This document shows, piece after piece, positions 1 through 64,000 of a stretch of DNA of 64,000 nucleotides. The notes below the pieces were generated by a model that was given only the letters and a program-made list of their open reading frames with translations, ran no database searches and was not told the DNA's origin. The number at the start of each line of letters is the position of its first letter. Positions within the stretch are counted from its first letter, which is position 1. The translations under genes and the position numbers were made by a program. This stretch comes from Candidatus Anstonellales archaeon (GTDB lineage: Archaea > Micrarchaeota > Micrarchaeia > Anstonellales > CG1-02-47-40): positions 7,538 to 71,537 of the forward strand of contig JAWCQO010000005.1 in assembly GCA_038869735.1 (NCBI GenBank), read 5' to 3'.

Positions 1-1
1 G

Positions 2-523
2 AAAGTCAAGAAGGGCGAAATGATTACGGGCACCCTGTTTTCGAATTCCTCCCCACTGGGAGGTGCACGAATAGAAATTCTGACTCCGTCTTATGAGAGG
101 ATAGTAAGAACTACGGACTATAAAGGTGAAGTAAGGGTAGTTGCACTAGAAAACGGCATCTATAGGTTCTTTTATCTTGATACGCCGTATCTAGTTTTTG
201 CAGAAGATGAGGATGAGGGGTGGGAACAGCCACAGTCTGAGATAGCGGAACCTTTGCCTCCTAAAGAAGTCGGTAGCTCGGCAGAGATGGAGCAAAAAAA
301 GACAGAGTTCCCCCAGACCATACTTCTTTTTATCGGAGGGTTTATTGTCATAGTCACTTTTCTCATAGTAGCTCTGCTTTATCTTGTAAAAAAAAGGAAA
401 TTGGCATCTTCGAATGTAGGTGGGGGTAGCGAGAAGGCTTCAACGCCGCCCGAAATTGCTACTGGACGGGTTGAGCAAGTTAGAGAGGAACAAAGGCCTC
501 TGCACTCGAAGAAAAAAAAGTAA
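2..523 (+). CDS. C-terminal fragment of a larger surface-anchored protein; the 5' end lies upstream of the window. It has a single TM near the C-terminus followed by a basic cytoplasmic tail.
   Basis: The frame is open from window position 2. A hydrophobic stretch ILLFIGGFIVIVTFLIVALLYLV is followed by KKRK. The ORF ends in an A8 run. Confidence 0.5.
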   Translation, partial: KVKKGEMITGTLFSNSSPLGGARIEILTPSYERIVRTTDYKGEVRVVALENGIYRFFYLDTPYLVFAEDEDEGWEQPQSEIAEPLPPKEVGSSAEMEQKKTEFPQTILLFIGGFIVIVTFLIVALLYLVKKRKLASSNVGGGSEKASTPPEIATGRVEQVREEQRPLHSKKKK

Positions 524-542
524 AAAAGTAGACAAGCTAAAC

Positions 543-872
543 GTGATATGGTTGGGCATACTTGAACTTCTTCTTGGACAAAAAAAGAAAGGGATACCTC
601 TCGTCTGCCAAAACTGTAAGGAGAAGATAGACTCAAGTTTGGAAAGATGTCCGCGCTGTGGCGTGCATCTATCTTCAATGTTTAGAATAAAGTGTCCTCG
701 ATGTGGTGAGCCAAATGAACTTGATGCAAAGAAATGTAAGAAGTGTGGTTATAGCTTTGAAGCACCGCCTTCTCCACCTATTACAAGTGTAAGGTATACG
801 TGTCCTAGATGCGGATATGTGGCAGACTATTATATGCTGTCATGTCCAGCTTGTGGAGTGAGGTTTGTTTAG
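543..872 (+). CDS. Zinc-ribbon protein with four CPxCG-type ribbons. The start is uncertain (GTG 543 or later); the upstream part of ORF 420-872 is probably non-coding.
   Basis: Repeated C-x2-C...C-x2-C pairs: CQNCKEK..CPRCG, CPRCG..CKKCG, CPRCG..CPACG. Confidence 0.45.
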   Translation: MIWLGILELLLGQKKKGIPLVCQNCKEKIDSSLERCPRCGVHLSSMFRIKCPRCGEPNELDAKKCKKCGYSFEAPPSPPITSVRYTCPRCGYVADYYMLSCPACGVRFV

Positions 873-874
873 AG

Positions 875-1072
875 TTATTTCACTATTCGTTCTATTTCTT
901 TTGCAGTCTTTTTAAAGAGTCCTTCGGGGTCTGTGCTGTTTACTTTTCTTATAACATAGCGTGATGGCTGCCCTGCAACAAGAGAGCGACCCTTCTGCTC
1001 CAAAATTTTGGTTTCTTCCATTAGCCTATCAAAAAATTCTGCCTCTTGCATAGGTTTGTTTGCTTTCTGCAT
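875..1072 (-). CDS. Small hypothetical protein (65 aa)
   Basis: ORF only; no family recognised. Confidence 0.35.
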   Translation of the reverse strand: MQKANKPMQEAEFFDRLMEETKILEQKGRSLVAGQPSRYVIRKVNSTDPEGLFKKTAKEIERIVK

Positions 1073-1126
1073 AGATAACGCTTCTTGCGCATGTCTATTT
1101 ATTTATTTGCATGAGAAATTTTTGGT

Positions 1127-1444
1127 ATGCTGCTAAAAATTCATGTTGTAGGAGGAAAGAAGGTTGTTGCTGTCTGCGACTCTGAGCTGGTTGGTAAGAA
1201 ATTTGTTGAGGGCCACATCTCTCTTGATTTGGAACGGTGCCGCTCATTTTACGATGGAGAAAAAATCTCTGATACTCAAAGGATAGTTTTTGCAATAAAG
1301 GAGGCGCAATCTGCAAATCTTGTAGGACACCGTTGCGTTGAAGTCGCAAAAAAAGCAGGATTAATAACTGATGATGATGTGTTTTTTATATCCGGAGTGC
1401 CGCATGTGATTTTGTACAATCTTTCCGTTATTGCCAAAAAATGA
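1127..1444 (+). CDS. DUF424-family archaeal protein
   Basis: Motifs KIHVVGGKKVVAVCDSELVGK ... GEKISD ... NLVGHRCVEVAKKAGLI ... ISGVPH match the DUF424/COG2412 pattern. Confidence 0.7.
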   Translation: MLLKIHVVGGKKVVAVCDSELVGKKFVEGHISLDLERCRSFYDGEKISDTQRIVFAIKEAQSANLVGHRCVEVAKKAGLITDDDVFFISGVPHVILYNLSVIAKK

Positions 1445-1492
1445 GACGAAAAGTTTCAGAAATACAAGAATTGTTAAACATAAAAATTAAAA

Positions 1493-1930
1493 TTGTATCT
1501 AGGGAAACTAATTCTGGGGAGGGGGATGAAACATATTGTTATTGTTGTTGATGACAGACCGGGCGTACTTGCGGACATATCCTATTTGCTTGGAAAGTCA
1601 AAAATCAACATGGAAAATGTGAGTGTTGAAGTAGTAGGTGGAAAGGGGATAATTCATATTTTCTTGAAGGATGACACAAAAGCCCGAAAGATACTTACTA
1701 TAAATGGGTATAATGTGATATCTCCAGAGCACATTGTTCTTAGACTTGAAAACAAGCCGGGAGAATGGGCAAAGGCTGCCGGTCTTTTGAAAAAAGAGAA
1801 GATAAACATCCTAAACGTTCAGCTTCTTACAAAAGGGAGAACTCATCATATTTACTCTTTGATAACTGACAACAACAAGAAAGCGGAAAAGGTACTTTCA
1901 TCTTATCTTTGGCTTGAGGATGTGCCCTGA
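1493..1930 (+). CDS. ACT-domain protein (two ACT-like halves)
   Basis: IVIVVDDRPGVLADISYLLGKSKINMENVSVEV and a second half LRLENKPGEWAKAAGLL..INILNVQL. The true start is probably the Met at about 1526. Confidence 0.6.
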   Translation: MYLGKLILGRGMKHIVIVVDDRPGVLADISYLLGKSKINMENVSVEVVGGKGIIHIFLKDDTKARKILTINGYNVISPEHIVLRLENKPGEWAKAAGLLKKEKINILNVQLLTKGRTHHIYSLITDNNKKAEKVLSSYLWLEDVP

Positions 1931-1954
1931 TGCGTTGGGTTTGACCAATAAAAC

Positions 1955-2992
1955 TTAAATTTCGAGGTAGGCTTTTTTCTCGCCTCTTGCCCTTGCCTCT
2001 TCTATCTTCTTCTCTGCAGAATCAAAATTTTCGTAGATGGCTTTTGCGAATGCAGAATTTTTCGCTATTTCTTTCTCAAGCTTTCGCACTTCTTCTTCTT
2101 GCACTTCGATTCGCCGCGATAACTTTTTTATTTGTTCTTCAAGTTCTTCTTCTTTTTTATCTTTCTCTTGTAAGATTGCAATATAATATTCATCGGCTGC
2201 TTCGGAGAGCGTTTCTGTTTCTCTTCTTTCAAACTTGCCCTCGAGGATAGACAGTTTTGCAGCAGAAAATTGGATAGGTGTGTTTTGTGTATCGAGGTAT
2301 ATTGCGGGATCGTCTTCGGCTCTAATTAAACTGATGTTTTGCAACAGCCTCATAAGTCTGCTTTCATCAATGGTGGATGCATCTTCTCTTTCTTCGATAC
2401 CCGAGCGAGCAAGGACCTCTCGTATATATAAAGTTCCTAGAGGTATCTTTGAAAAATTAGCGATTGCATATTTTTTTTCGACTTCCATTTTTAGTTCTTC
2501 AAGTGTTGGGTTTGGAGAAACGTGAGTTGTCGGTGGGAGGGTGTATTTTCTGCCAGGCAGAAGCTCGCGCTCGTTCCATATTCTCTGCTCAAACGCCCTT
2601 ATTATAGTTTGGTTCTCATCAATTAGTATAAGGTTTCCTTGTCCAAACATTTCCAGAATTAAATGATAGTTTCCTTCCTTTCCAGAAATTGTAAATTCAA
2701 CTATTCGGTCATTTCTGATTTGTTGTATGGACTCCACTTTACGGCCTCGCAACCTTGAACGAAGAAGCATAACTAAGTTTGACGGCTGTGGTGACGTTTT
2801 AGGTATGTACTTTGTCTCATGAAGGCGAAGGCCAAGGGTGCAAACAATATCTGCCTTACCAATTCTAAGGCGGAAAGTCTTGTCACCAGTTTGGTATATG
2901 TTATCAAGGCGACAGCCACATAGATGATGGAGCTCAGAGCATATCCTTGCATACTCCAGATTCTCCATTTGGCGTGCAATCATAAAGAGCAT
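1955..2992 (-). CDS. Hypothetical protein with a C-terminal K/E-rich coiled coil. The N-terminus is weakly NFACT-N-like.
   Basis: N-terminal LDNIYQTGDKTFRLRIGKADIVCTLG. The C-terminus is a heptad-like EEELEEQIKKLSRRIEVQEEEVRKLEKEI stretch. Its start overlaps the infB stop. Confidence 0.4.
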   Translation of the reverse strand: MLFMIARQMENLEYARICSELHHLCGCRLDNIYQTGDKTFRLRIGKADIVCTLGLRLHETKYIPKTSPQPSNLVMLLRSRLRGRKVESIQQIRNDRIVEFTISGKEGNYHLILEMFGQGNLILIDENQTIIRAFEQRIWNERELLPGRKYTLPPTTHVSPNPTLEELKMEVEKKYAIANFSKIPLGTLYIREVLARSGIEEREDASTIDESRLMRLLQNISLIRAEDDPAIYLDTQNTPIQFSAAKLSILEGKFERRETETLSEAADEYYIAILQEKDKKEEELEEQIKKLSRRIEVQEEEVRKLEKEIAKNSAFAKAIYENFDSAEKKIEEARARGEKKAYLEI

Positions 2993-4731
2993 TAGAGATA
3001 TTTTCCTTTTAATATTGATATTATTTCACTTAAGATGGCAGAATCCGAACGAGGTAGAATATCCTTCACCTTCAAGAGCTTATTCTGGGCTTCGTCATTG
3101 AGGTGCGTATAGAGAATATCGCCTTCTCTGATTTCCTTCCCAACTTCAGTTCCATCAACAGATATTGCAACTTGCTCTCCTGCCTCTGCAGAATTCACGT
3201 CTTGTCTATCCTTTTCGATGCCCCCAACTTCGCCAATCCGTCTTCCTGCACTATCCATAAGGACTGCTCGCCTCACAAGCTTTCCTCCGAGTACTTCGAT
3301 ACCGAATATCGCTGGACTACTTTTTCTAAATATATATCCTGGAAGTATTTTCAGCTTTGCAGGATAAATGGCCTCTTGGAGAATTCTTTGGCGCTCCTTT
3401 TGTTTTACTTTTTCAACCCATTTTTTATAATTTTCAACAAGAGAATAAATCACATTGTCCAACATAATTTCAACCCCGGACCCGTCGCTCTCGTCCTTGA
3501 CCCCAAAACCTAAAACAACACCAAGAAGTGGGTCGTAAAATGCTGATGCTTTTGCAAGCATTGCGTCTTTTTTTGTAATGTTGCCAACGCCTGCCTTTTT
3601 TACGGCAATTCCTTCATTTGAGATTATTTTTAAGAGCGCCTCGAGGGAGCCAAGAGTGTCTGCTTTGACTACTATTCCGGCAGAGTCATTCTCGAAAAGT
3701 ATCCTTTTCACTTGGGATGAAATTCTCTCTTGTGCAATTTCTTGCTCTTCTGGAGTATTTGCAACGACAAGAGGAGAACCAGGAATTGCGTCTTCAAGTC
3801 CACTTGCAAATATTTTTATTCCACAGGCTGCTCTAACCTCATTTGGGTATTCATATTTTTCGGCTTGGTTTGTGTGTTGGCTTTTTGGCTTGATTATTGC
3901 CCTCACGCTTGTCTTTGCGCAACCTTGAGTTGTTCCAAATAGAATCGTGTCGTTTTTGCGTAAAATGCCTCTGTAGAGAATAACGTCGATTGTTGTTCCC
4001 AACCCACGTTCCTCTCCGACTTCTAGGATGCTTCCTTCGCCCTTTTCTTCATTACCAATAGAGAGCTCACGCTCCAAGAACTTCTGTGAAAGCCCTGAAA
4101 GAAGGAGAAGTAACTCTAAGATTCCTTCCTCAGTCTTTGAGGATATAGGCACTATTACGACTGTTTTTGTAAAATCGGTGACTCTATCAAAGCGCTCGGA
4201 ATTTATCCCAAACTCAGATATCTGACTGATTATTTTATAAAGCTTCTCATCTAGTTGGGCGATTGTTCGGTCAGTTTGTTCTCGAAGACTATCTGCGATA
4301 CATCTTCCAGCGCGAGGTATCCAGCCATTTAATGTATCCACCTTGGTTGCTGCAACTAAAAAAGGTGTTTTGTATTGTGAGAGTATTTTTATGCTTTCAA
4401 TGGTTTGTGGTTGCACGCCTTCGTTTATATCAACAACAAGTATGGCAATATCCGCAATGCTTCCCCCTCTTTCCCTCAGGTTGGTGAATGCTTCATGGCC
4501 AGGAGTGTCTATAAATAGAAGACCTGGGATTTTGATTTCTATATTCATCCTTTCTAAAGCAGGCCCGCAAATATCTTTTATTGTGGTTATTGAGACCTCG
4601 CTTGCGCCAATATGTTGTGTGATTGCTCCGGCTTCCTTTTTTTGGATGGAAGTCCTTCTTATTGAGTCGAGTAAGCTTGTTTTTCCATGGTCAACATGAC
4701 CAAGAACGCAAACGATTGGTTGTCTTAACAT
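2992..4731 (-). CDS. infB: Translation initiation factor aIF-2 / eIF5B
   Basis: G1 motif VLGHVDHGKTSLLD, G3 DTPGHEAF, NKVD-type G4; the 579-aa length fits archaeal aIF5B. Confidence 0.9.
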   Translation of the reverse strand: MLRQPIVCVLGHVDHGKTSLLDSIRRTSIQKKEAGAITQHIGASEVSITTIKDICGPALERMNIEIKIPGLLFIDTPGHEAFTNLRERGGSIADIAILVVDINEGVQPQTIESIKILSQYKTPFLVAATKVDTLNGWIPRAGRCIADSLREQTDRTIAQLDEKLYKIISQISEFGINSERFDRVTDFTKTVVIVPISSKTEEGILELLLLLSGLSQKFLERELSIGNEEKGEGSILEVGEERGLGTTIDVILYRGILRKNDTILFGTTQGCAKTSVRAIIKPKSQHTNQAEKYEYPNEVRAACGIKIFASGLEDAIPGSPLVVANTPEEQEIAQERISSQVKRILFENDSAGIVVKADTLGSLEALLKIISNEGIAVKKAGVGNITKKDAMLAKASAFYDPLLGVVLGFGVKDESDGSGVEIMLDNVIYSLVENYKKWVEKVKQKERQRILQEAIYPAKLKILPGYIFRKSSPAIFGIEVLGGKLVRRAVLMDSAGRRIGEVGGIEKDRQDVNSAEAGEQVAISVDGTEVGKEIREGDILYTHLNDEAQNKLLKVKDILPRSDSAILSEIISILKGKYL

Positions 4732-5261
4732 TTTGCACCAACGCCTTTGCCTTTGGCTCTGTTTTCTTTCATATAGACTCCTTGGTATCCTTGTTCGGCG
4801 CTTTTCTCAAGTTTTAGAAGGATCAGTTGCACCAATCTTGCATTTTTCTCAAGCCAAATCCCATTTTCATTTGCTACTACAAGAAGAGATTCGCTTCTTC
4901 CCTCATAACCCGGATCCCAAACCGCGCAATGAATAAATGCTCCGCATCTAAGAAGACTTGAACGTGGAAATGCAAGGCCTATGCAACCGGTTGGAATTTT
5001 TATATATTCGTTATATACTATTTTGTAACATCCTTTATTCAGTTTGAGCTTTTCCTTTTTTGAGAAAGCTACTTTCTCTGTTGGAGCAAGGCGTCTGTTT
5101 TTATTCCAAAAGTCAATTACACCTGAGCCCTTAAATTTATACACGTCCCTGAGGCTCAAATCGATGCCTCCAGGCTGAAATTGAATTGCATCTAGATAAT
5201 CACTTGCGATTCCGCTCTTTGAAATTGTCTTTCCGAGGATAACCGCCATCTTTTCACCCAA
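4725..5261 (-). CDS. dcd: dCTP deaminase / dUTPase-superfamily protein
   Basis: GIDLSLRD, IPTGCIGLAFPRSSLLRCG, AVWDPGYEGRSESLLVVAN and LVQLIL fit the Dcd/Dut fold motifs. Confidence 0.75.
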   Translation of the reverse strand: MGEKMAVILGKTISKSGIASDYLDAIQFQPGGIDLSLRDVYKFKGSGVIDFWNKNRRLAPTEKVAFSKKEKLKLNKGCYKIVYNEYIKIPTGCIGLAFPRSSLLRCGAFIHCAVWDPGYEGRSESLLVVANENGIWLEKNARLVQLILLKLEKSAEQGYQGVYMKENRAKGKGVGAKC

Positions 5262-5372
5262 CTTTTCGCCTGAGTTTGTTTTTTGTTGCTACGAAACTTG
5301 CTTCATTTGCAACTTTGCGTTTGAAAAACGTATCTTTGGAAGAATGATTGATTGGTAAAATTCTTTGGATTC

Positions 5373-5855
5373 TTATTTTTTGCTTTCTTCTTGTAGATAG
5401 TCAGCCAAGCCAATTTCCCTTGCCGTTAAGTAGTTGTGTAGCTCGTCCTTTCTGAAGAATTTTTTAATTTCCGTTTCCGCAGTTTTGGGTGAATCAGACG
5501 CGTGGATTATATTGCACTGTATTGATAGCGAGAAATCGCCACGTATGGTTCCGGGTGCAGCGTTTCTTGGGTTTGTCGGCCCGCACATTTCTCTAACCAC
5601 CCTCACGCATTCCTTGCCCTCAAGAACTGCAACGATGACGGGTGCAGATTTCATGAACTTCTTTATGCTTGAAAAAAAGGGTTTGTTTTTCAAGTGCGCA
5701 TAATGCTCATCCAAAAGAGAGTCTTCAAGGCGCATCATTTTCATTGCGATAATCTTTAGTCCTCGTCTCTCAAATCTTCTGATGACTTCTCCAACAAACC
5801 CTCCAATCAGGCAGTCCGGTTTAAGGATGATAAGTGTCTGCTCGTTTTCTTCCAT
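5373..5855 (-). CDS. ndk: Nucleoside diphosphate kinase
   Basis: ERTLIILKPD, RGLKIIAMKMM, NIIHASDS (active-site His region). Confidence 0.9.
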   Translation of the reverse strand: MEENEQTLIILKPDCLIGGFVGEVIRRFERRGLKIIAMKMMRLEDSLLDEHYAHLKNKPFFSSIKKFMKSAPVIVAVLEGKECVRVVREMCGPTNPRNAAPGTIRGDFSLSIQCNIIHASDSPKTAETEIKKFFRKDELHNYLTAREIGLADYLQEESKK

Positions 5856-5877
5856 CTAAACCCCCTAGGTCTTTGAA

Positions 5878-6048
5878 TTATTTCTTTTTCTTCTTTGCAC
5901 GTGTCCATTTTAGTCGTCTTCCAATGCGTCCCATCTGCCAGCTTCTAAATTCTTTTCTGTTCAAAAAATAAAGTACGGTGCCATCTTTTTTTACGTACAT
6001 GAGGCCGGTCCCTTTTGGAATCTCCTTTCCAGAAAAGCTTGAGCGCAT
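5878..6048 (-). CDS. rpl24e: Ribosomal protein L24e (56 aa). This variant lacks the zinc-binding cysteines. It is absent from the ORF track because it is under 60 aa.
   Basis: Manual translation gives MRSSFSGKEIPKGTGLMYVKKDGTVLYFLNRKEFRSWQMGRIGRRLKWTRAKKKKK. It matches the L24e pattern GTG.M.V.KDG..FCS.KC...R.P..L.WT with Cys replaced by Ser/Leu. It sits between S28e and ndk. Confidence 0.7.
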   Translation of the reverse strand: MRSSFSGKEIPKGTGLMYVKKDGTVLYFLNRKEFRSWQMGRIGRRLKWTRAKKKKK

Positions 6049-6053
6049 CTTTT

Positions 6054-6275
6054 CTACCTCGCTTTAATCTCTTTTGCCTCTCGTTCGGTTTCAAGCAGTA
6101 GAATTATGTCTCCTACTTTTACTGGTCCTTTAACGTTTCTCCTAATAACGCGTCCCTTATCTTTTCCAGATAATACTTTACACATGACTTGGTTAACTTC
6201 TCCGTGAATGCCTGTTCGACCGCGTATCTGTACTATTTCTACAGGTATTGGCTCAGAACCTTCAGACATAATCAT
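6054..6275 (-). CDS. rps28e: Ribosomal protein S28e
   Basis: [56 protein letters not shown]. Confidence 0.85.
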
Positions 6276-6308
6276 ACACCACTATTTGTTTGTTTTAGTT
6301 TGTCGGTT

Positions 6309-6815
6309 TCAAGACGGTGCTGCTGGTGAGTCTTCCTTCTTTTTTGGTTTTTTGGGTTTTTTGGGTTTTTTTGCTTCGGCTTGTGGCTGTTCTTCGACCG
6401 GCTTTTGCTCTTCTTTTTTCTCTTCAGACTTCTTTTTTGGAAGTAATGGGTCGAGAGCTTCTCGTATATCTCGGACAATCTCTGAAGACTGACCTTCCTG
6501 TTCAATAGCAACACAGGAGCAGGGTACATCAAGGCCTGCGGCACTGCCAAGCTCCTTCTTTGTCGGAAGATAGCAGTAATAGACTCCTTTCTCTTCGCAG
6601 AGGAGTGGGATGTGAAGGACTATTTCCTCCGGATCTACATCCTCTGCCATGACAACAAGGGATGGATTAGACGCTTCTATGCTTTTTGTAACCTCGTTGA
6701 TTCCCTTTCTAATTCTTCCGCTCTCCTTTGCAACTGAAACGGCTTGTTTTATTTTATCCAAAATGGTTTTTGGGGTTTCAAACTTGACGTAATTTTTTCC
6801 CATACGACCTTTCAC
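6309..6815 (-). CDS. rpl7ae: Ribosomal protein L7Ae (also the C/D and H/ACA RNP K-turn binder) with an about 45-aa Lys/Pro-rich C-terminal tail
   Basis: GINEVTKSIEASNPSLVVMAEDVDPEEIVLHIPLLCEEKGVYYCYLPTKKELGSAAGL. The tail is KKPKKPKKPKKK. The start is probably the Met at MGKNYVKFETP. Confidence 0.85.
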   Translation of the reverse strand: MKGRMGKNYVKFETPKTILDKIKQAVSVAKESGRIRKGINEVTKSIEASNPSLVVMAEDVDPEEIVLHIPLLCEEKGVYYCYLPTKKELGSAAGLDVPCSCVAIEQEGQSSEIVRDIREALDPLLPKKKSEEKKEEQKPVEEQPQAEAKKPKKPKKPKKKEDSPAAPS

Positions 6816-6907
6816 CTCACCGCTGTCTAGATGGCGGCATCATTGGCCTTATTTGTAAGAATAAGTGCCCGGTTTATCTTCTTTTTGTCAGGCCTTCCTT
6901 TAAAAGC

Positions 6908-7291
6908 TTATTTATATATCTTTGCCAGAATTGCGCCTCCGATTGCAGAGAGGATAGGAGATATAATTAGACTTGCAAAAAATATGGCAACCCCACTAAA
7001 AAGCGGGTTGAATCTGAGTCCAAGAGCTGGAAAAAGGAAAAGAGGATAGATTATGCCAGCTAAAAATCCTCCAAGTATGCCAGCAACAAAACCTCCCATG
7101 GCTCCAATAACTGCGCCGTCTTTTGTTGATATTGGTCCACCATATTGAAACCGCAGTGCACTTGAGGATACTGCTCCTCCAATTATGTAAGGAATAAAGC
7201 AACAGACGCTTCCAGCGATTCCGCCGCTAAGTCCGCCTAAAACAACAGAAATGCCTCGTTGTACATTGTCACCGGCTTCAATTATGTGCAT
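6908..7291 (-). CDS. Gly-rich small membrane protein
   Basis: Hydrophobic, Gly-rich segments; no family call. Confidence 0.4.
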   Translation of the reverse strand: MHIIEAGDNVQRGISVVLGGLSGGIAGSVCCFIPYIIGGAVSSSALRFQYGGPISTKDGAVIGAMGGFVAGILGGFLAGIIYPLFLFPALGLRFNPLFSGVAIFFASLIISPILSAIGGAILAKIYK

Positions 7292-7325
7292 AAAAAATCA
7301 ACCTTTGCTAAAGAATCTGGAGATT

Positions 7326-7700
7326 TTATAGATTTATTTTTATAAATTCACCCTCCCCTTTTGCAATCTTGTATGCATCAGCTATTATTGCAACAGCGAA
7401 CCCGACTAATAATAAAAAAACAACAAAAGGAATGCAACATAGAGCCCCAATTCCAAGTAAAGGGGATGCCACACTGACAAGTGAGTAGATAATTGCCCCT
7501 ATAACTAGAGCGAGTAGATAAATTATGTTTAGGACAATTCCACGTTTTATTCTTCTGATATAAATGTGCCCCAGGGCAGGGAACAAACCAAAAAGAAGAA
7601 ACCCAACGATGCCAATAAAAAGTGTAACTGTCGGGTCGTGGGGAGTAGCCCCCCTTTCTGTTGTTTTTGTCTTATTCATCTTAGCATCTTTTGATTTCAA
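7326..7700 (-). CDS. Small membrane protein (3 predicted TM)
   Basis: Hydrophobic segments; no family call. Confidence 0.4.
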   Translation of the reverse strand: MKSKDAKMNKTKTTERGATPHDPTVTLFIGIVGFLLFGLFPALGHIYIRRIKRGIVLNIIYLLALVIGAIIYSLVSVASPLLGIGALCCIPFVVFLLLVGFAVAIIADAYKIAKGEGEFIKINL

Positions 7701-8097
7701 TAGTTATATAAACGTTTTGGGGACCTTTAAGATAAGTTGTTGAGGTTTTGTGGTTTGTAGCTGGAGCGTTTCCGCAAGCTTAGTCTTTTTTTTGATGAGA
7801 CTTTGAGTATAAGATAGTGCAAGATAGTGCATGAGTTCTTGAGGAGGAAATGTTCGGATGCGAAGCGGATGTTGCGAGTTGTTGTTTGACTTTAGCTTGG
7901 ACAGACGTTGGGGGTGTGTTTTGCTCTATGTTTGTTGGGTTGATTTGTTAAGTTATGTTAGATATTTGTCAAGTTCGAATCGTTTTCGGGAGCAGGCTCT
8001 ATGATTTTTTTCTAATATGGTTGAATTTTCTAAGGATTAGACCACATAAGCTATTGATAACGCTTCCAGAATCCGAACATTTAGATGACTGCAATTT

Positions 8098-9624
8098 TTA
8101 CAGGGTTACTCTTCCTTCTTTTATGTTTCGGATTATGGTGCTGTAGACTTCTCCAACTTTTATGCGCTCCTGCTTACCATCGTTTCTGTAACGTATAGTC
8201 ACTGTATCGTCTTTGAGAGTGTCATAATCTATTGTAAGACAATAGGGGATGCCTATCTCATCTGCTCGAGCATATCTACGTCCTATTGAACCGCTCTCAG
8301 TATATATAACGTCCAATCCTTCTGCTCTTAAATTTCCAAGAAGGTCAAGTGCTTTCTCACTAAGGCCGTCTCTCCTCATAAGCGGATAAACTGCGCATGA
8401 GTAAGGAGCAATGACTGGGGGAAAATCAAACCACGCCCAATCTTTTTTGTTTCCTTTTTCTCTGAAGGTGTGTTCGAGTATGCACCAGAATAATCTGTCA
8501 AGCCCCATTGAAGGTTCAACTACATGTGGGATTATCTTCCGTTCGTTTTCCTTTCCTTCTTTTGCTTCGTTTGGATTGTTGTGGTTTACATAAACGCGAA
8601 GATCAACTCCGCTTTTTGAAGAATGAGACGATAGGTCGAAGTCGGTCCGATAGGCATTGCCAATAGTTTCTATGACTCCAAAAGAGGTTTCGATTTCCAG
8701 ATCAAAATTCCCGGCTGAATAATGGGGTGTGTCCTTTTTTCCCATTTTCTTAAAATAAAATTTCTCGTACGGAATGCCAAGAGATGTATAAAATTGCGTT
8801 TGCCTGACCATAAAATATGCCATTATCTCGTTCGGGATTATTCCTTTTCTTACAGCTTCGGCTGCCGACATCTTTTGGATTCTGTCGCTTCCGGCAACCA
8901 TTATTCTTATCTGTTCAGTCTCGACTTGAGAAAATTTCTCTATTGTTGGGCTTCGCGGGTCAAAAAAGTACTCAAGTTCCATCTGTGTAAATTCCCTGAG
9001 GCGCAAGATACCCTTGCGGGGAGAGATTTCGTTTCTGAAACTTTTTCCTATCTGACCGACACAGATTGGAAGCTTTGTTCCATGGTTCCTGAAAATTCTT
9101 GAGAAGTCCAGGAATATTCCCTGGGCGGTTTCTGGTCTGAAGTATCCTGTATTTCCTTCCACTGGACCTATGTTCGTCTTGAACATCAAGTTAAACCAAC
9201 CCTTGCTTTCAAACTCCCCTCCGCAGGCTGGACAGGCGATTCCTTCCTTCTTTAGCAGAGGTAATAGCTCTTCGGGTGAATTCCAGCCTGACGCTTCGAG
9301 CTTCTTTTGATCGAGGAACTCGTCGGCTTTGAATTCGGATGAACAGGCCTTGCATCTGATTAGAGGATCAACAAAATTCTTTGCGTGCCCTGAGGCTTCA
9401 AGCACAACTGAAGGCAATACTGTAGAAGTTTCTATCTCAAAAAAACCCTCGCTTTTTATGAAAAATTTTCTGAAATAGTCCTCTATCTTCTTTTTCATCA
9501 GGCAACCTACAGGTCCGTAGTCATAAAAACCACTGATTGATCCGTAGATTTCGAATGAGGGAATCAAAAAAGAACGTTGGAGCGCTATTTCCATTAGCCG
9601 TTCATACAATTTCTGGTGCTTCAT
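8098..9624 (-). CDS. glyS: Glycyl-tRNA synthetase (archaeal/eukaryotic type)
   Basis: N-terminal FEIYGSISGFYDYGPVGCLMKKKIEDYF; class II motifs; C-terminal anticodon-binding domain. Confidence 0.9.
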   Translation of the reverse strand: MKHQKLYERLMEIALQRSFLIPSFEIYGSISGFYDYGPVGCLMKKKIEDYFRKFFIKSEGFFEIETSTVLPSVVLEASGHAKNFVDPLIRCKACSSEFKADEFLDQKKLEASGWNSPEELLPLLKKEGIACPACGGEFESKGWFNLMFKTNIGPVEGNTGYFRPETAQGIFLDFSRIFRNHGTKLPICVGQIGKSFRNEISPRKGILRLREFTQMELEYFFDPRSPTIEKFSQVETEQIRIMVAGSDRIQKMSAAEAVRKGIIPNEIMAYFMVRQTQFYTSLGIPYEKFYFKKMGKKDTPHYSAGNFDLEIETSFGVIETIGNAYRTDFDLSSHSSKSGVDLRVYVNHNNPNEAKEGKENERKIIPHVVEPSMGLDRLFWCILEHTFREKGNKKDWAWFDFPPVIAPYSCAVYPLMRRDGLSEKALDLLGNLRAEGLDVIYTESGSIGRRYARADEIGIPYCLTIDYDTLKDDTVTIRYRNDGKQERIKVGEVYSTIIRNIKEGRVTL

Positions 9625-9686
9625 CGCAAATTATTAATTGTGTATATATTTTATATCTTGCCTTGCATTAACTTATAGGGCAAATT

Positions 9687-10478
9687 ATGATTGAAAGAGA
9701 GAAATACCTAGAAATGGCACGCATGTCTATGAAGGAGAAGATTTCTTCCCCTGATCTCCTTATTTCCCAAACCGTTGCAACTATAAGCGAACTTGACAGA
9801 TGCATAAATGTTTTGTATGAGAAATTGGCTGAATGGTACGGACTGTATTTTCCAGAGTTAAAGCTGTCAGATATGCGCACATACTGCCAGGTAGTCATTA
9901 AGTTTGACAGAAAAAAGCAAAACGTCGCTTCTATTCTATCTGTTGTTGGTGAGAAGAACGCAGAAGTAGTAGTCTCTAAAGCCAAGACCTCTGCCGGTGC
10001 AGATTTCTCTGATGATGATTTGGAAGAAGTGCGCAAGCTTGCAAGGCACGTTCTTGAGCTTTATGAGTTGCGTGATGAGATTGAAAAGTATCAGGCTTCT
10101 CTTGCAAGGAAATTCTATCCAAACTTATCTTACTTGCTTGAGCCGGCTCTTGCCGCGAAGATGGTATCTCTTGCAGGCTCACTTAGGAAGCTTGCTCTTC
10201 TTCCTGCAAGTACGATTCAGGTTATGGGTGCAACAAAAGCTTTATTTAAGCATCTAAAAACTGGTTCAAAACCACCAAAGCACGGGGTCATCTTTCAGCA
10301 TCCTTCAATATCAGGAGCGCCAAGAAAGCTTCGCGGAAAAATCGCGCGCGCCCTTGCATCAAAGATAGCCATAGCCGCAAGGGCGGATGCATTCACTGGA
10401 GCGCAAATAGGGAAAAAATTAAAGGAGGAGTTTGAAAGGCGAGTTGGTGAGATAAGAGGAGGGAGCAGACGAGAATGA
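9687..10478 (+). CDS. nop5: Nop5 (Nop56/58-like) box C/D snoRNP protein, short form with coiled-coil and Nop domain
   Basis: LAEWYGLYFPEL and the Nop domain MGATKALFKHL..PKHGVIFQHPSI..APRKLRGKIARALASKIAIAARADAF. Confidence 0.75.
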   Translation: MIEREKYLEMARMSMKEKISSPDLLISQTVATISELDRCINVLYEKLAEWYGLYFPELKLSDMRTYCQVVIKFDRKKQNVASILSVVGEKNAEVVVSKAKTSAGADFSDDDLEEVRKLARHVLELYELRDEIEKYQASLARKFYPNLSYLLEPALAAKMVSLAGSLRKLALLPASTIQVMGATKALFKHLKTGSKPPKHGVIFQHPSISGAPRKLRGKIARALASKIAIAARADAFTGAQIGKKLKEEFERRVGEIRGGSRRE

Positions 10479-10702
10479 AATTCCTTGCACTTTCTGATCT
10501 TCATGCAAGCGAAGAGGCGCTTGATCGCCTTGGTGAGATAAGAGGAGGGAGCAGACGAGAATGAAATTCCTTGCACTTTCTGATCTTCATGCAAGCGAAG
10601 AGGCGCTTGATCGCCTTGGTGAGATAAGAGGAGGGAGCAGACGAGAATGAAATTCCTTGCACTTTCTGATCTTCATGCAAGCGAAGAGGCGCTTGATCGC
10701 CT
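10446..10702 (+). repeat. Perfect tandem triplication of an 86-bp unit spanning the nop5 stop and the downstream gene start
   Basis: The unit ggtgagataagaggagggagcagacgagaatgaaattccttgcactttctgatcttcatgcaagcgaagaggcgcttgatcgcctt recurs at 10446, 10532 and 10618. The third copy diverges after nt 85. Confidence 0.9.
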
Positions 10703-11285
10703 CCGCGTAATAATGATGAGAGAAAACGACTATGACTGGATATTCATAGTTGGCGATATTACCACTAATGGCCCTGTTAGCTACGCCGAAGACCTTCTTG
10801 ATATACTGCGAGAAAAAGGGCTTTTTGTACATGGAAATATGGATCCGTTTCCTGTTCAAAAGTTGATCGAGCAGAAAGGTGCATCAGTTCATGGAAAAAA
10901 AATAAATATCGGCGAATGGAACGTTGTTGGGTTGGGCGGCTCGAATCCTACTCCCTTTGGGACTCCTTGTGAATATTCTGAGGAGGCAATAGAAAAGTGT
11001 ATATCTGATTCTAATATGGATGAATATTCTATATTTCTATCTCATCCGCCTCCATTTGGGCTCTTTGACACTGTTGGTGTCGGAGTTCATGTGGGAAGCG
11101 TATCTGTTCGCAAAGCCATAGAAGACAAGAAGCCTATTCTCTGCATATGTGGGCATATACACGAGCATCAGGGAAAAGTTCTTCACAAGGAAACGACGGT
11201 AGTAAAGCTTGGAAGCGGAGAGAAACTAAATGCGGCTGAGATAACAATCAAAGATGAAATTAAAGTCAGTTTTATAAAGATTTAA
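10647..11285 (+). CDS. Calcineurin-like metallophosphoesterase
   Basis: LALSDLH, IFIVGDITTNG, VHGNMD, GHIHE motif set. Confidence 0.75.
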   Translation: MKFLALSDLHASEEALDRLRVIMMRENDYDWIFIVGDITTNGPVSYAEDLLDILREKGLFVHGNMDPFPVQKLIEQKGASVHGKKINIGEWNVVGLGGSNPTPFGTPCEYSEEAIEKCISDSNMDEYSIFLSHPPPFGLFDTVGVGVHVGSVSVRKAIEDKKPILCICGHIHEHQGKVLHKETTVVKLGSGEKLNAAEITIKDEIKVSFIKI

Positions 11286-11693
11286 ATGGGGAGAATACGG
11301 ATTTTTCGGGTTTTGGATGAAGAAGACTTCTGCGATATCTATCCAGTTGTTAAGGCTATTTTTCCTAGCAGCCAAATACGGTTTTCAGACAAGGACGTCT
11401 ATTTCTATGCAAGAGTTAAAAAAGAGGTTGTCGGGTTTTCGCATGTCTTTGATAAGGGCGGTGGCACTTATGTGCTACAGGGGATAGGGGTTCTTCCAAA
11501 ATTCCGCAACAGAGGGATAGGAGGCAAGTTGGCAGATAAAGCCATAAAATTTTGTGAACAGAAAGGAGCACTGCGTATATTGCTAAGAGTAAGATGCACA
11601 AACCCTGCTGTGCTACTCTATTTAAAAAAAGGTTTTTATCTAAAAAAAGAGTCATTCGGTTCATATACGCTTGAAAGACGAAAACCCTCATAA
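11286..11693 (+). CDS. GNAT family N-acetyltransferase
   Basis: Acetyl-CoA motif A: GIGVLPKFRNRGIGGKLADKAI. Confidence 0.7.
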   Translation: MGRIRIFRVLDEEDFCDIYPVVKAIFPSSQIRFSDKDVYFYARVKKEVVGFSHVFDKGGGTYVLQGIGVLPKFRNRGIGGKLADKAIKFCEQKGALRILLRVRCTNPAVLLYLKKGFYLKKESFGSYTLERRKPS

Positions 11694-11736
11694 ACCGATG
11701 CTTGCGAGGGAATAGTGGATTTAAGAAACTTTGAAA

Positions 11737-11809
11737 GGGGCTGTGTGCTAACTTGGTATGCTTCCAGGTTTGGGACCTGGCGGTCTGAGTTCAAATCTCA
11801 GCAGCCCCA
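11737..11809 (+). tRNA. tRNA-Pro (anticodon UGG), intronless. The D-stem is irregular.
   Basis: Acceptor GGGGCUG/CAGCCCC, anticodon arm CCAGG-UUUGGGA-CCUGG, T-arm CUGAG-UUCAAAU-CUCAG. No CCA is encoded. Confidence 0.55.
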
Positions 11810-12114
11810 TTCTAAGAACACCCTTTAGAAGTACTCTTTGCTTTCTTTCTTGTGGTATCTAAGACGAGAAAAGTATTTCGCTTCTTAGTTTGCGCGAATT
11901 TTAGCTGTTGTTTTTTCTTTGTGACGGCTTGGCTTTCGAGTATTAATCGAGTTTAGTCTCATTTGCTTTATAATATTGGGGGTAGTCTTCGTGGCATGTT
12001 GGTTTTTTAAGTTATTTAGCTACTTTTTATTTTAGCCGATTTTTATAAACTCTCCTATATTATAAATATAAAATAGTAGCACTGTGGATGAGGGATAAAT
12101 AGAAACTTTGCGAT

Positions 12115-12256
12115 GGGCTCGTGGCGCAGTGGTAGCGCGCGTGCTTTGCATTTCTGAAAGAGAAATTGATGAGGAACAAAAAAGCACGAGGCCGTGGGTT
12201 CAAAAATGGAAGGGAAAGAGCTTGCTTTCTTCCTTTTGAAATTCCCACCGAGTCCA
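12115..12256 (+). tRNA. tRNA-Ala (UGC) with two introns: canonical 37/38 (about 12151-12182) and T-loop 59/60 (about 12205-12242)
   Basis: Acceptor GGGCUCG/CGAGUCC with a G3:U70 pair, D-arm GCGC-AGUGGUA-GCGC, anticodon stem CGUGC/GCACG with loop UUUGCA[intron]A, T-stem GUGGG/CCCAC interrupted after UUCAAA. Confidence 0.8.
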
Positions 12257-12489
12257 TCTTTAAGCACAACAGCGTGCCCATGTTTGCTCCTGCTCTGCCA
12301 CACAGCTTGATCTTCTTGCGAACTTGCTTTTGCATTACAACTTATTAATCAGAGTCGACTTATGGGCTTTCGTCTGCATTACAACTTATTAATTAGCATT
12401 GACTTATTAGTTAGTCTTGAAGAACTGGTTTTTAGTTTCTCTCAGTTTCTCGCAAAATAGAAAGGGGGACTGCCTGTTTTTTATTTTGA

Positions 12490-13143
12490 TTATCTTGAAT
12501 CTAATTCTTCTTCCATATGGGGTGGCGAGGCAAACTCTACGTGGAGAGGTATTTTTAGTATCTTGGTTGCGATTAGTTTGAGAACTTCAGCTGCAACTAA
12601 TGCGTGCTTGTCCGTACTGGAATTTGTTGATATGACTAAATAGCCGTTGCTTTTCTCCGAGTTTAGATATTTGCCAACGGAGCTATCGTAGAGCACATAT
12701 TGCAGAACATAGAACTTCTTGTTTGGTTTTGAAGTGTAGGCAGAGCTTCCATAAAATGAGAATGCAGGAGCGCCTGGGAGATTTCCTGTTTTTTTCGTGT
12801 GGTCTTGGCTTGCTGAGGAAAGGAAATTTTTTAGGTACTCAATCAGCCACAGCCGGTGGGCTTTGTTATTAAATAAAGTGGTTGAGAGGTCAAAATAGTT
12901 ATATCTGTGAAGGAGAATTGGTGGGGTTTGGATTGTCTGGCGGACAAAGCCGTTATTTTTAAAGTAAGGGAGTGTGTCCAATCTTGTGTAATTTGGACTT
13001 CCCCTATTTTTGATATAAGACAGTGTTTCGTTCTCTATGAGACATTTTGAATTCTGTATATACTTCGTCAAAGGCTTTTTATGTAACGGTTCCTGCTGGT
13101 TTGGAATCTTATCTTGTGTTTTGTTTATATATGCTTTATTCAT
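12490..13143 (-). CDS. Hypothetical protein (217 aa)
   Basis: ORF only, Asn/Lys/Tyr-rich; no family call. Confidence 0.3.
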   Translation of the reverse strand: MNKAYINKTQDKIPNQQEPLHKKPLTKYIQNSKCLIENETLSYIKNRGSPNYTRLDTLPYFKNNGFVRQTIQTPPILLHRYNYFDLSTTLFNNKAHRLWLIEYLKNFLSSASQDHTKKTGNLPGAPAFSFYGSSAYTSKPNKKFYVLQYVLYDSSVGKYLNSEKSNGYLVISTNSSTDKHALVAAEVLKLIATKILKIPLHVEFASPPHMEEELDSR

Positions 13144-13311
13144 ACTTACATCACCTCTGTTACTTTTGTAGAGTTATAGCGGGCTCCTCCTTCTATCCTC
13201 TTCATCAACCGCGACGAAAGTTAGCTTGAAGGGTCGAATTATAGATAAGAGCGTAAATTTGTCTTGCTCTCTGTGTGCCGATTCTCTGAGAATGTGGAAG
13301 ATTTGGAGGAA

Positions 13312-13325
13312 CATTTATAAATAAC
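13312..13325 (+). promoter_or_regulatory. Putative archaeal TATA box (TTTATAAATA) with a purine-rich BRE-like upstream segment, positioned to be the 23S rRNA promoter
   Basis: ggaggaacaTTTATAAATAacttt lies about 100 nt upstream of the first 23S-conserved sequence. Confidence 0.4.
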
Positions 13326-13424
13326 TTTGTATTCAAATATGGCTTACCGATTTTCAGGCTGGCACCTGGCCTGAAACATTAGCATCCCAGACAAGGGATT
13401 GCGATGGAATTATTACTTGCCTTA

Positions 13425-16400
13425 GGGTAAGCAATCGCATTTTTGACGCTAAGGGCGGCGGATGAAGAATGCGAGCGCGTCGTGCGGTTGCGCGAGCGCT
13501 TTATGAGGATGAAGGGAAAACCGTAAGATTCACAAGAGAGTATGGATATGATATGCTGCTTTAGGCTTGGCAGGGGATAGCTTGGCTTGGGCAATATATC
13601 CGCCGTGGCAAGCAGCGAAATGCCCGTGGTAGGCGCAGGCTGCCTGTAATCACGGGGTTGCGGATTTACGCGGGGAATTAAAACATTCTAGTACCCGCAG
13701 GAAAAGAAAAAAATTTGATTTGGCTAGTAAGGGCGACTGAACGCCAAACAGGGCGACCCGAATAGTCCGTCGCGAGGCGGAAAAGATGTGGGACCGCAAA
13801 ATCTCTCTCTGTGGAGAAGAAACCTCTGGAAAGTGGTGCCATAGAGGGTGAAAGCCCCGTATTCGAACCGGAGAGAGACGAGGTAAAAAGAGTAGTGTCC
13901 ATTGGTGATTGGGCACAAATATGGCAGAATCAACTGCCAACCCTAAATATACCCCAAGACCGATAGCGTACAAGTAGCGCGAGCGAAAGCTGAAAAGGAC
14001 CCCGGGAGGGGTGTGAAAAGAGCTTGAAACTGTCAAGCCACAGTTTGATGCGGCCAAAAAGCGGTTTATGTCCTTCAAAGCAACTGCTGGAGACGGCAGA
14101 AGCGAGAAGGAAGTAGCATGGTTGCATCGTCCTTCTATAAGCAAGGGCCAGGGAGTTTTCCTCAACGGCGAGGCGAAAGCCGGAGCGAAAGCGAGTACTA
14201 ACGTGCGACAAGTCGTTGGGGAAAGACCCGAAGCCGATGTGAGCTATACGTGGGCAGGGCGAAGCCGGCCTGACGGCTGGTGAAGGCCCGCAACCAGTAC
14301 TAGTATATTCTGTTTGGGTGACCTGCGTATAGGGGTGATAGTCCAGTCGAACTCGGCAATAGCGGGCTCCTCCTGAAGTATATCTCAGTATAGCGGCGCC
14401 GGAGCATGTCATACAGGGTAGAGCACTGATTAGGAGGAATGGGCCCGAGAGGGCTCGCCTTCTTGTCAAACTCCGAATCTGTATGAAGCGTAGATGGTGC
14501 TAGTAGGCTTCTCTCGGGTAAGCCGAGAGGACTGTACGGGAACAACCGTTACCGCGGTTAAGGCCCCCAAATCTTGGCTAAGTGCAACTTAAAAGAGTCT
14601 CTGCTCAAAAACAGCTGGGAGGTAGGCTTAGAAGCAGCCATCCTTCAAACAACGCGTAATAGCGGACCAGCCGAGAGCGCAGATTCTGAAAATGCTCGGG
14701 GCTATAAGCCAAGTGCCGATACCGCGGAGTGGCGCATTATGTAGATGCGCGCAATCTGGTAAGGAGGCGAACCGGTTGGGCAGAAGCGCGGGCGTAAGCT
14801 CGCGTGGACCGGCTGGTTATGATAATCCTGGTATTAGTAGCAGCATATCCAGGTGAGAATCCTGGACGCCGGAAGCACGCGGGTTCCTTGGCGATGCTCG
14901 TCAGCCAAGGGTAAGGCGATCCTAAGCGTCGCGCTAATCGCAAAGACGCGAAAGGGAAACCGGTTAAGATTCCGGTTCCAGACGGATAGGTGCGGTAACG
15001 CGAGGGTGTCTTTCTGACGCTTTGGGGTAGGCTCAGTGGAGGAGACTCCATTTAAGCAGGATAGTTCTCTGGAGTCTAGTTGTTAGGAGAAGGAGAACAA
15101 ACTGCGAAGGCCACACGGTTGAGCTGACCCCTGGAGCCCGTGAAAAGGAAAGACACAGCGATTCCGTCTGCTCGTACCTAGAACCAGTACAGGTGGTGCT
15201 GGCAGAAAAAGCCAAGGCGTGGCAGGAGAACTCTCGTAAGGGAACTTGGCAAATTAGTGGCGTAACTTCGGGATAAGCCATGCCTGCGGTTCTCTAAAAA
15301 GGAACTGCAGGTCTCAGTGACAAGGGGAGACCGACTGTTTACCAAAAACACAGGTCATCGCTGAGCCGAAAGGCTGAGTACAATGGCCGATGCCTGCTCA
15401 CTACTGGTACGTCAAACTCCGGTCCAACGGAGCGAAGCGCCAGCAAAGAGCGGGGGTAACTCTGACCCTCTTAAGGTAGCGTAATACCTCGCCGCTTAAT
15501 TGGTGGCTTGCATGAAGGGCATAACGAGTCTCCCACTGTCCCTACGAGGGACCTGGTGAACTTACTACTCTGTGAATATGCAGAGGACTTCCAGGGGGAA
15601 ACGAAGACCCCGTGGAGCTTTACTATAGCCTGTTGTTGGAATGCGGTGATGGTCGCGGAGCGTAAATGGGAGCCGTTAAGCCGTACCTTTTGGGGTGCGG
15701 ATAGGCGCCGTTGTAACACCATTCGGCTGTTATTGCATTTCTTACCGGAAGGGACAGCGACAGGTGGATAGTTTGGCTGGGGCGGTACATCCTCGATAAG
15801 GAAACAAGGATGCCCAATGTTCGGCTTAGGTGCGTCAGAAATGCACCGTTAAGGGACAAGGACAAATGCCGGACTGACTGTATCCCTAAAAGCATCGGAT
15901 GCAGAGGCGAAAGCCGGGCCTAACGAACCTTGGTATCCCTTTTGATGAGGGTCCAAGCTGTCAGACAAGCTACCCCGGGGGTAACAGGCTCGTCGCGGGC
16001 GAGAGACGCCTATCTTTAAGTTTTTAAAAAAGAAGGTAGGTGCTCAAATACCCATCGACCCCGCGGTTTGGTACATCGCTGTCGGCCTAGGTCATCCTGG
16101 CGGTGCAGGAGCCGCCAATGGTTGGGTTGTTCATCCATTAAAGACCTACACGAGCTGGGTTCAGAACGTCGCGAGACAGTTCGGTAGTATCTCCTGGGAG
16201 TGCAAATCCGCCTGAGAGGAAGAACCCTTAAGTACGAGAGGAACTTGGGTTCGAAGCCTCTGGTGTACCGGTTGTGAAAAGCAGATGCCGGGCAGCTACG
16301 CTTTATGGGATAAGACCTGAAAGCATCTAAGGTCGAAGCTCATCTCAAAACGAGGCGGTTTGGCGGTCGTAGCAGACGACTTTGATAGGAGGGAGGTGTA

Positions 16401-16460
16401 AGAGCCAAGCGCAAGCGAGGCTTTCAGCCTGCCCCTTACTAAAAGCCAGATGTATATCAT
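13425..16460 (+). rRNA. 23S: 23S (large-subunit) rRNA; ends approximate to +/-50 nt
   Basis: 5'-domain matches include ggcggatgaagaatgcgagcg, gggaattaaaacattctagtacccgcaggaaaagaaa and ctggaaagtggtgccatagagggtgaaagccccgta. The peptidyl-transferase region has ctgggttcagaacgtcgcgagacagttcggt. The sarcin-ricin loop agtacgagaggaac is at about 16223. Confidence 0.85.
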
Positions 16461-16685
16461 ATCCATTCCCTCTTCTGGAGCTTGCGGTTTTCTCAAAATC
16501 CTTAAAAACACTTTTTTCTGAAGTTCTGGTGCTTGAATGTGTTTAGACTGGCTCTTTCTTGCGCTATCTAACTTCTAATCTTTGCTTTCTATAGTTGTTG
16601 CTGCCTATAGGGTAATAATATTGCCACAATATTGAAAACGAAGGATATAGGCTTCCTTGCGCTATCTGCCTCTAATCTTTGCTAT

Positions 16686-19600
16686 CTAAGTTTCCTCCTC
16701 GCATTTTAGCTGTTGATTTGACACAACGTTTGCAAAGACGCATGACTTGGAGATGTCAAGTCCGGGTTTACATGCTGGAACGTCTCTTCCTCTGTTTCCA
16801 TATATGATTGGGGTTACGTCTCTCCCTGCTACTTCCATTTTTGCATAGGTATGGTATACCTTTTCGTCAGGCTGAATCTGCCCGTCGAGATTGCTGTCCT
16901 CTTCGCTTGCTATGCAACACCTCATGGATGGAGGAAGTGACGCAAGATACTCAATGTACAGGAAGGATTCGTCTTGTTCTGTTTCTGGGTTGTTATAAGA
17001 CATATTCTGAATGGAGGGTGGTTCTTTTACCGTGCCGTCAGTATAAGTACACTTAACAAAATCTTGAGATTCGTCCCCATCGTAAGACGGATTTGTACAG
17101 AGTCTCTCGCTGCATACCTCTCTTCTTGCGCATAGAAGTGGGCATTTATAGCCGTAAGGCCAGTCATCTCCTGCTGGAATATCACACATAGAGCCATCTG
17201 CACAAATATTTGAAACGCCGGCTGTCTGCTCTGACTTTGTTCTTCTTTCACATGTGCACTTCTGGCTATCTGCAACCAATCTAACATAAGTCGTTTTTGT
17301 TGATAAGTCAACGGTGAGCCTTGAGGCGTTTTGAATCACGCAAAATGGCTGCTCCTCTGGAGAGAGAGTCTCATTAAAACCATAAGGTTGGAGTTCATTT
17401 CTTGGCTCATGGATTCCTATAATTCCACTGGAGGATAAGTTTGACGAGAGTTTTATTAGCTCCTGAATCAGTCGCGCCCTGTCTATATCTTGCCAGCTGT
17501 CACACTGAGGAGCCTCTGTTGCCCTTTCTCCAAAGTATATGAGGGATGGTAAGTTGAAATCCATAAGAAGCTTTCTTGAAGCGTTTGTCAAGTTTGTTGC
17601 CATCAGGAGCGCTTGCTCTTCCGGGGACAGCGCGCAGAACGACGGATTTCCTCCTGAATAATAAGCCATTTCGGGAATATAGGGCATTATGATTATCAGG
17701 TCAAGCTCTTTTAAAAATTCAGTGTCTATCGTACCTGGCGAGGGCGTGTGCACTACTCTTTTGTAAGTTATCCCGTTAATTGTTTGTACGTTTCCGTCTG
17801 CCTGCTCATTTAGGAGCAAGGCATAAGAAATTGCATTAACGTCTTGCATTGGAATAGCCTCGCCATCTAAAGTCGGTGAAACGCCTCTAAGGGCAGGAAT
17901 TATGACTGCAGTTAGGGCGTGAGGAAACTTGCGTTTGTAGTATATGACTTTGTTTTTTATGTCTTCTATCTTAGAGGTGTTTCGCAGAAGGTACTGTTGT
18001 CCGTTGTTGTTTAGAATTGTAACCTCTGAGAGGTTAATAGTGTGAAGAGCAAGTATTGTTGTTCCTTGGTCCTTTAGGTATTTTGCAAGATTTGCTGGAA
18101 GAAATGTGTCGAATTTGTTTTGTGGTGAGAGTCTACAGGAGTAATAGGAGTAACATTCTGAAGGATTGTGTTGCTCGCACCACCCGTTTGATGCACAGGC
18201 ACTACCGGTCCATTCACATGATGGAGAATCTTCGCATCGAAGCATGGTTTTGTCTTCGCAGTCGCCTATACAGGAAAAAGAAGTTACATTTGCTAAATAC
18301 GGAAGCGTGTTTGGAACAACAAGAATTGGAAGAGTGGAGGCTTTTTGATATTTTTGTATTTTTACATGGAGGTAGTTTGGGTCTGGCAAAAACGAGGGAC
18401 CTTGGGCAGTCATTGTTGGATGGGGTGATTGGTTGGGTTGTTCGTCTTGGACATACACTGTCACACCCTTTGCGTCTGTGTCGTTGTATGACTTAAAGGG
18501 AGAGGGAGGCGCACAGTCATAACAATATCCATTGGAAGCTGTGCATTCCCCATAGCTCTCGCTTTGAGTAAGGCAAACTGGAGTGTTTTGCTCGGTAGGC
18601 GAAATTTGTTGCACTGCACTGGTAGAAAGTGAGCAGGGCTCGCACCCTCCCCAAGAGTAGATGAGAAGTTGGCCTTCGCGCTCTGGGTCGGAAAGACAGT
18701 CTCCAAAAAGGATTTTTCCAGCATCTTGGCCTTCTCCTTGGTGTGGAGTGATAAGCACAAGGGTTTGGGTTCTTGTTGGTTCCCAGAAAAGTTCATGGGG
18801 CCACCAATCTAAACTGCCTCCCTCATGATCAAAGAATTTAAGCTCGAAAATAGTGAATGTGCCGTATCTTATGTGAAAATCAGTTCCAAGCCTCATGTTG
18901 CAGGCGCTAAGAAGTGGTATTCTTTGTTTTATTTCTTGTTCTGTGTAGTGGGAGTTGTACAGGACAGTATAGGCACGAGAAGTTTCATTAGAAGTCGTTG
19001 TTTTGGACATGTCTATCTCTAGCGGGCCTTCGAGTCTGTTGTTCTCGTACCAGTATCTGCAATTATAATGGTTATCGCCTATCTGACCAACTCCTTGTTG
19101 ATTTTCACCACTGCCTACTGAAATTGAGTGACAGATATACAGCGTATCAGACCACCTATCATTAGGGAATAGAGTTCTTTCATCTGGAATTGGTGGAATT
19201 GCTCTTTCAGGCTGTCCTTCGTATGGGCAGAAGTCTTGATTTCCAAGGCCTTGATAACCTCGGGAGTCTCCGTCTCTAGAAAATGAATAAGTATTGCCGT
19301 CAATTGTAGCAGTACAGCGAAAGGTTTGGGAACTGCCGCTGTTAGAAAAGTTGCCTCCTGTGCAAACATAACATGCTGAACCGACCGATGTATCTCGCGG
19401 ATGAATAGTAGCTCTCATAGGAAGTTTTTCGTTAGCAGAAAGAGCGTTTACCTTGCACTTTGTCTTTCCAAAGCTATCGATGTAGCAGCCGCAGTCAACG
19501 GGCGTTCCGTCTTTAAGAATGCATTTGTTGGTTGGGAGTATATTCTTGTTGCAGATGCCAGAGTAGCACTCCCCGTTTGATTGGCAAAGCGCACTTGCGC

Positions 19601-20981
19601 CCGGAATTATGTTTAGGATTTTTGAGTTGCGATTATCACACAGTTCTGGCCCTACCTGCTCTTCGTTGTCAAGCCTGTTGTTGGAATTTTCATCCAAGTA
19701 GCAAACGCAGCCTGGTTCTGGGCAGTAGCCGTTTGCTATTTCAAATTCGTATTGTTCTTTTATTTTGGAGATATAATAATCGGTGTCTATTTTTTTTGTA
19801 GTCTCTGTTGCGTAAAGCGTGCCATTGGGCCTTGAAATATTTAATTTTTCTTCTGTTGTTACATATTGACTTCTTGCTAAGAATGGTAGATATACTCTCT
19901 CATCAGCCTGTCCTGTTGGGAGAGAGCATGAACGCTGTGGGTAGCAATTATCCATGCACGCTCCTTTGCTTGAGTACTGCTTTCCTGTGCTGGCACAAGT
20001 CCACTTTATTCTCTTTACTATGGATATGTTAAACTCCTTTGTCCAGTGGCACTCGCCGCCGTCGCCGTATTTATAGTCCTCGCATGGTGTTCCCCTTAGA
20101 AGCTCATCTATGTTTGAATAACAGTTTGCTGTTATAAGTACACCCGAAGGAGAATTTACGGGGTGGGCTTCGCCCCATTTAGTTGTATACCCGATAAGGT
20201 AGCCTTTGAGTGGCCCTGATGCAAACTGCCGCTCAACGTAATTTAGATATCTGTCTTTTTGGTATTTGTTATAATCACTAAAGCCGCAGAAGACATCTGA
20301 GATGGGAGTATAAAGGCGCGCCTCTTCGAATGTTGAGAAATTGTTTGCGACTCCAAAGCGGAATGTGTTTATGAACGCTGTCGGAGACGACTTAAATTCC
20401 CTATTTGTCTCTTTGTTGAGTGGCTTGAAAGAACAGAAAGTTCCAAACAGCCCCTCCGGAACATCTGTAAAATCAAAAGAAGAAGTAGAGAAGGCGGTTG
20501 GGTTTAGGTCTTGTGGTTGGGGTAGTGCTCGGTCTCGTGCATTAAGGTAGTCAGACAAACTCATAGATATGCGTGGGTTATAGGAGGTCCTGCCGCAAAT
20601 CATTGCCGCGCAGTCTGGCGCTATACAGGGGTCAGATGGAATTTGGCCGCAAACGGGGATTTTGCTGTCTACACCATTGACACAGCCTGGTGGACACCAT
20701 TGAGGATTTCCATTTGCATCTGCTGGACAGATAGAAGGGTCGCAGTAATATGTGCAGTTTAGCCTTTCATTTTCGGGACCTAAATCTGATATGCTTGGGC
20801 ATTCAAGCCTCTGGCTTCCATTGAGGCTTAGAACATCTCTACATTGAAAGCTTGAGGTGTAGTTACCTGAAGCGCAACAAGAAGTGTATGCGGTTTGAGC
20901 AACGCATCCGACAAGAAAAAGGAGAGGGGATATCACTAAAATGAACGAGCCGATTGATGCCGAAACTGAAATCTTTTTCAT
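16686..20981 (-). CDS. Giant (1431 aa) secreted cysteine-rich protein. It is the last gene of the seven-gene surface operon. It has an N-terminal signal peptide and no C-terminal anchor.
   Basis: Start MKKISVSASIGSFILVISPLLFLVGCVAQ. Cys-rich throughout with many N-x-S/T sites. Only 4 nt separate it from the upstream gene. Confidence 0.75.
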   Translation of the reverse strand: MKKISVSASIGSFILVISPLLFLVGCVAQTAYTSCCASGNYTSSFQCRDVLSLNGSQRLECPSISDLGPENERLNCTYYCDPSICPADANGNPQWCPPGCVNGVDSKIPVCGQIPSDPCIAPDCAAMICGRTSYNPRISMSLSDYLNARDRALPQPQDLNPTAFSTSSFDFTDVPEGLFGTFCSFKPLNKETNREFKSSPTAFINTFRFGVANNFSTFEEARLYTPISDVFCGFSDYNKYQKDRYLNYVERQFASGPLKGYLIGYTTKWGEAHPVNSPSGVLITANCYSNIDELLRGTPCEDYKYGDGGECHWTKEFNISIVKRIKWTCASTGKQYSSKGACMDNCYPQRSCSLPTGQADERVYLPFLARSQYVTTEEKLNISRPNGTLYATETTKKIDTDYYISKIKEQYEFEIANGYCPEPGCVCYLDENSNNRLDNEEQVGPELCDNRNSKILNIIPGASALCQSNGECYSGICNKNILPTNKCILKDGTPVDCGCYIDSFGKTKCKVNALSANEKLPMRATIHPRDTSVGSACYVCTGGNFSNSGSSQTFRCTATIDGNTYSFSRDGDSRGYQGLGNQDFCPYEGQPERAIPPIPDERTLFPNDRWSDTLYICHSISVGSGENQQGVGQIGDNHYNCRYWYENNRLEGPLEIDMSKTTTSNETSRAYTVLYNSHYTEQEIKQRIPLLSACNMRLGTDFHIRYGTFTIFELKFFDHEGGSLDWWPHELFWEPTRTQTLVLITPHQGEGQDAGKILFGDCLSDPEREGQLLIYSWGGCEPCSLSTSAVQQISPTEQNTPVCLTQSESYGECTASNGYCYDCAPPSPFKSYNDTDAKGVTVYVQDEQPNQSPHPTMTAQGPSFLPDPNYLHVKIQKYQKASTLPILVVPNTLPYLANVTSFSCIGDCEDKTMLRCEDSPSCEWTGSACASNGWCEQHNPSECYSYYSCRLSPQNKFDTFLPANLAKYLKDQGTTILALHTINLSEVTILNNNGQQYLLRNTSKIEDIKNKVIYYKRKFPHALTAVIIPALRGVSPTLDGEAIPMQDVNAISYALLLNEQADGNVQTINGITYKRVVHTPSPGTIDTEFLKELDLIIIMPYIPEMAYYSGGNPSFCALSPEEQALLMATNLTNASRKLLMDFNLPSLIYFGERATEAPQCDSWQDIDRARLIQELIKLSSNLSSSGIIGIHEPRNELQPYGFNETLSPEEQPFCVIQNASRLTVDLSTKTTYVRLVADSQKCTCERRTKSEQTAGVSNICADGSMCDIPAGDDWPYGYKCPLLCARREVCSERLCTNPSYDGDESQDFVKCTYTDGTVKEPPSIQNMSYNNPETEQDESFLYIEYLASLPPSMRCCIASEEDSNLDGQIQPDEKVYHTYAKMEVAGRDVTPIIYGNRGRDVPACKPGLDISKSCVFANVVSNQQLKCEEET

Positions 20982-20985
20982 GTAC

Positions 20986-22026
20986 TCATATCACCTTTGA
21001 TATAGCTGAAGTAAGTTCTCCTAATTCCCCTCCAAGGAGTGGTGTTATTATGCGCACAAAAATAAGAGTTAGAGCAAAAGCAATAAATGGATAGTACATT
21101 ATACCGATGGTAAGGGTTGCAAGCTCTGATGAGAAGAGTTCAAATGTACTTCTGCTTATGTCAACGTTCTGGGTTATTGTTGAAAGTGTAACTGATGCGC
21201 CAGAAAAACCGGCATAGCATGCATTGAACACCTCTGTTTTTGGAGTGACGTCTATATCGCCGGATCCGTGAGCATATGCTGGATCCATAACGACATAGAA
21301 TGCAGGGAGTATAAAATAAAAGCCCATCGCAACGGCTATAAGAAGGCCTCCGGCCCCTCTTGTAAATTGAAATATTCGAAGGAGGATGCCAAGAGGAAGA
21401 AAAACTGACAGCATATTCTTCTCTATATAATCGAGGAAGATGTATTGCGCGTGTAGATGGATAAGGAGTGGAGTTATTTTTGAGCCAAGAAGATGGGCGC
21501 GCTCAACATCTCCACGCAAGAACCAGTCACCGCAGTAAACCTGAATGCCTACAAAGCTCAAACAAAATGCAGCTTGCTTTTCGGTTTCTTTGTTTTGTTC
21601 AAAAATTCTCTGATACATTTTGTCAAGAAAGTTTATTTTTTCCTGTATTCTGCACTTTGCAAAGGATATTGGGTTTCCGATTATAAGTCCGTTTTGGTCG
21701 ATTGAAAATGTTATCGGCTGTCCTCCACACTCTATTGCGGTATCTTGGCCTATTATTATTGCAATGGTGATAAATGCGGCTAGGTTGACAAGATTTATAA
21801 GCATGACTATGAGGATTGATGATGCAGATGCCTGAAGCATCTCTGAAATGGCCCAGCGCTTTATATTTTCAAGAGATAATGACCTTCCAATGACGTATAC
21901 TATTGTAAAGAAGAAAATGCATAGTGCTACTGCTGAAAGCGCAACGGCATTCCACCCAAGGCCTTCCCAGACGGAGATGAGGCCTGTGGTTGAGCCATAA
22001 GATTGGAGGATGTATGCGGGCTCCAT
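20986..22026 (-). CDS. Paralog P6 (346 aa) of the new 5-TM membrane family; minimal form with about 105-aa extracellular loop
   Basis: Core motif LPLGILLRIFQFTRGAGGLLIAVAMGFYFILP; C-terminal tail LLGGELGELTSAISKVI. Confidence 0.7.
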   Translation of the reverse strand: MEPAYILQSYGSTTGLISVWEGLGWNAVALSAVALCIFFFTIVYVIGRSLSLENIKRWAISEMLQASASSILIVMLINLVNLAAFITIAIIIGQDTAIECGGQPITFSIDQNGLIIGNPISFAKCRIQEKINFLDKMYQRIFEQNKETEKQAAFCLSFVGIQVYCGDWFLRGDVERAHLLGSKITPLLIHLHAQYIFLDYIEKNMLSVFLPLGILLRIFQFTRGAGGLLIAVAMGFYFILPAFYVVMDPAYAHGSGDIDVTPKTEVFNACYAGFSGASVTLSTITQNVDISRSTFELFSSELATLTIGIMYYPFIAFALTLIFVRIITPLLGGELGELTSAISKVI

Positions 22027-23037
22027 TCATATCAACCTCGATAATCTTCCTGCATCAACCTCTTGTCCTAACAATCCTGAAACCTGCGATATAGCCGCAA
22101 CAACAACAATAAGATTGATGGAAGTTATAAAGACTGAACCAAAGAATATTAGAGTTGCATTTTTTATAAGGAAGATAACGTCTGTACCTTCTTGGATTGT
22201 AGAGGAGTAAATCGCTGGAAAGAAAAGGCCCTCCAACATCAAGAGGAACGGAAAGAAGATGTAAAGCGCGACTCCAAGGCCTATCAGGGAACCTCCAAAC
22301 ATGCGCATAAATGGTATGCTGCGAAGTATGATACCCCAAACAAGGCAGAAGATGAGAAAGGAGTTAGTATAATCGGTGCCTACAAGAAGAATGTTATAGA
22401 CGCCTATCTGCGCAAGGATGGTAGCAAGGGATATTAGAGACGAGTTCATAAACAAAGTGAGAACTGCGTTGTGTGCCTGCACTCCGGATTCTGGATTTAA
22501 AGAAACTCCAGAACCCCCAAGGATGCAGAGGGTTTTGCAGTTCCATAGTGTGAGAGTCAATTTCCTTTCATTTAGGCCTATAATTTCGCGTAGATTATAA
22601 AACGTAGAATAGGAGATTGTTTGCATATAGACTAAAAACTTTTTTGCTGCAGTGTAGACGTTGTCTGACTCCTGAAAATCTACATTGGCTTGAGATTCAA
22701 TAGGTATCTGCGGAAGGTTGGTGAGCGTTACTGCGCTTCCTACCTCAATAGAGCAGAAGAGCGTCAAAATTTGGAGTATTAGTGCAATTATAATGGCAGT
22801 GCTGATAAGTTGCATAACTTCATCTTTTGACCAGGCCACTAGCCGAGGATAGCTGAGAAACTCTCCAGCAGCATATGTTATTGCTATCAGTCCTGCAAGT
22901 GCCGCAAATCCCGCGGTTGCGTAAGAGATTGCAGGCGAAAATAGATTTTGTGGCTGCTCACATATCGCTTGTTGGGAAAATGCAAACCCTCCGAGGGCAA
23001 GAACAAAAAATAATAGTGTGTTGTTTGTTCTTATCAT
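22027..23037 (-). CDS. Paralog P5 (about 336 aa). The likely start is at 23037 (MIRTNNTLLFF...), overlapping the P4 stop as ATGA; the longest ORF reaches 23097.
   Basis: Signal-like N-terminus; core motif ILRSIPFMRMFGGSLIGLGVALYIFFP; tail LLGQEVDAGRLSRLI. Confidence 0.7.
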   Translation of the reverse strand: MIRTNNTLLFFVLALGGFAFSQQAICEQPQNLFSPAISYATAGFAALAGLIAITYAAGEFLSYPRLVAWSKDEVMQLISTAIIIALILQILTLFCSIEVGSAVTLTNLPQIPIESQANVDFQESDNVYTAAKKFLVYMQTISYSTFYNLREIIGLNERKLTLTLWNCKTLCILGGSGVSLNPESGVQAHNAVLTLFMNSSLISLATILAQIGVYNILLVGTDYTNSFLIFCLVWGIILRSIPFMRMFGGSLIGLGVALYIFFPFLLMLEGLFFPAIYSSTIQEGTDVIFLIKNATLIFFGSVFITSINLIVVVAAISQVSGLLGQEVDAGRLSRLI

Positions 23038-24317
23038 TGCGACAACCTCACAAGGGTCGATATGTCTATTTGAGAGCCAAACATTGCTGCAAGCCACTGG
23101 ATAAACAGAAGCGTTATTGTTAGGTTCAGCGCAGTCGCAAATATGGAGCGCAGATATACTTGAAAGATGAGTGGTTCAAAGTTGTAAATGCTTTTGTTAT
23201 CGCCTATTTCTGTTTGGCCGATTAATGGTTCGATGAATTTTTCGCGTGTGCTTGCGTAGGAAAAATCAAATGGGTCGCATGTTTGAGTGCGAATCGTATT
23301 TGCAAGATTAGAATTTTGGTTGCTTCTGTAAGCTTGCAAGTACTCATTAGAGTCTAAAATTTCTCCAAAAAGAATTTTTTCTGAAAAAAGGAAAGTAAGC
23401 GGCAGGACAAGGTATAGCCCAGCTGCAAATGCTATTAACGTTCCACCTACTTTTCGCGTGAAGTTGAAAGTGCGAAGGAAGATTCCTATAGGAAGCAGGA
23501 TAGAGAAAGCATAATTCTTTGCAAAGCTCATGATAAGGAAAATTGCCTGAAAATCTGTAACAGCAAGAGACAATGATGTTGTCGCATGGGTGATGGAAGG
23601 GCGCATTGCATTTATGGCGGAACATGTGATTATTGAATACCCAACACCTAATATTGAGCAATAGCCGGATTTTGAGCCTTCTTGTCCCGATTTCTTTGAA
23701 ATTTCAAGATAGTTTGAGAGTAGGTCTTCGTAATTGCTCTTTACATCTTCAAGGGTTGCAAACGCGTAGTCATAAAATGTCCCCTCTACTTCTGCCCCAC
23801 CAGCTAAAGACTTAAATGCTGGGAGGAGAGAGGCGTCTAGATAATAAGCCATGCTAGTAAGAGAAGCTAGAATCAGTGCTGTAAAGATAAGTTGGGTCAG
23901 CTCATCTTTAGTATAGGTTTTTAGTTCAGTTATATTGAAGACGGAGCTACCCATATAAAGTAGCGATATTAATGAAGCGGAGATAAGAAAAGCTATGAGT
24001 ACTAGAGGAAGCCATTGTGACTGGCAACGGCAGTTAGAGCATGAGGCAGTTAAAGGACATCCGCCTCTTAGTTCTACTGCAGAAACTTCGCACTCCTCGC
24101 CTTGGTCAAGAACTCCGTTTCCACAGATTGGAAGCTGAACGTTGACGTTTTCTGCAATACATTCGCCGTTTTGGCAGATATAACCTTCTTGACATGGAGG
24201 GGAGCAGAGTGCAGCGTTTCCTCCTTCTCCAGCGGAGAAAAGAACAGCTGAGGCTAGGATAATGAAAAAGAGCTCAAGTATCAACGCCTTTTGTTGCTTC
24301 ATTTTGCTCCACATCAC
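23034..24317 (-). CDS. Paralog P4 (427 aa). It has a signal peptide, a small Cys-rich N-terminal ectodomain with one CGNGVLDQGEEC repeat, and the 5-TM core.
   Basis: ICGNGVLDQGEECEV. Core FLRTFNFTRKVGGTLIAFAAGLYLVLP. Tail AAMFGSQIDISTLVRLSQ. Confidence 0.7.
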   Translation of the reverse strand: MMWSKMKQQKALILELFFIILASAVLFSAGEGGNAALCSPPCQEGYICQNGECIAENVNVQLPICGNGVLDQGEECEVSAVELRGGCPLTASCSNCRCQSQWLPLVLIAFLISASLISLLYMGSSVFNITELKTYTKDELTQLIFTALILASLTSMAYYLDASLLPAFKSLAGGAEVEGTFYDYAFATLEDVKSNYEDLLSNYLEISKKSGQEGSKSGYCSILGVGYSIITCSAINAMRPSITHATTSLSLAVTDFQAIFLIMSFAKNYAFSILLPIGIFLRTFNFTRKVGGTLIAFAAGLYLVLPLTFLFSEKILFGEILDSNEYLQAYRSNQNSNLANTIRTQTCDPFDFSYASTREKFIEPLIGQTEIGDNKSIYNFEPLIFQVYLRSIFATALNLTITLLFIQWLAAMFGSQIDISTLVRLSQ

Positions 24318-26614
24318 AAAAATCTTGATATTCCCGGAAGTTCTATATCTCCTCCGAATGTTTGGGAAAAAACTCTAATGAATGCTATCAAGACAACTAT
24401 ATTAAAGAGTGGAAGAACGTAAGCAGGAATTGCAAGCACACCTACATTTTTTGTGTCACTCATGGTTGTTTTTGCTCCTGTCTGGCTGGATATAAAGCCT
24501 GCAGGGGTAAAATCGCGTGAAGCGGCGGTTGGGAGATTGCAAACTTCTGCACAATTTGTCCGTATTGGGGGTATTGTGGTGCAGTCATCATCACATTTGA
24601 GGCACGAAGTGCAAAGTGATGGCGGTGAGTCTGTTGTGAAATTGCTTTTGCATTCCTTGTTGCAATATGGTTCAAGGCAACTTGCGGGACAGTTTATGTC
24701 TCCAGCGTCTGCAACTCTGCACCTTTTTGGGCATGCAGAACATGTTCCGTCGGGTTGTGGTTGTATTGAGCCGTAGTTTTGACGAGTTGGAAAGTTTGCA
24801 CAGTTTTGAGAGGGAGAGGGGATCTGAATTCCACAATAAGCTCGACAGGCAACACAGGAAGGGTTGGTCCTACAATGTAATTGGAAGTAGTTGTCAGCGT
24901 CCTCATTGTCTTGGATGTTGGCGATGCGGCATTCGCGCTGGCAGCTTCCGCAAAGGGTAAGGCAGTCAAGTAGTTTTGGGTCTGGAATCCCTATCCTGCA
25001 GTTTGGTTCGTTTTCGCTTCTTCCCATTGGGCAATGTTCTTCTGTACATTCCTCGCATGCTTTCCAGACAGATTCTCCGTTTTCCTGCACTGGAAAGTCT
25101 GATGGCTTTGGAATTCTCCAATAGCCATCGACGGGGTCGTTTGGGTCATCATCTGACTTATCATCCGGATAAAGTGGATTGAAGTAATAAACACGACAAA
25201 AGTCTGGGCATAGTGTGCACTTGCCTTGGCATTCTGGCGACATATAACTGACTGAATTTATTATTGCACATCCAGATATATAGCAGCCATCTTGAGAATC
25301 TTCTATTCTATTTGCTCTGGAGCAAGTATTTTCACCAAATAACTGTTTGATTTCCTCCGGGGGGTCGGGTTTTTCGTCATCAGAAAAACATGTTGTCCTC
25401 TCGCGATAAGGGACATATGCTTGGTTGTCTGAATTCAGCTTACTTTTTCCTCCAACCTTACACTCGTCCGGGCAAGTGGAGCAAACGGCCCGTACATCAA
25501 CGTCCTTAACTATTTGACCTGCGTGTTCAGAGTCTTCTGCTATGAGATCTGATTTGGTGCAAGAAGGATTTTGGATAGGATAGGGAATTTCTCTACATAT
25601 GGAGGGACATGAGAGGATTACGGTTTGGCCAGTTATAGTCTCACCTTCTTGATTTACAACCATTTGATTTGTCAGTTGTCTCTTGCAACTTCCAAGCTCT
25701 TCGCAAGTGTTTATTTTCGGTGGGTTGAAAGTGCATTCTCCAGGACAATAATCTGGAGGTGGGGAGACCATCTGGTCTCCAAACACTGCAACTTTTAGAG
25801 TAAACCAAGAAAAGACGTAGAGCATTGGCCAGACTAAAAGCAGGGATATTCCGATTGCAAGTAAAAGCCCTCCTAATCTGCGCGAAAAGAAAAATGTGCG
25901 GAGGATAACTCCATAAAAAATGAGCACAGATGAAAGAGATGCTGACTGCGGGTTATTTGTTGAAGCCAGATTGGATAGAAAGCTTTTTTGGGTGGCAAGC
26001 GAAGAGTATATCCCTGAGAGAACATCGAAGTTGTATGAATATCTTTCTGTGTACATGGAATAGCCGGCATTTTTTCCTGAATAATAAGCGGCCCAGAGTG
26101 TGTAGTACGTGTTGGTAGACACTCCTTCTCGCTCAGAGGATTTTTTTGCATTTTCAAACGCATCTATGAGATTTGATTTTAGCGTTGAGTTTGTAATTGA
26201 AAGAAGCGAATCTAAGTAGCACAAACCAAGCGAGATTACATACGGCTGATTCTGGATGGGTTGGCAGGCAAATTGGCCTGCTGTTATTGATAGTAGAAAC
26301 GAAGAAAGGAACGAGAAAATAGCGATAAGAGAGATTATTATCAGAGCTGAAGCAAAGACTTGTGAGAGTTCTGTATTTGCCCAGACTTTTATTTCTGGGA
26401 TGTTTAGCCCTATCCCAACAATATATGCAATAGAAACGATGGATAAGGAGATGGCCAGCGCGATTATTGATGCCGATTGCCAATTTCCATTTCCAAGAAA
26501 TTGATTATATGTAAGATCTATGGGGGATAGCTGTAGGAGTGGCTGTGGGTACGAGAAAGTAGAGAATAGCAAAAGAACGAGGAGGATCTGCGTCTTTTTT
26601 AATTTTGTATTCAT
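24314..26614 (-). CDS. Paralog P3 (766 aa). The 5-TM core carries an about 420-aa Cys-rich ectodomain inserted between TM4 and TM5 rather than at the N-terminus.
   Basis: Core VILRTFFFSRRLGGLLLAIGISLLLVWP is followed by a long Cys-rich region. Final TM and tail: FIRVFSQTFGGDIELPGISRFL. Confidence 0.7.
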   Translation of the reverse strand: MNTKLKKTQILLVLLLFSTFSYPQPLLQLSPIDLTYNQFLGNGNWQSASIIALAISLSIVSIAYIVGIGLNIPEIKVWANTELSQVFASALIIISLIAIFSFLSSFLLSITAGQFACQPIQNQPYVISLGLCYLDSLLSITNSTLKSNLIDAFENAKKSSEREGVSTNTYYTLWAAYYSGKNAGYSMYTERYSYNFDVLSGIYSSLATQKSFLSNLASTNNPQSASLSSVLIFYGVILRTFFFSRRLGGLLLAIGISLLLVWPMLYVFSWFTLKVAVFGDQMVSPPPDYCPGECTFNPPKINTCEELGSCKRQLTNQMVVNQEGETITGQTVILSCPSICREIPYPIQNPSCTKSDLIAEDSEHAGQIVKDVDVRAVCSTCPDECKVGGKSKLNSDNQAYVPYRERTTCFSDDEKPDPPEEIKQLFGENTCSRANRIEDSQDGCYISGCAIINSVSYMSPECQGKCTLCPDFCRVYYFNPLYPDDKSDDDPNDPVDGYWRIPKPSDFPVQENGESVWKACEECTEEHCPMGRSENEPNCRIGIPDPKLLDCLTLCGSCQRECRIANIQDNEDADNYFQLHCRTNPSCVACRAYCGIQIPSPSQNCANFPTRQNYGSIQPQPDGTCSACPKRCRVADAGDINCPASCLEPYCNKECKSNFTTDSPPSLCTSCLKCDDDCTTIPPIRTNCAEVCNLPTAASRDFTPAGFISSQTGAKTTMSDTKNVGVLAIPAYVLPLFNIVVLIAFIRVFSQTFGGDIELPGISRFL

Positions 26615-29119
26615 TTACATCCCTATTTCAGAAACCTTACGGATTGCGGATGCAAACCCATGCACTGAGGTTATTATTATAATTATCGCGAGATTCGGAA
26701 GAAAAACGGCTTGTGGGAGAAGCAAGGCGAGCGTTTTAAAGGAAACGTGTGGGTCTGCAGCAATATAAAATGAATCAAGAACTTGGCTTGTTAGAGGATA
26801 TGTGTTTGCGAAGAGGGTATAGATTGCTGGAAATATTAAGTAAAGTGAAAAGCAGAGTGCCATAAGATAGTTTCCTGCGGTCCTGGTTGGTGGAAGGACT
26901 CTTAGAAAAATTGCAAAGGATAGGAAGAGTACTATTATTGGTTGGTTTTCTTGAGGGGTGGAAATGAAAAGAAGCCTAAATAGTTCTAACTGGAGTTTTA
27001 TGCTGACTATCATTGGTATGAGCAGGTCTATCATCACTTCCTGGGATTGTGAATACGCTCTCCTGATTGCGTCTTTTGATTCTCCTTTGCCACCTTTAAA
27101 TGGAATGCCAACAAAGAGATAGTTTGTTGCTTTGAGTTGATTAGTAAGACTACCTTCAGTTAGACGTTGAACTTCTGCCGTTCCGATTCTTTGAAGAGAG
27201 TCAAGGTATTTTGTTGAGTAAACGTACATCGTTGTACCTTCCGGGACATTTAAAAATGAGCCTATGACGGCGTTTGAGTTTTCAAGAAAGTTTGTTGCTA
27301 GAATCAAAACGGCAAAAATAGCTGACCAACCAAGATGCACTGCTTCGTCTCTTAGCAATATGTCAAGATGTACATTGCCTCCGAAATATTTTGAGTACAT
27401 AAATGCAAGGGCTATGAGCAGGACGATTAAAAAAAATGCAGAGTGCACCAGTGCAGCGATGTTGCCTGAGCTAGGGCAGTCCTGTTGACAATAGACAGGT
27501 TCTGCTCCTTCACATCTGCCGTTTCCACATTCAAATGATGTTTGGATGCACCTGCAAGAATAGGGGTCGCAACTAAACTTTTCACTACAGTTGTTTTCTA
27601 TTCCAGGATCGCACTCTTCGCCTTGGTCAAGAACTCCGTTTCCACAAAGCATTTGAGGAGGCTGTTTAGTTATTAAAACCTCCTTGCTTTCTTGCGCTGA
27701 GATTATGCTATCTGAATAGATAATCGACGCTTTAAACACCAGTGTTTTTCCTTCTGAGCAGGACTCATAGAGTGGGCATACTATTGACCTTGTTAGTTGT
27801 TGGTCTGCCTGTACTTGTGTAGAGCCACTTAACAGCACTTCGGATGAAGATTCTGAACGGATTACCCACTCCCACTCAAGACTTTGGGGGCTAACACCTT
27901 CTGGAGACGGAATGGTGATCCGTAATGATGGTGATTGTGACTCTGTGGCGGGGTTTGGCGTAATGTCAGAAAGAATTGGAGGGGGATGTTCTGGCACTAA
28001 TTCATCTATAGTAGCTTCGTCAAATGTTTCATTGGAGGTGTAGCGTTCTCCTTGGCCATAAGAAAGAGTTGCATAAAACCTAAGAGTTGAACGATCAGGG
28101 CAACCGTTATCCAGATTGAAGCAGTAGTAGGTTTGATATGAGTAATTTGTTGTTCCTCTTCTGTAGGCCTGTGTTCCTTGATGAATGGTTACACTCATTC
28201 CGTCCGGTTGCGTTAATTCGAAGCGCCAGTTTATAGTGTTGGGCTCAATGATGTTTTCAGGTATTGTGACGATTCCGTTAAAAACGTCTCGGGGATTCGC
28301 ACGTTTTGGTTTAATTGAAACTGATGGTGGGAGGATAGGTTCATAGTATGCATCGTCAGATTGAGAGTAATCAGTGCAAGCATAAACAGAGCATGCCCTT
28401 ACACGAACATGAACGTTTCTTGGTGATGAGGCTGAGCACCCTGGATAGTCTGAGCATCTAAAAGACATTGCTGATTGGCCCTCCATCCATGGAGTTTCAA
28501 AGTCTGGTCCGTCTCCAAGATAGGCAACCCACTTAAATTGATAGATAAAGTTACTTGCGTCTCCCTGTCCGGCAGTGACAAGTTGACATGAGGAGCGGCC
28601 GGATATTTGGTTGCAATAATTTCTATTTGCGACAGTGGCTGAATCTATTCCTGAAGTGTATCCTCTGCATCGAATGTTCCACGGAGGTCCACTTTCGCCT
28701 TCAAGCCCTTCATCTGGGACACAAGAGTTTGAGTTTACATCCCAGTGACAACCGGCGGGTTGCTCTTGAAGAAAATAAGGAGCGTTATAATCGCTATATT
28801 GGGCACTCAAAGAATTACAATTATTTTGGTTTAGGATACTGCATCTTGCTTGTGAATTTTGAGCTCCCTGAGCAAGCTGGCATAATCTGCTGGCAAAATA
28901 ACTCCCTGCTCGGCAGCCTCCGCTCCAGTCATTGCTTATGCTAACTGTTGTTGAATACGAAGGAATTGAAATTAGTGTGAGCTCTGGTTTTTCTGGAATG
29001 CCGGACACAACATTACCGCCTGCACCCTCGTCATCATCACCGATTATGCAATTTTGTGACATAAGAAATTGAGCAGCAAATACTAGAAAGAGCAGGATGA
29101 AACTATAGGGGCTTTTCAT
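26615..29119 (-). CDS. Paralog P2 (834 aa). It has a signal peptide, an about 520-aa Cys-rich N-terminal ectodomain ending in CGNGVLDQGEECD, and the 5-TM core.
   Basis: LCGNGVLDQGEECDPGIENNC. Core AIFLRVLPPTRTAGNYLMALCFSLYLIFP. Tail SAIRKVSEIGM. Confidence 0.7.
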   Translation of the reverse strand: MKSPYSFILLFLVFAAQFLMSQNCIIGDDDEGAGGNVVSGIPEKPELTLISIPSYSTTVSISNDWSGGCRAGSYFASRLCQLAQGAQNSQARCSILNQNNCNSLSAQYSDYNAPYFLQEQPAGCHWDVNSNSCVPDEGLEGESGPPWNIRCRGYTSGIDSATVANRNYCNQISGRSSCQLVTAGQGDASNFIYQFKWVAYLGDGPDFETPWMEGQSAMSFRCSDYPGCSASSPRNVHVRVRACSVYACTDYSQSDDAYYEPILPPSVSIKPKRANPRDVFNGIVTIPENIIEPNTINWRFELTQPDGMSVTIHQGTQAYRRGTTNYSYQTYYCFNLDNGCPDRSTLRFYATLSYGQGERYTSNETFDEATIDELVPEHPPPILSDITPNPATESQSPSLRITIPSPEGVSPQSLEWEWVIRSESSSEVLLSGSTQVQADQQLTRSIVCPLYESCSEGKTLVFKASIIYSDSIISAQESKEVLITKQPPQMLCGNGVLDQGEECDPGIENNCSEKFSCDPYSCRCIQTSFECGNGRCEGAEPVYCQQDCPSSGNIAALVHSAFFLIVLLIALAFMYSKYFGGNVHLDILLRDEAVHLGWSAIFAVLILATNFLENSNAVIGSFLNVPEGTTMYVYSTKYLDSLQRIGTAEVQRLTEGSLTNQLKATNYLFVGIPFKGGKGESKDAIRRAYSQSQEVMIDLLIPMIVSIKLQLELFRLLFISTPQENQPIIVLFLSFAIFLRVLPPTRTAGNYLMALCFSLYLIFPAIYTLFANTYPLTSQVLDSFYIAADPHVSFKTLALLLPQAVFLPNLAIIIIITSVHGFASAIRKVSEIGM

Positions 29120-31162
29120 TTATATCAACCTATAAAGACCAATTATTCTGGTATCGCCTCCAAGAACTTCTGATGTGCCTTTGGTCATTACGACCGTTAT
29201 AAAAACTGTTAAGAGGATGGATATTAGCGCATTTGTGTAAAAGCCAGATATTAGATGTAGAACTGATTCAAGAGGGGAGTAATAGTCTGAAATGAGCTCT
29301 GATTGAGATATTGCTGCATAGTTATAGAGTGCTGGCCCAAATGGAAGCGGGAATCCCTGCACAATTGCAAGGTAAGTTAGCTTTACTATGTTCGCACATG
29401 AAAAGAAGCCGCCTGCAGTGGCAGGATTTGACAGAAGAATACTACATATGAGCCACTCATAGAAGTCTTCTCCGGGTAAAACGAACAGCGCAAATGTAGA
29501 TGAACACACTAAACTTTGTGCTGGTGGACTACCGGGATCAAAATCAGTTGCATTTTTTATTGAGTTTAGGTCTAAGTTTGTTTGTGTATAGGCCCATGAG
29601 GCAAAAACGATACTGGCAGGAAACCAAAGATATGCTCCAATACACACAGCAATAAGGGTAGTACCTACCCTTCTTGTTAATGGAAATGTTCTTAGGGCAA
29701 ACGCAGCTGGTAGAAGAAGTGTTGGGATTGTTGATGAGAAAAAGTAAAGAAGCATTTTTTGTATTGAAAAGGCATATATTATTTTTGATAAATTATCCAA
29801 AGCTTGGAGGATGCTTGAGGTTAGGATAGATAGTCCAGCTGATGGAGAACGGGATATAAATTTATTTGAGTAAAACGGAATAAGTGGAGTGCTTAATGAA
29901 TAAGAAAAACTTGAAATCTTTGAAATGTAAAAGTTTACTTCAGCCAGATAGTTTATTGAATTTCTCGAATTCTGGATAAAGTAATCAATGTGAGAAATCG
30001 CAGCTGAAGTCATATCTGGAGAACCCGTAATCGCACTTGCAAATGTCTCTATTCCAGCTATAGCAATAATGGTGGCAATTATTAATGCTGCACTTGCAAA
30101 AACCTCTCTAAATTCTGATTTTGACCAAACGTGGAGTTGGATTGAGTTGGTAAATTCTGCAAGCATATAGGCAATGGCTGAAATTACGACGGCTGCAAAA
30201 AGACCTATTAGGATTATTGGTGAAATAGCGATTTGGACTGCATTGCCAAATAGGCGCGGGGCTGAAACGCACTGGCAACTTTCACAAATAAAGGCGTCTG
30301 CACATTGGTTGGTGTATTCACACTGTTCGTTTTCTTCGTCAATTATTCCGTTTCCACAATAAGGTGGGTTTGCTCTAGCCACTTCATTTACTGACACACA
30401 AGAACAGGAGAAGCATCTCTGACCGACTTGGCAGTCTGCATCTGAATCGCACTCTTCGCCTTGGTCAAGAACTCCGTTTCCACAGCTGGATGTGAAAGTA
30501 TAGGGATTGAAATCTCTAATTGATTCACATGTGCAATTTTGAGAGCATGTGTAGCCTGGAGCACAATTGTTTGTGTTTATGTCGCATTCCTCTCCAGCAT
30601 CTAAAAATCCATCACCGCACTGTGGTCCAAAAGCTATCTGTTCGGCTGTTGGGCTGCATTGGTTATTTAGGCAGGAATATCCTGCTTTACAATCAGCATT
30701 TGTTAGGCATGATGTTTTGCATGTGCAAGATTGCGAGCAGACGTATGCGCCACAGTTGAGGTTTTGTTCTTTGTCGCATTCCTCTCCAGCATCTAAAAAT
30801 CCATCACCGCATACTGGAAGGGAAGATACGCACTGGCAACTTAGAGGATCGCAGAGTTGTCCGCTTTTGCAGATTATTTTAGAATCAGCCGGGTCACACT
30901 GTTCCCGTCCCGTAATTTTTCCGTCGCCGCATACTGAGTTATCCTGTACGCACTGGCATCCGGGGTTACAGTAAAAGCCGAATGGGCAATCGCTGTGAAT
31001 TTCGCATTGCTCTTGTGGTTGCTCGACTATTCCGTTTCCGCATATGTGAGCAGGGGGGCTACTTTGAGCAAAGAAAACTCCGCTTGAAAGGAGAAGAGTG
31101 AAAAATAGTATGGCGAATATGGAGCGCTTGTCAAAAATCACAAAGCCAAGCATCATAAACAC
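29120..31162 (-). CDS. Paralog P1 (680 aa), first gene of the operon. It has a signal peptide, six DUF4215-like Cys-rich repeats in the N-terminal ectodomain, and the 5-TM core.
   Basis: Repeats CGNGIVEQPQEQCE, CGDGKITGREQCD, CGDGFLDAGEECD x2, CGNGVLDQGEECD, CGNGIIDEENEQCE. Core FALRTFPLTRRVGTTLIAVCIGAYLWFP. Tail LGGDTRIIGLYRLI. Confidence 0.7.
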   Translation of the reverse strand: MFMMLGFVIFDKRSIFAILFFTLLLSSGVFFAQSSPPAHICGNGIVEQPQEQCEIHSDCPFGFYCNPGCQCVQDNSVCGDGKITGREQCDPADSKIICKSGQLCDPLSCQCVSSLPVCGDGFLDAGEECDKEQNLNCGAYVCSQSCTCKTSCLTNADCKAGYSCLNNQCSPTAEQIAFGPQCGDGFLDAGEECDINTNNCAPGYTCSQNCTCESIRDFNPYTFTSSCGNGVLDQGEECDSDADCQVGQRCFSCSCVSVNEVARANPPYCGNGIIDEENEQCEYTNQCADAFICESCQCVSAPRLFGNAVQIAISPIILIGLFAAVVISAIAYMLAEFTNSIQLHVWSKSEFREVFASAALIIATIIAIAGIETFASAITGSPDMTSAAISHIDYFIQNSRNSINYLAEVNFYISKISSFSYSLSTPLIPFYSNKFISRSPSAGLSILTSSILQALDNLSKIIYAFSIQKMLLYFFSSTIPTLLLPAAFALRTFPLTRRVGTTLIAVCIGAYLWFPASIVFASWAYTQTNLDLNSIKNATDFDPGSPPAQSLVCSSTFALFVLPGEDFYEWLICSILLSNPATAGGFFSCANIVKLTYLAIVQGFPLPFGPALYNYAAISQSELISDYYSPLESVLHLISGFYTNALISILLTVFITVVMTKGTSEVLGGDTRIIGLYRLI

Positions 31163-31192
31163 TAGACATAATTAATTTAAATTGATTTCTAA

Positions 31193-32173
31193 GTGAGAAA
31201 TTTTCTGATGCGGATTGGAGATATTCTAATTGATGGATGGCTCGTTCTTGCCCCTATGGCTGGAAAAACAGATATTGCGTTTAGGCATCTGTGCAAAGAA
31301 TTAGGGGCTTCATTGGTATTTTGTGAATTTGCAAGTGCCGAGGGCATATTGAGAAATGAGGAATACGCTCTTCGAGTGATGAGAACTGAAGAATCAGAGC
31401 GTCCGGTCGGAGTGCAAATATTTGGGGAAGGTGCTAAAAGGATGGGAGAGGCTTGTAGAAAAATAAATGAGCTGAAAGAGCACGGGAGAATCTGCCCTGA
31501 CATTCTTGACATAAATTTTGGATGTCCTGGAAAAAATGTTATGAGGTGTGGTGCTGGAGCTGCCCTTCTTAAAAATAAAGAAGAGATTAAGAGAATACTT
31601 AACGCATGTATTGAAAATTCAAAAATACCAATCAGTGCAAAAATTAGAATAGACGGAGGGGTAGAAAGAACTATTGAAATTGCAAAGGAAATTGAGGATT
31701 GTGGTGCTTTTGCTCTGACCGTTCATGCAAGGACTATCGCTGGTGGAAAGAAAAGAAATTCGGTGCAGTGGGAGGTTATAAAAAGGGTGAAGGAGAGCGT
31801 GAATATTCAAGTTATAGGTAATGGGGGAGTCATTAGCTGGAAAGATGCAATTCGTATGCGCAACTTGACTGGATGCGATGCTGTAATGGTTGCGCGGGGT
31901 GCGTTGTATGATCCATTTATATTTCTGAAAGCTTCATCCGTCAAAATAACGAGCAAAGAAATTGAGAATCCTGAAAGGGTAAAGTATGAGAGGATGAGCG
32001 CTTTGAAAAGATATGTTGAACTTTCACAAAAGTTTGGGATTTTGAACCTGCAAAGTGTCAGGTCGCATGCACTAGATTTTTGCTTTGGGCTTGAGAGAGC
32101 TAGAGAAATGCGTGAGAAGATATCAAAGGCAGGCGATATAGATGATATTGTCAGGGTTTTTGGGGAAATTTAA
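31193..32173 (+). CDS. dus: tRNA-dihydrouridine synthase (Dus family, TIM barrel). The start is probably the ATG at 31208.
   Basis: LAPMAGKTD, NFGCPGKNVMRCGAGAALLKN, and a catalytic-Cys-containing loop. Confidence 0.8.
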   Translation: MRNFLMRIGDILIDGWLVLAPMAGKTDIAFRHLCKELGASLVFCEFASAEGILRNEEYALRVMRTEESERPVGVQIFGEGAKRMGEACRKINELKEHGRICPDILDINFGCPGKNVMRCGAGAALLKNKEEIKRILNACIENSKIPISAKIRIDGGVERTIEIAKEIEDCGAFALTVHARTIAGGKKRNSVQWEVIKRVKESVNIQVIGNGGVISWKDAIRMRNLTGCDAVMVARGALYDPFIFLKASSVKITSKEIENPERVKYERMSALKRYVELSQKFGILNLQSVRSHALDFCFGLERAREMREKISKAGDIDDIVRVFGEI

Positions 32174-32188
32174 GTTATTGCTTTTTGA

Positions 32189-32770
32189 TTATTTTGAAGG
32201 TGGCTTTGAGGCATAGTTTTTTAATACTCTGGTAAGGTGTAACAATGTTTTTCTTACGTCATTTTCGGACTGACAGCCAGTGCAGATTATCTTGCCGTTT
32301 TTAAAAAGAAGGAGAGAGGATTTTGGATTTTTGAATTTTAGGATTGCGCCTGGGAATTGCTCGGGTTCGTATTCTACGTCCTCTACTTCCGCAGCTATTG
32401 AATAAAGGTCAAGGTAAACGCCAAGTGATGCTGAAGCAACGATATTTTCTATCTTGAATTTTGGTTTTGCGTGTGTTTGTGGAGTTGTTTTTGCGTATGG
32501 TTTTAAAAGGTTCATTGTTCTGTTGACTGTTGTTTGGACTTGGGATTCTGACTGACAGCCCGTGCAGATTATCTTGCCGTTTTTAAAAAGAAGGAGAGAG
32601 GATTTTGGTTCTTTTAGCTTCAGGATTGCGCCTGGGAATTGCTCGGGTTCGTATTCTACTCCAGGTATTTTAAATGCTATAGAATAGAGGTCAAGCTCTA
32701 TGTTGAGGTTTGCGCTTGCGACAATGTTTTCTATCTTGAATTTTGGTTTTGGTATTCTTATTCCACTCAT
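32189..32770 (-). CDS. tbp: TATA-box binding protein
   Basis: Two direct repeats KFKIENIVASA.L...LDLYSIA....VEYEPEQFPGAILK...SSLLLFKNGKIICTGCQSE. Confidence 0.85.
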   Translation of the reverse strand: MSGIRIPKPKFKIENIVASANLNIELDLYSIAFKIPGVEYEPEQFPGAILKLKEPKSSLLLFKNGKIICTGCQSESQVQTTVNRTMNLLKPYAKTTPQTHAKPKFKIENIVASASLGVYLDLYSIAAEVEDVEYEPEQFPGAILKFKNPKSSLLLFKNGKIICTGCQSENDVRKTLLHLTRVLKNYASKPPSK

Positions 32771-32922
32771 CTCAACACAACACCTGCTACTTTGAAAACA
32801 TTTTTAAATAGGTATATTTTGGATGACGGCTTTAAAAAGGTATATATATCAATTTATAATGGAGCTATCAATAGCATGACGCCTTTGAGCTATAGGTAGT
32901 GTTGAGTTTAGTGGGTGATTTG

Positions 32923-33201
32923 ATGGCAAAGATGTCAAAAGGGTTGCTTAGAAGGAAAACGCGTGCCCTTGGAAGGTCATCAAAAAGACTCAGCATAAAC
33001 CGTGTTGTCAAGACATATGGGATTGGAGACCGGGTAGTTATAAAAATAAATGCGCGATATGGCGGCGCCCCTAACCCGCGGTTTAATGGTAAGGCAGGAA
33101 TGATTGTAGGGAAAAGGGGTAAAGGATGTGTTGTTAGAATAAAGGATATAGAAAAAGAAAAAGAATTAGTCGTCTTACCTATGCATCTTCAGGCTCGGTA
33201 A
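32923..33201 (+). CDS. rpl21e: Ribosomal protein L21e
   Basis: SKGLLRRKTRAL ... GDRVVIKINA..GAPNPRFNGKAGMIVGKRGKGCVV ... LPMHLQ. Confidence 0.8.
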   Translation: MAKMSKGLLRRKTRALGRSSKRLSINRVVKTYGIGDRVVIKINARYGGAPNPRFNGKAGMIVGKRGKGCVVRIKDIEKEKELVVLPMHLQAR

Positions 33202-33237
33202 GTTAGTTTAGTTAAACTTTGTGTTGGGGGTATTTCT

Positions 33238-33681
33238 GTGATAGGAAAAAACATAAAGTCAAAAACACCACTATGCCTTGCAGAAGTAAAGGAAATTTTG
33301 GATAGTAGAAAGAAAGATGGAGAGTTCGGATTTGAGCAAAAGGCGTCTTATGATTATTGCGAGAAGTTTTGTCACCTTAGTCTAGAGGACGCAAAAGGTC
33401 TTTTGGAAGAACTAGGGAAAGTTGAGAAGCTAAACGAAGAAGCAAGGATAAAGATAGTGGATATATTGCCAGAATATGCGTCTCAAATTCGGCTCATTTG
33501 TCAGAAGGCAAAGGTAGAGTTAAGCGAAAATGAAGTTGAGAAAATATTAAACATTGTAAAAAAGTATTTGGAAGTTGCAGATAAAAGTAGAAAAGTAGAA
33601 AAAGATGAGCAAAAGATTTCTGAATCTGAAAAGGGAGAAGATGAAAAAAAGAAAAAGAGTCAAAAGAAGAAAGGGAAGTGA
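33238..33681 (+). CDS. rpoF: RNA polymerase subunit Rpo4/F with a K/E-rich C-terminal tail
   Basis: MIGKNIKSK..LAEVKEIL..YDYCEKFCHLSLEDAKGLLEEL..IKIVDILPEYASQIRLI resembles M. jannaschii RpoF. It follows L21e, the conserved gene order. Confidence 0.7.
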   Translation: MIGKNIKSKTPLCLAEVKEILDSRKKDGEFGFEQKASYDYCEKFCHLSLEDAKGLLEELGKVEKLNEEARIKIVDILPEYASQIRLICQKAKVELSENEVEKILNIVKKYLEVADKSRKVEKDEQKISESEKGEDEKKKKSQKKKGK

Positions 33682-34278
33682 GTGTTATATTGGTTGTGGT
33701 TGTTGCTTATGGGAGAAATGGAGGAATGGGCTTACGTTCTTGATTTTATGCCGCAGGGGATGGCTGCTTCTCGAGAAGCCGAACCGTTGGCACAGGTTAT
33801 TGGAACAAAGTTTTTCACCTTACTTGAAGTTATTCTGAAGCCGGGAGTTGCGGTTTCTATTGAATCAAAGGTTTATGTGGGGCGAGACAAACGCGTAGAG
33901 GTTGATAGGATAAAAAGAAGAATTGGTGTCCGAGAACTAACAAATACTGCAAAGACAGAGCTGCATCCGGTTTTGAAAAAAATTGTGCAGGAAAGAGAAA
34001 AGGATTTTGTACAGTTCTTTAACAAGTGCGGTCCTATATCAATAAGACTGCACCAACTTGAGCTTCTTCCGGGGGTTGGAAAAAAGCATATGGAGCAGAT
34101 ATTGGAGGAGAGGGAGTTGAGGGGATTTGAGACCTTTGCTGATATAAGAAACAGAGTGACCTTGCTTAGTGACCCATTAAATATAATTGTTACAAGGATC
34201 GCGCGGGAGTTAGAGGGCGTTGAAAAATACTATCTTTTTGTAAAGCCTCCTCTATCGTCAAAGAAAGGATTATATTAA
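33682..34278 (+). CDS. DUF655 (COG1491) HhH-containing RNA-binding protein. The true start is probably MEEWAYVLDF.
   Basis: EEWAYVLDFMPQG ... LELLPGVGKKHMEQILEERE. This is the conserved L21e-RpoF-DUF655 triad. Confidence 0.7.
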   Translation: MLYWLWLLLMGEMEEWAYVLDFMPQGMAASREAEPLAQVIGTKFFTLLEVILKPGVAVSIESKVYVGRDKRVEVDRIKRRIGVRELTNTAKTELHPVLKKIVQEREKDFVQFFNKCGPISIRLHQLELLPGVGKKHMEQILEERELRGFETFADIRNRVTLLSDPLNIIVTRIARELEGVEKYYLFVKPPLSSKKGLY

Positions 34279-34308
34279 AAAGAAAAGGGGATATTTTTTA
34301 GTGTTGGT

Positions 34309-34455
34309 GGGCCCGTAGCGCAACGGATAGCGCGCTTGGCTTCGGTCACAATTGAGCCTGAAAGTGGAAGAAACCAAGAGGTTGCGGGTTCGAATCAGCT
34401 GATGTTAGGACTTTGACATTGCCTAAGCATAACTGTGACAATCCCGTCGGGCCCG
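34309..34455 (+). tRNA. tRNA-Arg (UCG) with two introns: canonical 37/38 (about 34346-34372) and T-loop (about 34396-34442)
   Basis: Acceptor GGGCCCG/CGGGCCC+G, D-arm GCGC-AACGGAUA-GCGC, anticodon stem CUUGG/CCAAG with loop CUUCGG[intron]A, T-stem GCGGG/CCCGU with UUCGAAU interrupted. Confidence 0.75.
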
Positions 34456-34498
34456 TTATTTGGCTTAGGCATCATTTGGTTTAGAAGGTGGGGGGAGG

Positions 34499-35002
34499 AT
34501 GTCGGCAGGCAGAAGGAGGATTAAATCGGTTTGCGCTTTTATCTTTTTCTTTGTTTTGGTTGGGTTATTTTATGGTCTTGAGCTTTTGGTTTCCAATGCC
34601 ACTGTTGGAAAGGACATTTATGTTTTAGTTTATGAGGAAAGAGGCGAGTTGTTTGATGGGGTGGGGAAGGCTCAAACTCCAACGGGCGCTGAAATTTTTT
34701 TTGAATTATATCATGGGCAGGGGAGAATAAATGCTAGTGAGGTTGGTAGGTGGGAGATCTGGGTTGGGGAAGAAAAAAGAGATGTGTTTGTCTTTGACGA
34801 GAAGCCGCGAACGAGGGTGTTTGAGGGGCAAGCCGATTTTTTTCTTCTTTTTTCTTTTTTGCTTGCACTTGTAGTTGTATTTGGGTTTTTAGGTGTCGTT
34901 TTTATTTGTAGAAAGCTTGTTTTGGAAGAAGAGAGAGTGGATTTGATTAGGGAAACGCGAAAGCGAACACTTGGTAGGGAGGAAGCAGGACGTGGCAGAT
35001 AA
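34499..35002 (+). CDS. Hypothetical membrane protein (2 TM)
   Basis: Hydrophobic N-terminal and central segments. Confidence 0.4.
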   Translation: MSAGRRRIKSVCAFIFFFVLVGLFYGLELLVSNATVGKDIYVLVYEERGELFDGVGKAQTPTGAEIFFELYHGQGRINASEVGRWEIWVGEEKRDVFVFDEKPRTRVFEGQADFFLLFSFLLALVVVFGFLGVVFICRKLVLEEERVDLIRETRKRTLGREEAGRGR

Positions 35003-35744
35003 GCGGCTTGGACAGAATTTTCTTTGCAATGAGGATATACTTGAATTTGAAGCTAGTCTTGTTGAGATAAGTGGAAAGAGAGTCATTGAAATTGGCGCAG
35101 GCGATGGAAGACTTTCAAAGAAACTTGTTTTGAAAAACCCAAGCAGGCTTGTACTAATTGAAAAAGATAGGAATCTTGCGCGAGTACTTGAAAGTGAGTT
35201 TAAAAATATGAGTAATGTTTCAATCTTAAACTGTGATGCGCTTGAGGTTGATTTCTCTCGATTTGATGTTGTGTTTGGGAATATACCGTATAGTATAAGC
35301 TCTCCGCTTCTGTTTTTGCTTGCAAGGCAACAAATTAATAGAGCGGTATTATGCTTGCAAAAGGAATTTGCTCTCAGACTTGTGGCAAAGCCAGGAACAA
35401 AGGAATATGGAAGACTGTCGGTAACTGCAGGGCACTGTTTTAACAGCAGAATAATGCGCATTGTTCCTGCCGAAGCGTTTAGACCAAAGCCAAAGGTAGA
35501 TTCAGCAATAGTTATGCTGGAGCGACGAGGAGAGGCGCTTGGAGATGAAGAGTCTGATTTCATCAGGAAGATATTTTCTTATAAAAAACAAAAGGTGAAG
35601 AATGCAATTAAGCATGCATTTCAAACTCTTGGCTCATCGGTTCTTGAGATGCTGCCCCACAAAGACAGAAAGGTTTATACACTCAATATAGAAGAAATAA
35701 GAGATGTGTTCTGGAGCTTGAAAGCTTATGGGAAAACGGATTAA
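34971..35744 (+). CDS. ksgA: 16S rRNA (adenine1518/1519-N6)-dimethyltransferase KsgA/Dim1
   Basis: LGQNFL; the SAM motif VIEIGAGDGRLSKKL; NIPYSISSP. Confidence 0.85.
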   Translation: MVGRKQDVADKRLGQNFLCNEDILEFEASLVEISGKRVIEIGAGDGRLSKKLVLKNPSRLVLIEKDRNLARVLESEFKNMSNVSILNCDALEVDFSRFDVVFGNIPYSISSPLLFLLARQQINRAVLCLQKEFALRLVAKPGTKEYGRLSVTAGHCFNSRIMRIVPAEAFRPKPKVDSAIVMLERRGEALGDEESDFIRKIFSYKKQKVKNAIKHAFQTLGSSVLEMLPHKDRKVYTLNIEEIRDVFWSLKAYGKTD

Positions 35745-36063
35745 GCTGGTGGATATGCACAAGAGGCACAAAAAAAAATTTAGAGGGAGGCTCTCTTCTT
35801 ACGTACTTGTTGTTTTGGGGTCGTTGAGTTTTTTTCTTTGGGCTTATGGGAAAATAGATGTTATAATTCTCTCGGCCGTGTCAGTTGTTTTAATTTTTTT
35901 GGGCTTTATTGTATGCGCCTATATGCATTTCTGGTCAAGGGTTGCTGGGGTTTTGGGGGTTTTGCTGGCGCTTGTTCCTGTAGTGATTGAGAAAATGCCT
36001 TATTGGGAATATGTAGTACTTTTAGGAACTGCTATTGGATGGTGGGTTTGGAAGCACGATTAG
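35728..36063 (+). CDS. Small membrane protein (3 TM)
   Basis: Hydrophobicity only. Confidence 0.4.
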   Translation: MGKRIKLVDMHKRHKKKFRGRLSSYVLVVLGSLSFFLWAYGKIDVIILSAVSVVLIFLGFIVCAYMHFWSRVAGVLGVLLALVPVVIEKMPYWEYVVLLGTAIGWWVWKHD

Positions 36064-36066
36064 ATG

Positions 36067-37146
36067 TTACTTTTTCTTGTTACTTTTTTCCTCTTTTGGA
36101 GTTAGGAGAGACATTATTTCTCTTGATTTTTTCTCAAAATCCTCTCGCAGTTTATCTATTTCGTCTAGTTGTTTTGAGGGGGAGCTGGTAACTTTGGGGT
36201 ATGTAGAAGGTTCTTTTTGTTTGGATACTTTTAGACCCGCAGTGTATCTAGAGGGAATCCCTTTTTCTATTTTGGGTTTGGAAATGCTCGAGCTTTTTTT
36301 AGCAAGTAGGTCTTTTAAAAGGGAAATGCTTTCAAACAGGCTTTTCTTAGATGAACCGAATCTACGAGCATAATTCTCTATTTTTGAAAGTGTGCGCGAG
36401 CTAGATAAATAAGTTGCTGAAATATCGCTATCGGTTTTGGCCGCTTTTACCTTCGCTATTTCTTTTGCAAGCTTTCGTTCATATTCGTCTTCTAGCGATT
36501 TTGCAATTGTAGAGAGCTTTCTTTGCGCCTCTTCCATTTCTTTTTTTCTTGCTTCTTCTGCCTCCTCCTTTAGGCGTTTTATTTCCTCGCTTAGCTTTGC
36601 TTCTTGTTCCGCTTTCAGTTTGTTTATTTCTCTTTTTAATCGTTCTATCTCCTTTTGGGCTTCTGAAAGATGAATTTCTTTTCTTGCAAGCTCTATATCA
36701 CCTAGGAGATCTTCTGGAGTGAGAGGCATGTCGTCGCGTTGTTTTTGGTATTTTTGTTGAGGTTGGAAGGTATCCGTTTCATTAGTCAATTCGATTTGTT
36801 CGGTTTGGTTTGCTTGCATGCTTGGCGTTGGTTTTTCCATTGGTTTTGGCGGAACAGTCAAGTATATCTCGTCAAGTATTATTTTCTTTGGTGAAGGTTC
36901 TTTGATTGGCTTGGTGGAGGTTATTCTTTGACTTACTTCTTGCGTTTTTGGTGCTTTTCCAAGGAGTGATTCAAGAGCATTGACACGTATTAGCAGATTC
37001 TGATAGATAATTGGCTCGGGCTGAAAAAAAGCAAGGGGAACTATCGGCTCGTAGCTTGTCGTTTTCTTTGGCGTTGTTGCTTTCTTCTCCATTTGTGCTA
37101 CCGCTTTGGAGAGTGATGCAAAATCTGTCTGGAATTGTTCTCCCAT
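36067..37146 (-). CDS. Lys/Glu-rich coiled-coil protein (359 aa), hypothetical
   Basis: Long KE-rich heptad stretches: EIERLKREINKLKAEQEAKLSEEIKRLKEEAEEARKKEMEEAQRKL. Confidence 0.5.
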   Translation of the reverse strand: MGEQFQTDFASLSKAVAQMEKKATTPKKTTSYEPIVPLAFFQPEPIIYQNLLIRVNALESLLGKAPKTQEVSQRITSTKPIKEPSPKKIILDEIYLTVPPKPMEKPTPSMQANQTEQIELTNETDTFQPQQKYQKQRDDMPLTPEDLLGDIELARKEIHLSEAQKEIERLKREINKLKAEQEAKLSEEIKRLKEEAEEARKKEMEEAQRKLSTIAKSLEDEYERKLAKEIAKVKAAKTDSDISATYLSSSRTLSKIENYARRFGSSKKSLFESISLLKDLLAKKSSSISKPKIEKGIPSRYTAGLKVSKQKEPSTYPKVTSSPSKQLDEIDKLREDFEKKSREIMSLLTPKEEKSNKKK

Positions 37147-37208
37147 ATAATTGAAGATGTGTAAGAAGAATTAATAAAGATTGAGTGTGATGAGTCAGAG
37201 GTAATAGT

Positions 37209-37694
37209 ATGGGCGAAGGATTATTCTATCCGCGTCAGGTTGTTCTTTTGACGTCCTCCTATCGCGGAAGAAGCAATCTCTCGTGTCTAGATGCAATCCT
37301 TCCAGTTGGCGACGGACCGGATTTTGTGGTTTTTACTCTTACAAAAAACTCATTTACGCTTGAACTTATCGAGAGATCAAAGGAATTTGTAATTGCAATT
37401 GTTGACGCAAGGTTTAAAGATGCAGTACGCCTTGCAGGAAGCGTTTCTGGAAATGTGGTGGATAAAGTCTTAGAGGCAGGGATTGTTACGGAAAGGGGAG
37501 CATATGTAAGTGCTCCCTACATTGTAGGTGCACTTGCAAATATAGAGTGCCGCGCTGTTGGAAGCTTTGAATGTGGAGAGCGCGCCATAATTGTTGGGGA
37601 GGTTCTAAAGATTAACAAGGAGGCGTCTGAGGGGAGGGAAAATTCAAAAAGTCTTTTTATAGATGTGGATGGAAGTTTATTTGAAGTTGGGTGA
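37209..37694 (+). CDS. Flavin-reductase-like (FMN-binding split-barrel) domain protein
   Basis: PRQVVLLTS.Y.GR.N...DAILPV...P..VVFTL ... pattern typical of the flavin-reductase-like family. Confidence 0.55.
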   Translation: MGEGLFYPRQVVLLTSSYRGRSNLSCLDAILPVGDGPDFVVFTLTKNSFTLELIERSKEFVIAIVDARFKDAVRLAGSVSGNVVDKVLEAGIVTERGAYVSAPYIVGALANIECRAVGSFECGERAIIVGEVLKINKEASEGRENSKSLFIDVDGSLFEVG

Positions 37695-38736
37695 AACAAG
37701 AGTGGTACAGGATCTGCAAGAGATAAGTGTGATAAAGCCAAACAAAACTGCCAAAGAAAGGCAGAGAGATGAGGAATGGGTAAGACAACAGATTGGTGAG
37801 GTTGGGATTGATATTTATAAACGAATTGAAGGGAAGCGTAAGTTTGTTGACATCGAACGCGAAGTTTTGCTGACTCAAAATGAGCTTGGCTCAATTCTAG
37901 CAAGCATGCAGGTTGGAGGAGTAATAAGAGCGCTCGATGATATGGGAAAACCTATTGAGCTTAACCGGATTTTTTTAGAGTATCGGCGTGATAGAGAAGT
38001 AGATGCAGGCGAAAAAGAGGAAATTAGAGAAACAAAAAAACGCATTAAAAGCATTTGGGGAGAAAAAGGCATCAGAATTTACGATAGCGTAGAAGGTGAT
38101 TCTGCATTTGAGGATATAGTAAGAAAAAGCGGTATCCCAGCAGATGAAACTAAAAAGATTATTTTTGAGATGGAACGTGAGGGGATAATAAGACTTGAAC
38201 GTAACAGAGAAACCGACACATCTGCAGTTTCTGTGAAGTACATAAGAAATCTTGGTCGAAATGCAATTGCCTATGCTAAATTTTTGTGGAACCCACTATA
38301 TTTTTTAGTAGTTTTTAATGCCATAATGCGGTTTGGGCTTGCGGCGCTGATAGTGTTTAAAATGATAAAAAAAGAGGCAACTGTTCCGGAGATAGCGGCA
38401 GAGGCTGGTATTAGTATAAAGCATGCGTTAAACATCATTGAATTTTTTGAAAAGAAGAAGATTGTGGCCATCCTGAGATTTGGGCGAGAAAAAATAAAAG
38501 AGAAGTATGGAGCAATTGGTGCGGAAATTTTGAAGTGTTTTGGTTCTGATGGAATGTTGATCTATGAGTTGTACAAAAGAGGAAAGACGCCATCTGAAAT
38601 AATAAAGCAGTCCGGGGTTTCTCCAAGCTGCGTTATTGAAATTATTGCATTTATAAATAAGTTATGTAGGATTCCCATTGATGCAGAAAAACTCTTGCGT
38701 TACGAACGATATAGAATTGAAATGGAAAGATCATGA
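37663..38736 (+). CDS. Hypothetical protein with several wHTH-like segments
   Basis: ORF; repeated helix-rich segments such as IAAEAGISIKHALNIIEFFEKKKIVAI. Confidence 0.45.
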   Translation: MWMEVYLKLGETRVVQDLQEISVIKPNKTAKERQRDEEWVRQQIGEVGIDIYKRIEGKRKFVDIEREVLLTQNELGSILASMQVGGVIRALDDMGKPIELNRIFLEYRRDREVDAGEKEEIRETKKRIKSIWGEKGIRIYDSVEGDSAFEDIVRKSGIPADETKKIIFEMEREGIIRLERNRETDTSAVSVKYIRNLGRNAIAYAKFLWNPLYFLVVFNAIMRFGLAALIVFKMIKKEATVPEIAAEAGISIKHALNIIEFFEKKKIVAILRFGREKIKEKYGAIGAEILKCFGSDGMLIYELYKRGKTPSEIIKQSGVSPSCVIEIIAFINKLCRIPIDAEKLLRYERYRIEMERS

Positions 38737-38767
38737 TGTGTTTGTTGGATTTGAGTTTGTTGGTTGC

Positions 38768-39886
38768 TCATTGGCTGGTTTGAGGTTTTTTGAAGTAGAG
38801 AGTTAAGATGTCTCCATCTTGCAGTGTGTGTGAGGGCCCAACCATTTGACCTTCAAAGCGAGCGGATGGGCCCCAAATTCTTGCAAACTGGAGGTCTTCT
38901 AACCGACTTTCCTGTATCCTTTTACATACATCCGCTACTGTTGAACCTGACGGTAGCATGAGGGGATATTGGATGTCTGCCTTGCTGCCTCTTGGCCTGG
39001 TATATACTCGGATTAGATTGAGTTTTTTGTATATCTCACGCTTTAAGAGGTCTATGTTGATGTTCTTTTCAACTGATATTGGGATAAAGTCAAATTGGAG
39101 GCTTGAGAGATAGTCTGGCGGCGCCAGATCAACTTTATTTATTGCTATTAAGCTTGGGATGTAGCACCTATTTCCTACGCAGATGTCGATAAGAGAATCT
39201 TCGTCTGCGTCTTCCCTAAACGTTATATGGGCGTTATGTATTTTGTATTCGTTTAGGATTCCTATTATTGTCTTTGGAGAGAGCTTTGTAAGCCTAAGCG
39301 TTGAGCTTATTTCTAAGCCTCCAGATGTTCTTTTTATTATTGATATCTTAGGTGGTGACTTGTCAAGTCGAATGCCCATTGCTTCAAGCTCATTTTTGAT
39401 TGGCTCGGGGTTCGGTTTAAATATATCAAGAAGGATGAGGATCAGGTCGGCACTCCTTGCCACTCCAATAACCTCTCTGCCTCTGCCTCGTCCTTCATGA
39501 GCACCCTCTAAGATGCCTGGAAGGTCCAGTAACTGTATTTTAGAACCCGCATATTCCATCGTTCCTGGGATGCAGGAGGTTGTAGTAAAGTAATGTGGCG
39601 CCGTCTTACTTGATGCGTTAGTAAGAGCATTTAGAAGGCTTGATTTTCCTACTGATGGCAAGCCTATTATCGCCACCGTTGCGTCGCCGGATTTTCTTAC
39701 AGCAAACCCTGTATCGCTTTTAGCAGATTTTTTTGGCGATGCAAGTTGTCGTTTGATATTCGCAATTTTAGCTTTCAATATACCGATGTGATATTCTGTT
39801 GCTTTGTTTTTCTGAGTGCGTCTGAGTTCTTCTTCAAGTTCCCTCAATTTGTCTGTAAGTCCCATACAGATATTAATATGGTTCAA
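38768..39886 (-). CDS. drg: Developmentally regulated GTP-binding protein (DRG/Rbg1 family) with C-terminal TGS domain
   Basis: AIIGLPSVGKSSLLNALT, HYFTTTSCIPG, IQLLDLPGILEGAHEGRGRG, NKVD. The start is probably MGLTDKLRE. Confidence 0.85.
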   Translation of the reverse strand: MNHINICMGLTDKLRELEEELRRTQKNKATEYHIGILKAKIANIKRQLASPKKSAKSDTGFAVRKSGDATVAIIGLPSVGKSSLLNALTNASSKTAPHYFTTTSCIPGTMEYAGSKIQLLDLPGILEGAHEGRGRGREVIGVARSADLILILLDIFKPNPEPIKNELEAMGIRLDKSPPKISIIKRTSGGLEISSTLRLTKLSPKTIIGILNEYKIHNAHITFREDADEDSLIDICVGNRCYIPSLIAINKVDLAPPDYLSSLQFDFIPISVEKNINIDLLKREIYKKLNLIRVYTRPRGSKADIQYPLMLPSGSTVADVCKRIQESRLEDLQFARIWGPSARFEGQMVGPSHTLQDGDILTLYFKKPQTSQ

Positions 39887-39909
39887 TGAAGATTTTATAG
39901 ATTGGGATT

Positions 39910-40305
39910 ATGGAAGTCGAAAAGGCTCTTGACGTACAGCAGAGAATCGAAAAAATTATTGATGCACTACGGCCAAAGGGGATAAACCAGTTTAGGATAA
40001 TCTGTATGCGGAGCCGGGGTTCAAGTTCAAGAGCCTATGCAAGAATATGGAGCATGCCCAAGATTTGGCAGAAAGCGCTTGACATAGGCACATTTTATGT
40101 TATTGAGGTCTTGAGTGAGAGGTTTGATGGACTGAGTGATGAGGATAAGACAAAGGTATTGATACATGAGCTTATGCACATACCGCAAACGTTTTCAGGT
40201 GCACTCCTTTCTCATGGGCATCGAGGTGGGAGGGGTGATTGGGAACGAGAAGTCGAGATGCTTTATAGGGAATACAGCTCACGCGTAAGATATATGAACA
40301 AATAA
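39910..40305 (+). CDS. Putative zinc metallopeptidase-like protein (HExxH)
   Basis: VLIHELMHIPQTF, a DUF45/SprT-like motif. Confidence 0.45.
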   Translation: MEVEKALDVQQRIEKIIDALRPKGINQFRIICMRSRGSSSRAYARIWSMPKIWQKALDIGTFYVIEVLSERFDGLSDEDKTKVLIHELMHIPQTFSGALLSHGHRGGRGDWEREVEMLYREYSSRVRYMNK

Positions 40306-40418
40306 GAGCTTGCTTTGATGGTGGGGCAAATTGTTAAGAATTGTTAAGAATTGTTTGGAATGTTGTTTGGGCTTCCGATGTTTGTTTAACGTTGTTTGTC
40401 TAAGTCACGATTGAAAAC

Positions 40419-41993
40419 TCAAAAGTCAGCATCAATCTCAAAGAGGGCTACTGGGTGTTCAATTGAAAGATTTTCCAAGACCTGTGGATGAATCTCGCCA
40501 ATCCTGCCGACAGATTTTCCTAATAAATTAATTGTGGCACAGCGGCCCTCAATAAATGTTGTGCCGGCAACTCCTTCTTCTTTCTTTAGGGTGTAGGTTT
40601 TGTTGCTCTCGCGCATCAGTAGCTCAAGCACAGACTTTATCTTTGAGAACGATGCGTTGTGAGACAAAATTGCAACGCATAGTTTCTCTTTTTCTTCTGG
40701 AACTGATACGGTACCAATCTCGTATATTTTTTGAGGCAATCGCTCGTTTTTGCTCTCTGAGAAGACGCGGAGTAATCCTGGGATTAGTGATGGGCGAAAA
40801 GTCGTGAAATCTTCTGTTAGAGGATTCTTTATTTTTACGCCTCTAGCATCTATTCCACAAAGTGACAACTCGTGGGGAGAGGTTAAGAGCCAGCTTTTTA
40901 TTTCAAGAAAACCTGCTCCCACGAGAATAGCGTTTGCTGGATGCTCATCTTTTGAGCTTCCGGTTGTCGATAGCTGGGGAAGTGTTGGAGTGAAGTTGTC
41001 GTATCCGTGAGCTATTGCTATATCTTCGTATATGTCCACTTCGTGCATTATGTCTGCGCGATAAGGTGGGACAAGAACCGCTGAAGGGCCGGCCAGAGAA
41101 TAGCCCATTTTGAGTAGATAGTCTTTAATTTGCGACTCTGTAAACTTTATTCCTAAAAGGCGCTCGCATCTTTTTATTGAAAATTTCTTTATGTGTGGGG
41201 TTAAGTTAGGAGTTAGTTCTTTTCCACATTTTATTTTTTTAATCTTGCCGCCACGGTCAGCTAACATGCAGACCAATATGTTGAGGGTTGCATGCACTGC
41301 ATCTTTTGAGGTGCCTGTTACGTCTATCAGTAAATTTTTTGTGTTTTCACTAACACGCGTAAGCTCTCCGTTTATTATTGGTGGAAAGGATAGGACGTTT
41401 TCGTCTGCGTCAGTAATTAGAGGACATTTTCTTCCTACAAGATGGCGGTATTCGATTCCTTTTGGATGTTCATGAAGAATTTGTTTTGGAGTCATTGGGG
41501 AGTGCATGTCAAGTGGCACAAATGAAACGGCTTCTGGGCTGCATGCAAAATACTTATAGGGTGGTTTGACGGCGTCTGCATTGTGTATTCCAATTGCAAC
41601 TTTTTTTCTTTTTCGTCCAAGTGTCTCGTGGAGCTTCTCCTGTATTTGGATTATTGATTTTATTGAATAGTCGTCAAGACTAACGCCATCCACTCTGGCC
41701 ATTGCAATAAATGGACGCACCCGCCGCACAGAAGTGTCTATTATGAGCTCGCCGGCAAGCCCTTCTTCTGCAACATATGTGTTTGGTGGTTTTCCAAAGT
41801 ATAGATTTAACGCCCGTGATATTCCTTCTGAAGAAAGCATATCTGGTCTGTTTGGAGTTATTTCAAGATGAAGCTCGTCCTTGTCTGCTCTGTTTGTTGG
41901 TACTCCTAGAAGCGGAAGAGTTTGTAGTATATCTTCTTCGGAAAGTCCTGTCTGGTTTTGGATATCTCTAAGTGAGGTAGTTATCTGCGCCAT
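40419..41993 (-). CDS. pheT: Phenylalanyl-tRNA synthetase beta subunit (archaeal form)
   Basis: N-terminal ITPNRPDMLSSEGISRAL; B3/4 and B5 domain-like regions; 524-aa length. Confidence 0.85.
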   Translation of the reverse strand: MAQITTSLRDIQNQTGLSEEDILQTLPLLGVPTNRADKDELHLEITPNRPDMLSSEGISRALNLYFGKPPNTYVAEEGLAGELIIDTSVRRVRPFIAMARVDGVSLDDYSIKSIIQIQEKLHETLGRKRKKVAIGIHNADAVKPPYKYFACSPEAVSFVPLDMHSPMTPKQILHEHPKGIEYRHLVGRKCPLITDADENVLSFPPIINGELTRVSENTKNLLIDVTGTSKDAVHATLNILVCMLADRGGKIKKIKCGKELTPNLTPHIKKFSIKRCERLLGIKFTESQIKDYLLKMGYSLAGPSAVLVPPYRADIMHEVDIYEDIAIAHGYDNFTPTLPQLSTTGSSKDEHPANAILVGAGFLEIKSWLLTSPHELSLCGIDARGVKIKNPLTEDFTTFRPSLIPGLLRVFSESKNERLPQKIYEIGTVSVPEEKEKLCVAILSHNASFSKIKSVLELLMRESNKTYTLKKEEGVAGTTFIEGRCATINLLGKSVGRIGEIHPQVLENLSIEHPVALFEIDADF

Positions 41994-42141
41994 CGTATCA
42001 TATTCTATTTTAAGAGAAGAATTTTAAATGTGGAGTAAATCAAGTAATACTTTTTTTATTTTGGATAGAAGGTTGAGGCGCTCCTTTATAACAATAAAAG
42101 AAAGGTCCTTCTGCTTTGATTTTAAGGTTCTGAAATAGAGT

Positions 42142-42858
42142 TCAGGGATTTTCTGCTTTTGCAATATAACCGCCTTTTAGGAGCCTATCAAGTGCTTGTT
42201 CAACGCGGACTTCGGAGACGCCGTGTGCCTTCGAAAAGGAACTTATACGTATTCTACCACCATGTATCTTTATCCAATCAAAAACCATACATTCAAGCTC
42301 AGTGTCGGATATTCCATCAATTGAATCAAGACGTTTTTTTAGTATTGAATTTGTTTTTTCAAGTTCCATTCTGATTGAGCTTTCCTTTTCCAATAATTGC
42401 GACATTGTCTTGTACTCTTTAGATAGGCGTCTGCATTCTGCTGTCAATTTTTCACATTGGTTGGAGAGGATTTCCTGCTGGGTGTTTGTAAGCTTAAGAA
42501 GATGGTCTATTGGACCTCTGAGGATGGAATGGGCTTGTGAAAGAGGTATATTATAGCAGTTGCAGATGGCGAGTATGTCAAATAAATTAAGTAGCATTGA
42601 GAGGCGACGCGTGAGGTGTCTCTCTGATTCAGTTGTAAATTCAAGTTCAAATCCAGTGGGCATTAAAGAAAGAGTCCAAAAAGCGCGTGGATTGCCAATG
42701 AAGTCTTGTGATTCTACATGGGTTATACTAATAGTATCTGAACTCTTTAATGGGCGAAAGCCGATGGAGGAGAGGTTCTTAATTAGTTCGTCTGCGTTTT
42801 TTGTGCGCTTGCATTTGAGGCTAATTTTTTCTGTTTGTAATTTCAATCTAATCACCAT
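42142..42858 (-). CDS. Hypothetical protein with a C-terminal winged-helix, co-operonic with the VirB4-like ATPase
   Basis: C-terminal HGGRIRISSFSKAHGVSEVRVEQALDRLLKGGYIAKA; it overlaps the ATPase stop. Confidence 0.5.
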   Translation of the reverse strand: MVIRLKLQTEKISLKCKRTKNADELIKNLSSIGFRPLKSSDTISITHVESQDFIGNPRAFWTLSLMPTGFELEFTTESERHLTRRLSMLLNLFDILAICNCYNIPLSQAHSILRGPIDHLLKLTNTQQEILSNQCEKLTAECRRLSKEYKTMSQLLEKESSIRMELEKTNSILKKRLDSIDGISDTELECMVFDWIKIHGGRIRISSFSKAHGVSEVRVEQALDRLLKGGYIAKAENP

Positions 42859-44347
42859 CCAAAGTTAGTGTTGCGAGTTTATCAGCATCGGCTCCGAGAC
42901 GAGAACGCTGAAGGGTAGAAAAGAGGCTTAAAAGTGATGCCTCTGGCGCTCCGAGTTCTCTGAAGAGTGATAGAATCCGTGTTCTTGCAAAACCATATTT
43001 TTCGAGTAAGGAGACGAGTTCCTGTGCAGGAATAGTGTTGCCAGACAGTGAAAACCTTAAAAGGATCTCTGAAACCTGTTCGTCTTGAAGGCCGAATAAG
43101 TGTAGCTTTCGCCTCAGCTCTTCTTTTTCAAATTCGAATTTCATTCCATCACCCCGCAGAGATAGGAGCACGAAAGGCTCTTCACCATCAATTTTTTTTA
43201 TTATAAACGTTGTCGAGCTCGTTGTTTTTTCTTTCCGTATTAGATGAACTGCGGCTGACCCAACGTTGAAGGTTGATATCTGTTTGGCTATTTCATCAGA
43301 ATAAGCTAAGGAGGAGCGGACGTAGTCTTTGTATTCATGAAGAAGAAGACGAAAGATGAAAATTGTTCCTGCATTTGAGAGGATTGTTTTGCTTATATCG
43401 GTTGGATTTTGCGATGCCACTATGAGAGAGAAGCCGTACTTTCTTCCTTCTCTTATCAGAGAAACGGCATCGCTCTTTTCATCTTGAGCTATTTTCCATG
43501 CTTCGTCAAGCACAACAAACAGCCTTATTTTATCTTCTTGAGTTGGTTGGCTGCGCATTAATTCAATTATGAATTGGAGGATAGTGAGGCCGGCTAGGCT
43601 TCTTGATTGCTCTGAGGGTAAGCTATGGAGGTCTACGCATACTAAGCCTGAAGAAGCAAGCTGTAAAATGCTAGTTGTAGATTTTCCAAAAAAGAAGTTC
43701 TGGTTTGGGGAACATAGTTTCTCAAGTCGGTATATGCATTCTTCAATATCGTCCTTTTTCTGTTCACTTTTTGCTTTCTTCAAAAAAAAGTGAAGATGGT
43801 CAAAAACATCTGCAATTGTAGGGACTCTGTTTTTTGAACATTTATATGCCTGGCGAAAAGCTTTCTCAGTTATTCTTTTTTGTGATGGATAGTTGGAAAT
43901 GTCTGTGAGTATTTCAAGCGCATCTATTATCTGGGTTATTCGTTCCTCCTTTTCTCCTATGCAGTCAAGAAGGTTGAGGCTATGCCCTTCCTTAAAGCTT
44001 ATTATTTTTCCACCAACTTCCCGTACCCATGGCACATATTCTCCTGACCAATCAAGAATTAGTGCGTTTGCGCCCCAAACGAGACTTGCCCTTACCAGGA
44101 ATGTCTTTATAAGGTAGCTCTTCCCGCTTCCGGATATACCTAAGATTACTATGTGTGGATTTGCAAGGAGTGCCGGATTCCAGAAAAATGGGGTTGAAAA
44201 AATAGAGGTTCTGCCAACGTAAATTGAATTTGAAGGGTTGTTTGAAAGGAAGGTAATGGGAGGTTCCTCTTCTGAAAAAAAGATCTGTCTACTATCAAAA
44301 TCAGAGGTAAAAAACCTCTCTAAATTGATATTACCCATATTAAGCAA
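42848..44347 (-). CDS. VirB4/TrbE/HerA-like (DUF87/AAA_10) P-loop ATPase
   Basis: Walker A ILGISGSGKSYLIK; Walker B LFVVLDEAWKIA (the DEAW box typical of VirB4); an Arg-finger region. Confidence 0.75.
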   Translation of the reverse strand: MLNMGNINLERFFTSDFDSRQIFFSEEEPPITFLSNNPSNSIYVGRTSIFSTPFFWNPALLANPHIVILGISGSGKSYLIKTFLVRASLVWGANALILDWSGEYVPWVREVGGKIISFKEGHSLNLLDCIGEKEERITQIIDALEILTDISNYPSQKRITEKAFRQAYKCSKNRVPTIADVFDHLHFFLKKAKSEQKKDDIEECIYRLEKLCSPNQNFFFGKSTTSILQLASSGLVCVDLHSLPSEQSRSLAGLTILQFIIELMRSQPTQEDKIRLFVVLDEAWKIAQDEKSDAVSLIREGRKYGFSLIVASQNPTDISKTILSNAGTIFIFRLLLHEYKDYVRSSLAYSDEIAKQISTFNVGSAAVHLIRKEKTTSSTTFIIKKIDGEEPFVLLSLRGDGMKFEFEKEELRRKLHLFGLQDEQVSEILLRFSLSGNTIPAQELVSLLEKYGFARTRILSLFRELGAPEASLLSLFSTLQRSRLGADADKLATLTLDGD

Positions 44348-44348
44348 C

Positions 44349-45125
44349 TCAGGATGTTTCCTCTTTTATTTCGGTAGCTGTTTCTGGGATTGCGTACTCC
44401 CATTCAAAGCACTTTTTCATTTCTTCTCCGCGTAAAATTGAAACCCGCGCAGAGAGCGCGTTTGCGAATATTGCTTTTATTTCGTTTGCTTGTGAACGTG
44501 ATTTGGTTTGAGCTTCTTCGAAGCTATCACCATATGCTGTTGTTGAGACAAACGCTAACGATTGGATTGGCTTCTCTCCATTTGCAAGTTTGTTTATTTG
44601 TGAGGTCCACATCGAAATCTCGCGCTCGAGAACCGCTATTTGGGCGGCATTTTTGTGTTGATCAAGAAGCAGTTGTGACTTCTTATTCTCAGCCAGACTT
44701 CTCCGTGCCTTTAGCTCATCTAAAACTGATGAGAGGTCTGGATTATAGAGAAGTACGGAAAGTTTGCAGGGTGAACGTATTGAAGATATTGCTTTTGCAA
44801 AGCTTGAGCTGTTGGGTTGGGCTGTTGGTTGTACTGGCTCAAGATTAATTGAAAGAAATGTTGTTGCAAGATAGCCGTTTTGTGTTTTCTTGACAAGAAC
44901 GTCTTGACTCGGCGGTATCTGAAATTCGCCTATTCTCTCCTTTAGCCCTAATCCAAGGAATATGGACGGCATTATTGCATAGCCATACTTCCAAAGAAAA
45001 AAGGAAATTGACAATAAGAAGGCGCAGAGAAACGCAAAGAAAGCTGAGCCGACAGAGATAGATAGAAGGAGGGAAATTGCCGAACCAGCGATACAGATTA
45101 GTGCTATGGACCGTGTGCCTATCAA
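44349..45125 (-). CDS. Membrane protein (2 N-terminal TM) encoded immediately upstream of the VirB4-like ATPase
   Basis: N-terminal double TM; coiled-coil-like C-terminus; 1-nt gap to the ATPase. Confidence 0.5.
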   Translation of the reverse strand: MIGTRSIALICIAGSAISLLLSISVGSAFFAFLCAFLLSISFFLWKYGYAIMPSIFLGLGLKERIGEFQIPPSQDVLVKKTQNGYLATTFLSINLEPVQPTAQPNSSSFAKAISSIRSPCKLSVLLYNPDLSSVLDELKARRSLAENKKSQLLLDQHKNAAQIAVLEREISMWTSQINKLANGEKPIQSLAFVSTTAYGDSFEEAQTKSRSQANEIKAIFANALSARVSILRGEEMKKCFEWEYAIPETATEIKEETS

Positions 45126-45149
45126 AAAAAGCCCCGGACAGTTTAATGT

Positions 45150-45770
45150 ATGGATATATTTTTATGGATATTGTGGGTAAGCCTTATTATGTTTCTGTCG
45201 GAAATTGCGGATGTAGCTATAATATTTTTCATTATTATGGATCCCTTTTCATCTGTTCTCCCATTCTTAGCTGTTACTAAGAATGCGGGTGTGAAAGAGA
45301 GAGTGCGTCTTGCGGGTGTTGCAACCATTACTGCAGGCATAGTTCTAGTAACGTTTACACTTATTGGGCCTGAGATGCTTCGGATTTTGGCTGTGAGGGT
45401 TGAGAGTTTTCAAATAGCTGGAGGGCTCTTGCTTTTGTTGATTGGGATTGTGTTCGTCTTTGGCCTCCATTTTGAGGATAATTCAAGAAGAAAGAAGGAG
45501 ATTACGAGTGAGGTATTGCTTATAGGCGTCCCTCTTATATGTGGTCCTGGAACTATGACAACTGCACTTTTATTTTCAGCAAGTCATGGTGTTTTAGTAA
45601 CGCTTATGGGGGGGATTGCTGCATGCATTGTCGTTTATGTCGTCTTAATGGCGGCTAACCCGATAGCGCAGTTAGTAGGCGTGAGGGGATTAGAGATATC
45701 TTCCAGGCTTATAGGGATAATAGTCTCAGCTGTTGGAGTTGAGTACATCCGCCTTGGATTTGGATTTTGA
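45150..45770 (+). CDS. MarC-family (UPF0056) integral membrane protein
   Basis: IMDPFSSVLPFLA ... LIGVPLICGPGTMTTALL. Confidence 0.75.
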   Translation: MDIFLWILWVSLIMFLSEIADVAIIFFIIMDPFSSVLPFLAVTKNAGVKERVRLAGVATITAGIVLVTFTLIGPEMLRILAVRVESFQIAGGLLLLLIGIVFVFGLHFEDNSRRKKEITSEVLLIGVPLICGPGTMTTALLFSASHGVLVTLMGGIAACIVVYVVLMAANPIAQLVGVRGLEISSRLIGIIVSAVGVEYIRLGFGF

Positions 45771-45947
45771 TAGCATTGGTTATTAGTGAGTTTAAACGTT
45801 GATTGTTAGAATTTGAGTGGTTGTTGTTTTGATTGGCGGCGTATTGGTGAATGAAGCTTCTGCAGAAGAATTATAAGTGCTGATGTATGTATCTAAATGG
45901 ATAAATGGCCGGAAACAAGAGATTAAGTATTAGTAGGAGTAGTAGAT

Positions 45948-47132
45948 GTGGGTATATCTAGTATGCTTGTTGGTGTTGTTGGAGCTCCAAATAAAGGAAA
46001 AACCACTTTTTTCTCAGCAGCTACTCTTGTTGATGCAAAAATTGCAGATTACCCATTCACTACCATTGAGCCAAATCGAGGGGTTGCGTATGTGGGTGTT
46101 AGATGTGCCTGTGTAGGTTTGGGAGTAACCTGCAACGCAAGAAACAGTGTTTGCAGAGGTGGTACCCGGCTTGTGCCTATTAGTATGGTTGACGTTGCTG
46201 GGCTCGTGCCTGGTGCACATTCCGGGCGCGGGATGGGGAATAAATTTTTAGACGATTTGAGGCAGGCTGACGCTCTGATTCAAGTTGTTGATGCAACTGG
46301 AAAGACAGATTTAGAAGGAAAACCTGTTGAATGGTCAAACCCCGCAGAAGAAGTCTTGTTCCTCTTAAGGGAAATTGATGCTTGGGTTGCTGGCATAATA
46401 AAAAGAAACTGGGACAAAATAAAGGGAAGAGACATAAAATTTGTTTGCTCTGCACTAAGTGGATTTGGGGTCGGCGAAAGAGAGATTAAGGGAATCGTTG
46501 AGCGGTTAGGTTTAGATGCTGAAAGAATTGCGTGGGGCGATGAGGAGATATTAAAGTTTGCACAAGAAGTCAGGGTAGAGAGTAAGCCTATTGTGGTGGC
46601 TGCCAATAAATGTGATATTCCAGAGGCACGTGAAAACGCCAAAAAGTTGGCTTCGGAACTTAACGGTCTGCGTGGAGTTAGGGGAGTATTCCCTTGTTCT
46701 TCGGCTGTTGAGCTTGCACTAAGAAAAGGAGAAAGGGCAGGGGTGGTAAGCTATGTGCCTGGAATGTTGGGGTTCGAAATACTAAAGGGGGCAACTGGGA
46801 AGCAGAGGGAGACTCTTGAAAAAATTGAAGCTATGGTTAGAGAGAACGGCACAGGTGTACAAAATATTATAGATTATGTTGCAAGACAGGTACTAAGATT
46901 ATTGGTTGTTTATCCTGTTGAGGATGAAAACAGATTTTCGGATTCTGCTGGAAGTGTGCTTCCTGACGCATATCTTGTAAAAGACGGCACAACCGCGCTT
47001 GAGTTTGCTGGAAAGATACATACTGAATTACAGAGCGGATTTCTTGGTGCAATTGATGCAAGGACAAAAAAGAAGGTCGGGAAGGAGTACATCTTAAAGG
47101 ATGGCGACATCATAAAGATAATTGCAAGATAG
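45948..47132 (+). CDS. Obg/DRG-family GTPase with a Cys-containing insertion and a C-terminal TGS-like domain
   Basis: VGVVGAPNKGKTTFF, DYPFTTIEPNRG, VDVAGLVPGAHSGRGMGN, ANKCD, C-terminal KDGDIIKIIAR. Confidence 0.7.
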   Translation: MGISSMLVGVVGAPNKGKTTFFSAATLVDAKIADYPFTTIEPNRGVAYVGVRCACVGLGVTCNARNSVCRGGTRLVPISMVDVAGLVPGAHSGRGMGNKFLDDLRQADALIQVVDATGKTDLEGKPVEWSNPAEEVLFLLREIDAWVAGIIKRNWDKIKGRDIKFVCSALSGFGVGEREIKGIVERLGLDAERIAWGDEEILKFAQEVRVESKPIVVAANKCDIPEARENAKKLASELNGLRGVRGVFPCSSAVELALRKGERAGVVSYVPGMLGFEILKGATGKQRETLEKIEAMVRENGTGVQNIIDYVARQVLRLLVVYPVEDENRFSDSAGSVLPDAYLVKDGTTALEFAGKIHTELQSGFLGAIDARTKKKVGKEYILKDGDIIKIIAR

Positions 47133-47214
47133 GACATGAGGGTTTTAGAATTCTGCTTTTGGTTTGGTTGATTGTTTGTTGTTTGGTTGATTGTTTGTTG
47201 ATAGATTGGATTTT

Positions 47215-48390
47215 TTAGGCGTACTTTTCTATAAACTGTCCAATTTTGGATACTGCTTCTTCTATTATATCGGGAGGAGGGAGAAAGGTTATTCTGAAGT
47301 AGAGACCGTTCAAAATTGGGGAGAAACCGCTACCTGGGATAGCTACAACTCCTGTTTCTTCTAGAAGCGAATACACAAACTTTTTGTCGTTTTTGAATTT
47401 TTTTGTTTTTACTTTGATGAATGCATAAAACGCTGCGTTTGGAGTAGGACACTGAAGGGCTGGTATTTTTGATATTGAGCGGATGAGTGCGTCTCTTCTT
47501 AAAAGAAGTTGTTTTTTGACATCTGCAAGATGGGTTGGAGGTAGGGTAAAGGCAGCTAATGCCCCACGCTGCATCTCCCAATTGACAGATAAACGCTGGT
47601 TGCATAGCTTCATTATTGCAGTCTGGAGGTCTTCTGTACCTTCACCATGAAATGCAAGATATCCAACTCGTGCACCGGGATAGATAAAGTTCTTTGATAG
47701 ACCGTTTCCAGAAATCAGAGGAACGTCATGTGAAATGGAGCGTAGATTAATCATGGGTTGCTCGTTGAGTATTAGCTGGTCGTATATTTCATCTGCAATG
47801 ATTGGGAGTGAGTTTTCACCTGCGATGTTAACTATTTCTTTTAGTAGTGAATGAGGGTAGACTGTGCCTGTAGGGTTGTTGGGATTTATGACTACAATTG
47901 CACGGGTTCTCTTATTTACTCTTTTTCTGATCTCATCTGGAATTGGAAGATAGTTTTCATCGCATGGATAGAAGTTGTCGGTTCCTCCCAAAACCCGTGA
48001 TTTTGTATTATACAGCGGATAGCCTGGAGATGGAAGTAGTATATTGTCTCCTGGGTTTAAGAGTGACTGGAAAAGGAAGTCTATTCCTTCGGAGAGTCCG
48101 TTTGTTATAAAAACTGCTTGTGGGTTCACACCTTCCCTTTTAGCTATTGTTTGGCGAAGTTCAGGATCTCCTTCCGAAGGGCAATAACCAGAGTATTTTG
48201 GTTGGTGTAACGCTTCGATGACTGCGTCGGTTATGTGCTGAGAGGGGCAAAAACCAAACAGATTCGGGTCGCCTATATTGAGCCAAATCATTTTCTTTCC
48301 TTTTTTTTCAACTTCCTTTGCTTTTTGGACGATATCCCGAATTTCATAAGTGATATGTGCTACTCGCGATGCAACTCTGATTTTTTGCAT
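47215..48390 (-). CDS. PLP-dependent aminotransferase, class I/II (Asp/Ala aminotransferase-like)
   Basis: NPNNPTG; the PLP-Lys region GNGLSKNFIYPGARVGYL. Confidence 0.85.
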   Translation of the reverse strand: MQKIRVASRVAHITYEIRDIVQKAKEVEKKGKKMIWLNIGDPNLFGFCPSQHITDAVIEALHQPKYSGYCPSEGDPELRQTIAKREGVNPQAVFITNGLSEGIDFLFQSLLNPGDNILLPSPGYPLYNTKSRVLGGTDNFYPCDENYLPIPDEIRKRVNKRTRAIVVINPNNPTGTVYPHSLLKEIVNIAGENSLPIIADEIYDQLILNEQPMINLRSISHDVPLISGNGLSKNFIYPGARVGYLAFHGEGTEDLQTAIMKLCNQRLSVNWEMQRGALAAFTLPPTHLADVKKQLLLRRDALIRSISKIPALQCPTPNAAFYAFIKVKTKKFKNDKKFVYSLLEETGVVAIPGSGFSPILNGLYFRITFLPPPDIIEEAVSKIGQFIEKYA

Positions 48391-48421
48391 AAGCGAAGGT
48401 AATACGACTATAAGTTATAAA

Positions 48422-50677
48422 ATGTTTCTTTTATTGAATCTGGAAAGGATTAAAAGATTAAATTGTTTTGATGCATGTGTGGAGAGAAAAATTTTGTTTT
48501 GGTTGATGTTGCTGCTTTTTCTTTCTTCGCTGCTTGTTGTTTGGGCCAATATCCAGCATCTTGACTTGAATTTTTTTCAGATCAAACAGCCTCAAGAGAT
48601 ATTTGTAAGCTGGCGGGGTGGGGACTCGTTTAATCTTTCAGCAAATTTTGATGGGGAATGTAGCATATGTGGTATAAGGCGTGAGATTCAGAGTGGAGAT
48701 AACCGGTTGAGTTATGGAGGTTGTGAAAGCCGCATTATAGTTGAATGCGCTGATGAGCAAGGGAGGAATAGTTCTCTGGCTTTTTTGCGTCCTAAAATAG
48801 CTGAGGTTATTAACCTAAATACATGGAGTAAAAGGGAAGATGACGGGGGAGCGGGAGTTATCTTTGTTAGTGGGGCAACAAAAAACAGAGGTGACTTGCA
48901 AGTTAGCTACTTTATTGATGGAATACTAAAAAGAAGATTTTTTGAAAAAAACGTCTCTGGGGAGTTTGTTTTTGGTGAAAAATTTAGATTTGATAGGGGG
49001 GAGCACACCTATCAGATTGACGTCAATGGAGTCGTGGTTGAAGGTGTATTTGATTATGAAGGATTAACGGTTCCTGTGTCTCAAGTAATCATTGTTACCT
49101 GCTCTGTGATTTTGGCTCTTGCAGTTGGGAGAGGGCATCTTGAACGAATTTTTAGTATGTTCTGCTTTCTTGCTATTTTTTTTGCTTTTCATTATGAGGT
49201 AGTGTCGCTTTTTAAAGCCGAATTTTTTGTTCCTGCAATAGCTGATTTTCTTGCTATTTTGTTTGTTAGTAGGAAGTTAAGGTGGAGATTTTGGCTACCG
49301 AAGATTGACGAGAAGGAAGTGCTATGGTTTGTATTAGTTGGTTTGGGGCTTGTTGTCCTATCAAACATTTTTATAGGTTCTTTGGATTTGTGGGGGCCTT
49401 ATTATTATAGGCATGTGCAGGCCGTCATGGATAAAGGGGGGGTGTTTTACTCTGATCTCCTGAGTTATTTGGGAAGACCGTTTACATATCCGCCTGCGTA
49501 TTTTCAGTTTGCGGCTGGTCTTACAAGCGCATTTTTTATATCTGATTTTGAAACTGTGAGACTGTTTGAGCATTTACTTATCGCTTCACTCTATTTTGCT
49601 AGCTTATATATGCTTTTTTTTAAGTATTTAAAGAGGGCTAGAGTACTAGGGGCACTTATTACAATCTCTGAAGTATTTGTGTTAGTTACAGCATCAAATG
49701 TAACGCTACATATTTTTGCATATACACTAATGCATATTGCTGCAATCCTTTCTACCGGACGAGGAAGAATTTTTTTATTTATTCTATTAGGAATATCCGT
49801 TGCGGCCCATCCATCATCAATCGTACTTTTTCCATTTTATGCGCTTGTTGCAAACCAATTTGAATTGAAAAAAAGGTTCGTCCTGAAGCTCATAGCGTGC
49901 ATTTTTGGTGGGTTGTTGGTTTGCTTGCCGTTCTACTCTATAATTTTTTACAAATATGGGTTGCCTTATGAAATCGCTCCTTATGAGTGGGGGTATCTTC
50001 TGACTTGGGGATTTGGAGGTATGGTAAATGATTTTGGGCCTCTCCTCTTCCTTGGATTATCTGGTGCTTTTTTGGTATTGCTTGCGCGGCTTGGCTTCAT
50101 TGAAAGGAGGTTTGATGGTGTGGGATTGCCGAAGCTAATTGTTCCAGCAATTCTTATTTTTGTATTTTTTATATTAGGTATTTTTGTCAGCTTTAGAGCG
50201 AATATGTTGTTTGGTGTGATGTCAGCAGCGTTAGTTTCTTCTATCTTTGAAAGAAGTTTATCGGATAAAAAATTATTTTACCTGTTGTGCCTGTTTTGTG
50301 TTTTTAACTTCATTTTGTTTTTTCTTGTTCAGTCAGGACCGCATGCATGGTGCTATTGGGGTGTTGCAAACGACAACTGCTTATTGCCTATGAAATATTT
50401 AGAAAAGTACACTAAAGGAGAAAGCTCTGTTGTAGCAAATCCTCGATTTGGTCACTTGGAGACATATATAGGCAAAAGAAAGATCCTATCTGATTTATAT
50501 GTGGAATATGCAGATAATGAGAAATATTTGGCTGCAGTTGAAGCTTACAAAACAGGGGTTTTGCCAGAAGAATTTGAGGTTGATTACCTCGTTTTGGATG
50601 TTGTTGAAGGAGCAGAACAGGGAGTAAGTTTAGACAAGATATATGACAATGGATTTGCGAGCATTTGGGAAAAGTAG
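48422..50677 (+). CDS. Large polytopic membrane protein: an about 200-aa extracytoplasmic N-terminal domain followed by at least 12 TM. It may be a GT-C-type glycosyltransferase. The longest ORF starts at 48350.
   Basis: Topology only; no confident motif. Confidence 0.5.
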   Translation: MFLLLNLERIKRLNCFDACVERKILFWLMLLLFLSSLLVVWANIQHLDLNFFQIKQPQEIFVSWRGGDSFNLSANFDGECSICGIRREIQSGDNRLSYGGCESRIIVECADEQGRNSSLAFLRPKIAEVINLNTWSKREDDGGAGVIFVSGATKNRGDLQVSYFIDGILKRRFFEKNVSGEFVFGEKFRFDRGEHTYQIDVNGVVVEGVFDYEGLTVPVSQVIIVTCSVILALAVGRGHLERIFSMFCFLAIFFAFHYEVVSLFKAEFFVPAIADFLAILFVSRKLRWRFWLPKIDEKEVLWFVLVGLGLVVLSNIFIGSLDLWGPYYYRHVQAVMDKGGVFYSDLLSYLGRPFTYPPAYFQFAAGLTSAFFISDFETVRLFEHLLIASLYFASLYMLFFKYLKRARVLGALITISEVFVLVTASNVTLHIFAYTLMHIAAILSTGRGRIFLFILLGISVAAHPSSIVLFPFYALVANQFELKKRFVLKLIACIFGGLLVCLPFYSIIFYKYGLPYEIAPYEWGYLLTWGFGGMVNDFGPLLFLGLSGAFLVLLARLGFIERRFDGVGLPKLIVPAILIFVFFILGIFVSFRANMLFGVMSAALVSSIFERSLSDKKLFYLLCLFCVFNFILFFLVQSGPHAWCYWGVANDNCLLPMKYLEKYTKGESSVVANPRFGHLETYIGKRKILSDLYVEYADNEKYLAAVEAYKTGVLPEEFEVDYLVLDVVEGAEQGVSLDKIYDNGFASIWEK

Positions 50678-50745
50678 TGGTAGGATTACTTGATTAGTCT
50701 TAGTTGTTGATTGATTTTTTGATCATACATATTGCGGGGGGTGAG

Positions 50746-51711
50746 TTAAGCTTTTGTAAGAACGCGAGCTCCATCTTTTTCAATCACTATAGTGACTTCG
50801 GATTGCGAGACGTAAGAGCCCTTTTCGTCTGATAGGATTGGGAATGGCTGAATTGCACTGTTATTCATAAGATCACGGAGTGATGCGTGGAGGATTAGGT
50901 GCGATTGGAATTTACCTGAAATCCAGCGCTGAGCAAATGGAAGAGTAAGATAGTTTTCAATCAAATAAGATAGAAGTTGTTTTGATGTTCGAAGGCGAGT
51001 ATTTGTTAGCTTCATAACTTGGAATATCTCTATTTGGTCCGTATCATGCACTCTTCCGCTTCCTGTAGAAGCAAAAGGTTCTATGGCAAAGAAATCTCCT
51101 TCTTTAAACTCGTAGCCTCCACTGACTGCTATGTTTGGAATTTCTGGTCCTGCGTGGAGGGTGTACGGCTGCAGCATGTGCCCCGTCAAGTTCTCTATAG
51201 GCTTAAATCCAAATGAAGTTATTGTTTTTTGTATTATTTGCCCTATTTCGCCAGTTTTTTTTCCTGGCCTAATAGACGCGATTGCTTCATCGAGCGCTTT
51301 TTCTGAAGCCTCGACGAGTTTGCCGTGTTCTTCTGATAAGTCAACGGTAAATGCGGTATCAGCAATGCAGCCGTTTATATGCACGCCAAGATCTATTTTT
51401 ACTAAGTCCTTCTCCCCGATTAGCAACGTTGAGGACGCTTCGGGTGTCGCATGAGCGGCAATTTCGTTTATGGATATATTAACAGGAAAAGCTGGTTTTG
51501 CTTGAGCATCAAATATCATTTTCTCTAAGCTCTCTGCAATATCAATTGTTGAGGCTCCTGGCATTATTAGTTTTTTTGCATCTTGGCGGATAGAATACGC
51601 TATTTTGTTTGCTTTCTCATAGTGTTTTAGTAGGTCTTCTTCATTTGTCATATCATCTTTATTTGTATTCTTATCTGATTCGTTTGTCTGTGTTTTCGAC
51701 ATAAGGCTCAC
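50746..51711 (-). CDS. map: Methionine aminopeptidase, type 2 (archaeal)
   Basis: IDLGVHINGCIADTAFTV; the pita-bread fold His/Glu/Asp metal ligand pattern. Confidence 0.85.
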   Translation of the reverse strand: MSLMSKTQTNESDKNTNKDDMTNEEDLLKHYEKANKIAYSIRQDAKKLIMPGASTIDIAESLEKMIFDAQAKPAFPVNISINEIAAHATPEASSTLLIGEKDLVKIDLGVHINGCIADTAFTVDLSEEHGKLVEASEKALDEAIASIRPGKKTGEIGQIIQKTITSFGFKPIENLTGHMLQPYTLHAGPEIPNIAVSGGYEFKEGDFFAIEPFASTGSGRVHDTDQIEIFQVMKLTNTRLRTSKQLLSYLIENYLTLPFAQRWISGKFQSHLILHASLRDLMNNSAIQPFPILSDEKGSYVSQSEVTIVIEKDGARVLTKA

Positions 51712-51718
51712 GTATAGT

Positions 51719-52390
51719 TCAAAGCAGCTTTAAAAGGTCCGTTATTTCCTTTATCTCGAAGTCGGACTTACAGTGCTTATTTTTGTTTTTGCCTTTTAAA
51801 ATCCTCACTGAAATCAGGCCAGCCATGTTGGAGTATAGAATATCTGCTACTGGTGAGTCACCAACCATCAGGCAATTTTCTGGGCGGAACCCCAATATTT
51901 TACAAATTCGTTTATAAAAAAGTGGGGATTTGTTTATGCCTAGTTCTTGTGATATAAAAACGTGGTCAAATGAATCTTGTAAAGACAGACGAATTAATTT
52001 GTCCCATTGTTTTTTTGGTATTCCTTCTGTTGCAATACAGAGGATATAGCCGGCTTTTCTAAGTTGTGAGAGAAGTTGTTTTACTCCTCGATATGGCTTT
52101 AAGTTCCTTTTTGAGTCGTGATACGCTCTGATTCCTGAGGCAACTATTTTTGATTTGTCTTTGGCATTCAATTTTTTACACAACAAGTCAAAGTGATTTT
52201 GAGAATTTGAGCCAACCTTAGATATTATTTGATTGAGGAGTTCTTGCGCCTTTTTTTCTGTCGTCGGCAATCCTGCACGGACCATGGCTCTTATTGCAGC
52301 ACGCCGCGCTTTTTTTGAAAAATCGGTTGAGGCAAATAGGGTGTCGTCTATGTCAAATAAGATGGCTCTTACTCTTTTTATGTCAGGCAT
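51719..52390 (-). CDS. HAD-superfamily hydrolase
   Basis: Motif I ILFDIDDTLF; motif III/IV K...GDSPVAD. Confidence 0.7.
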   Translation of the reverse strand: MPDIKRVRAILFDIDDTLFASTDFSKKARRAAIRAMVRAGLPTTEKKAQELLNQIISKVGSNSQNHFDLLCKKLNAKDKSKIVASGIRAYHDSKRNLKPYRGVKQLLSQLRKAGYILCIATEGIPKKQWDKLIRLSLQDSFDHVFISQELGINKSPLFYKRICKILGFRPENCLMVGDSPVADILYSNMAGLISVRILKGKNKNKHCKSDFEIKEITDLLKLL

Positions 52391-52424
52391 GATTTGAGAT
52401 AGGTTGTTTTAGTATAAAAAGAAG

Positions 52425-52514
52425 CGCTCCGACCGGGATTTGAACCCGGGTTACCGGCTTTCTTCACGAAAATTTGAAAGGCCGGCGTCCTTGACCGGGC
52501 TAGACTATCGGAGC
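52425..52514 (-). tRNA. tRNA-Glu (UUC) with a short (about 15 nt) canonical anticodon-loop intron
   Basis: RNA sequence GCUCCGA..GUCU-AGCCCGGUCAA-GGAC..CCGGC-CUUUCA[AUUUUCGUGAAGAAA]A-GCCGG..CCGGG-UUCAAAU-CCCGG-UCGGAGC-G. Confidence 0.7.
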
Positions 52515-52516
52515 TC

Positions 52517-53119
52517 TCAGACTGGGATTACGCTTAAGGATCTAAGAAGCCTTATTATTTGTGAATGTATTTCTTGTTTGTCTTTTGCTCCATCTATCTT
52601 TATCCATTTTTTGGTTAGGAATTTTGAAGTATAAAGTTTTTTGTAGTTTTTTCTTGTCTGTGTGAGGAGATTGAAGTTTGATTCGTGAGTATCGAGGTGA
52701 AGTTTCTGTTTCTTTTTGCGAGATTGGGAGGTGGCGACGTCGACATCAAGGAGGATTATTACATCTGGTGTACAGAAGGGAAAGGACGAGATGATGTTTA
52801 TTGCTTCTTTAAAAGATATTGAGCGTGAGTAGGCTATTGTTGAAGTTATGTATCTGTCTAAAATCACTATGCGGTCTTCTTCTAGTTCTCTATTTATTTT
52901 TTGTTGGTTGAGTAGGATATCCAGCAAGTAAAGAAAGAATACAGTCCTGAGTGGCAACTTTGACTTTCCAGATAGATATGTGTGTATTTTTGAGGCTTTT
53001 TTTGTAGGGTATTTGTGGATTGAAAATTTTATTTTTCTTGATTTTAGAAATGAAGATAGTAATTGGATTTGTGTGGCTTTCCCGCTTCCATCTATACCTT
53101 CAAATATGATGAGGGGCAT
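52517..53119 (-). CDS. tmk: Thymidylate kinase
   Basis: P-loop FEGIDGSGKATQ; DRY motif ILDRYITSTIAYS. Confidence 0.8.
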   Translation of the reverse strand: MPLIIFEGIDGSGKATQIQLLSSFLKSRKIKFSIHKYPTKKASKIHTYLSGKSKLPLRTVFFLYLLDILLNQQKINRELEEDRIVILDRYITSTIAYSRSISFKEAINIISSFPFCTPDVIILLDVDVATSQSRKKKQKLHLDTHESNFNLLTQTRKNYKKLYTSKFLTKKWIKIDGAKDKQEIHSQIIRLLRSLSVIPV

Positions 53120-53166
53120 AGAAATGTTTTTAATTTTGGAAATTTTAAAAGAGGTGGGGTTTAGAA

Positions 53167-54075
53167 GTGAGGCACCTAATTTCTATTCGTGACCTGTCGC
53201 GGAAGCAGGTTGAGAAGTATTTTAGAGAAACGGAGAAAATGGAGCGCGCTCTTGAGAAGGGAAGAGTGAATGTTTTGAGTGGCAAAATTATAGCTACTTT
53301 ATTTTTTGAACCATCGACAAGAACTAAAATTTCGTTTCAGGCTGCAGCAAAACGTCTTGGTGCAGATGTTGTAGATTTTAATCAGGAAACTTCATCACTT
53401 AAAAAAGGAGAGAGTTTTTTAGACACAATACGAATGGTTGATGGATATGTTGATGGGATGATTATTAGACATGAAAGTGATGGTTCGGCAAGGCTTGCAT
53501 CTGAAGTTGCTACCCATCCTGTGATAAATGGGGGGGATGGGGCTAACCAGCACCCGACCCAGACGCTTATTGACCTCTATGCAATAAAGAAGTTTAGTGG
53601 TAGGGTGACCAACCTACATGTAACTCTCTTTGGTGACCTAAAACATGCAAGAGCTATGCGCTCATTTTTATATGGTGTGTCTATGTTTGGGAATGAGGTT
53701 GATCTTTGCTCGCCACCAGGTTTGGGAATGGATGAAAACGTGATATCTGAGATAAAAGAAAGATTTGGAGTCGCGATAAGAGAGGTTAGCCGCCCACAAC
53801 TTTCAAATTGTGATGTCCTCTATGTTTGTAGAATACAGAAAGAGAGATTTTCCGATCCTTATGAGGCGGTTCGGGTTCAACAAGAATTTTCGATTAATAG
53901 ACAGATTTTAAGAGATGCTAAAAAAGACATGGTTATTTTACATCCCCTCCCAAGAATTGAGGAGATATCCAGAGATATTGACTCTGATAAAAGAGCGAGA
54001 TATTTTGAGCAAGCAAAGCTTGGAGTTCCTGTTAGAATGGCTATTTTGGTGGATGTGGTGGGTAGGGGGTATTGA
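53167..54075 (+). CDS. pyrB: Aspartate carbamoyltransferase catalytic subunit
   Basis: STRTKISFQAA, HPTQTLIDL, HPLP. Confidence 0.9.
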   Translation: MRHLISIRDLSRKQVEKYFRETEKMERALEKGRVNVLSGKIIATLFFEPSTRTKISFQAAAKRLGADVVDFNQETSSLKKGESFLDTIRMVDGYVDGMIIRHESDGSARLASEVATHPVINGGDGANQHPTQTLIDLYAIKKFSGRVTNLHVTLFGDLKHARAMRSFLYGVSMFGNEVDLCSPPGLGMDENVISEIKERFGVAIREVSRPQLSNCDVLYVCRIQKERFSDPYEAVRVQQEFSINRQILRDAKKDMVILHPLPRIEEISRDIDSDKRARYFEQAKLGVPVRMAILVDVVGRGY

Positions 54076-54125
54076 AGGGGGGGTATTTTATTTGTGTAAT
54101 TGATGTTGATGTTTGGTGGTAAGGT

Positions 54126-54566
54126 GTGGCGATGTTTGTTGAAAAGATAAAGAATGGGACAGTTATAGACCACGTGCCGGTTGGTTTGGGGCTGCAGATA
54201 ATGAAGATTTTAGGGGTTGACAAGAACTATCCTGCGCGTGTTGCTCTTATTATGAATGTTGCTAGTAAGAAGATGGGTAGAAAAGATGTTTTGAAAGTTG
54301 AGGACAAGTATTTGGATAGATTGAGTTTGGATAGGATCTCGCTTGTTGCTCCTGGAGCCACAATAAATTTAATAAAGGACGGAGATGTTGTTGAAAAGAG
54401 AGCTTGCCGGATGCCAAAGATTGTTGGGGGGATAATGGGGTGCCCAAATCCTAAGTGCATAACAAATTTAGAGAGGGTTATAAATACCTTTTTTGTTGAT
54501 GGTAGCGATGGGAGAGTTAGATGTAAGTATTGTGAACGAGTATTTCTCCCAGATGAATTAATATAA
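54126..54566 (+). CDS. pyrI: Aspartate carbamoyltransferase regulatory subunit
   Basis: GTVIDHVP; a C-terminal Zn domain CPNPKC...CKYCE. Confidence 0.85.
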   Translation: MAMFVEKIKNGTVIDHVPVGLGLQIMKILGVDKNYPARVALIMNVASKKMGRKDVLKVEDKYLDRLSLDRISLVAPGATINLIKDGDVVEKRACRMPKIVGGIMGCPNPKCITNLERVINTFFVDGSDGRVRCKYCERVFLPDELI

Positions 54567-54607
54567 GGTAGGGTGGCGAGTTTTTTTAAACTTGAAGGAG
54601 TAGTTGT

Positions 54608-55033
54608 GTGGTGTTGGATATGGGGATACTTGACATCTTTAAAGGTTTGAGAGGTAAAAAGAGTGACGGTTTGCGGGTTCCATATAAAATAGAGACTCGG
54701 TTTAATCCGCTCCGGCTTTCAGCAAGGAGGGCGTCTTCGGTGGATTTGATTTTGGACATTACTAATATATCTGGCGAAGACGCACTCTGTTCTGTTATCG
54801 TGGCGGTTCCAAAGGGACTTGGAACTGATCCTACTGGACTTCAAAGAAAGAAGGAAGTTAATGTGGGTAAGATAGGAGTAAATGAGAAGAAGACGGTTAC
54901 TGTTACGATTTACGGGACGCCAATGACGGCGGCACAGGAATATATGGTTGGAATTTTGGCGTATGTTCATTTTAGAGATTATAGACATGTTTTGAATTCA
55001 ATGAAAAGGACGATAACTTTGAGGGCAGTATAG
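54608..55033 (+). CDS. Hypothetical protein (141 aa)
   Basis: ORF only. Confidence 0.4.
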   Translation: MVLDMGILDIFKGLRGKKSDGLRVPYKIETRFNPLRLSARRASSVDLILDITNISGEDALCSVIVAVPKGLGTDPTGLQRKKEVNVGKIGVNEKKTVTVTIYGTPMTAAQEYMVGILAYVHFRDYRHVLNSMKRTITLRAV

Positions 55034-55068
55034 AATATTGGTAGTGGGTATAGGCGAGATATAGAAGG

Positions 55069-55395
55069 TTACGCGCTTTTTGCTTCTGTGGGTTCTTTTT
55101 GTTGTTGGATTGGTTGTGTCGGGGGTGGTGTTAGCTTTTCAAACAACGTTTCAAGTGTGTTTGCGATTGCCATGCCCTTACTTGTAAGTAAAACCACTCT
55201 TCGCCTTCCTTCCTTAGTAGTCTCTACCAACCCATCTTTTTGAAATTCAGTTATCAGTGACGAAACATAAACAAAAGTTGTGTTTGTTTGTCTTGCTATT
55301 TTTGATAAATGCCATTTTTGTGTAGTATTTTTTAGGAGTAATAGTATTGAAGAGGGTTTTTTGCGTATTAGTTTTTCAGCGTCCGTTTTAGACAC
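55069..55395 (-). CDS. Winged-helix transcriptional regulator-like protein
   Basis: WHLSKIARQTNTTFVYVSSLITEFQKDGLVE, an HTH-wing pattern. Confidence 0.5.
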   Translation of the reverse strand: MSKTDAEKLIRKKPSSILLLLKNTTQKWHLSKIARQTNTTFVYVSSLITEFQKDGLVETTKEGRRRVVLLTSKGMAIANTLETLFEKLTPPPTQPIQQQKEPTEAKSA

Positions 55396-55425
55396 CTATA
55401 CTGAAGGATTTAAGTTTCTTGAAGG

Positions 55426-55499
55426 CGGGCCCGATGGGATTTGAACCCATGACACGCGGGTTAAGAGCCCGCTGCTCTGCCAACCTGAGCTACAGGCCC
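55426..55499 (-). tRNA. tRNA-Lys (CUU), intronless
   Basis: RNA sequence GGGCCUG-UA-GCUC-AGGUUGGCAG-GAGC-A-GCGGG-CUCUUAA-CCCGC-GUGUC-AUGGG-UUCAAAU-CCCAU-CGGGCCC-G. Confidence 0.8.
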
Positions 55500-55558
55500 G
55501 CTTCTCTTCTTTTTGTTCTTTTTATTTTAGAGAGACAGGATTTATAAAATTTTGATGT

Positions 55559-56137
55559 TTGAGTTTTGAGGTTGGAAGAGCTATGGTAGGTGAAGTCAAC
55601 AAGGAAGGGATCTTTGTTTTTAGGGTTGGGCATCGTGTTGGTAGGGACGAGCGCGCCAGCACCCACCTTTTTTTAGCTGCTCGAGCGCTTGGTGCCACGG
55701 GAGCGTATTATTCTGGCCAAAGGGATTGTGAGTTGGAGAGTAGATTGAAGAGGGTTGTGGGGAGTTGGGGTGGGCATTTCTTTTTAGAATATGTTGGGGA
55801 AGGTTGGAAAATGTTTTTGGATAGGTGGAAGAAAATAGGGGGGACAATCGTTCACTTAACTATGTATGGTGAACGGGTGGGTGATGTTTTAGGAAGTATT
55901 GGTGACCGGCGTCCGTTGTTAATTGTTGTCGGCGGTGCGAAGGTGTCTTATGAGGTTTATGGCAAAGCTGACTTTAATGTTGCCATAGGAAATCAGCCTC
56001 ATTCTGAAATTGCCGCGGTAGCTATATTTTTAGACAGGTATTTAAAGGGTGAGTGGGAGGCGTTTGGTTTTGAGAAGGCAAGGATTAAGATCGTGCCATC
56101 AAAAATGGGAAAAAAGGTAATAGAATGTAAAAAATAG
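55559..56137 (+). CDS. trm56: tRNA (cytidine56-2'-O)-methyltransferase aTrm56-like (SPOUT)
   Basis: FVFRVGHRVGRDERASTHLFLAARALGATGAYYSG resembles the aTrm56 N-terminal signature. Confidence 0.6.
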   Translation: MSFEVGRAMVGEVNKEGIFVFRVGHRVGRDERASTHLFLAARALGATGAYYSGQRDCELESRLKRVVGSWGGHFFLEYVGEGWKMFLDRWKKIGGTIVHLTMYGERVGDVLGSIGDRRPLLIVVGGAKVSYEVYGKADFNVAIGNQPHSEIAAVAIFLDRYLKGEWEAFGFEKARIKIVPSKMGKKVIECKK

Positions 56138-56198
56138 ACATAGATATTTATAATAGTTATTTATAAAGCTTTTTGCTTGTTTAGAAATGGGTGTTTAA

Positions 56199-56858
56199 AT
56201 GAAGAATATTAAAAGGGATAAGCGCCGACGGACCGCTAAGATAAGGGGCAGGGTTCGTGCGGTGAGTAAAAAATTCAAAAGTAATGGTAGGGGAGTGAGT
56301 GTTAAGAGAGTTGGTGGTTTGAAGGTAGTAAGAAATAAAACTAAAAAAGGTTTGAAGAAGGCAAGTACAAAAAAATTGCAAAAAAGTTTGGTTTATAGAA
56401 AAAGAATGGAGCTTCTATCAACCGCTCTTAGTAGGCAAAAAATGATTGAATTGGGTGGTGAGGAGGCAATTAAAGTTATAAGTGCATTTTCGAAAGATAT
56501 GTCCGACGAAGAGCTTGCAAAGAGAGCTGAGGTAAGGATTTGTGATGTTAGAACGGTTTTGAATCGTTTGCATGCTGTTGGTTTAGTTAGTTATGTTAGG
56601 AACCGAGATCAGTCAAGTGGGTGGTATACGTATATATGGAGAATTAATGACGATCTTTTTGAAAGGTTTTCAAATTATATGAATATTGGTGGTGGAGAGG
56701 GGGGAGAACAGACGCAGAATTTTGAAGGAGAATACTACTGCTGCAGGCGTTGTGGTACAGGAAGTTTAATTAATTTTGACGACGCTTTTTCAAAAAAATT
56801 TATCTGTAGTTGTGGTGCTCCGCTTGAGTATTTTAAGCGTGATAGAGATAACTTATAA
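56199..56858 (+). CDS. tfe: Transcription factor E (TFE/TFIIE-alpha homolog). The wHTH plus Zn-ribbon core probably starts at the Met at 56406; the longest ORF adds a 69-aa Lys/Arg-rich N-terminal extension.
   Basis: MELLSTALSRQKMIELGGEEAIKVISAF...EELAKRAEVRICDVRTVLNRLHAVGLVSY. The Zn ribbon is CCRRCG...CSCGAPL. Confidence 0.7.
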   Translation: MKNIKRDKRRRTAKIRGRVRAVSKKFKSNGRGVSVKRVGGLKVVRNKTKKGLKKASTKKLQKSLVYRKRMELLSTALSRQKMIELGGEEAIKVISAFSKDMSDEELAKRAEVRICDVRTVLNRLHAVGLVSYVRNRDQSSGWYTYIWRINDDLFERFSNYMNIGGGEGGEQTQNFEGEYYCCRRCGTGSLINFDDAFSKKFICSCGAPLEYFKRDRDNL

Positions 56859-56862
56859 GTAA

Positions 56863-56969
56863 AGCGGGATGGGGTAGTTTGGAGTGCCCGCTGGGCTCAT
56901 AACCCAGAGATCGGTGGTTCAAAGTTCTGGTTTTTATGGAAACCAGAAATGAAAGTCCACCTCCCGCTA
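56863..56969 (+). tRNA. Initiator tRNA-Met (CAU) with a non-canonical T-loop intron (about 56922-56955)
   Basis: A1:U72 acceptor AGCGGGA/UCCCGCU; three G:C pairs in anticodon stem CUGGG-CUCAUAA-CCCAG; T-stem GGUGG/CCACC split after UUCAAAG by a hairpin-forming insert. Confidence 0.8.
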
Positions 56970-57812
56970 CTTCCACTAATCAAATATACGTGGTTGGTTT
57001 TCTGTTCTCTATTTTAGTCAAATATTATTGATTGGTTCTTAATCAGATATGGTTGGTTCTCTAATTGTTTGGTTTGGTTGTTGTTTGTTAGTCTAGAAAT
57101 TCTGGGTTCTTTTTCTATTTTGTTTTTTGGTTGTAGTCTATTTATAAAGTAAACCTAAACTATTATTAATATTTTATGTAACTATAGTTACATTATGTTA
57201 TTATATTTCTACGATTTGAAAGCAAAAGATTTAAGACTATATAATAACATAAAACGCCGATTTTATTACGAACTATCAACATCAAAACTCACACAAGCCT
57301 TTTTTAGAACAAAATCCGTCTTAGTAGTTCCAGATGAATTAGAAACGTATGCAGATAATTTTTTTAAAAAATATTCAGAATATCTAGAAGTTTACAAAGC
57401 TCGAACACGCCTCATCCTTCAAATAAACTAACTCCGTATTCTCAACTACACATAACATATAAACAACAACATATAAACAACAAGCGCAGTTTCTAATAGA
57501 ATAAACAAAAACAGAAATCACAACCAAACCCAACCAAACACTCAACAAATATCCCAACTCGCCCATCTATTAAAGCTAACAAAAACTATACTCCTTCTTT
57601 AATTATTCCTTCTTTAATTATATTACCTTCTTAAATAAACAAAAAATTAATTATATTACCTTCTTAAATAAACAAAAAAAGCAAAACAATAAATTATAGT
57701 TCAAAGTACTTAGTTAAGTATTCGGCGAGACACTACTAGACACTAATTAATTGGTAGGTGTTAAACAACTAAGTAGGGTTAAAACAATTAGTGGAAGCGT
57801 CCCCCCACACTA

Positions 57813-58073
57813 TTATAAACTAGCACTCCCCCCAGCAGCACTTTTTGATACAACAACCACATCTTCAATAGACCGAACACTTTTAAACAAAACACTTCGA
57901 TCTCTAAGTATTTTTTTTGCTTCTTCTTTTGATACGACATTTAATGGTTCCATAGTAAGACGGACAACTTCTCCTGCCTCTAAATCAATAATAATATCCT
58001 GTACCTTACCAAGAAATCTTCCTCCATCAGTGTAGATATCCATTCCGTATATTGATGAAAGCGCCATGCTCAT
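57813..58073 (-). CDS. PRC-barrel domain protein
   Basis: GMDIYTDGGRFLGKVQDIIIDLEAGEVVRL fits the PRC barrel pattern. Confidence 0.5.
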   Translation of the reverse strand: MSMALSSIYGMDIYTDGGRFLGKVQDIIIDLEAGEVVRLTMEPLNVVSKEEAKKILRDRSVLFKSVRSIEDVVVVSKSAAGGSASL

Positions 58074-58192
58074 GTTAAACCACCCTAATCTCTCTACTCA
58101 ACACCTATTTAAAAACTTATTCCTAAAAATTTTCATCCCATTTGTAGATTCAAAATACAGACTTCAGTTATTGAAGCCAAAGGAGAATAAAA

Positions 58193-58804
58193 ATGAAAGG
58201 GTTTTTTACATTCTTCTTAATCTTTGTTTTTACTTTCTTACTCCTACTTATTTCCACATCACGACCAACCTATCAAACAAACCCATACTTAAAAATAAAC
58301 ACTTTGGCAACAGAGAAAATAGCATTTACCTCTTCCAATATACGTCAAGCATTTGTTAAATACCTTTCAAAAAATATGCTCCCAATCTTACTGGGGAGAG
58401 TATCTCCAGATCCAGAAACGCGCGCAATTTCAGAAGCAAGGCTTCTAACACTTCTCTCCACATTTGAACTTATCGCCGAGAATAATGATCTTCTTAATAT
58501 AGATTTATGGTGTGGAACAACTCCTCATACTGAGCTTAACCAAATAGCCCTAGAATCAACAAAACAACGAAAACCAATTAAATGCCAAAACTGCTACGAC
58601 CTATCCGCACCAATCTGCACTAATTATATCAAAACCGACCTATCATCGAAAACAGCGCAACTTTCCAATTTTCAACAAAATCCACTTATTTTTGGTGGTT
58701 TTGGTTTAACAATCTGTTCTAAAAAAGGAGAAATCTGTAACGTATCTAAAATTCCCCAAGAGCTGGTGATACATCTTGAAAGCGCAGATCTCGATGGAGG
58801 TTGA
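58193..58804 (+). CDS. Pilin-like protein with a short N-terminal signal (MKG then hydrophobic), candidate class III signal peptide
   Basis: MKGFFTFFLIFVFTFLLLLIS. Confidence 0.45.
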   Translation: MKGFFTFFLIFVFTFLLLLISTSRPTYQTNPYLKINTLATEKIAFTSSNIRQAFVKYLSKNMLPILLGRVSPDPETRAISEARLLTLLSTFELIAENNDLLNIDLWCGTTPHTELNQIALESTKQRKPIKCQNCYDLSAPICTNYIKTDLSSKTAQLSNFQQNPLIFGGFGLTICSKKGEICNVSKIPQELVIHLESADLDGG

Positions 58805-59093
58805 GCTCTCTCTTCTCATACTCACAATACTCATACTTTTCTTTATCAACACAGCTACCATTCACATATCCTCCATAATCTTAGCTCAACGGCAGCTCAC
58901 CACTGATTTCATGGTTGAAGACGCAGCAGAATATGTTGGCGCCTTTGCTCTGCTACCAGGAATATCCTATACACGAATCTTACCTCCAATAAAGACAAAC
59001 ATTACTGATATCTGGTTAAACAATTCTAGAACAAAGAGCATAACACCTATATTTAATGGGCGGGTGTTATCTGATGAAAAAGAGCGCGTATAA
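58776..59093 (+). CDS. Type IV pilin-like protein (class III signal peptide)
   Basis: MKA followed by QISMEVELSLLILTILILFF: Gln at +1 and Glu at +5 after a KA cleavage site. Confidence 0.55.
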   Translation: MKAQISMEVELSLLILTILILFFINTATIHISSIILAQRQLTTDFMVEDAAEYVGAFALLPGISYTRILPPIKTNITDIWLNNSRTKSITPIFNGRVLSDEKERV

Positions 59094-59499
59094 CCATAAT
59101 TACCTAGGCTTCATGACGCTAGAGCTATCCATCTCCTTTCTACTTGTGCTGCTGAATTTTATGGCATTCGTTCAATATTGTGATAAAATATTAGCTGTAG
59201 ATAAAGATATTTTGGACGAATACACCAAACTTCGTAAGATCTCTGATCTATCAACATTCTTAGTAAAGAAGGGGCTTGTTGAAGAGCATCCCACCTATTA
59301 CAATACACACATCCTCTCCCCAACAAAACTATCCATAATCGAGCAACTCCAGGAAGATGCGCTAAGCCAACTTAACCTCAACTCAGTAAAAATCTATATC
59401 TCAACAACTCCCCCACCAGAAAACCAACATCGCATCTGCGTAACTCGCATCGTCCTTCTATCAAACAAACCATCAACCCTCATTGTGTGTGGTAATTAG
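59056..59499 (+). CDS. Type IV pilin-like protein (class III signal peptide)
   Basis: ...NYLG followed by FMTLELSISFLLVLLNFMAF: Gly at -1, Phe at +1, Glu at +5. Confidence 0.5.
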   Translation: MGGCYLMKKSAYNHNYLGFMTLELSISFLLVLLNFMAFVQYCDKILAVDKDILDEYTKLRKISDLSTFLVKKGLVEEHPTYYNTHILSPTKLSIIEQLQEDALSQLNLNSVKIYISTTPPPENQHRICVTRIVLLSNKPSTLIVCGN

Positions 59500-59872
59500 T
59501 ATGCTTTCATTCGAAGCCTTATTCTCATACATGACACTCACCTCTATCATCCTCCTATTACTTCTTACTCCCACCCCCCAACCAGACTACTCCCTTCAAT
59601 CATACAATCTACTTTTAGACATAATCACTATACTTGAAAAATCTTCAGCTATTGAAGAAATCATAACGAACGCACCGAATCCCAACGTAAAAAACAAGCT
59701 TGATGAGGTTACTCAACTCAGTGGATTTTGCTTGACAATCGAATCATCATATATTAATGTATCTGGATGCCACAACCCAAGCCCGGAAATCTACTCTGAA
59801 AGCGCCATAATCATAACAAAAGAACAAACACCACTCACAATTCGTTTCTCACTACAAAAAGAAAAATTTTAA
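59483..59872 (+). CDS. Small protein with an N-terminal hydrophobic helix (possible minor pilin)
   Basis: MLSFEALFSYMTLTSIILLLLL. Confidence 0.35.
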   Translation: MCVVISMLSFEALFSYMTLTSIILLLLLTPTPQPDYSLQSYNLLLDIITILEKSSAIEEIITNAPNPNVKNKLDEVTQLSGFCLTIESSYINVSGCHNPSPEIYSESAIIITKEQTPLTIRFSLQKEKF

Positions 59873-60189
59873 ACAAACAAACCAAAACTTACAACATGCA
59901 CATCTCAAAAAGATCTCTTATAACCTACTTCTCAAAACTGGGCATAACCATAATTAAAGACCCCAAAAACCCCTCCATCTTTCTTGTTTACCCACCAGGA
60001 AAGCCTCATGAGGAAGAGACAGCCAAATATCTACTCCTAATCCCTGATAAGGCGTACATTCAATTTACAAAACTCAACTATTTTATAAATATAGCAGGAC
60101 GCCTTCGCAAGGGCCTCCTCATCCCAACTTCTCAAAAACCACCATTCAATTTTGTGTTTGTGCAAAGAATAACCAAGTGGTAATGAAAG

Positions 60190-60714
60190 ATGACCTATTG
60201 TATCAAATGTGGAAGGCTAACTGAGCCTTGGGATTTCGCATACTACGCCCGCGACTTAATGTGTATCCCCTGCTATAAACAATACATCGACTCAGTAAGA
60301 AAGATGCGTTGTGCACTATGTGCCATTCAGATTTTACCCGAAGATGTGGTTTATCTCAAAAAAAGGCCACTATGCAGGCAGTGTTATAGTGAAGAAATTG
60401 AACGCATCACCACAACATCATGTAGGGGGTGTAAACGAATAGTCAAAAAATACGAACCCAGTCACAAACTTCCTCAAGGCGGCATCCTTTGCGACGATTG
60501 TTTCAGGAAAAACGCCATTAAACTTAGAGCAAGAGAATGCTATCGCTGTTTTGCACCTCTTGGGCCAAACAAAAAGATTTTAGGAGACGAAGTTCTTTGC
60601 GGCGCATGCTATCTAGAAAAAGTAGAGTTCAATTCACTTAAAAACAAATTTCTCTCAACAATCCGTGCAATATTATCAACACAAACCCTTCCAGCAGACG
60701 CCGGAACCGATTAA
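60190..60714 (+). CDS. Multi-zinc-ribbon protein (at least 7 CxxC pairs)
   Basis: CIKCG, CIPCY, CALCA, CRQCY, CRGCK, CDDCF, CYRCF, CGACY. Confidence 0.5.
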   Translation: MTYCIKCGRLTEPWDFAYYARDLMCIPCYKQYIDSVRKMRCALCAIQILPEDVVYLKKRPLCRQCYSEEIERITTTSCRGCKRIVKKYEPSHKLPQGGILCDDCFRKNAIKLRARECYRCFAPLGPNKKILGDEVLCGACYLEKVEFNSLKNKFLSTIRAILSTQTLPADAGTD

Positions 60715-60819
60715 AAACAAAGAACTCTTCAACATCAATTAAGGCAAACCTAACCACTCTAATATTCACAAAAACATCAAAGAGTATTCAAAAAATCAAA
60801 GCCATAAGAGAAATCAAAC

Positions 60820-61800
60820 TCATTGGCGCTTAAACATCTTTATAACATAATCCAGAACATCAGAGTTTGCGTACCTTTTACAGACAAAAACTCGTTCTTT
60901 CCCTCTTCTATGGTCTCTCCAAATACAAAATTCAAGAAGAAATTTTTTCAAACTATTCTTATGCTTTTTTTTGAGCTTCTCGTAAGCTTTATTAGCTATT
61001 ATCTCCACCCCCACCCTACACCGTTCCTCATCATAAAGCTCTGGTCGCATCTCATTAGCCAACCACAATGCTTCCTCAGGATGGCTTTCCAGATACCTAA
61101 ACAACATCTCCCTAACAGAAGCTTTAACCACCTTACCTCTACCAACACCAACGGCAACTGCCCATTTTTTATCAACTGCAGGATCAACATCAGAACTGTC
61201 AATAGCCCCCACAACTGCCTCCTCTTTCTTTAAAAGAAGAAGCGTTACAAACAACTCACTATCAACATGCCCAGTACAAAATTTACGAAGAGTGTTAATA
61301 ATCTCAAAACATTTATCTTTCTCACCAACCATAATTAGAGGGCTAATTTCACCCATAATAACCCCCGCGATTTTCTCAACAACCACTCTTTCATTATCCA
61401 TATTACTTACTTTCTCTGTAGACCCGACTCCCTTCTCAAAAAAATCTTTCCAAAGTCCCAATTGCCCAACTTCTACTACCGGTCCGTAATCCCTCCATCC
61501 GGACCGCTCCAGTACCTTCCCTTCTCCTTTTTTTGATACGTTGAGCTCTCCTACTTTCTTAGATACAAGAGATAATGCAGAAAGAAGTCGCTCCCTGCTA
61601 AACTCAGACAAAAATCCTCTCAAAAAGACATCCCCAAGCCTTCCAAGAGCAATCCATTCTAAAAAATTGAACGATTCATCAGCCAAACCAGTTAAACTCG
61701 CCCCACCCCCTTTCTCCAAGTTTGATTTACTAACAACACTTAAAAAATCCACAAATGTCCCACCTATTGTCTTTTTGCATTCTTCATATCTTGGATACAA
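60820..61800 (-). CDS. Hypothetical protein (326 aa)
   Basis: ORF; no family call. Confidence 0.45.
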   Translation of the reverse strand: MYPRYEECKKTIGGTFVDFLSVVSKSNLEKGGGASLTGLADESFNFLEWIALGRLGDVFLRGFLSEFSRERLLSALSLVSKKVGELNVSKKGEGKVLERSGWRDYGPVVEVGQLGLWKDFFEKGVGSTEKVSNMDNERVVVEKIAGVIMGEISPLIMVGEKDKCFEIINTLRKFCTGHVDSELFVTLLLLKKEEAVVGAIDSSDVDPAVDKKWAVAVGVGRGKVVKASVREMLFRYLESHPEEALWLANEMRPELYDEERCRVGVEIIANKAYEKLKKKHKNSLKKFLLEFCIWRDHRRGKERVFVCKRYANSDVLDYVIKMFKRQ

Positions 61801-63152
61801 CTCTCAAGCTCAACTCCTCCCTTCCACATACACCTCCCTTCAACACACCCACATCCACCAAATTTTGAATAGCAAGCATACTCTGGTCGCATCTCACAAG
61901 TTGTTATTGTATCGTTTTTCCCTACCCTTACACACAACTGTCCGGAGCAACCAGCAACAACACAATCCATGTCAACAACACATTCAGGTTTAAAATAATC
62001 GCGACATTCTTGTGCAAGCTTGCTGTCAACAATTCTATCACAATAATCAACCTTCCCGCTTCCAATCGCAACTTGCCCCCAACAATCGTCCTTCATCTCA
62101 GATACAAAATCACATAGCTCGGCTCTTCCACCAGAACTACCAGCCAACGCCACATAACACTTATCTTTTCTATCTTTACTCCTAATCCGCTCACAATACT
62201 TTTCATCATTATTCACTATGCCCCTATCATAGTAGCAGCGGTCTTTTTCCTCATGCCCAACAAATTTTTCACACCCAATATAATTGTCTAATCGCTTGAG
62301 TACGGCTAAAAACATCTCCTCAACTTCTAATTCATCTACTAAAGTTTCGGGAGCTGCAACTTCAATAACTCCCTTAGTAAAGTTCTTTACAACTGATATT
62401 GATGAGCGCTGCTGGCCACCCACTGGCAAATATCTCATCTCATAATAAATCGGAATTCCGTCCCCTCCAAGACACATCACCCAACTAAAATTAGAGAAGT
62501 GGGTAAGCGCAGGACTCGTAGCAGACATACCCAAAATAGCCAAATCCTCAACAGACAGCTTTCTATAATCTATTGCATACTCCAACTTCTTACAGCTACG
62601 CCCTTCATATTCCCTCTCCTCAATTTCATTAGTAAAGTTTAACACTCCCTTCTTTATAAGAAATCCGAGTTTGTCTCTCTCCTTAGCCGCAACTAAATCA
62701 AAAAACTGATTCCTCTGGTTTGAAAGAAAATCAAGTAAAAGATTGCTTGAGTTCGGGCGCGCACATTTCCTTATCTCAGAATAATTTATACATACATATT
62801 CATTCCACCCATCAAAATACACGCTTCTCTTAGATACAGCATCCTCTATCAAAACAAATCTAAGACTTCCATTGCGCATAATTATTTTTTTTTGAGGAAG
62901 TCCAATAGATTGCTCTTCATATTCTATTGTATACTCATCCATCTTTCCTAGTTTATCATACGCATCCAACAACAAGCGAGCCTGAGCAGACATTGCGGTG
63001 CTCCCGCTATCCCCACCCAACCCATCACGCCAACCAAAATATATTGTGAGGAGTACGCCAATCAATACAGCTAACACAAGTAAAAGAATGAGAAAACTAA
63101 ACTTCGGAGTTCCCGTTGTGCCAGATTCCTTCACCACAAAAATCCCCAGCAA
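61764..63152 (-). CDS. N-terminally membrane-anchored extracellular protein with a Cys-rich C-terminal module
   Basis: N-terminal TM FSFLILLLVLAVLIGVLLTIYF. C-terminus ECRDYFKPECVVDMDCVVAGCSGQLC...CGCVEGRC. Confidence 0.5.
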   Translation of the reverse strand: MLGIFVVKESGTTGTPKFSFLILLLVLAVLIGVLLTIYFGWRDGLGGDSGSTAMSAQARLLLDAYDKLGKMDEYTIEYEEQSIGLPQKKIIMRNGSLRFVLIEDAVSKRSVYFDGWNEYVCINYSEIRKCARPNSSNLLLDFLSNQRNQFFDLVAAKERDKLGFLIKKGVLNFTNEIEEREYEGRSCKKLEYAIDYRKLSVEDLAILGMSATSPALTHFSNFSWVMCLGGDGIPIYYEMRYLPVGGQQRSSISVVKNFTKGVIEVAAPETLVDELEVEEMFLAVLKRLDNYIGCEKFVGHEEKDRCYYDRGIVNNDEKYCERIRSKDRKDKCYVALAGSSGGRAELCDFVSEMKDDCWGQVAIGSGKVDYCDRIVDSKLAQECRDYFKPECVVDMDCVVAGCSGQLCVRVGKNDTITTCEMRPEYACYSKFGGCGCVEGRCMWKGGVELESCIQDMKNAKRQ

Positions 63153-63183
63153 AAGTTCCTACTCTATTTTATAACGCCTACAC

Positions 63184-64000
63184 TTAAATCTTTCTCTTCA
63201 CCAGATACTCCGCAAGCCGGATCAGCTTCCTCTTAGCAGGACAATCTCTAATCAAACTAAGTTTTTTATATGCGTCTTCAATCATTCTCGTCTCAACACG
63301 CTTGGCATATTCTATGCTCCTGTATTTTTTCATTATCTTAACAACCCAAGATACGCTTTCTTTGTCCCCCTTACAGGAGTCAAGAATTTCAATCATTTTT
63401 CTTCTTTCTCCAGGGCTCGCCTTATTCAGGGCGTGCAATACCATAAGTGTTCGCTTACCCTCCCTAATGTCACCTCCAATTTCCTTTCCATAAATTTTCT
63501 CAGAACCTGTAATGTTGAGAATATCGTCCTGTATTTGAAATGCCATCCCAATTTTCATCCCAAACTCATAAAGCCCCTCAGTCTGTCCTCCACTCCCACC
63601 ACCAATAATCGATCCAACCTCACAAGAACCAGCTATAAGCGCCCCGGTCTTACCTTTCACCATTTCAAGATAATCATCCTCACCAATATCCCAAATCTTG
63701 TCCCGATGCCACCTAAGCTCTACGGCCTGGCCCTCTAAAACCATAGTAAATGCATGATGAAGCCTTCTTTGCACTTCTAACTGAACCTTCGGCACAACAT
63801 CGAGTTCCAAAACAGCTTTCCACGCCATCATAAAAAGCCCATCACCTGCATTTATGGCTATTGGCAATCCGTGGCTTATGTGAAGACAAGGCTCCCCTCT
63901 CCTCATCTTGGAGTTGTCCTCTATATCATCATGTATGAGTGTGAAGTTATGGAACAATTCAATACAGACTGCTGCAGGGAGAGCATCCTCTCTCTTCCCA
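63184..64000 (-). CDS. idsA: Polyprenyl (geranylgeranyl) diphosphate synthase; the 5' end is beyond the window edge
   Basis: The frame stays open to the window end, reading ALPAAVCIELFHNFTLIHDDIED(x)RRG (first Asp-rich motif) and FQIQDDILN (second motif). Confidence 0.8.
   Translation of the reverse strand, partial: GKREDALPAAVCIELFHNFTLIHDDIEDNSKMRRGEPCLHISHGLPIAINAGDGLFMMAWKAVLELDVVPKVQLEVQRRLHHAFTMVLEGQAVELRWHRDKIWDIGEDDYLEMVKGKTGALIAGSCEVGSIIGGGSGGQTEGLYEFGMKIGMAFQIQDDILNITGSEKIYGKEIGGDIREGKRTLMVLHALNKASPGERRKMIEILDSCKGDKESVSWVVKIMKKYRSIEYAKRVETRMIEDAYKKLSLIRDCPAKRKLIRLAEYLVKRKI

Follow-up and report, generated by a model that had tools for sequence, protein, structure and literature searches.

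A cysteine-rich loop domain characterises the third subunit of a conserved six-paralog membrane protein operon in Micrarchaeota

An operon conserved in the DPANN phylum Micrarchaeota encodes, back-to-back, six paralogous membrane proteins (P1–P6), each with five transmembrane helices (TM1–TM5), and a giant Cys-rich lipoprotein, S; P3 is the third subunit of this ancient six-member set. The large domain that P3 carries in its TM4-TM5 loop is a defining trait of its orthogroup, varying in length between lineages, whereas the N-terminal Cys-rich domains of P1, P2 and P4 seen here are later, lineage-specific additions of an unrelated DUF4215 repeat. One scaffold therefore combines an ancient, orthogroup-fixed loop domain with labile N-terminal domains, and the two sites differ greatly over evolutionary time. 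The genes lie in a 64,000-nucleotide stretch of DNA from Candidatus Anstonellales archaeon (the window), where the seven-gene operon occupies ~14.5 kb, in a genome that is itself very small. Micrarchaeota are among the DPANN archaea that live attached to host cells, and to our knowledge the molecules that make this contact are essentially unknown.

Table 1 Features of the operon and of a possible partner gene, in window coordinates
Feature	Position	Strand	Basis
P1, 680 aa; N-terminal DUF4215 repeats ~30263-31057; TM4-TM5 loop ~115 aa, ~29255-29596	29120..31162	-	Pfam, NCBIfam, motifs
P2, 834 aa; N-terminal ectodomain ~545 aa, ~27476-29056, then core	26615..29119	-	Hydropathy, paralog alignment
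P3, paralog 3 of the array, 766 aa (feature under study)	24314..26614	-	ORF, NCBI identity, array position
P3 signal peptide, aa 1-23, MNTKLKKTQILLVLLLFSTFSYP	26546..26614	-	Lys-rich n-region then hydrophobic h-region, read from sequence
P3 TM1-short cytoplasmic loop-TM2 hairpin, aa 45-111	26282..26482	-	Hydropathy; AF2 helices 45-69 and 73-111, pLDDT ~90
P3 central outer domain, TM2 to TM3, aa 112-225	25940..26281	-	AF2: helix and beta-hairpin, pLDDT 83-95
P3 TM3-cytoplasmic loop RTFFFSRRLGG-TM4, aa 226-272, family signature	25799..25939	-	Invariant R, R, G, P columns
P3 Cys-rich insert between TM4 and TM5, predicted extracellular, aa 273-718	24461..25798	-	Composition, motifs, orthologs
P3 TM5 and cytoplasmic C-tail ...FGGDIELPGISRFL, aa 719-766	24317..24460	-	Hydropathy; AF2 helix 719-752
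P4, 427 aa; N-terminal Cys-rich domain ~65 aa, ~24024-24221, then core	23034..24317	-	Paralog alignment
P5, minimal paralog	22027..23097	-	Hydropathy, paralog alignment
P6, minimal paralog, 346 aa	20986..22026	-	Paralog alignment
S, Cys-rich lipoprotein, 1431 aa, 73 Cys, last operon gene	16686..20981	-	Homologs downstream of P6
CedB/VirB4-like P-loop ATPase, 12 kb from the array, possible partner	42848..44347	-	NCBIfam, Pfam matches

Hydropathy, the six-paralog alignment and an AF2 model concur on the order of parts in P3 (Table 1). A linker of ~20 aa separates the signal peptide from TM1 (aa 45-68), which forms a hairpin with TM2 (aa 81-111) that contains the family-invariant Glu, E82 in P3 numbering. 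The central outer domain is weakly conserved across the family (0.87 bits per column), and the TM3-TM4 loop holds three Arg/Lys and no acidic residues. All three sources bear out the original prediction of a short N-terminus and a Cys-rich insert, here of ~445 aa with 44 Cys, between TM4 and TM5. Within its 446 aa the insert contains six CxxCxxxC and six CPxxC motifs, each against ~0.4 expected (0 of 20000 shuffles reached six), and a single N-glycosylation sequon; most of it (aa 390-720 of P3) is modelled by AF2 with low confidence. A frameshift, gene fusion or mis-assembly was looked for as the source of this architecture and excluded, its probability being next to negligible. The reading frame runs without interruption over 766 aa, an identical protein stands in another NCBI record (QXF67_02830, Candidatus Anstonellales archaeon), TM5 and the C-tail past the insert align with the same parts of the other paralogs, and the same architecture recurs in 68 independent genomes, with the insert at the same site in orthologs ranging from 64% to about 25% identity.

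From hydropathy, AF2 helices, loop charge bias, and the signal peptides and secretory N-terminal domains, we infer a common topology for all six paralogs: the N-terminus, the central domain and the TM4-TM5 loop lie outside, the C-tail lies inside, and the chain crosses inward through TM1, TM3 and TM5 and outward through TM2 and TM4. The N-terminal side is placed outside because P1, P2 and P4 hold secretory-type Cys-rich domains between the signal peptide and TM1. In each of the six paralogs the TM3-TM4 loop has two or three Arg/Lys but lacks Asp and Glu, and this positive loop, together with the signal peptide and the five TMs, argues that the P3 insert is outside the cell. The opposite placement, a cytoplasmic insert whose CxxCxxxC motifs bind Fe-S clusters or zinc, could draw on the shuffle-enriched CxxCxxxC and CPxxC motifs, which resemble metal-binding spacings, and on the presence of only one sequon. 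However, metal binding is also possible outside the cell, so that the motifs do not decide the side. An even number of crossings (TM1-TM4) lies between the N-terminus left by the signal peptide and the insert, that N-terminal side bears the secretory domains in P1, P2 and P4, and the TM3-TM4 loop is strongly positive, as expected of a cytoplasmic loop; we consider a cytoplasmic insert very improbable indeed. The inner face of the family is conserved and the outward-facing parts are free to vary: the latter carry 0.77-0.87 bits per column, whereas TM4, the C-tail and the cytoplasmic loop between TM3 and TM4 reach 2.2-2.6. The near-invariant elements that face the cytoplasm are a Glu at the start of TM2, the LRxFxFTRxxGG loop and a GG(D/E) tail.

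The tandem paralogs in the window number six, including the downstream P5 and P6, which lack ectodomains and had escaped the original prediction. Judged from sequence, P5 likely begins at the ATG at position 23037, overlapping the stop codon of P4. The N-terminal Cys-rich domains predicted for P1, P2 and P4 are indeed found between signal peptide and TM1, and P1 has an insert at the site used in P3, of ~115 aa by hydropathy and the six-paralog alignment. The segment ahead of TM1 measures 314 aa in P1 (40 Cys), 555 aa in P2 (28 Cys) and 103 aa in P4 (10 Cys). The P1 domain scores 30.1 bits with PF13948 (Pfam DUF4215; cut-off 27 bits) and 25.3 bits with TIGR02232 (NCBIfam, “Myxococcus cysteine-rich repeat”; cut-off 20.8 bits), and P1 contains six CG[ND]G...EEC motifs. 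P2 and P4 have one or two copies of a CGNGxxxxGEEC unit, a CGNGVLDQGEEC repeat is common to P2, P1 and P4, and the three N-terminal domains are mutually related (E ~1e-7). This DUF4215 likeness is limited to the N-terminal domains. The P3 insert, which has neither a Pfam match nor a CG[ND]G...EEC motif, shows no similarity to them detectable in sequence comparison and is a different, unclassified Cys-rich domain. Since the insert is unrelated to these mutually related domains, the family does not place one and the same variable ectodomain at different sites, as had been proposed.

A search with the motif [LF]GGD[IVY][ED][IL]PG yielded 106 species genomes, from which 80 loci were fetched. Exactly six family members were present in 68 of 81 Micrarchaeota loci, with the P1-P6 order kept in 60 of these 68, and an S homolog lay directly downstream of P6 in 68 loci. 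All operon members are annotated merely as “hypothetical protein”, and their neighbours are housekeeping genes. That genomes so reduced conserve the operon so strongly suggests an important role for it in the envelope. An exhaustive profile search recovered 2884 cluster representatives at E ≤ 1e-3, no Pfam family matching the five-TM core was found, and among the 158 top family members 70 were minimal, while a long loop insert was present in 51, a long N-terminal extension in 43, and both in 21. The lipobox Gly-Cys of S is invariant among 26 orthologs, and S matched nothing in Pfam, NCBIfam or the PDB sequences. S was considered as an archaeal S-layer protein (PF05123-type, SLP_Mh) and rejected on its Cys content and lack of a Pfam match; SLP_Mh, the known Micrarchaeota S-layer protein, matches PF05123 and has nearly no sulfur-containing residues (10.1101/2021.04.28.441871).

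The two extracellular sites have had different histories across these loci. A large TM4-TM5 insert, of 281-1220 aa, is present in all 68 position-3 orthologs, and loops longer than 200 aa occur only at position 3 (68 loci). The Cys columns of the P3 insert are invariant across orthologs, indicating that the domain is ancestral to this one orthogroup and has been passed on vertically, while the loop at position 1 is fixed in length (median 125 aa, interquartile range 119-130 aa). N-terminal extensions of at least 100 aa are sporadic, found in 4-19% of proteins at each position and coming and going among orthologs, and the DUF4215-type motif of the window is absent from all 68 species-representative loci. 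It had been suggested that the family is a generic scaffold onto which diverse ectodomains are freely grafted at two equivalent extracellular sites. Extra domains do occur at both sites somewhere in the family, the outward-facing regions are the least conserved and N-terminal extensions are gained and lost between orthologs, so the shared five-TM core with outward variable sites stands, as does graft-like behaviour at the N-terminal site. The loop site does not behave in this way: large inserts there are confined to position 3 and universal at it, the invariant Cys columns point to one ancient acquisition followed by vertical descent, and the P1 loop length is tightly fixed. Free grafting at equivalent sites is therefore quite improbable.

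Sequence similarity suggests a possible distant kinship, so far undescribed, of the six-protein set with channel proteins of DNA-transfer machines. When 77 minimal members were compared with NCBIfam, six matched CedE (best 1.2e-5) and four matched CedA; among 68 P4 orthologs, seven matched CedA (best 2.8e-5) and three CedE, where ~0.7 chance matches in total were expected at the threshold used. CedA and CedE were the sole NCBIfam families matched repeatedly, any other family being matched by at most one member, both in the P4-ortholog scan and, for NCBIfam, in the minimal-member scan. The similarity recurs beyond chance, with two related families taking all 20 matches in the 145 members scanned, although some members may match both models. 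P4 of the window scores 19.8 bits with CedA in NCBIfam (E 4.6e-4). The curated cut-offs of CedA (NF041796) and CedE (NF053657) are far from reached (~20 bits versus 330 for CedA), Pfam TrbL/VirB6 (PF04610) is matched by none of the six paralogs at E ≤ 0.1 and is missing from the list of 25 families obtained with the 77 members at E ≤ 1, and profile searches against PDB sequences were empty. In a Foldseek comparison of the P6 model (pLDDT 86.8, pTM 0.82) with 350,542 PDB chains, TrwI/VirB6 took ranks 1-2, at scores that are not significant (E 0.03, TM-score 0.24-0.29); the P3 model gave only unspecific matches and did not recover VirB6. The topology predicted from hydropathy, AF2, charge bias and signal peptides, five TMs with N out, a large outer TM2-TM3 loop and C in, is that of the CedA/VirB6-like superfamily. 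CedE has five TMs and is VirB6-like (PMC11868833), and CedA and TedA are VirB6 homologs (PMC9905601).

The window also encodes a P-loop ATPase (Table 1) with NCBIfam matches to CedB (8.8e-25), VirB4-like CD1110 (4.3e-21), CedD (1.5e-19) and HerA (6.2e-15), so that CedB, VirB4 and CedD fit better than HerA; its Pfam matches are DUF87, AAA_10 and TraG P-loop. The surroundings of the array do not resemble a T4SS or Ced locus: in none of the loci examined did we find a VirB4/CedB or other ATPase gene in or beside the operon (within 10 kb), and no pilin-like (VirB2/CedA1-type) gene was seen.

On balance we favour a reading in which P1-P6 form a heteromeric platform related to CedA/CedE/VirB6, with a conserved inner face, a variable outer one and a function that we infer. 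Six subunits, one copy each, would assemble in the membrane on a scaffold very distantly related to the channel subunits of archaeal DNA import (CedA/CedE) and bacterial type IV secretion (VirB6). The conserved inner face would dock a cytoplasmic partner, possibly the CedB/VirB4-like ATPase 12 kb away. On the outer side, S, the loop domain of P3 and the N-terminal domains, where present, would make up a structure spanning the space beneath the S-layer and in contact with the host cell.

A minority chance remains with another reading, that the six paralogs and S are a structural envelope complex, serving for instance as pillars or anchors to fasten the S-layer or to fix how wide the pseudo-periplasm is, with no transport and no common origin with CedA/VirB6. 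The operon is widespread, single-copy and set among housekeeping genes, no ATPase or pilin gene adjoins it, and the CedA/VirB6 similarity falls under every curated threshold. No mechanism is known by which the Micrarchaeota S-layer protein is anchored, and a stalk protein distinct from it and set in the membrane has been put forward (10.1101/2021.04.28.441871). Yet the CedA/CedE matches recur and are the sole recurring ones among 18,950 models, conservation peaks on the cytoplasmic face, which is unexpected for a purely external anchor, and S differs from the known S-layer protein.

The platform reading can be carried further, as a speculation with a small chance of being right: P1-P6 and S might be an unrecognised, phylum-wide surface machine, its base a pseudo-symmetric hetero-hexamer derived from VirB6/CedA, and its Cys-rich outer parts (P3 loop, S, optional N-terminal domains) a host-contact or docking structure for DNA or metabolite uptake by this obligate symbiont. 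One candidate would be a 21-nm barrel-like docking platform, as yet unidentified, that cryo-tomography revealed in the ARM-1 envelope, ARM-1 being a Micrarchaeon (PMC11329633).

Like CedA and CedE of the Sulfolobales Ced DNA import system and TedA of Thermoproteales, the Micrarchaeota proteins are archaeal polytopic membrane proteins; the CedA/CedE matches run from the last part of the central domain across TM3 and TM4, and CedA and CedE are themselves paralogs thought to work together. In contrast to Ced and Ted, which have one or two such paralogs and belong to Thermoproteota, the DPANN set comprises a fixed six, bears large Cys-rich ectodomains, has a giant lipoprotein as partner and lacks an adjoining pilin (CedA1/TedC) or ATPase gene. 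If the CedA/VirB6 link is true, the T4SS-derived archaeal transfer systems (Ced, Ted) would extend to DPANN, and a subunit that forms homo-oligomers elsewhere would occur there as a heteromeric set of six paralogs. Five TMs, N out, a large outer TM2-TM3 loop and C in are also features of VirB6/TrbL (TrwI of plasmid R388, Agrobacterium VirB6) and of DotA of Legionella Dot/Icm; the topology of Agrobacterium VirB6 was reportedly described by Jakubowski et al. in 2004. VirB6, however, is a homopentamer in a multi-protein secretion system, other parts of which were not found beside the Micrarchaeota operon. Multiplied or extended VirB6-like proteins, with large extra hydrophilic domains on a polytopic core, are known as the tandem RvhB6 paralogs of Rickettsiales and TraG of the F plasmid, where the extensions are mainly C-terminal. 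Those of Micrarchaeota are instead N-terminal or within the TM4-TM5 loop, Cys-rich and probably extracellular, and they are borne by six paralogs whose number and order are fixed across the phylum.

P3 belongs to a run of seven consecutive minus-strand ORFs (31162 down to 16686) whose stop and start codons abut or overlap, comprising six paralogous five-TM membrane proteins (P1–P6) followed by the Cys-rich lipoprotein S. The original prediction had recognised four paralogs; those four are real, but the total is six and two had been missed. The window derives from a member of the DPANN phylum Micrarchaeota. P1 is 100% identical to the NCBI 'Candidatus Anstonellales archaeon' protein QXG33_00835, and P3 to QXF67_02830. 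Archaeal housekeeping genes (TBP, DUF655, rRNA dimethylase, aIF2 and tRNA synthetases) surround the operon. The mechanical start of P5 is a GTG at 23097, giving a 64-nt overlap with P4 (23034-23097); an alternative ATG at 23037 forms an ATGA overlap with the P4 stop codon and yields a normal signal peptide (MIRTNNTLLFFVLALGG...), and is probably the true start.

Genes of the operon and the P-loop ATPase gene of the window, with the length of the TM4–TM5 loop at each operon position
Feature	Coordinates	Strand	Product	TM4–TM5 loop at this position	Remarks
P1		-	680 aa	median 125 aa (interquartile range 119-130)	ORF, first in array
P2		-	834 aa	median 25 aa	ORF, second in array
P3	24314-26614	-	766 aa	median 404 aa (range 281-1220, 20-102 Cys)	ORF, third in array; gene under study
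P4		-	427 aa	median 56 aa	ORF, fourth in array
P5		-	356 aa	median 65 aa	ORF, fifth in array
P6		-	346 aa	median 51 aa	ORF, sixth in array
S	16686-20981	-	1431 aa		ORF, seventh, end of operon
P-loop ATPase	42848-44347	-	499 aa		CedB, VirB4 and CedD matches better than HerA

Directly downstream of the operon lies a complete archaeal 23S rRNA gene (13546-16462, plus strand), standing alone, with no 16S or 5S rRNA gene within the window; the ORFs at 13650-14165 and 13930-14469 fall inside it and are spurious. Elsewhere, a 1.3-kb AT-rich intergenic region (56859-58192, GC 0.34) carries perfect tandem repeats of 33, 15 and 14 nt, each in two copies. It coincides exactly with a flip in GC skew from about +0.3 to -0.35 and may therefore mark the origin or terminus of replication. 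No gene for an origin-binding protein was seen beside it, the upstream gene being TFIIE-alpha-like and the downstream gene unknown. Large ORFs of 775, 326 and 462 aa at 48350-50677 (plus strand) and 60820-63152 (minus strand) have no Pfam match, and the 775-aa ORF has no NCBIfam match either.

The six paralogs align over a common core, in the order TM1, short loop, TM2, a central domain of ~100-120 aa, TM3, LRxFxFTRxxGG, TM4, a variable loop, TM5 and a GG(D/E)-type tail. The architecture originally described for P3 was confirmed: a signal peptide and ~20 aa precede TM1, and a 446-aa insert (aa 273-718) with 44 Cys separates TM4 from TM5. The Cys-rich N-terminal domains ascribed to P1, P2 and P4 were likewise recovered (314, 555 and 103 aa before TM1, with 40, 28 and 10 Cys, respectively), as was an insert in the TM4–TM5 loop of P1, which measures ~115 aa against a predicted 120 or so. 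A frameshift or fusion artefact does not explain P3, as its reading frame is unbroken, the segment after the insert (TM5 and the tail) aligns with its counterparts in the other paralogs, and orthologs share the layout. These include P0032 (64% identity, 787 aa), P0033, P0036 and P0003 (572 aa), and the longer P0034 (1098 aa) and P0035 (1143 aa).

A signal-peptide-like segment opens P1–P5 and is followed in P1, P2 and P4 by secretory-type Cys-rich repeats, which places the side before TM1 outside the cell. Four hydrophobic helices, TM1–TM4, separate that side from the P3 insert, an even number of crossings; in AlphaFold2 models all four are long helices with pLDDT of about 90. The 10-residue TM3–TM4 loop of every paralog contains two or three Arg/Lys but lacks acidic residues, and the TM1–TM2 loop has one or two Arg/Lys, charges that fit the positive-inside rule. 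Because of these signal-peptide, crossing-number and positive-inside arguments, the P3 insert is predicted to be extracellular, as first proposed, and not cytoplasmic. It would still be outside even if the TM3–TM4 hairpin were re-entrant instead of spanning.

When the full-length alignment of the six paralogs served as query, DUF4215 repeat proteins swamped the profile search, so the core alone was used. This exhaustive search yielded 2884 cluster representatives at E≤1e-3, 1990 of them passing E≤1e-10. Among the best 158 members, 70 were minimal (about 300-440 aa), 51 carried an inserted 150-1251 aa, about 10% of them Cys, between TM4 and TM5, 43 had an N-terminal extension of at least 100 aa, and 21 had both. 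All named members are Micrarchaeota proteins annotated as 'hypothetical' or 'uncharacterised'. No Pfam family covers the core; among the window proteins, Pfam and NCBIfam gave nothing for P3, P5, P6 or S, and nothing above its cut-off for P2. Our literature search found no paper describing the family or the operon.

For an operon survey, the P3-type alignment was scanned against one genome per species. It matched 106 genomes, from which 80 loci were fetched, nearly all labelled Micrarchaeota or subgroups thereof, with a few 'Candidatus ainarchaeum sp.' or plain 'archaeon'. With the comparison locus L001 (JAOAKI010000005.1) the set numbered 81. Exactly six family members were present in 68 of these loci and two to five in the other 13; by best-hit classification, 60 of the 68 six-member loci keep the order P1-P2-P3-P4-P5-P6. 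An S homolog follows P6 in 68 loci, mostly less than 100 nt away. Every paralog in the window thus represents an ancient orthogroup and occupies a set position in an operon of seven genes. Across 457 members, per-column information was highest in the TM3–TM4 cytoplasmic loop (2.57 bits), the C-terminal tail (2.36) and TM4 (2.17), and the two outer regions had the least (0.87 and 0.77 bits); E62, R217, R223, G226 and P241 (P6 numbering) were essentially invariant. It is thus the cytoplasmic face of the scaffold that stays constant.

The family had been proposed to be a scaffold onto which diverse ectodomains are grafted at two sites. Extra domains do occur at both, but the sites behave differently. 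The large TM4–TM5 insert is present in 68/68 position-3 proteins and absent from the other five positions. Cys and Pro columns are invariant across the insert in the P3-type alignment (for example C336, C352, C378, C385, C469, C473 and C668), indicating that it was gained once and inherited vertically, its length then drifting. N-terminal extensions of at least 100 aa, in contrast, are found at every position, in just 4-19% of genomes, and vary among orthologs: P1 and P2 of L001 have none, whereas its P4 has about 400 aa and its P5 about 100 aa. The deposited gene calls split that P4 ortholog (13429-15630, plus strand) into 43-aa and 339-aa products, while an unbroken 733-aa ORF with the ~400-aa Cys-rich N-terminal domain is present; N-terminal ectodomains may therefore be under-called in annotations. 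The CG[ND]G...EEC motif (DUF4215) of the window was absent from 68/68 species-representative loci.

The N-terminal domains of P1, P2 and P4 are mutually related (E about 1e-7 to 1e-6), and sequence comparison detected no relation of the P3 insert to them or to S. The insert contains six CxxCxxxC and six CPxxC motifs, where about 0.4 of each is expected (0/20000 shuffles reach this); typical units are CSTCPDECKV, CTLCPDFCRV and CSACPKRCRV. Among P3 orthologs, the numbers of motifs and of Cys rise with length (r = 0.72 and 0.93, respectively). A tandem array of long repeats was discounted, as self-BLAST of P3 and three long orthologs gave no off-diagonal match; the sole recurring element within the insert is the short CxxCxxxC/CPxxC motif.

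S has 73 Cys and a lipobox (…LFLVGC). Its orthologs span 1150-1700 aa, and the lipobox Gly-Cys and many Cys are invariant in 26 of them. Searches of Pfam, NCBIfam and PDB sequences gave no match for S. The S-layer protein already described from Micrarchaeota contains few Cys and has a PF05123 match (10.1101/2021.04.28.441871); composition and the lack of a Pfam match rule out S as that protein.

At the level of sequence, these comparisons establish the six paralogs as a fixed set with a common predicted topology, a conserved inner face, variable outer faces and a co-encoded giant lipoprotein, and the P3 loop domain as orthogroup-specific and predicted to lie outside the cell. The main rival reading is that the operon products form a purely structural envelope scaffold. 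We favour instead an apparatus in which P1–P6 would assemble as one heteromeric membrane platform, kin of VirB6/CedA channels, with the outer domains and S as its extracellular part for host contact or uptake from the host. In the envelope of a cultured Micrarchaeon, cryo-tomography has revealed an unidentified 21-nm barrel-like docking structure (PMC11329633); linking it to the P1–P6 and S operon is speculation.

The ATPase gene, 12 kb from the array, sits in a three-gene cluster (42142-45125, minus strand), flanked by one gene for a 238-aa coiled-coil protein and another for a 258-aa protein that has a coiled coil and, at its N-terminus, two TM helices. This cluster may encode the motor of a Ced-like system; no VirB4-like ATPase was found within 10 kb of the array at any locus in other genomes.

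Kinship with VirB6/CedA channels is suggested by weak matches. In P4, the stretch that starts at the end of the central domain and takes in TM3 and TM4 matches NCBIfam CedA (E 4.6e-4). CedE was matched by 6 of 77 minimal members (best 1.2e-5) and CedA by 4; among 68 P4 orthologs, 7 matched CedA (best 2.8e-5) and 3 CedE, every other family having at most one match. CedE, which has five TMs, is paralogous to CedA, and the two proteins are VirB6-like (PMC11868833; PMC9905601). Two of the 77 minimal members weakly matched Pfam PF18895 'T4SS_pilin' (best E 0.005), of interest because homology has been reported between the N-terminal TM hairpin of CedA/VirB6 and the VirB2/CedA1 pilin (PMC9905601). 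None of the six paralogs matched Pfam TrbL/VirB6 (E≤0.1), nor was it among the 25 families listed for the 77 minimal members (E≤1), and profiles of the minimal members, P4 orthologs and S orthologs had no meaningful match among PDB sequences. A Foldseek search of the P6 AlphaFold2 model (pLDDT 86.8) against 350,542 PDB chains returned TrwI/VirB6 as the best two, yet with E 0.03 and a TM-score below 0.3. The P3 model did not recover TrwI/VirB6; it matched only enzymes with long helices, of the fumarase/lyase type, and we took these as noise. Our literature search found no link of DPANN or Micrarchaeota to VirB6 or CedA. The scaffold belongs to none of the curated families; it is likely, but not proven, to be remotely homologous to the CedA/VirB6 class, and there is a real chance that the family is something more distinct than VirB6/CedA-like membrane subunits.

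Follow-up and report, generated by a model that had tools for sequence, protein, structure and literature searches.

Conversion is known among archaeal chaperonin paralogs. In Sulfolobus acidocaldarius, conversion tracts are short and discontinuous. Conversion of the classical RecA/RadA type is generally held to require longer tracts than 27 to 40 nt with about 10 nt of microhomology. Diversity-generating retroelements (DGRs), which like shufflon or cassette systems vary surface proteins, occur in some DPANN archaea. Further archaeal examples of conversion are the duplicated mtrA paralogs of methanogens (PMC4632066) and the equalization of genome copies in Haloferax (PMC11276520).

VirB6, CedA, and CedE are polytopic components of type IV secretion and of archaeal Ced DNA import (PMC9905601, PMC11868833). 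Rickettsiales carry tandem enlarged VirB6 paralogs, with four copies in Anaplasmataceae and five in Rickettsiaceae (PMC7648143).

We analyzed a 64-kb stretch of DNA (the window) from a genome of Candidatus Anstonellales (Micrarchaeota, DPANN), a tiny archaeon of symbiotic type. The organism is uncultured. It has a small genome and is probably host-associated. The window contains an operon of membrane proteins that carry short, exactly repeated patches. These repeats very probably arose when very short tracts were copied, in one direction only, from one instance of a 13-codon Cys-rich motif into another (micro gene conversion or templated patch transfer).

The operon

The genes are as follows.

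29120..31156, minus strand: P1, 678 aa at the NCBI start (open reading frame to 31162); a signal/TM segment, six DUF4215-type Cys modules, and a polytopic membrane core
26615..29119, minus strand: P2, 834 aa; a large N-terminal ectodomain, one DUF4215-type module, and a membrane core; 53% identical to Q2
24314..26614, minus strand: P3, 766 aa; a membrane core, interrupted ahead of its last TM segment by a Cys-rich ectodomain of about 430 aa; 67% identical to Q3
23034..24302, minus strand: P4, 422 aa; a short Cys-rich ectodomain with one module, then a membrane core
22027..23037, minus strand: P5, 336 aa at the NCBI start; membrane core only
20986..22026, minus strand: P6, 346 aa; membrane core only
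16686..20981, minus strand: P7, 1431 aa with 73 Cys and only one hydrophobic segment, at the N-terminus; closes the operon

L002 is a related genome with a syntenic operon. Its orthologs of P1, P2, P3, and P4 are labeled Q1, Q2, Q3, and Q4. P1 to P6 share 53 to 67% protein identity with their L002 orthologs (59% for P1 and Q1). The ortholog comparison below is based on L002, the single relative found at a useful distance. A search of genome contigs and metagenome contigs with the P3/Q3 alignment gave pattern matches, none of which was confirmed, and retrieved no relative of intermediate divergence.

P1 to P6 also have one-to-one orthologs in the same order in L004 and L007, which are distant Micrarchaeota. 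P7 likewise has orthologs in L002, L004, and L007, where they again come last. P7 and its counterparts are giant secreted Cys-rich proteins of about 1,200 to 1,450 aa. The operon is a set of six ancient paralogs plus a giant Cys-rich protein, and its order is conserved across Micrarchaeota. As first-pass annotation of the window had claimed, protein similarity outside the repeats is low. P1 to P6 are 21 to 27% identical over the shared membrane domain.

Clustered at 50% identity, the unannotated family to which the membrane core belongs comprises about 2,800 clusters. The named members that were sampled are all from Micrarchaeota or "Parvarchaeota." The family is visible by exhaustive HMM search; word-index searches, started from P4 or from an alignment of the six paralog cores, gave only 4 to 5 proteins. 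We found no description of this operon in the literature on DPANN and Micrarchaeota.

Exact repeats in P1, P2, and P4

Five patches fall into two classes. They are listed here with the unconverted motif copies of P1.

30446..30484, minus strand: class A patch in P1 module r5, 39 nt (13 codons), CGNGVLDQGEECD; 39/39 nt shared with the P2 copy
27608..27646, minus strand: class A patch in P2, 39 nt, CGNGVLDQGEECD; 39/39 nt shared with P1 r5
24087..24125, minus strand: class A patch in P4, CGNGVLDQGEECE; 37/39 nt shared with P1 and P2, exact over 24097-24126
30580..30619, minus strand: class B patch in P1 r4, the module that probably served as donor, CGDGFLDAGEECD and 1 further nt; one of a 40-nt exact pair
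30772..30811, minus strand: class B patch in P1 r3, the module that probably served as acceptor, CGDGFLDAGEECD and 1 further nt; the other of the 40-nt pair
30317..30358, minus strand: unconverted motif copy r6 in P1, CGNGIIDEENEQCE; its 12-nt 5' end, TGTGGAAACGGA, is shared with class A
30893..31042, minus strand: unconverted motif copies r1 (31001-31042) and r2 (30893-30931) in P1

The 29-nt core TCGCCTTGGTCAAGAACTCCGTTTCCACA has exactly three matches in the window when both strands are searched with up to 3 mismatches, and 0.00 are expected in shuffled sequence. All three are exact. They lie in P4 (24097-24125), P2 (27618-27646), and P1 (30456-30484). The three copies had been reported before with the P1 copy at 30454-30482, which is 2 nt off. 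The previously reported identity of 39 nt between P1 and P2 is present at 27608-27646 and 30446-30484. The maximal exact repeat between P4 and P1 is 30 nt (24097-24126 and 30456-30485). The repeat within P1 is exact and recurs 192 nt apart as described, with a length of 40 nt (30580-30619 and 30772-30811) rather than 38. Both of its copies encode CGDGFLDAGEECD, which gives the two identical units noted earlier. All repeat copies are direct. P3 is without a converted patch.

The encoded motif and its codons

On the minus strand all five patches lie in the reading frame and share one codon phase, and the Cys pattern is kept. Each is exactly 13 codons of a DUF4215-type motif. Class A encodes CGNGVLDQGEEC[D/E] three times, and class B encodes CGDGFLDAGEECD twice. 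The module pattern is CG[ND]G-x4-5-[GN]E[EQ]C[DE] followed by four further Cys.

P1 resembles described DUF4215 and TIGR02232 proteins in this module pattern and in its scores, which lie above both curated thresholds (30.1 bits for PF13948 [DUF4215], cut-off 27; 25.3 bits for TIGR02232 [myxo_disulf_rpt], cut-off 20.8). The thresholds are reached in the stretch that holds r1 and r2. P2 and P4 contain the CGNG...GEEC motif and the Cys pattern, although neither matches the DUF4215 or TIGR02232 HMMs at E <= 0.1. Most of the P1 homologs recovered are DUF4215 proteins from Patescibacteria, DPANN, and Myxococcota. Unlike these proteins, P1 carries the repeats fused N-terminal to a polytopic membrane protein, and distant orthologs of P1, P2, and P4 have no modules altogether. 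An antisense open reading frame over the P1 repeats (30567-30974, plus strand) was weighed as another reading of the patches and rejected. It lies within a conserved coding gene and has no counterpart at the P2 and P4 copies.

The identity of the patches goes beyond chance and codon bias. Given identical peptides and the codon usage of the window, copies would agree in every codon with a probability of about 1.5e-5 for a pair and 6e-10 for a triple. This bears on convergence, in which selection on the peptide and codon preference would have produced the same codons independently. The motif is strongly constrained at the protein level and near the DUF4215 consensus, as convergence would have it. 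The codon probabilities exclude it quantitatively. The two motif classes, which occur in the same gene, use different codons at 8/10 shared residues. The variable interior residues VLDQ are also identical among the class A copies, whereas the orthologs carry QIDA, IVDI, and RIDE. We give convergence virtually no credence.

Flanks and the 192-nt units of P1

The 60-nt flanks of the patches in P1, P2, and P4 share 8 to 20/60 nt, which is the random level (8/60 and 18/60 for P2 against P1 r5). The same flanks are paralog specific and are conserved between the window and L002. The modules were therefore specific to their paralogs before the genomes split.

That the identical stretches might be limited to short cores with no elevated flanking identity had been named beforehand as an outcome against the first-pass reading. 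This is the pattern that we found. It is compatible with conversion and shows only that the tracts are very short.

A tandem duplication of about 190 bp in P1, as once proposed, does not describe the units. At a lag of 192, 95/192 positions are identical (49%), the identity is concentrated in the 40-nt patch, and both units are present in Q1.

More generally, the patches could be leftovers of recent duplication, either of modules or of the 190-bp unit, with the identical cores not yet diverged. P1 does have two identical 13-codon units 192 nt apart. There is also extra likeness downstream of these units (33/60 nt, and a patch of 16/21 encoding CSQ(N/S)CTC). Against this, the whole units are only half identical, and r3 and r4 are already distinct orthologous modules in Q1, where r3 has a different motif. 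The flanks of the P1, P2, and P4 patches are random yet conserved in the orthologs. The paralogs, with their one-to-one, same-order orthologs, are older than the divergence of distant Micrarchaeota. The synonymous sites of a 13-codon island cannot stay frozen while their surroundings are randomized. Recent duplication, which had been offered beside gene conversion, is very unlikely.

Comparison with orthologs

Where L002 and the window encode the same residue, they use the same codon in only 41% of cases, and the longest stretch of identical codons counts 6. In the paralog patches such a stretch extends over 13 codons. Within the window, copies of a class share 37 to 39/39 nt. The five orthologous positions in L002 hold five different motif sequences with 21 to 29/39 nt in common, and ortholog against ortholog the patch has 21 to 27/39 nt. 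No exact repeat occurs among the 9 motif copies of L002, whose mutual identity is 61 to 80%.

For class A, Q1 has CGNGQIDAGEQCE at the position of P1 r5 (26/39 nt), Q2 has CANGIVDINEQCD at the position of the P2 patch (25/39 nt), and Q4 has CGNQRIDEGEQCE at the position of the P4 patch (27/39 nt). None of these orthologs resembles the converted sequence (7 to 8/13 aa each). The class A donor may be a copy elsewhere in the genome, beyond the window. In P4 the first Glu codon has stayed GAG, as in Q4, and the last codon has stayed GAA; the tract in P4 therefore either stopped before the 3' end of the motif or was patchy. The two differences of P4 require a patchy tract or later mutation.

For class B, Q1 r4 is CGDGFLKTGEECD and has 11/13 aa as in P1 r4. 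Q1 r3 is CGNGQAEGNEQCD and has 6/13 aa and 21/39 nt as in P1 r3, which indicates that P1 r3 was overwritten. Judged from these alignments, r4 was probably the donor and r3 the acceptor.

Because L002 has different motifs at its five positions, the homogenization belongs to the lineage of the window, after the split. It was recent enough to leave four of the five copies free of synonymous change. Over the tract, paralogs are more alike than orthologs, synonymous identity is above codon bias, and a bounded tract lies between diverged, ortholog-conserved flanks. These are the marks of gene conversion, and the earlier suggestion of conversion or concerted evolution is supported. In three other operons of the family we saw no patches of this kind, which makes the process a sporadic one. 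Concerted evolution is found elsewhere in the same genome. The TBP halves, 1 kb away, have 76% identical codons within the genome against 51 to 56% between genomes.

Strain genomes and assembly

The patches could be an assembly or consensus artefact, in which a short-read assembler collapsed similar motif copies. The source is a short-read MAG, and over 22 kb the window and the deposited contig disagree at 6 positions. A sister assembly is disturbed at the 40-nt repeat. Its contig runs on from the second copy with sequence that belongs after the first one, and ends 40 nt later. The earlier warning that the repeats may cause assembly errors was thus borne out. Exact repeats of 39 to 40 nt suffice to break or misjoin short-read assemblies of P1.

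GCA_038849675.1 is an independent MAG from another sample. It is 99.92% identical to the window, with 9 mismatches and 1 gap in 22 kb, and all five patches are identical in it. The same P4 motif is present in a Logan assembly. The patches are therefore not a product of assembly. Collapse would also require shared flanks, of which there are none, and all copies are in frame with the Cys pattern intact. An artefact is extremely unlikely.

Proposed mechanism

We propose that the patches were exchanged as short tracts between the extracellular motif copies in P1, P2, and P4 and between two modules of P1. The tracts stop where the conserved ends of the motif lie, TG[CT]GG.AA[CT]GG... and ...GA.[CG]A.TG[CT]GA. 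They may do so because these stretches of about 10 nt are the sole microhomology between genes so diverged. Such microhomology could serve as an anchor for strand invasion or for a template switch during replication. The candidate enzymologies are accordingly a RadA-dependent short patch and a switch of this kind. The anchor is also visible in copies that were not converted. P1 r6 has TGTGGAAACGGA with an unconverted interior. In L002, TGCGGAAACGG is common to three copies and GAGCAGTGCGA is present in 6/9.

The process is most likely neutral or nearly so. Its effect is homogenizing, not diversifying. The direct repeats that it created could in principle permit unequal crossing-over.

The patches could instead be a selected nucleotide element, either a site of programmed recombination that swaps or deletes ectodomains in frame, or a site that acts in regulation or RNA binding. 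The copies are direct and in one codon phase, so that recombination between them would be expected to yield in-frame chimeras. One sister contig contains an r4-to-r3 junction. The sequence is not conserved in the L002 operon. Exact searches gave 0 matches for the 39-mer in 185,579 species-representative genomes (GTDB) and 0 matches for the 29-mer in JGI metagenome contigs, and the sequence is therefore not a widespread element. There was no RNA structure signal (z = +0.55 and +0.77), and a reading of the patches as RNA structure was rejected on these positive scores. No recombinase, transposase, or RT was found in the 37 ORFs scanned. Two full-length strain MAGs keep the gene arrangement, and the strain-level proteins are full length. 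The paralogs have stayed one-to-one over deep time, which argues that deletion chimeras should be harmful. We consider a selected element very improbable.

Cassette-like diversification of the ectodomains, another reading given to the repeats, is not supported. The copies became more alike, all are direct, the 37 ORFs hold no enzyme of the above kinds, and the strain-level MAGs have no recombinant variants. A shufflon or inversion system was rejected, with no recombinase in the 37 ORFs and three direct copies only on the two strands searched. A DGR target was rejected likewise, with no RT in these ORFs and with repeats that are exact over 39 to 40 nt, and so was a transposon, with no transposase among them. 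Micro gene conversion is the best account of the patches, and such patches are a tidy but ordinary evolutionary footprint.

The membrane core and the CedB/VirB4-like ATPase

P4 matches CedA at E = 4.6e-4, with 19.8 bits against a cut-off of 330. Among 54 relatives, 5 match CedE (best E, 4.2e-5) and 3 match CedA (best E, 1.6e-4). A Pfam search with the P proteins and the 54 family members gave no TrbL/VirB6 match and no consistent family. A profile search against PDB sequences gave 0 matches even at E <= 10, and Foldseek against the PDB gave no significant match. In a fold comparison with the solved VirB6 (TrwI, 7o3v), a top match to VirB6 was not reproduced by the second model (P6). We do not assign P1 to P6 to the VirB6 family, as there was neither a family-level profile match nor a VirB6 match for the P6 model. 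Their likeness to CedA and VirB6 in sequence is weak, a remote-homology lead only.

A CedB/VirB4-like ATPase is encoded at 42848-44347, 11.7 kb from the operon and not within it. It matches CedB at E = 8.8e-25, below the cut-off. A TM protein is encoded upstream of this ATPase. No pilin was identified. The L004 and L007 operons have no P-loop gene on record adjoining them.

The products of the operon might form a hetero-oligomeric platform in the membrane that descends from a T4SS/Ced channel or is its analog. This platform would perhaps work with the CedB/VirB4-like ATPase and serve DPANN cells in cell-cell contact or in the uptake of DNA or metabolites. The conversions would then mark adjoining, co-evolving ectodomains of its subunits. 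We put this forward as a tentative and rather doubtful idea.

Comparison with known systems

To our knowledge, the molecular basis of cell-cell interaction in Micrarchaeota is largely unknown. The wider value of the locus lies in an order-conserved seven-gene operon of unannotated Micrarchaeota membrane proteins with a possible Ced/T4SS link. The real novelty may be this operon rather than the repeats.

The operon resembles VirB6, CedA, and CedE systems in its polytopic helical tandem paralogs, which lie in one operon and have large surface-exposed extensions that bear repeats, and in belonging to an organism with a small genome and a probable host. Its sole recurrent family matches are CedE and CedA, and a CedB/VirB4-like ATPase lies at some distance. 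It differs from T4SS and Ced in that no ATPase, pilin, or relaxase gene lies inside the operon. It also differs from VirB6 and Ced in its six paralogs and giant Cys-rich protein in fixed order.

The patches resemble DGRs and shufflons as short nucleotide repeats in DPANN genes that encode surface-exposed Cys-rich domains. They differ in being exact rather than adenine mutated, direct rather than inverted, and 39 to 40 nt rather than about 100 nt long, and in being homogenizing.

The closest likeness is to known concerted evolution. The tract is bounded, paralogs exceed orthologs in identity, synonymous sites are identical, and the copying appears non-reciprocal with a probable donor in one case (r4 to r3). 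The window differs from known conversion in that its tracts are extremely short, at 27 to 40 nt. Its genes are otherwise unalignable there, with about 25% protein identity elsewhere. Its tracts coincide with a 13-codon motif whose conserved ends are the only microhomology. Since the tracts end where the protein motif ends, conserved peptide motifs may serve as islands of microhomology that let very old paralogs keep exchanging sequence. The locus is a clean, internally controlled case of how short archaeal conversion tracts can be.

Operon and Cys-Rich Modules

The repeat patches lie in an operon of seven closely packed genes on the minus strand.

Genes of the operon
29120-31156 (-), P1, with six Cys-rich modules (r1 to r6)
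26615-29119 (-), P2, with one DUF4215-type Cys-rich module
24314-26614 (-), P3
23034-24302 (-), P4, with one DUF4215-type Cys-rich module
22027-23037 (-), P5
20986-22026 (-), P6
16686-20981 (-), P7, 1431 aa with 73 cysteines and a single N-terminal hydrophobic segment

P1 to P6 have a polytopic membrane core in common, in which E, L-R, R, G, L, and P occupy invariant positions. Their mutual identity is only 21 to 27%. P1 scores above the curated thresholds for DUF4215 (PF13948) and TIGR02232.

The window also contains archaeal genes for 23S rRNA, aIF5B, ProRS, Nop56/58, TBP, Dus, and PheRS-beta. The 23S rRNA gene is solitary at 13546-16462 (+), with no 16S or 5S gene close by. For a 91-nt tRNA at 52424-52514 (-), ARAGORN gives a 4-base anticodon, and an intron is probable. 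One more Cys-rich surface protein, of 462 aa, is encoded at 61764-63152 (-). A TIGR04289 'heavy_Cys' eight-cysteine-cluster domain lies at its C-terminal end (48.9 bits against a cut-off of 50), and the protein also matches the model for a CGP-CTERM-anchored Cys-rich protein.

Motif Patches

The 29-nt core that the first-pass annotation reported in three paralogs was searched for across the 64-kb window with up to three mismatches allowed. Exactly three copies were retrieved (24097-24125, 27618-27646, and 30456-30484), all on one strand, and the expectation from shuffled sequence was 0.00 matches. The three exact sites stand, with the third coordinate pair corrected by 2 nt. The 39 nt described as common to P1 and P2 form a maximal exact repeat (27608-27646 = 30446-30484). 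A second maximal repeat, of 30 nt, joins 24097-24126 and 30456-30485. The third lies within P1 (30580-30619 = 30772-30811). Its spacing is 192 nt, as first described, and its length is 40 nt rather than 38.

All five patches are in frame in genes on the minus strand. Each extends over exactly the 13 codons of one motif.

Motif patches and their counterparts in the related genome L002 (GCA_040960315.1)
P1 module r5 (-), class A: motif CGNGVLDQGEECD; L002 counterpart CGNGQIDAGEQCE
P2 (-), class A: motif CGNGVLDQGEECD; L002 counterpart CANGIVDINEQCD
P4 (-), class A: motif CGNGVLDQGEECE, 37/39 nt; L002 counterpart CGNQRIDEGEQCE
P1 module r3 (-), class B: motif CGDGFLDAGEECD; L002 counterpart CGNGQAEGNEQCD
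P1 module r4 (-), class B: motif CGDGFLDAGEECD; L002 counterpart CGDGFLKTGEECD

Nucleotide identity ends at the motif edges. The 60-nt flanks on both sides are identical among P1, P2, and P4 at 8 to 20 of 60 positions, which is the random level. The class A and class B motifs use different codons at 8 of the 10 residues common to both. Codon bias was rejected as the source of patch identity: given the same peptide and the codon usage of the window, the chance of the same codons is 1.5e-5 for one pair of copies and 6e-10 for all three together.

Gene Conversion

The operon of L002 occupies the equivalent chromosomal place, adjoining Dus and TBP. Protein identity between orthologs (Q1 to Q7 in L002) is 59% for P1-Q1, 53% for P2-Q2, 67% for P3-Q3, and 58% for P4-Q4. 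The motif flanks are specific to each paralog, yet conserved from ortholog to ortholog, so the modules were already distinct before the two lineages split. The motif itself differs from that of the window at all five orthologous positions. Orthologous motifs are identical at 21 to 27 of 39 nt, and the five L002 positions are identical among themselves at 21 to 29 of 39 nt. Within each class in the window, the value is 37 to 39 of 39. The nine motif copies in L002 are 61 to 80% identical, with no exact repeat among them, and no exact motif repeat was found in two further, more distant operons of the same family. Between the genomes, codons are the same at only 41% of identical residues. The longest identical-codon run is 6, compared with 13 in the paralog patches of the window.

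Paralogs thus exceed orthologs in likeness over a bounded tract, synonymous sites included. On this sequence comparison, the gene conversion first proposed is upheld, and we place it in the lineage of the window after its split from that of L002. The exact repeats of P1, P2, and P4 are gene conversion by very short tracts and add a case to a process already known. The converted class B sequence has 11 of 13 residues in common with Q1 r4 and only 6 of 13 with Q1 r3. Therefore r4 appears to have overwritten r3 in P1, and the polarity from donor r4 to acceptor r3 is clear at the sequence level.

Three other parts of the original proposal were not borne out. Recent duplication is contradicted by six paralogs with one-to-one, same-order orthologs in two distant Micrarchaeota loci, where the orthologs of P1, P2, and P4 are without any Cys modules. 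The supposed tandem duplication of about 190 bp in P1 consists of units identical at only 95 of 192 positions, and both modules are old. Cassette diversification does not fit copies that grow more alike and are all direct. A scan of 37 ORFs gave no recombinase, transposase, or reverse transcriptase. Strain-level MAGs have the same motifs as the window, and gene arrangement is unchanged in the two compared at the DNA level.

The patch sequence might instead be a selected DNA or RNA element. This is not supported: the sequence is unconserved in the L002 ortholog, has no match in GTDB species representatives or JGI metagenome contigs, and has no RNA structure signal.

Tract Ends and Copying

Between genes so diverged, the motif ends are probably the only near-identical stretches on offer. 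The unconverted P1 copy r6 has the 12-nt TGTGGAAACGGA in common with class A. Among the L002 motif copies, TGCGGAAACGG is common to three and GAGCAGTGCGA to six of the nine. Microhomology at the motif ends may anchor either a replication template switch or a short stretch of heteroduplex. Copying from the anchored ends would transfer the variable interior and give a patch coincident with the motif. P4 retains a Q4-like GAG at its first Glu codon and GAA at its last codon, which implies that its tract was shorter or patchy or that mutation followed.

The TBP gene lies 1 kb off at 32189-32770 (-). Over 206 nt its halves agree at 82% of positions, and they include exact runs of 47 and 38 nt. Identical residues in the halves have identical codons at 76% within the window and 75% within L002, compared with 51 to 56% between the two. 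By these codon identities, the halves undergo concerted evolution in both lineages. This is compatible with a lineage that has active intragenomic copying.

Assembly Effects

The patches are unlikely to be an assembly artefact, as all five are present in GCA_038849675.1, an independent MAG with 99.92% identity. Positions 19120-41156 differ from JAWCPP010000002.1 (MAG GCA_038870215.1 of Candidatus Anstonellales, Micrarchaeota, DPANN, which also encodes P1) by 6 single bases in 22,037 (24755, 26011, 30124, 34218, 34987, and 37093), none of them in the patches. The warning that the repeats may cause assembly errors was justified by sister MAG GCA_038868935.1, whose contig switches and ends near the 40-nt repeat. 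This contig (JAWCSB010000006.1, L010 3001-3614) stops inside P1, 40 nt past the r4 patch. After that patch it carries the sequence normally downstream of the r3 patch. At this end, either the assembly graph loops, breaks, or misjoins at the 40-nt repeat, or the 192-nt unit is truly present in an extra copy (copy-number variation).

Other Repeats and Features

A perfect 86-nt tandem repeat is present in three copies at 10444-10702, from the end of the Nop56/58 gene to the start of a metallophosphoesterase gene (ATG 10647). Each copy includes a start region of the form GGAGG-ATG, and its length of 86 nt is not divisible by 3. The repeat reflects a very recent triplication or else a loop in the assembly.

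Between 56858 and 58193, roughly 1.3 kb of AT-rich sequence forms a gap that contains no ORF of at least 120 aa. It contains a 33-nt tandem duplication (57614-57679). The surrounding 2 kb (56001-58000) has a GC content of 34%, and GC-skew changes sign near 58 kb. The gap may be a replication origin or merely a gene-strand switch. A scan of neighbouring ORFs revealed no Orc1/Cdc6 gene.

In L002, the spacers that precede Q6 and Q7 contain short tandem repeats of the GGTCTTG type (19905-20052 and 21124-21177). The window has none of them, and its corresponding genes lie end to end.

Membrane-Core Family

The family to which the membrane core belongs is large and lacks annotation: of 1.84 billion cluster representatives, 2807 match it at E <= 1e-3. 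Named members that were sampled are all from Micrarchaeota or Parvarchaeota and are labelled 'hypothetical' or, for a large member, CARDB-domain. No Pfam family covers the core. The only recurrent matches were weak, to CedE (5/54) and CedA (3/54, plus P4), all far under curated cut-offs. CedA and CedE, Ced DNA-transport proteins, are VirB6 homologs (PMC9905601, PMC11868833). Foldseek gave no significant match to the core, the P6 model did not recover VirB6, and a profile search against PDB sequences was empty.

A 499-aa P-loop ATPase is encoded outside the operon, 11.7 kb away (42848-44347, -). It matches CedB (8.8e-25), VirB4-like CD1110 (4e-21), CedD, TraC, and, more weakly, HerA (6e-15), with every profile score below cut-off. 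Upstream of the ATPase, 44349-45125 (-) encodes a 258-aa protein that has TM helices at its N-terminus, and after the ATPase comes an unannotated, coiled-coil-like 238-aa protein. This region (42142-45125, -) may encode a Ced/T4SS-like motor. A CedA/VirB6-like identity for the membrane core is a lead and not an assignment of membership.

The conserved seven-gene operon is a more unusual object than the patches and merits its own study. In organisation, its nearest analogy is the set of 4 to 5 tandem, enlarged VirB6 paralogs of the Rickettsiales (PMC7648143).

Follow-up and report, generated by a model that had tools for sequence, protein, structure and literature searches.

The tRNA-Arg(UCG) gene and its surroundings

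The tRNA-Arg(UCG) precursor occupies positions 34309-34455 of the forward strand of the 64-kb stretch of DNA that was analyzed (hereafter, the window). It is 147 nt long, starts with G1 at 34309, ends with the discriminator base G73 at 34455 and consists of three exons separated by two inserts. When the inserts, located at 34346-34372 and 34395-34441, are taken out, the remaining 73 nt are recognized by ARAGORN as tRNA-Arg(tcg), a perfect cloverleaf with all four stems (7, 4, 5 and 5 bp) intact and the anticodon UCG at positions 34-36. U8, G18G19, U33 and the T-loop UUCGAAU can be read from the spliced sequence. The first-pass annotation of this DNA had proposed a tRNA-Arg(UCG) with a 27-nt insert after position 37 and a 47-nt insert in the T-loop, and the spliced cloverleaf, together with the scoring of splice motifs described below, shows that the coordinates, the lengths of the inserts and their positions were right.

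Exon 1 (34309-34345, tRNA positions 1-37; GGGCCCG UA GCGC AACGGAUA GCGC G CUUGG CUUCGG) was delimited by ARAGORN on the spliced sequence and contains the 5' strand of the acceptor stem, the D-arm, the 5' strand of the anticodon stem and the loop bases C32 U33 U34 C35 G36 G37. Exon 2 (34373-34394, positions 38-59; A CCAAG AGGUU GCGGG UUCGAA), delimited in the same way and by splice register scoring, provides A38, the 3' strand of the anticodon stem, the AGGUU variable loop, the 5' strand of the T-stem (GCGGG) and the T-loop bases U54 U55 C56 G57 A58 A59. Exon 3 (34442-34455, positions 60-73), read from the sequence and from the ARAGORN fold, is made of U60, the 3' strand of the T-stem (CCCGU), the 3' strand of the acceptor stem (CGGGCCC) and G73; the CCA end is not encoded. 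A putative archaeal TATA-like box, TTATATTAAAAA, lies on the same strand at 34270-34281, i.e., 28-39 nt 5' of tRNA position 1, and the T-rich tract TTATTT that immediately follows the gene (34456-34461, forward strand) is likely its transcription stop. Past this tract, the 3' trailer sequence GCTTAGGCA (34463-34471) is perfectly complementary over 9 nt to TGCCTAAGC (34420-34428) within the second insert, which may be a chance occurrence.

The gene is surrounded by housekeeping genes, those coding for Dus, TBP, L21e, Rpo4, a DUF655 protein and KsgA, and genes of PheRS-beta, aIF5B, GTPases, L7Ae and Nop5 are found elsewhere in the window, whose G+C content is 41.6%. The window belongs to a tiny DPANN archaeon of the phylum Micrarchaeota, order Anstonellales, and a protein labelled 'Candidatus Anstonellales archaeon' matches the DUF655 protein with 100% identity; KsgA, read here as 257 aa, is 250 aa long in the database gene calls, which use a different start. 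Separately, a run of seven large ORFs (1431, 346, 356, 427, 766, 834 and 680 aa) occupies 16686-31162 of the reverse strand; the only Pfam signal recorded for this run is a faint DUF4215 match in the last ORF, and the products may be secreted or located at the cell surface.

Three NCBI metagenome-assembled genomes (MAGs; GCA_038870215.1, GCA_038849675.1 and GCA_038868935.1) and two independent Logan assemblies of separate sequencing runs contain the 147-nt precursor without a single difference. An apparent insert might be produced by faulty or chimeric assembly, and the source of the window is itself a MAG; since the same sequence was obtained in five independent assemblies, and since the insert has bulge-helix-bulge (BHB) complementarity of its own, we consider this explanation ruled out, with a probability that is close to nil.

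A strict and a near-strict bulge-helix-bulge motif are predicted at the intron borders

The intron-exon borders were scored, in every register allowed by the sequence, for the geometry of a 3-nt bulge, a 4-bp helix and another 3-nt bulge, with cuts after the second base of each bulge. Intron 1 (34346-34372, forward strand, 27 nt), which interrupts the canonical position 37/38, forms a strict hBHBh' motif: its central helix, C32UUC35/GAAG, has all four pairs and is flanked by the bulges GG|U and AA|A38, with the anticodon stem (5/5) as outer helix and a 3-bp inner helix, CAC/GUG. Shifting the register by a single base abolishes the motif, and a BHB of the same quality is found in 0.09% of shuffled introns (P=0.0009).

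Intron 2 (34395-34441, forward strand, 47 nt) lies in the T-loop. Its junction could be placed anywhere from 57/58 to 60/61 by sequence because AAU is repeated at both borders, but 59/60 is the only register that creates a BHB; none is formed at 57/58, 58/59 or 60/61, which were rejected. At 59/60 the T-stem serves as the outer helix (5/5), AA|U and AA|U60 form the bulges, and an internal hairpin follows the 3-bp inner helix CAG/CUG. The central helix has three of four pairs, U55-A, C56-G and G57.U, the U54xC mismatch adjoining the 3' bulge. A motif this good occurs in 1.3% of shuffled introns (P=0.013), and we read it as near-strict. The fold with both BHBs is feasible, with a constrained energy of -42.9 kcal/mol versus -49.3 kcal/mol for the free minimum, so that the thermodynamic optimum lacks the double BHB, although these energies come from a naked-RNA model not designed for enzyme-bound motifs.

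No second copy of intron 2 exists within the window. An Rfam search of the region spanning both introns (34346-34441) at E<=10 returned no RNA family inside either of them, C/D families included, and the idea that the introns carry a C/D-box guide RNA was dropped; the imperfect box-like elements CUGAUGU and CUGU that can be picked out in the introns by eye are both used in the BHB helices. As to C/D-box RNAs in the window at large, a weak match to the sR4-like C/D-box sRNA family (20.7 bits, E 2.5, gathering score 50) was observed at 34604-34661 of the forward strand, inside the ORF 34499-35002. L7Ae (6309-6815) and Nop5 (9687-10478) are likewise encoded in the window, and the ORF at 10647-11285 may code for fibrillarin.

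T-loop introns occur in three tRNA genes of the window that ARAGORN and the Rfam tRNA model miss

A T-loop-aware scan found six tRNA genes in the window (Pro, Ala, Arg, Glu, Lys and initiator Met), three of which, those of tRNA-Arg, tRNA-Ala and initiator tRNA-Met, have an intron at 59/60. The tRNA-Ala(UGC) gene (12115-12256, forward strand) is interrupted at 12151-12182 (32 nt, position 37/38) and 12205-12242 (38 nt, position 59/60), and both of its central helices are complete (4/4). BHB scoring thus bears out the earlier suggestion that tRNA-Arg and tRNA-Ala share the same pair of intron positions. The initiator tRNA-Met(CAU) gene (56863-56969, forward strand) has a single 32-nt intron, 56924-56955, at 59/60. 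In tRNA-Ala and in initiator tRNA-Met alike, T-loop bases 54-57 give a 59/60 central helix with four of four pairs, and no other register fits. The recurrence of this design supports the two-intron reading of tRNA-Arg. The tRNA-Glu(UUC) gene (52425-52514, reverse strand) contains a minimal intron of 15 nt at 37/38 with a strict BHB, and ARAGORN with default settings miscalls it as 'tRNA-??? (tcaa)'.

Two of these genes have neighbors that deserve mention. About 1.3 kb separate the tRNA-Ala gene from the downstream 23S rRNA gene (13546-16462, archaeal LSU rRNA); there is no 16S rRNA gene in the window and the rRNA genes therefore appear to be unlinked. Directly 3' of the initiator tRNA gene, seven small ORFs without Pfam matches follow each other on the forward strand (57195-60183), and the G+C content over 57001-60800 is 35.9% versus 41.6% for the window. 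An integrated mobile element might account for this run of ORFs, but a search of the window for att-like repeats of tRNA ends, that of the initiator tRNA included, found none.

The unspliced tRNA-Arg gene is not called by ARAGORN, with intron mode on or off, or by Rfam at the gathering threshold. With a relaxed threshold, the Rfam tRNA model gives it 25.2 bits (the gathering score is 29) and aligns it with the T-arm left out and CGGGUUCG as the 3' strand of the acceptor stem. According to the first-pass annotation, the two-intron reading would be overturned by an alternative folding that has no introns and a higher covariance score; the low-scoring alignment just described is not such a folding, and folding of tRNA-Arg with one intron or none was ruled out on the grounds of its low score and the lost T-arm. 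The orthologous gene of Candidatus Micrarchaeota archaeon CG1_02_49_24 (L001), which naturally has no T-loop insert, scores 55.7 bits with the same model. Unspliced tRNA-Ala scores 22.4 bits, and initiator tRNA-Met is seen neither by ARAGORN nor by Rfam, even at E<=5. Altogether, three of the window's six tRNA genes, that of the initiator tRNA among them, escape both ARAGORN and the Rfam tRNA model, and counts made with such tools would accordingly understate the tRNA sets of these genomes of Micrarchaeota. The searchable genome papers on Micrarchaeota, including those that discuss Anstonellales, used tRNAscan-SE and do not mention tRNA introns. The value of the tRNA-Arg case is thus chiefly practical, for annotation.

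Relatives and the history of the introns

Orthologues of tRNA-Arg(UCG) with nearly identical exons were found in L001, L009-L011 and L015. In the closest relative, L015 (SRR25508629), whose DUF655 protein is 79% identical to the one encoded in the window, a tRNA gene in the same place has a 38-nt intron at 37/38 and the contig ends inside the T-stem. In L009-L011, where the DUF655 proteins are 72% identical, the 37/38 intron is 171 nt long and the T-arm is continuous; in L009, positions 38-73 form one unbroken stretch that is identical to exons 2 and 3 of the window gene at 36 of 36 positions, and the 5' exon differs by 2 nt. L001 has a 42-nt intron at 37/38 and no T-loop intron. Its exon 1 matches the degenerate exon-1 search pattern and differs at D-loop positions only, and L001 was the sole other organism returned by pattern scans of genome and metagenome DNA for tRNA-Arg. 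In both L001 and L009 the T-loop reads UUCGAAU without interruption, and it is this continuity in the relatives that fixes the exon borders of the window gene. The more distant L016, L019, L022 and L023 have no tRNA gene beside the DUF655 gene, which is directly followed by that of KsgA, and are therefore uninformative about the intron.

The 37/38 introns of the relatives (38, 42 and 171 nt) are unrelated in sequence to the 27-nt intron of the window gene, and the pairing of the 37/38 central helix is kept across the orthologues, an A-to-G change in L015 retaining a U.G pair. Judging from these alignments, the exons are under selection while the introns vary freely in length and sequence. The T-loop intron of tRNA-Arg(UCG) is carried by one species only, and its lineage-specific gain would be the simplest scenario because both relatives with a readable T-arm, L001 and L009, lack it. 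This makes tRNA-Arg a clean case of intron presence and absence between close relatives, which is useful for dating the gain.

Two further features were observed in the genomes of the relatives. In L009 (region 3561-4726), three small ORFs are inserted between the DUF655 and tRNA-Arg(UCG) genes. In L001 (region 2920-3307), a second arginine tRNA gene, Arg(CCU), has a 233-nt intron at 37/38 with a complete central helix (4/4), and the 15-nt sequence ATCCTCCCGGGCCCG of its 3' end is repeated in direct orientation 80 nt downstream, in what resembles a vestigial integration site.

The absence of the T-loop insert from two relatives could also be taken to mean that the window gene is a decaying pseudogene inactivated by a 47-nt insertion, with another copy of the gene doing the work. 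Neither ARAGORN nor Rfam calls the gene, as such a view would have it, and the tRNA scan was confined to the 64-kb window. The exons, however, are intact and almost unchanged relative to a species whose neighboring protein is only 72% identical, the insert is positioned exactly so that a BHB can arise, which it does in this one register only, the same architecture is present in tRNA-Ala and initiator tRNA of the window, and the sequence is the same in all five assemblies. We therefore consider a pseudogene very improbable and hold, with high confidence, that the locus encodes a functional tRNA-Arg(UCG) with two introns that are spliced via BHB motifs.

It is possible, though we would not put it higher than a tentative idea that is rather unlikely to be correct, that position 59/60 is an active hot spot at which this lineage of Anstonellales has recently been gaining introns, without copy-and-paste transposition. 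Such an intron is present in three of six tRNA genes within 64 kb, the initiator tRNA gene included, and that of tRNA-Arg appears to be younger than the split from relatives with a 72% identical DUF655 protein. Pairwise local alignments of seven introns were, once corrected for 21 comparisons, no better than those of shuffled sequences and transposition between the introns was rejected; because the introns are unrelated in sequence, gain at such a hot spot would differ from the copy-and-paste transposition proposed for Thermoproteales. If this reading is true, these genomes provide a natural series for studying how BHB introns arise.

The splicing endonuclease

From the two introns of tRNA-Arg, the first-pass annotation had argued for a splicing endonuclease (EndA) with relaxed hBH specificity or of a homotetramer type, and had suggested that the type of the EndA gene be looked up elsewhere in the genome. 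No credible EndA gene was found in the window by phmmer with the Methanocaldococcus jannaschii (M. jannaschii) EndA or by an HMM built from 120 ε2 EndAs, both run on the six-frame translation; a weak match at 59800-60180 was dismissed as it had no Pfam support. The M. jannaschii protein also led to the sequence of PDB entry 4FZ2, the ε2 EndA of ARMAN-2, which we used as a query. It has well over 100 homologues of about 385 aa; the best 120 of them are about 370-405 aa long and the named ones are mostly from Micrarchaeota. A profile search over 1.84 billion cluster representatives, combined with cluster look-ups, recovered two EndA clusters labelled as Anstonellales: P0251, of 371 aa, and P0456, which has five members and a length of 375 aa.

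The sources of P0456 are GCA_038849995.1 and SRR27730043, sister assemblies in the same accession series. Residues 6-375 of P0456 align to residues 12-387 of 4FZ2 with E=5e-88. The P0456 sequence PGVNPSQEKEWIHSKH stands where ARMAN-2 has PGAKPIKENNEWIHSKH; in both proteins these are extra residues that precede the conserved HSKH with the catalytic histidine and are absent from M. jannaschii EndA. A structure published in 2025 assigns the ARMAN-specific loop a role in binding the bulge (PMC12397907). The lengths of P0251 and P0456 and the end-to-end alignment to 4FZ2 indicate that the order Anstonellales has a three-unit ε2 EndA, and no EndA of α4 length could be linked to this order in these searches. 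None of the EndAs recovered is from GCA_038849675.1, GCA_038870215.1 or GCA_038868935.1, the three MAGs that match the window. The look-up of the EndA type thus gave a partial answer: a three-unit ε2 enzyme in other Anstonellales assemblies, and no EndA in the window. Because the recovered enzymes belong to other assemblies, we infer the type for this genome, whose own EndA is most likely ε2.

The ε2 EndA of ARMAN-2 is reported to cut both strict and relaxed BHBs, while the strict 3-4-3 hBHBh' motif is indispensable to the α4 and α'2 types (PMC3239211), and archaeal EndA recognizes the BHB rather than its position in the tRNA (PMC4090602). Of the two options put forward initially, relaxed specificity agrees with the ε2 EndA of the order, and the homotetramer type is unsupported, since α4 and α'2 are the enzymes that require the strict motif. 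The two introns by themselves do not call for a relaxed enzyme, intron 1 being strict and intron 2 only one U·C mismatch away from it. For this very reason, another type of endonuclease might act on the same two-intron tRNA, be it (αβ)2 or one of the strict types, α4 and α'2, for which a near-strict pair of motifs might suffice; that the EndAs at hand are from other assemblies and that the window has none would leave room for it. We find this improbable, because both Anstonellales clusters are three-unit proteins of 371-375 aa that align end to end with the ARMAN-2 ε2 enzyme, because the best 120 matches to the ARMAN-2 query have similar lengths and, where named, are mostly from Micrarchaeota, and because in ARMAN lineages an α4-length enzyme accompanies few disrupted tRNAs (PMC3239211).

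Proposed maturation pathway

With ε2 as the favored enzyme, the following pathway can be proposed. The precursor would fold with each intron-exon border placed inside a 3-nt bulge of a BHB. At 37/38, anticodon-loop bases 32-35 would pair with the 3' end of intron 1, and at 59/60, T-loop bases 54-57 would pair with the 3' end of intron 2 in a helix stacked on the T-stem. EndA, most likely of the ε2 type, would then make all four cuts, each behind the second base of a bulge; the three exons would be joined by an RtcB-type ligase, and CCA would be added after exon joining. The analysis shows how exons and introns are arranged, the geometry of the BHBs, the conservation of exons next to changing introns and the occurrence of ε2 EndA in the order. 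From DNA and protein sequences we infer cleavage and ligation of tRNA-Arg, the type of EndA in this genome and the gene's promoter and terminator.

Comparison with known systems

Intron 1 is similar to canonical archaeal introns at 37/38: positions 32-35 pair with intron positions -6 to -3 in a textbook 3-4-3 hBHBh' motif. Unlike the genes with canonical introns, tRNA-Arg has a second intron in the T-loop, and no RNA family was detected in either of its introns. The split and tri-split tRNA genes of Nanoarchaeum equitans and Caldivirga have BHB-like junctions cut by EndA, as is proposed here; a split or permuted gene was, however, rejected for tRNA-Arg, and trans-joining is not needed, because its three exons are colinear and contiguous on one strand within 147 nt.

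Position 59/60 is listed among the non-canonical intron positions of archaeal tRNAs, and tRNAs of Thermoproteales/Crenarchaeota have up to three introns at non-canonical positions that include 59/60 (PMC4090602). [quoted passage not shown] It differs in that those hosts use an (αβ)2 EndA (PMC4090602), unlike the ε2 enzyme of Anstonellales, and in that introns of Thermoproteales often share sequence, which has been interpreted as transposition (PMC4090602), whereas the introns in the window have no significant similarity to each other.

The closest parallel is Candidatus Micrarchaeum acidiphilum ARMAN-2, where pre-tRNA-Cys(GCA) has an intron at 59/60 and pre-tRNA-Pro(GGG) has two, at 53/54 and 59/60 (Fujishima et al. 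2011, PMC3239211). The two archaea belong to the same phylum and share BHB introns at 59/60, more than one intron per tRNA and a lineage with three-unit ε2 EndA. The differences are in the order (Anstonellales), the tRNA (Arg(UCG)), the pair of positions (37/38 and 59/60) and the motif, the 59/60 BHB of tRNA-Arg being predicted from sequence to be near-strict, in contrast to the relaxed hBH of ARMAN-2 tRNA-Cys. Introns at 59/60, two-intron tRNAs and an ε2 EndA of broad specificity are already known from ARMAN-2 (2011), and the tRNA-Arg case reveals no new mechanism; what it does is add a second order of Micrarchaeota, beside the ARMAN-2 group, to the known link between an ε2 EndA of broad specificity and heavily interrupted tRNAs.

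Follow-up and report, generated by a model that had tools for sequence, protein, structure and literature searches.

A 32-nt intron predicted between positions 59 and 60 of the initiator tRNA-Met gene of a Candidatus Anstonellales archaeon

The window analyzed here, a stretch of 64,000 nt (64 kb) from Candidatus Anstonellales archaeon, carries an initiator tRNA-Met (iMet) gene near its right end, downstream of a gene for a TFE-alpha protein (56199-56858). The parts of the iMet gene are as follows.

56863-56969, + strand: archaeal initiator tRNA-Met gene, 107 nt unspliced, anticodon CAT, one predicted intron of 32 nt
56863-56923, + strand: exon 1, tRNA positions 1-59, comprising the 5' acceptor strand AGCGGGA, the D-arm, the anticodon arm, the 5' strand of the T-stem, and T-loop nucleotides 54-59 (TTCAAA)
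56913-56917, + strand: 5' strand of the T-stem, GGTGG
56924-56955, + strand: predicted intron, 32 nt, GTTCTGGTTTTTATGGAAACCAGAAATGAAAG, between tRNA positions 59 and 60, placed by the fold, ARAGORN, and the ortholog alignment
56956-56969, + strand: exon 2, tRNA positions 60-73, comprising T60, CCACC, the 3' acceptor strand TCCCGCT, and the discriminator A73
56957-56961, + strand: 3' strand of the T-stem, CCACC

Read directly, 56863-56969 has the sequence AGCGGGA-TG-GGGT...GCCC-G-CTGGG-CTCATAA-CCCAG-AGATC-GGTGG-(39 nt)-CCACC-TCCCGCT-A. An A1:T72 pair, a CAT anticodon, and a GGG/CCC anticodon stem are the classic marks of an archaeal or eukaryotic initiator tRNA, and the three G:C pairs that close the anticodon stem are an initiator determinant. 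All of these are present in the gene: the CAT anticodon lies at 56898-56900, both in the sequence itself and in the ARAGORN prediction on the spliced form; the acceptor stem AGCGGGA/TCCCGCT opens with A1:T72 (A56863 paired to T56968); and the anticodon arm GGGCTCATAACCC (56893-56905) has three consecutive G:C pairs (positions 29-31 with 39-41, GGG/CCC). The A1:U72 pair is described as one that matters for archaeal and eukaryotic initiators (PMC5393177). CCA is not encoded at the 3' end of 56863-56969. This gene contains the sole iMet anticodon arm within the 64-kb window, and of the iMet genes matched in genomes and metagenomes, the closest share 66 to 69 of 75 nt with its exons. On the evidence of its sequence, 56863-56969 is a genuine archaeal initiator tRNA-Met gene.

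The two halves of the iMet T-stem are separated by 39 nt, compared with the usual 7. ARAGORN calls no tRNA on unspliced 56863-56969, and the Rfam tRNA score of the unspliced gene is 18.7 bits, under the gathering score of 29 (intron-less orthologs, described below, score 60 to 64 bits). A 7-nt T-loop is required, and 32 nt must therefore be removed; their excision gives a 75-nt tRNA with the T-loop TTCAAAT, which ARAGORN then calls as tRNA-Met(cat) with a perfect cloverleaf. The minimum free energy (MFE) fold of the unspliced 107 nt combines this cloverleaf with a bulge-helix-bulge (BHB) motif (-47.2 kcal/mol, z = -4.5; 0 of 200 shuffles as good), which has the following elements.

56918-56921, + strand: T54 T55 C56 A57, 5' strand of the central 4-bp BHB helix, paired with 56950-56953 in the MFE fold
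56922-56924, + strand: 5' bulge, A58 A59 and G (intron nucleotide 1), with the predicted 5' splice site between 56923 and 56924
56925-56934 with 56939-56948, + strand: inner helix h' of the intron, 10 bp, one of them G-U
56950-56953, + strand: TGAA, 3' strand of the central BHB helix, from the MFE fold and homolog pair counts
56954-56956, + strand: 3' bulge, A G and T60, with the predicted 3' splice site between 56955 and 56956

At the 59/60 junctions, the central helix UUCA/UGAA (4 bp) thus lies between the 3-nt bulges AAG and AGU in the MFE fold. The outer helix h is the 5-bp T-stem, the inner helix h' is the 10-bp intron hairpin, and an unpaired A (56949) between this hairpin and the central helix makes the motif a near-strict hBHBh'. 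Exon nucleotides p-5 to p-2 pair with intron nucleotides N-5 to N-2 in the iMet intron, as they do in the three canonical 37/38 introns of the window (tRNA-Glu, tRNA-Arg, and tRNA-Ala). The BHB rule calibrated on those three introns, in which the cut follows the second nucleotide of the bulge, places the cuts in iMet after A59 and before U60. Within the window, the iMet intron is present in a single copy. A guide or other embedded RNA was considered and set aside because no Rfam match overlaps the intron and no C or D box could be seen by eye in the 32 nt; judged by its sequence and fold, the intron is without evident function of its own and of the ordinary kind removed by the archaeal tRNA-splicing enzyme.

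The TFE-alpha protein is also encoded in six Logan assemblies and on the metagenome-assembled genome (MAG) GCA_038870215.1, the locus of which matches the window at 99.2% identity. Of the Logan assemblies, three are 100% identical to the window and two more than 99% identical, and one ends 47 nt into the tRNA. We found no papers that name this MAG or its sequencing runs. Beyond the window, 6 assemblies of the species span the iMet tRNA and its intron, and both are identical in all of them, which leaves covariation within the species uninformative. TFE homologs with 37 to 49% identity lead to contigs with the gene order Trm56-TFE-iMet-PRC-polyprenyl synthase, and the syntenic iMet gene has no intron on several of them (L079/L080, L082/L083, and L087). 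These intron-less orthologs align to the iMet gene of the window with a single clean 32-nt gap at 59/60 and to its spliced form without any gap, and their T-loop is TTCAAAT. The exon boundaries are therefore set by gap-free collinearity, independently of any folding rule. The T-stems of the orthologs change in compensating fashion (GGTGG/CCACC, GATGG/CCATC, and AGTGG/CCACT), and such compensated changes plus one D-arm substitution are the only differences between the exons of the window gene and the intron-less orthologs. By this synteny, the locus in the window is the ancestral iMet locus, and the BHB rule and ortholog collinearity together predict splice sites at 59/60. The intron is a lineage-specific state, reached either by gain here or by loss in the other lineages.

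These results bear on several proposals of a preliminary description of this DNA. The initiator identity that it had read from the A1:U72 pair and the three G:C pairs holds, CAT being present as well and the gene being syntenic with intact iMet genes. The GGUGG/CCACC T-stem is indeed split, the hairpin CTGGTTT...AAACCAG that it had pointed out lies in the insert, and an hBH-like structure, the lack of which it had named as grounds for rejecting an intron, is found in near-strict form exactly at the junctions. The insert itself stands; its boundary does not. An insert of about 33 nt following UUCAAAG had been proposed, but the predicted intron is 32 nt long and starts after TTCAAA, so that the G is its first base. 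With a cut after G56924 instead (60/61), the T-loop would be UUCAAAG and a different intron of 32 to 33 nt would be released; a 7-nt T-loop and identical stems result from both choices of boundary. We consider this alternative highly improbable, because the rule of cutting after the second nucleotide of each 3-nt bulge also reproduces the 37/38 junctions of tRNA-Ala, tRNA-Arg, and tRNA-Glu, all intron-less orthologs have TTCAAAT, and T60 is invariant in 46 aligned homolog sequences.

Those homologs come from searches for iMet genes with inserts in the T-loop. Species-representative genomes were scanned once with a pattern consisting of an iMet anticodon arm, TTCRAA, an insert, and YGAA-NN-TC, which yielded 64 matches. 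We kept the 47 archaeal matches with 5/5 T-stem pairs, most of which also have 7/7 acceptor pairs, and left out the bacterial matches, which fail T-stem complementarity; the one among them with 5 nominal pairs, L056, has no acceptor stem and was likewise left out. By this one restricted pattern scan, 47 species genomes of archaea, spread over many lineages, show the same iMet 59/60 architecture. These include many Bathyarchaeia, Asgard groups, Thermoplasmata, Methanosarcinales, and Methanomassiliicoccales, as well as Woese-, Micr-, and Aenigmatarchaeota, Altiarchaeales, Hadarchaeota, and Thaumarchaeota. A scan of JGI metagenomes that made no demand for TGAA found 7 iMet genes with T-loop inserts, none of the 7 syntenic with the window; TGAA or TGAG stands exactly at N-5 to N-2 in 6 of them.

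Pairing in the homologs was assessed by the positional rule calibrated on canonical introns, combined with pair counting. Among 46 distinct sequences of T-arm and intron ends, the T-stem is 100% paired, with 4 of its 5 pairs changed on both sides, while pairing in the inner helix of the intron amounts to 78.6%, and each of its 6 pairs covaries. The set of central-helix pairs is kept in 98.9% of cells, the pairing being imposed by the search pattern on 39 of the 46 homologs; the genome scan demanded TGAA, so central-helix conservation is independent only in the 7 metagenome matches, of which 6 have it. None of 500 shuffles reached the observed pairing, and slid registers scored far lower. An inner helix of at least 4 bp in the strict register is present in 25 of 48 sequences, compared with 2.8% of shuffled introns; the best inner-helix register is strict in 29 of the 48, and the offset register of the window is best in 5 (the window included). 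MFE folding was rejected as a general BHB detector because most homologs prefer a longer hairpin with a symmetric internal loop, and the support that it lends to a BHB is therefore specific to the sequence of the window.

The predicted 59/60 intron of iMet is thus not rare. The preliminary description had called an intron at this position unusual, a view at odds with the 47 genomes and with the status of 59/60 as a documented non-canonical site; a spliceable T-loop intron, which it had also proposed, agrees with the structure, the orthologs, and the covariation, so that the finding, introns of this sort being common in the group to which the organism belongs, is correct but unsurprising. In several iMet genes with 59/60 introns (L009, L019, L027, L028, L035, L037, L040, L045, L046, L048, L062, and L063), the 5' acceptor strand is missing at the expected distance, which suggests that their 5' half contains additional introns or is split. 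Two MAGs, L034 and L069, one labelled Thermococci and the other Thermoproteales, are identical in iMet, intron, and flanks, and at least one taxonomic label or bin is therefore doubtful.

The failure of the unspliced gene with ARAGORN and at the Rfam gathering threshold, together with an iMet search that covered the 64-kb window, would also fit a pseudogene, that is, an iMet copy inactivated by a 32-nt insertion while a working iMet gene lies outside the window. This too is very unlikely: the insert creates the exact BHB geometry needed for splicing, every stem is intact and the exons differ only in the compensated and D-arm changes given above, the gene occupies the ancestral syntenic position and is unchanged across the covering assemblies of its species, and the 47 other archaeal genomes share its architecture, with covariation. 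That the insert is retained, giving a tRNA-like RNA with an expanded T-arm and another job, is barely credible, since U54-A57 would presumably stay paired to the insert and form no normal 7-nt T-loop, the insert sits in a textbook endonuclease substrate, and orthologs exist that do not have it. The intron is supported by the sequence, by the fold, by the exact alignment of the spliced tRNA with intron-less orthologs, and by covariation among homologs, and we conclude with high confidence that the locus is the functional, single syntenic iMet gene of this Candidatus Anstonellales archaeon (Micrarchaeia, DPANN), with a 32-nt BHB intron predicted at 59/60.

We propose the following course for expression and processing of the gene, beginning at a putative promoter element.

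56831-56836, + strand: TTTTAA box, a putative TATA element that lies 26 nt ahead of the first tRNA nucleotide, within the 3' end of the tfe ORF

Transcription would probably start from this box, about 26 nt upstream of the gene; among the orthologs, L081 and L087 have a TTTTAA box 26 to 27 nt before their iMet gene, and in L079 the distance is 34 nt. In the precursor, U54-A57 would pair with the UGAA that lies close to the intron's 3' end, forming a 4-bp helix stacked between the T-stem and the 10-bp hairpin and exposing the bulges A58 A59 G and A G U60. The archaeal tRNA splicing endonuclease EndA, in this phylum most likely of the broad-specificity epsilon2 type, would make one cut per bulge, one following A59 and the other preceding U60, and an RtcB-type ligase would join the exons into a 75-nt tRNA with the T-loop UUCAAAU. 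T-loop modification (e.g., Cm56 by aTrm56) and CCA addition would presumably follow. C56 is paired inside the BHB helix of the precursor, and its methylation would therefore presumably come after splicing. Endonucleases that act at non-canonical positions are of the (alpha-beta)2 or epsilon2 type; the ORFs of the window that were scanned yielded neither an EndA gene (tRNA_int_endo domain) nor one for RtcB. A gene for aTrm56 (tRNA C56 2'-O-methyltransferase) lies at 55559-56137, two genes upstream of iMet, and Trm56 and TFE homologs also accompany the iMet loci L028 and L035, from MAGs of an uncultured archaeon and of Nitrosopumilales.

The window contains six tRNA genes, four of which are disrupted by introns; those other than iMet are listed here.

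11737-11809: tRNA-Pro, intron-less
12115-12256, + strand: tRNA-Ala(TGC), with introns at 12151-12182 (32 nt, 37/38) and 12205-12242 (38 nt, 59/60)
34309-34455, + strand: tRNA-Arg(TCG), with introns at 34346-34372 (27 nt, 37/38) and 34395-34441 (47 nt, 59/60-type)
52425-52514: tRNA-Glu, with a canonical 37/38 intron
55426-55499: tRNA-Lys, intron-less

Both tRNA-Ala and tRNA-Arg have introns of the 59/60 type in addition to iMet, which bears out the earlier count of iMet as the third tRNA of the window with an insert at this T-loop site. The 59/60 intron of tRNA-Ala ends in TGAA-AT / T. The T-loop intron of tRNA-Arg forms a relaxed BHB with a central helix of 3 bp, and because AAT is repeated at its two junctions, the cut could fall anywhere from 57/58 to 60/61. 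ARAGORN recognizes tRNA-Ala and tRNA-Arg once both introns are removed and misses them unspliced, and the unspliced genes fall below the Rfam gathering score (22.4 and 25.2 bits, respectively). Transposition of introns between tRNA genes was considered and rejected: outside the 3' TGAA region, no significant similarity was detected among the T-loop introns of the window (three), L081, and L074, and there is accordingly no sign of recent intron transposition. The motif TTAAGCGTRAT occurs upstream of both iMet (56831-56843) and tRNA-Glu (52526-52537, - strand), and GAAACTTTG is found just upstream of tRNA-Pro and tRNA-Ala alike; judged by position, these upstream motifs may represent elements of promoters or leaders. 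At 13546-16462, an archaeal 23S rRNA gene is preceded by tRNA-Pro and the doubly interrupted tRNA-Ala, with no 16S rRNA upstream of it anywhere in the window.

The syntenic iMet gene is found in several states: without an intron in three lineages, with the 32-nt intron at 59/60 in the window, with a 35-nt insert at 53/54 in L081, and with an insert of about 960 nt in the D-arm in L085. In L081 (2160-2269; GCA_964458205.1), the insert, which is not at 59/60, shows on reading of its sequence a 4-bp helix CAGT/GCTG and the inner helix expected of a relaxed BHB. With orthologs that have no insert, one at 59/60, or one at 53/54, the presence and position of the intron vary within the clade.

The insert of L085 (about 1965-2927; Logan SRR11567540_97492) lies after tRNA nucleotides 9 to 11 and contains an ORF of 288 aa (2022-2888), which has no Pfam, NCBIfam, or PDB match; the insert has no Rfam group I or II match. 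Compared by hand with the BHB rule at junctions 9/10, 10/11, and 11/12, it did not fit at any of them. ATAGGT and ACCTAT are able to pair across its junction. From these features, the insert may be either an intron that carries an ORF or a mobile element that disrupts the gene. On the contig L086, the TFE homolog is overlapped at its end by a LAGLIDADG-domain ORF (1245-2045, - strand) with weak similarity to RFC and V-ATPase models that contain inteins, and no iMet gene was found on the portion of that contig examined.

A more far-reaching proposal, which we regard as doubtful, is that in Micrarchaeia related to Anstonellales the iMet locus is a hotspot at which insertions have occurred recently and independently, beside a skew-switch region with origin-like inverted repeats. 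If the inserts are separate gains, the locus would offer a natural series for studying the origin of BHB introns, and if the hotspot proposal is true, the insert of L085 might be an ORF-bearing, possibly mobile, tRNA intron. We know of no description of such an intron in archaeal tRNA genes.

Comparable tRNA genes are known from several archaea. The closest parallel is ARMAN-2 (Candidatus Micrarchaeum acidiphilum), of the same phylum, in which 56% of tRNA genes are disrupted and introns occur at 59/60 and 53/54 (PMC3239211; PMC6379350). They include a 59/60 intron in pre-tRNA-Cys(GCA) and both 53/54 and 59/60 introns in pre-tRNA-Pro(GGG) (Fujishima et al. 2011, PMC3239211), and a 59/60 intron is cleaved in vitro by the broad-specificity epsilon2 endonuclease of that organism (PMC3239211). 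The window resembles ARMAN-2 in the T-loop site, the BHB or relaxed BHB, and the large share of disrupted tRNA genes (4 of 6), and the 53/54 site recurs in its syntenic relative L081. It differs in the isoacceptor, here the initiator tRNA-Met, and in the order, here Anstonellales and known from a MAG; cleavage in vitro is established for ARMAN-2, and the intron of the window is predicted from sequence.

Disrupted initiator tRNAs have been described elsewhere. The tRNA-iMet(CAU) of Thermofilum pendens is circularly permuted and joined at 59/60 (Chan et al. 2011, PMC3218864), with the 3' half upstream of the 5' half and a canonical intron, while the iMet gene of the window has collinear halves and a single intron. 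Nanoarchaeum equitans has a split tRNA-iMet (PMC3218864); like the organism studied here, it belongs to the DPANN, has a disrupted initiator tRNA gene, and requires processing by EndA, but its tRNA is assembled from two separate genes joined at 37/38, not from one gene interrupted in cis at 59/60. For Thermoproteales, Thaumarchaeota, and Aigarchaeota, tRNA introns that are non-canonical or multiple are documented (PMC8450103, PMC3293823), and such BHB introns are built into tRNAscan-SE 2.0 as BHB covariance models (PMC8450103). Those introns, like the ones predicted here, are short BHB introns outside 37/38, occur up to several per gene, and are removed by a broad-specificity EndA; the lineage of the window differs in belonging to the DPANN, and no likeness was detected among its introns.

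In practical terms, default finders miss the gene, so that the genome would seem to have no initiator tRNA, and no tRNA-Ala or tRNA-Arg either. The gene provides a DPANN example in which even the single essential initiator tRNA would rely on the splicing endonuclease. Change in intron presence and position at one orthologous gene over short evolutionary distances is of modest use for models of gain and loss, and knowledge of the splicing mechanism is unchanged by the finding.

The DNA directly 3' of iMet is an AT-rich block (56970-57800; GC 26 to 31%) where the GC skew flips sharply, being about +0.2 to +0.55 on the upstream side and about -0.3 to -0.46 on the downstream side. The block contains a perfect 11-nt inverted repeat, CTTCCACTAAT (56970-56980) and ATTAGTGGAAG (57787-57797), and T/G-rich GGTTTGGTT motifs in its left part are mirrored by AACCAAACC in its right part (GGTTTGG / CCAAACC). 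A 16-bp palindrome within it, TGTAACTATAGTTACA (about 57178-57193), is kept in the syntenic contigs L079, L081, and L082, which also have inverted ACTTCCACTA / TAGCGGAAGT boxes beside C/G strings. From composition and repeats, 56970-57800 could be a replication origin or terminus.

Use of iMet as the attachment site of an integrated element was considered and rejected, as the 3' end of the tRNA is not repeated within the window. Position 57643, where three independent Logan contigs of the species end, lies inside a perfect tandem repeat of 2 x 33 bp at 57614-57679; an att site at 57643 was discarded in favor of this duplication, which is likely assembly-breaking or copy-number-variable. Farther downstream, a block of ORFs of about 5 kb (58193-63152), nearly all without a Pfam match and with negative GC skew, lies between a PRC-barrel gene (57813-58073, - strand) and a polyprenyl synthase gene (63184-63957, - strand). 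These two genes adjoin in syntenic relatives, and by that comparison the block is a lineage-specific insertion.
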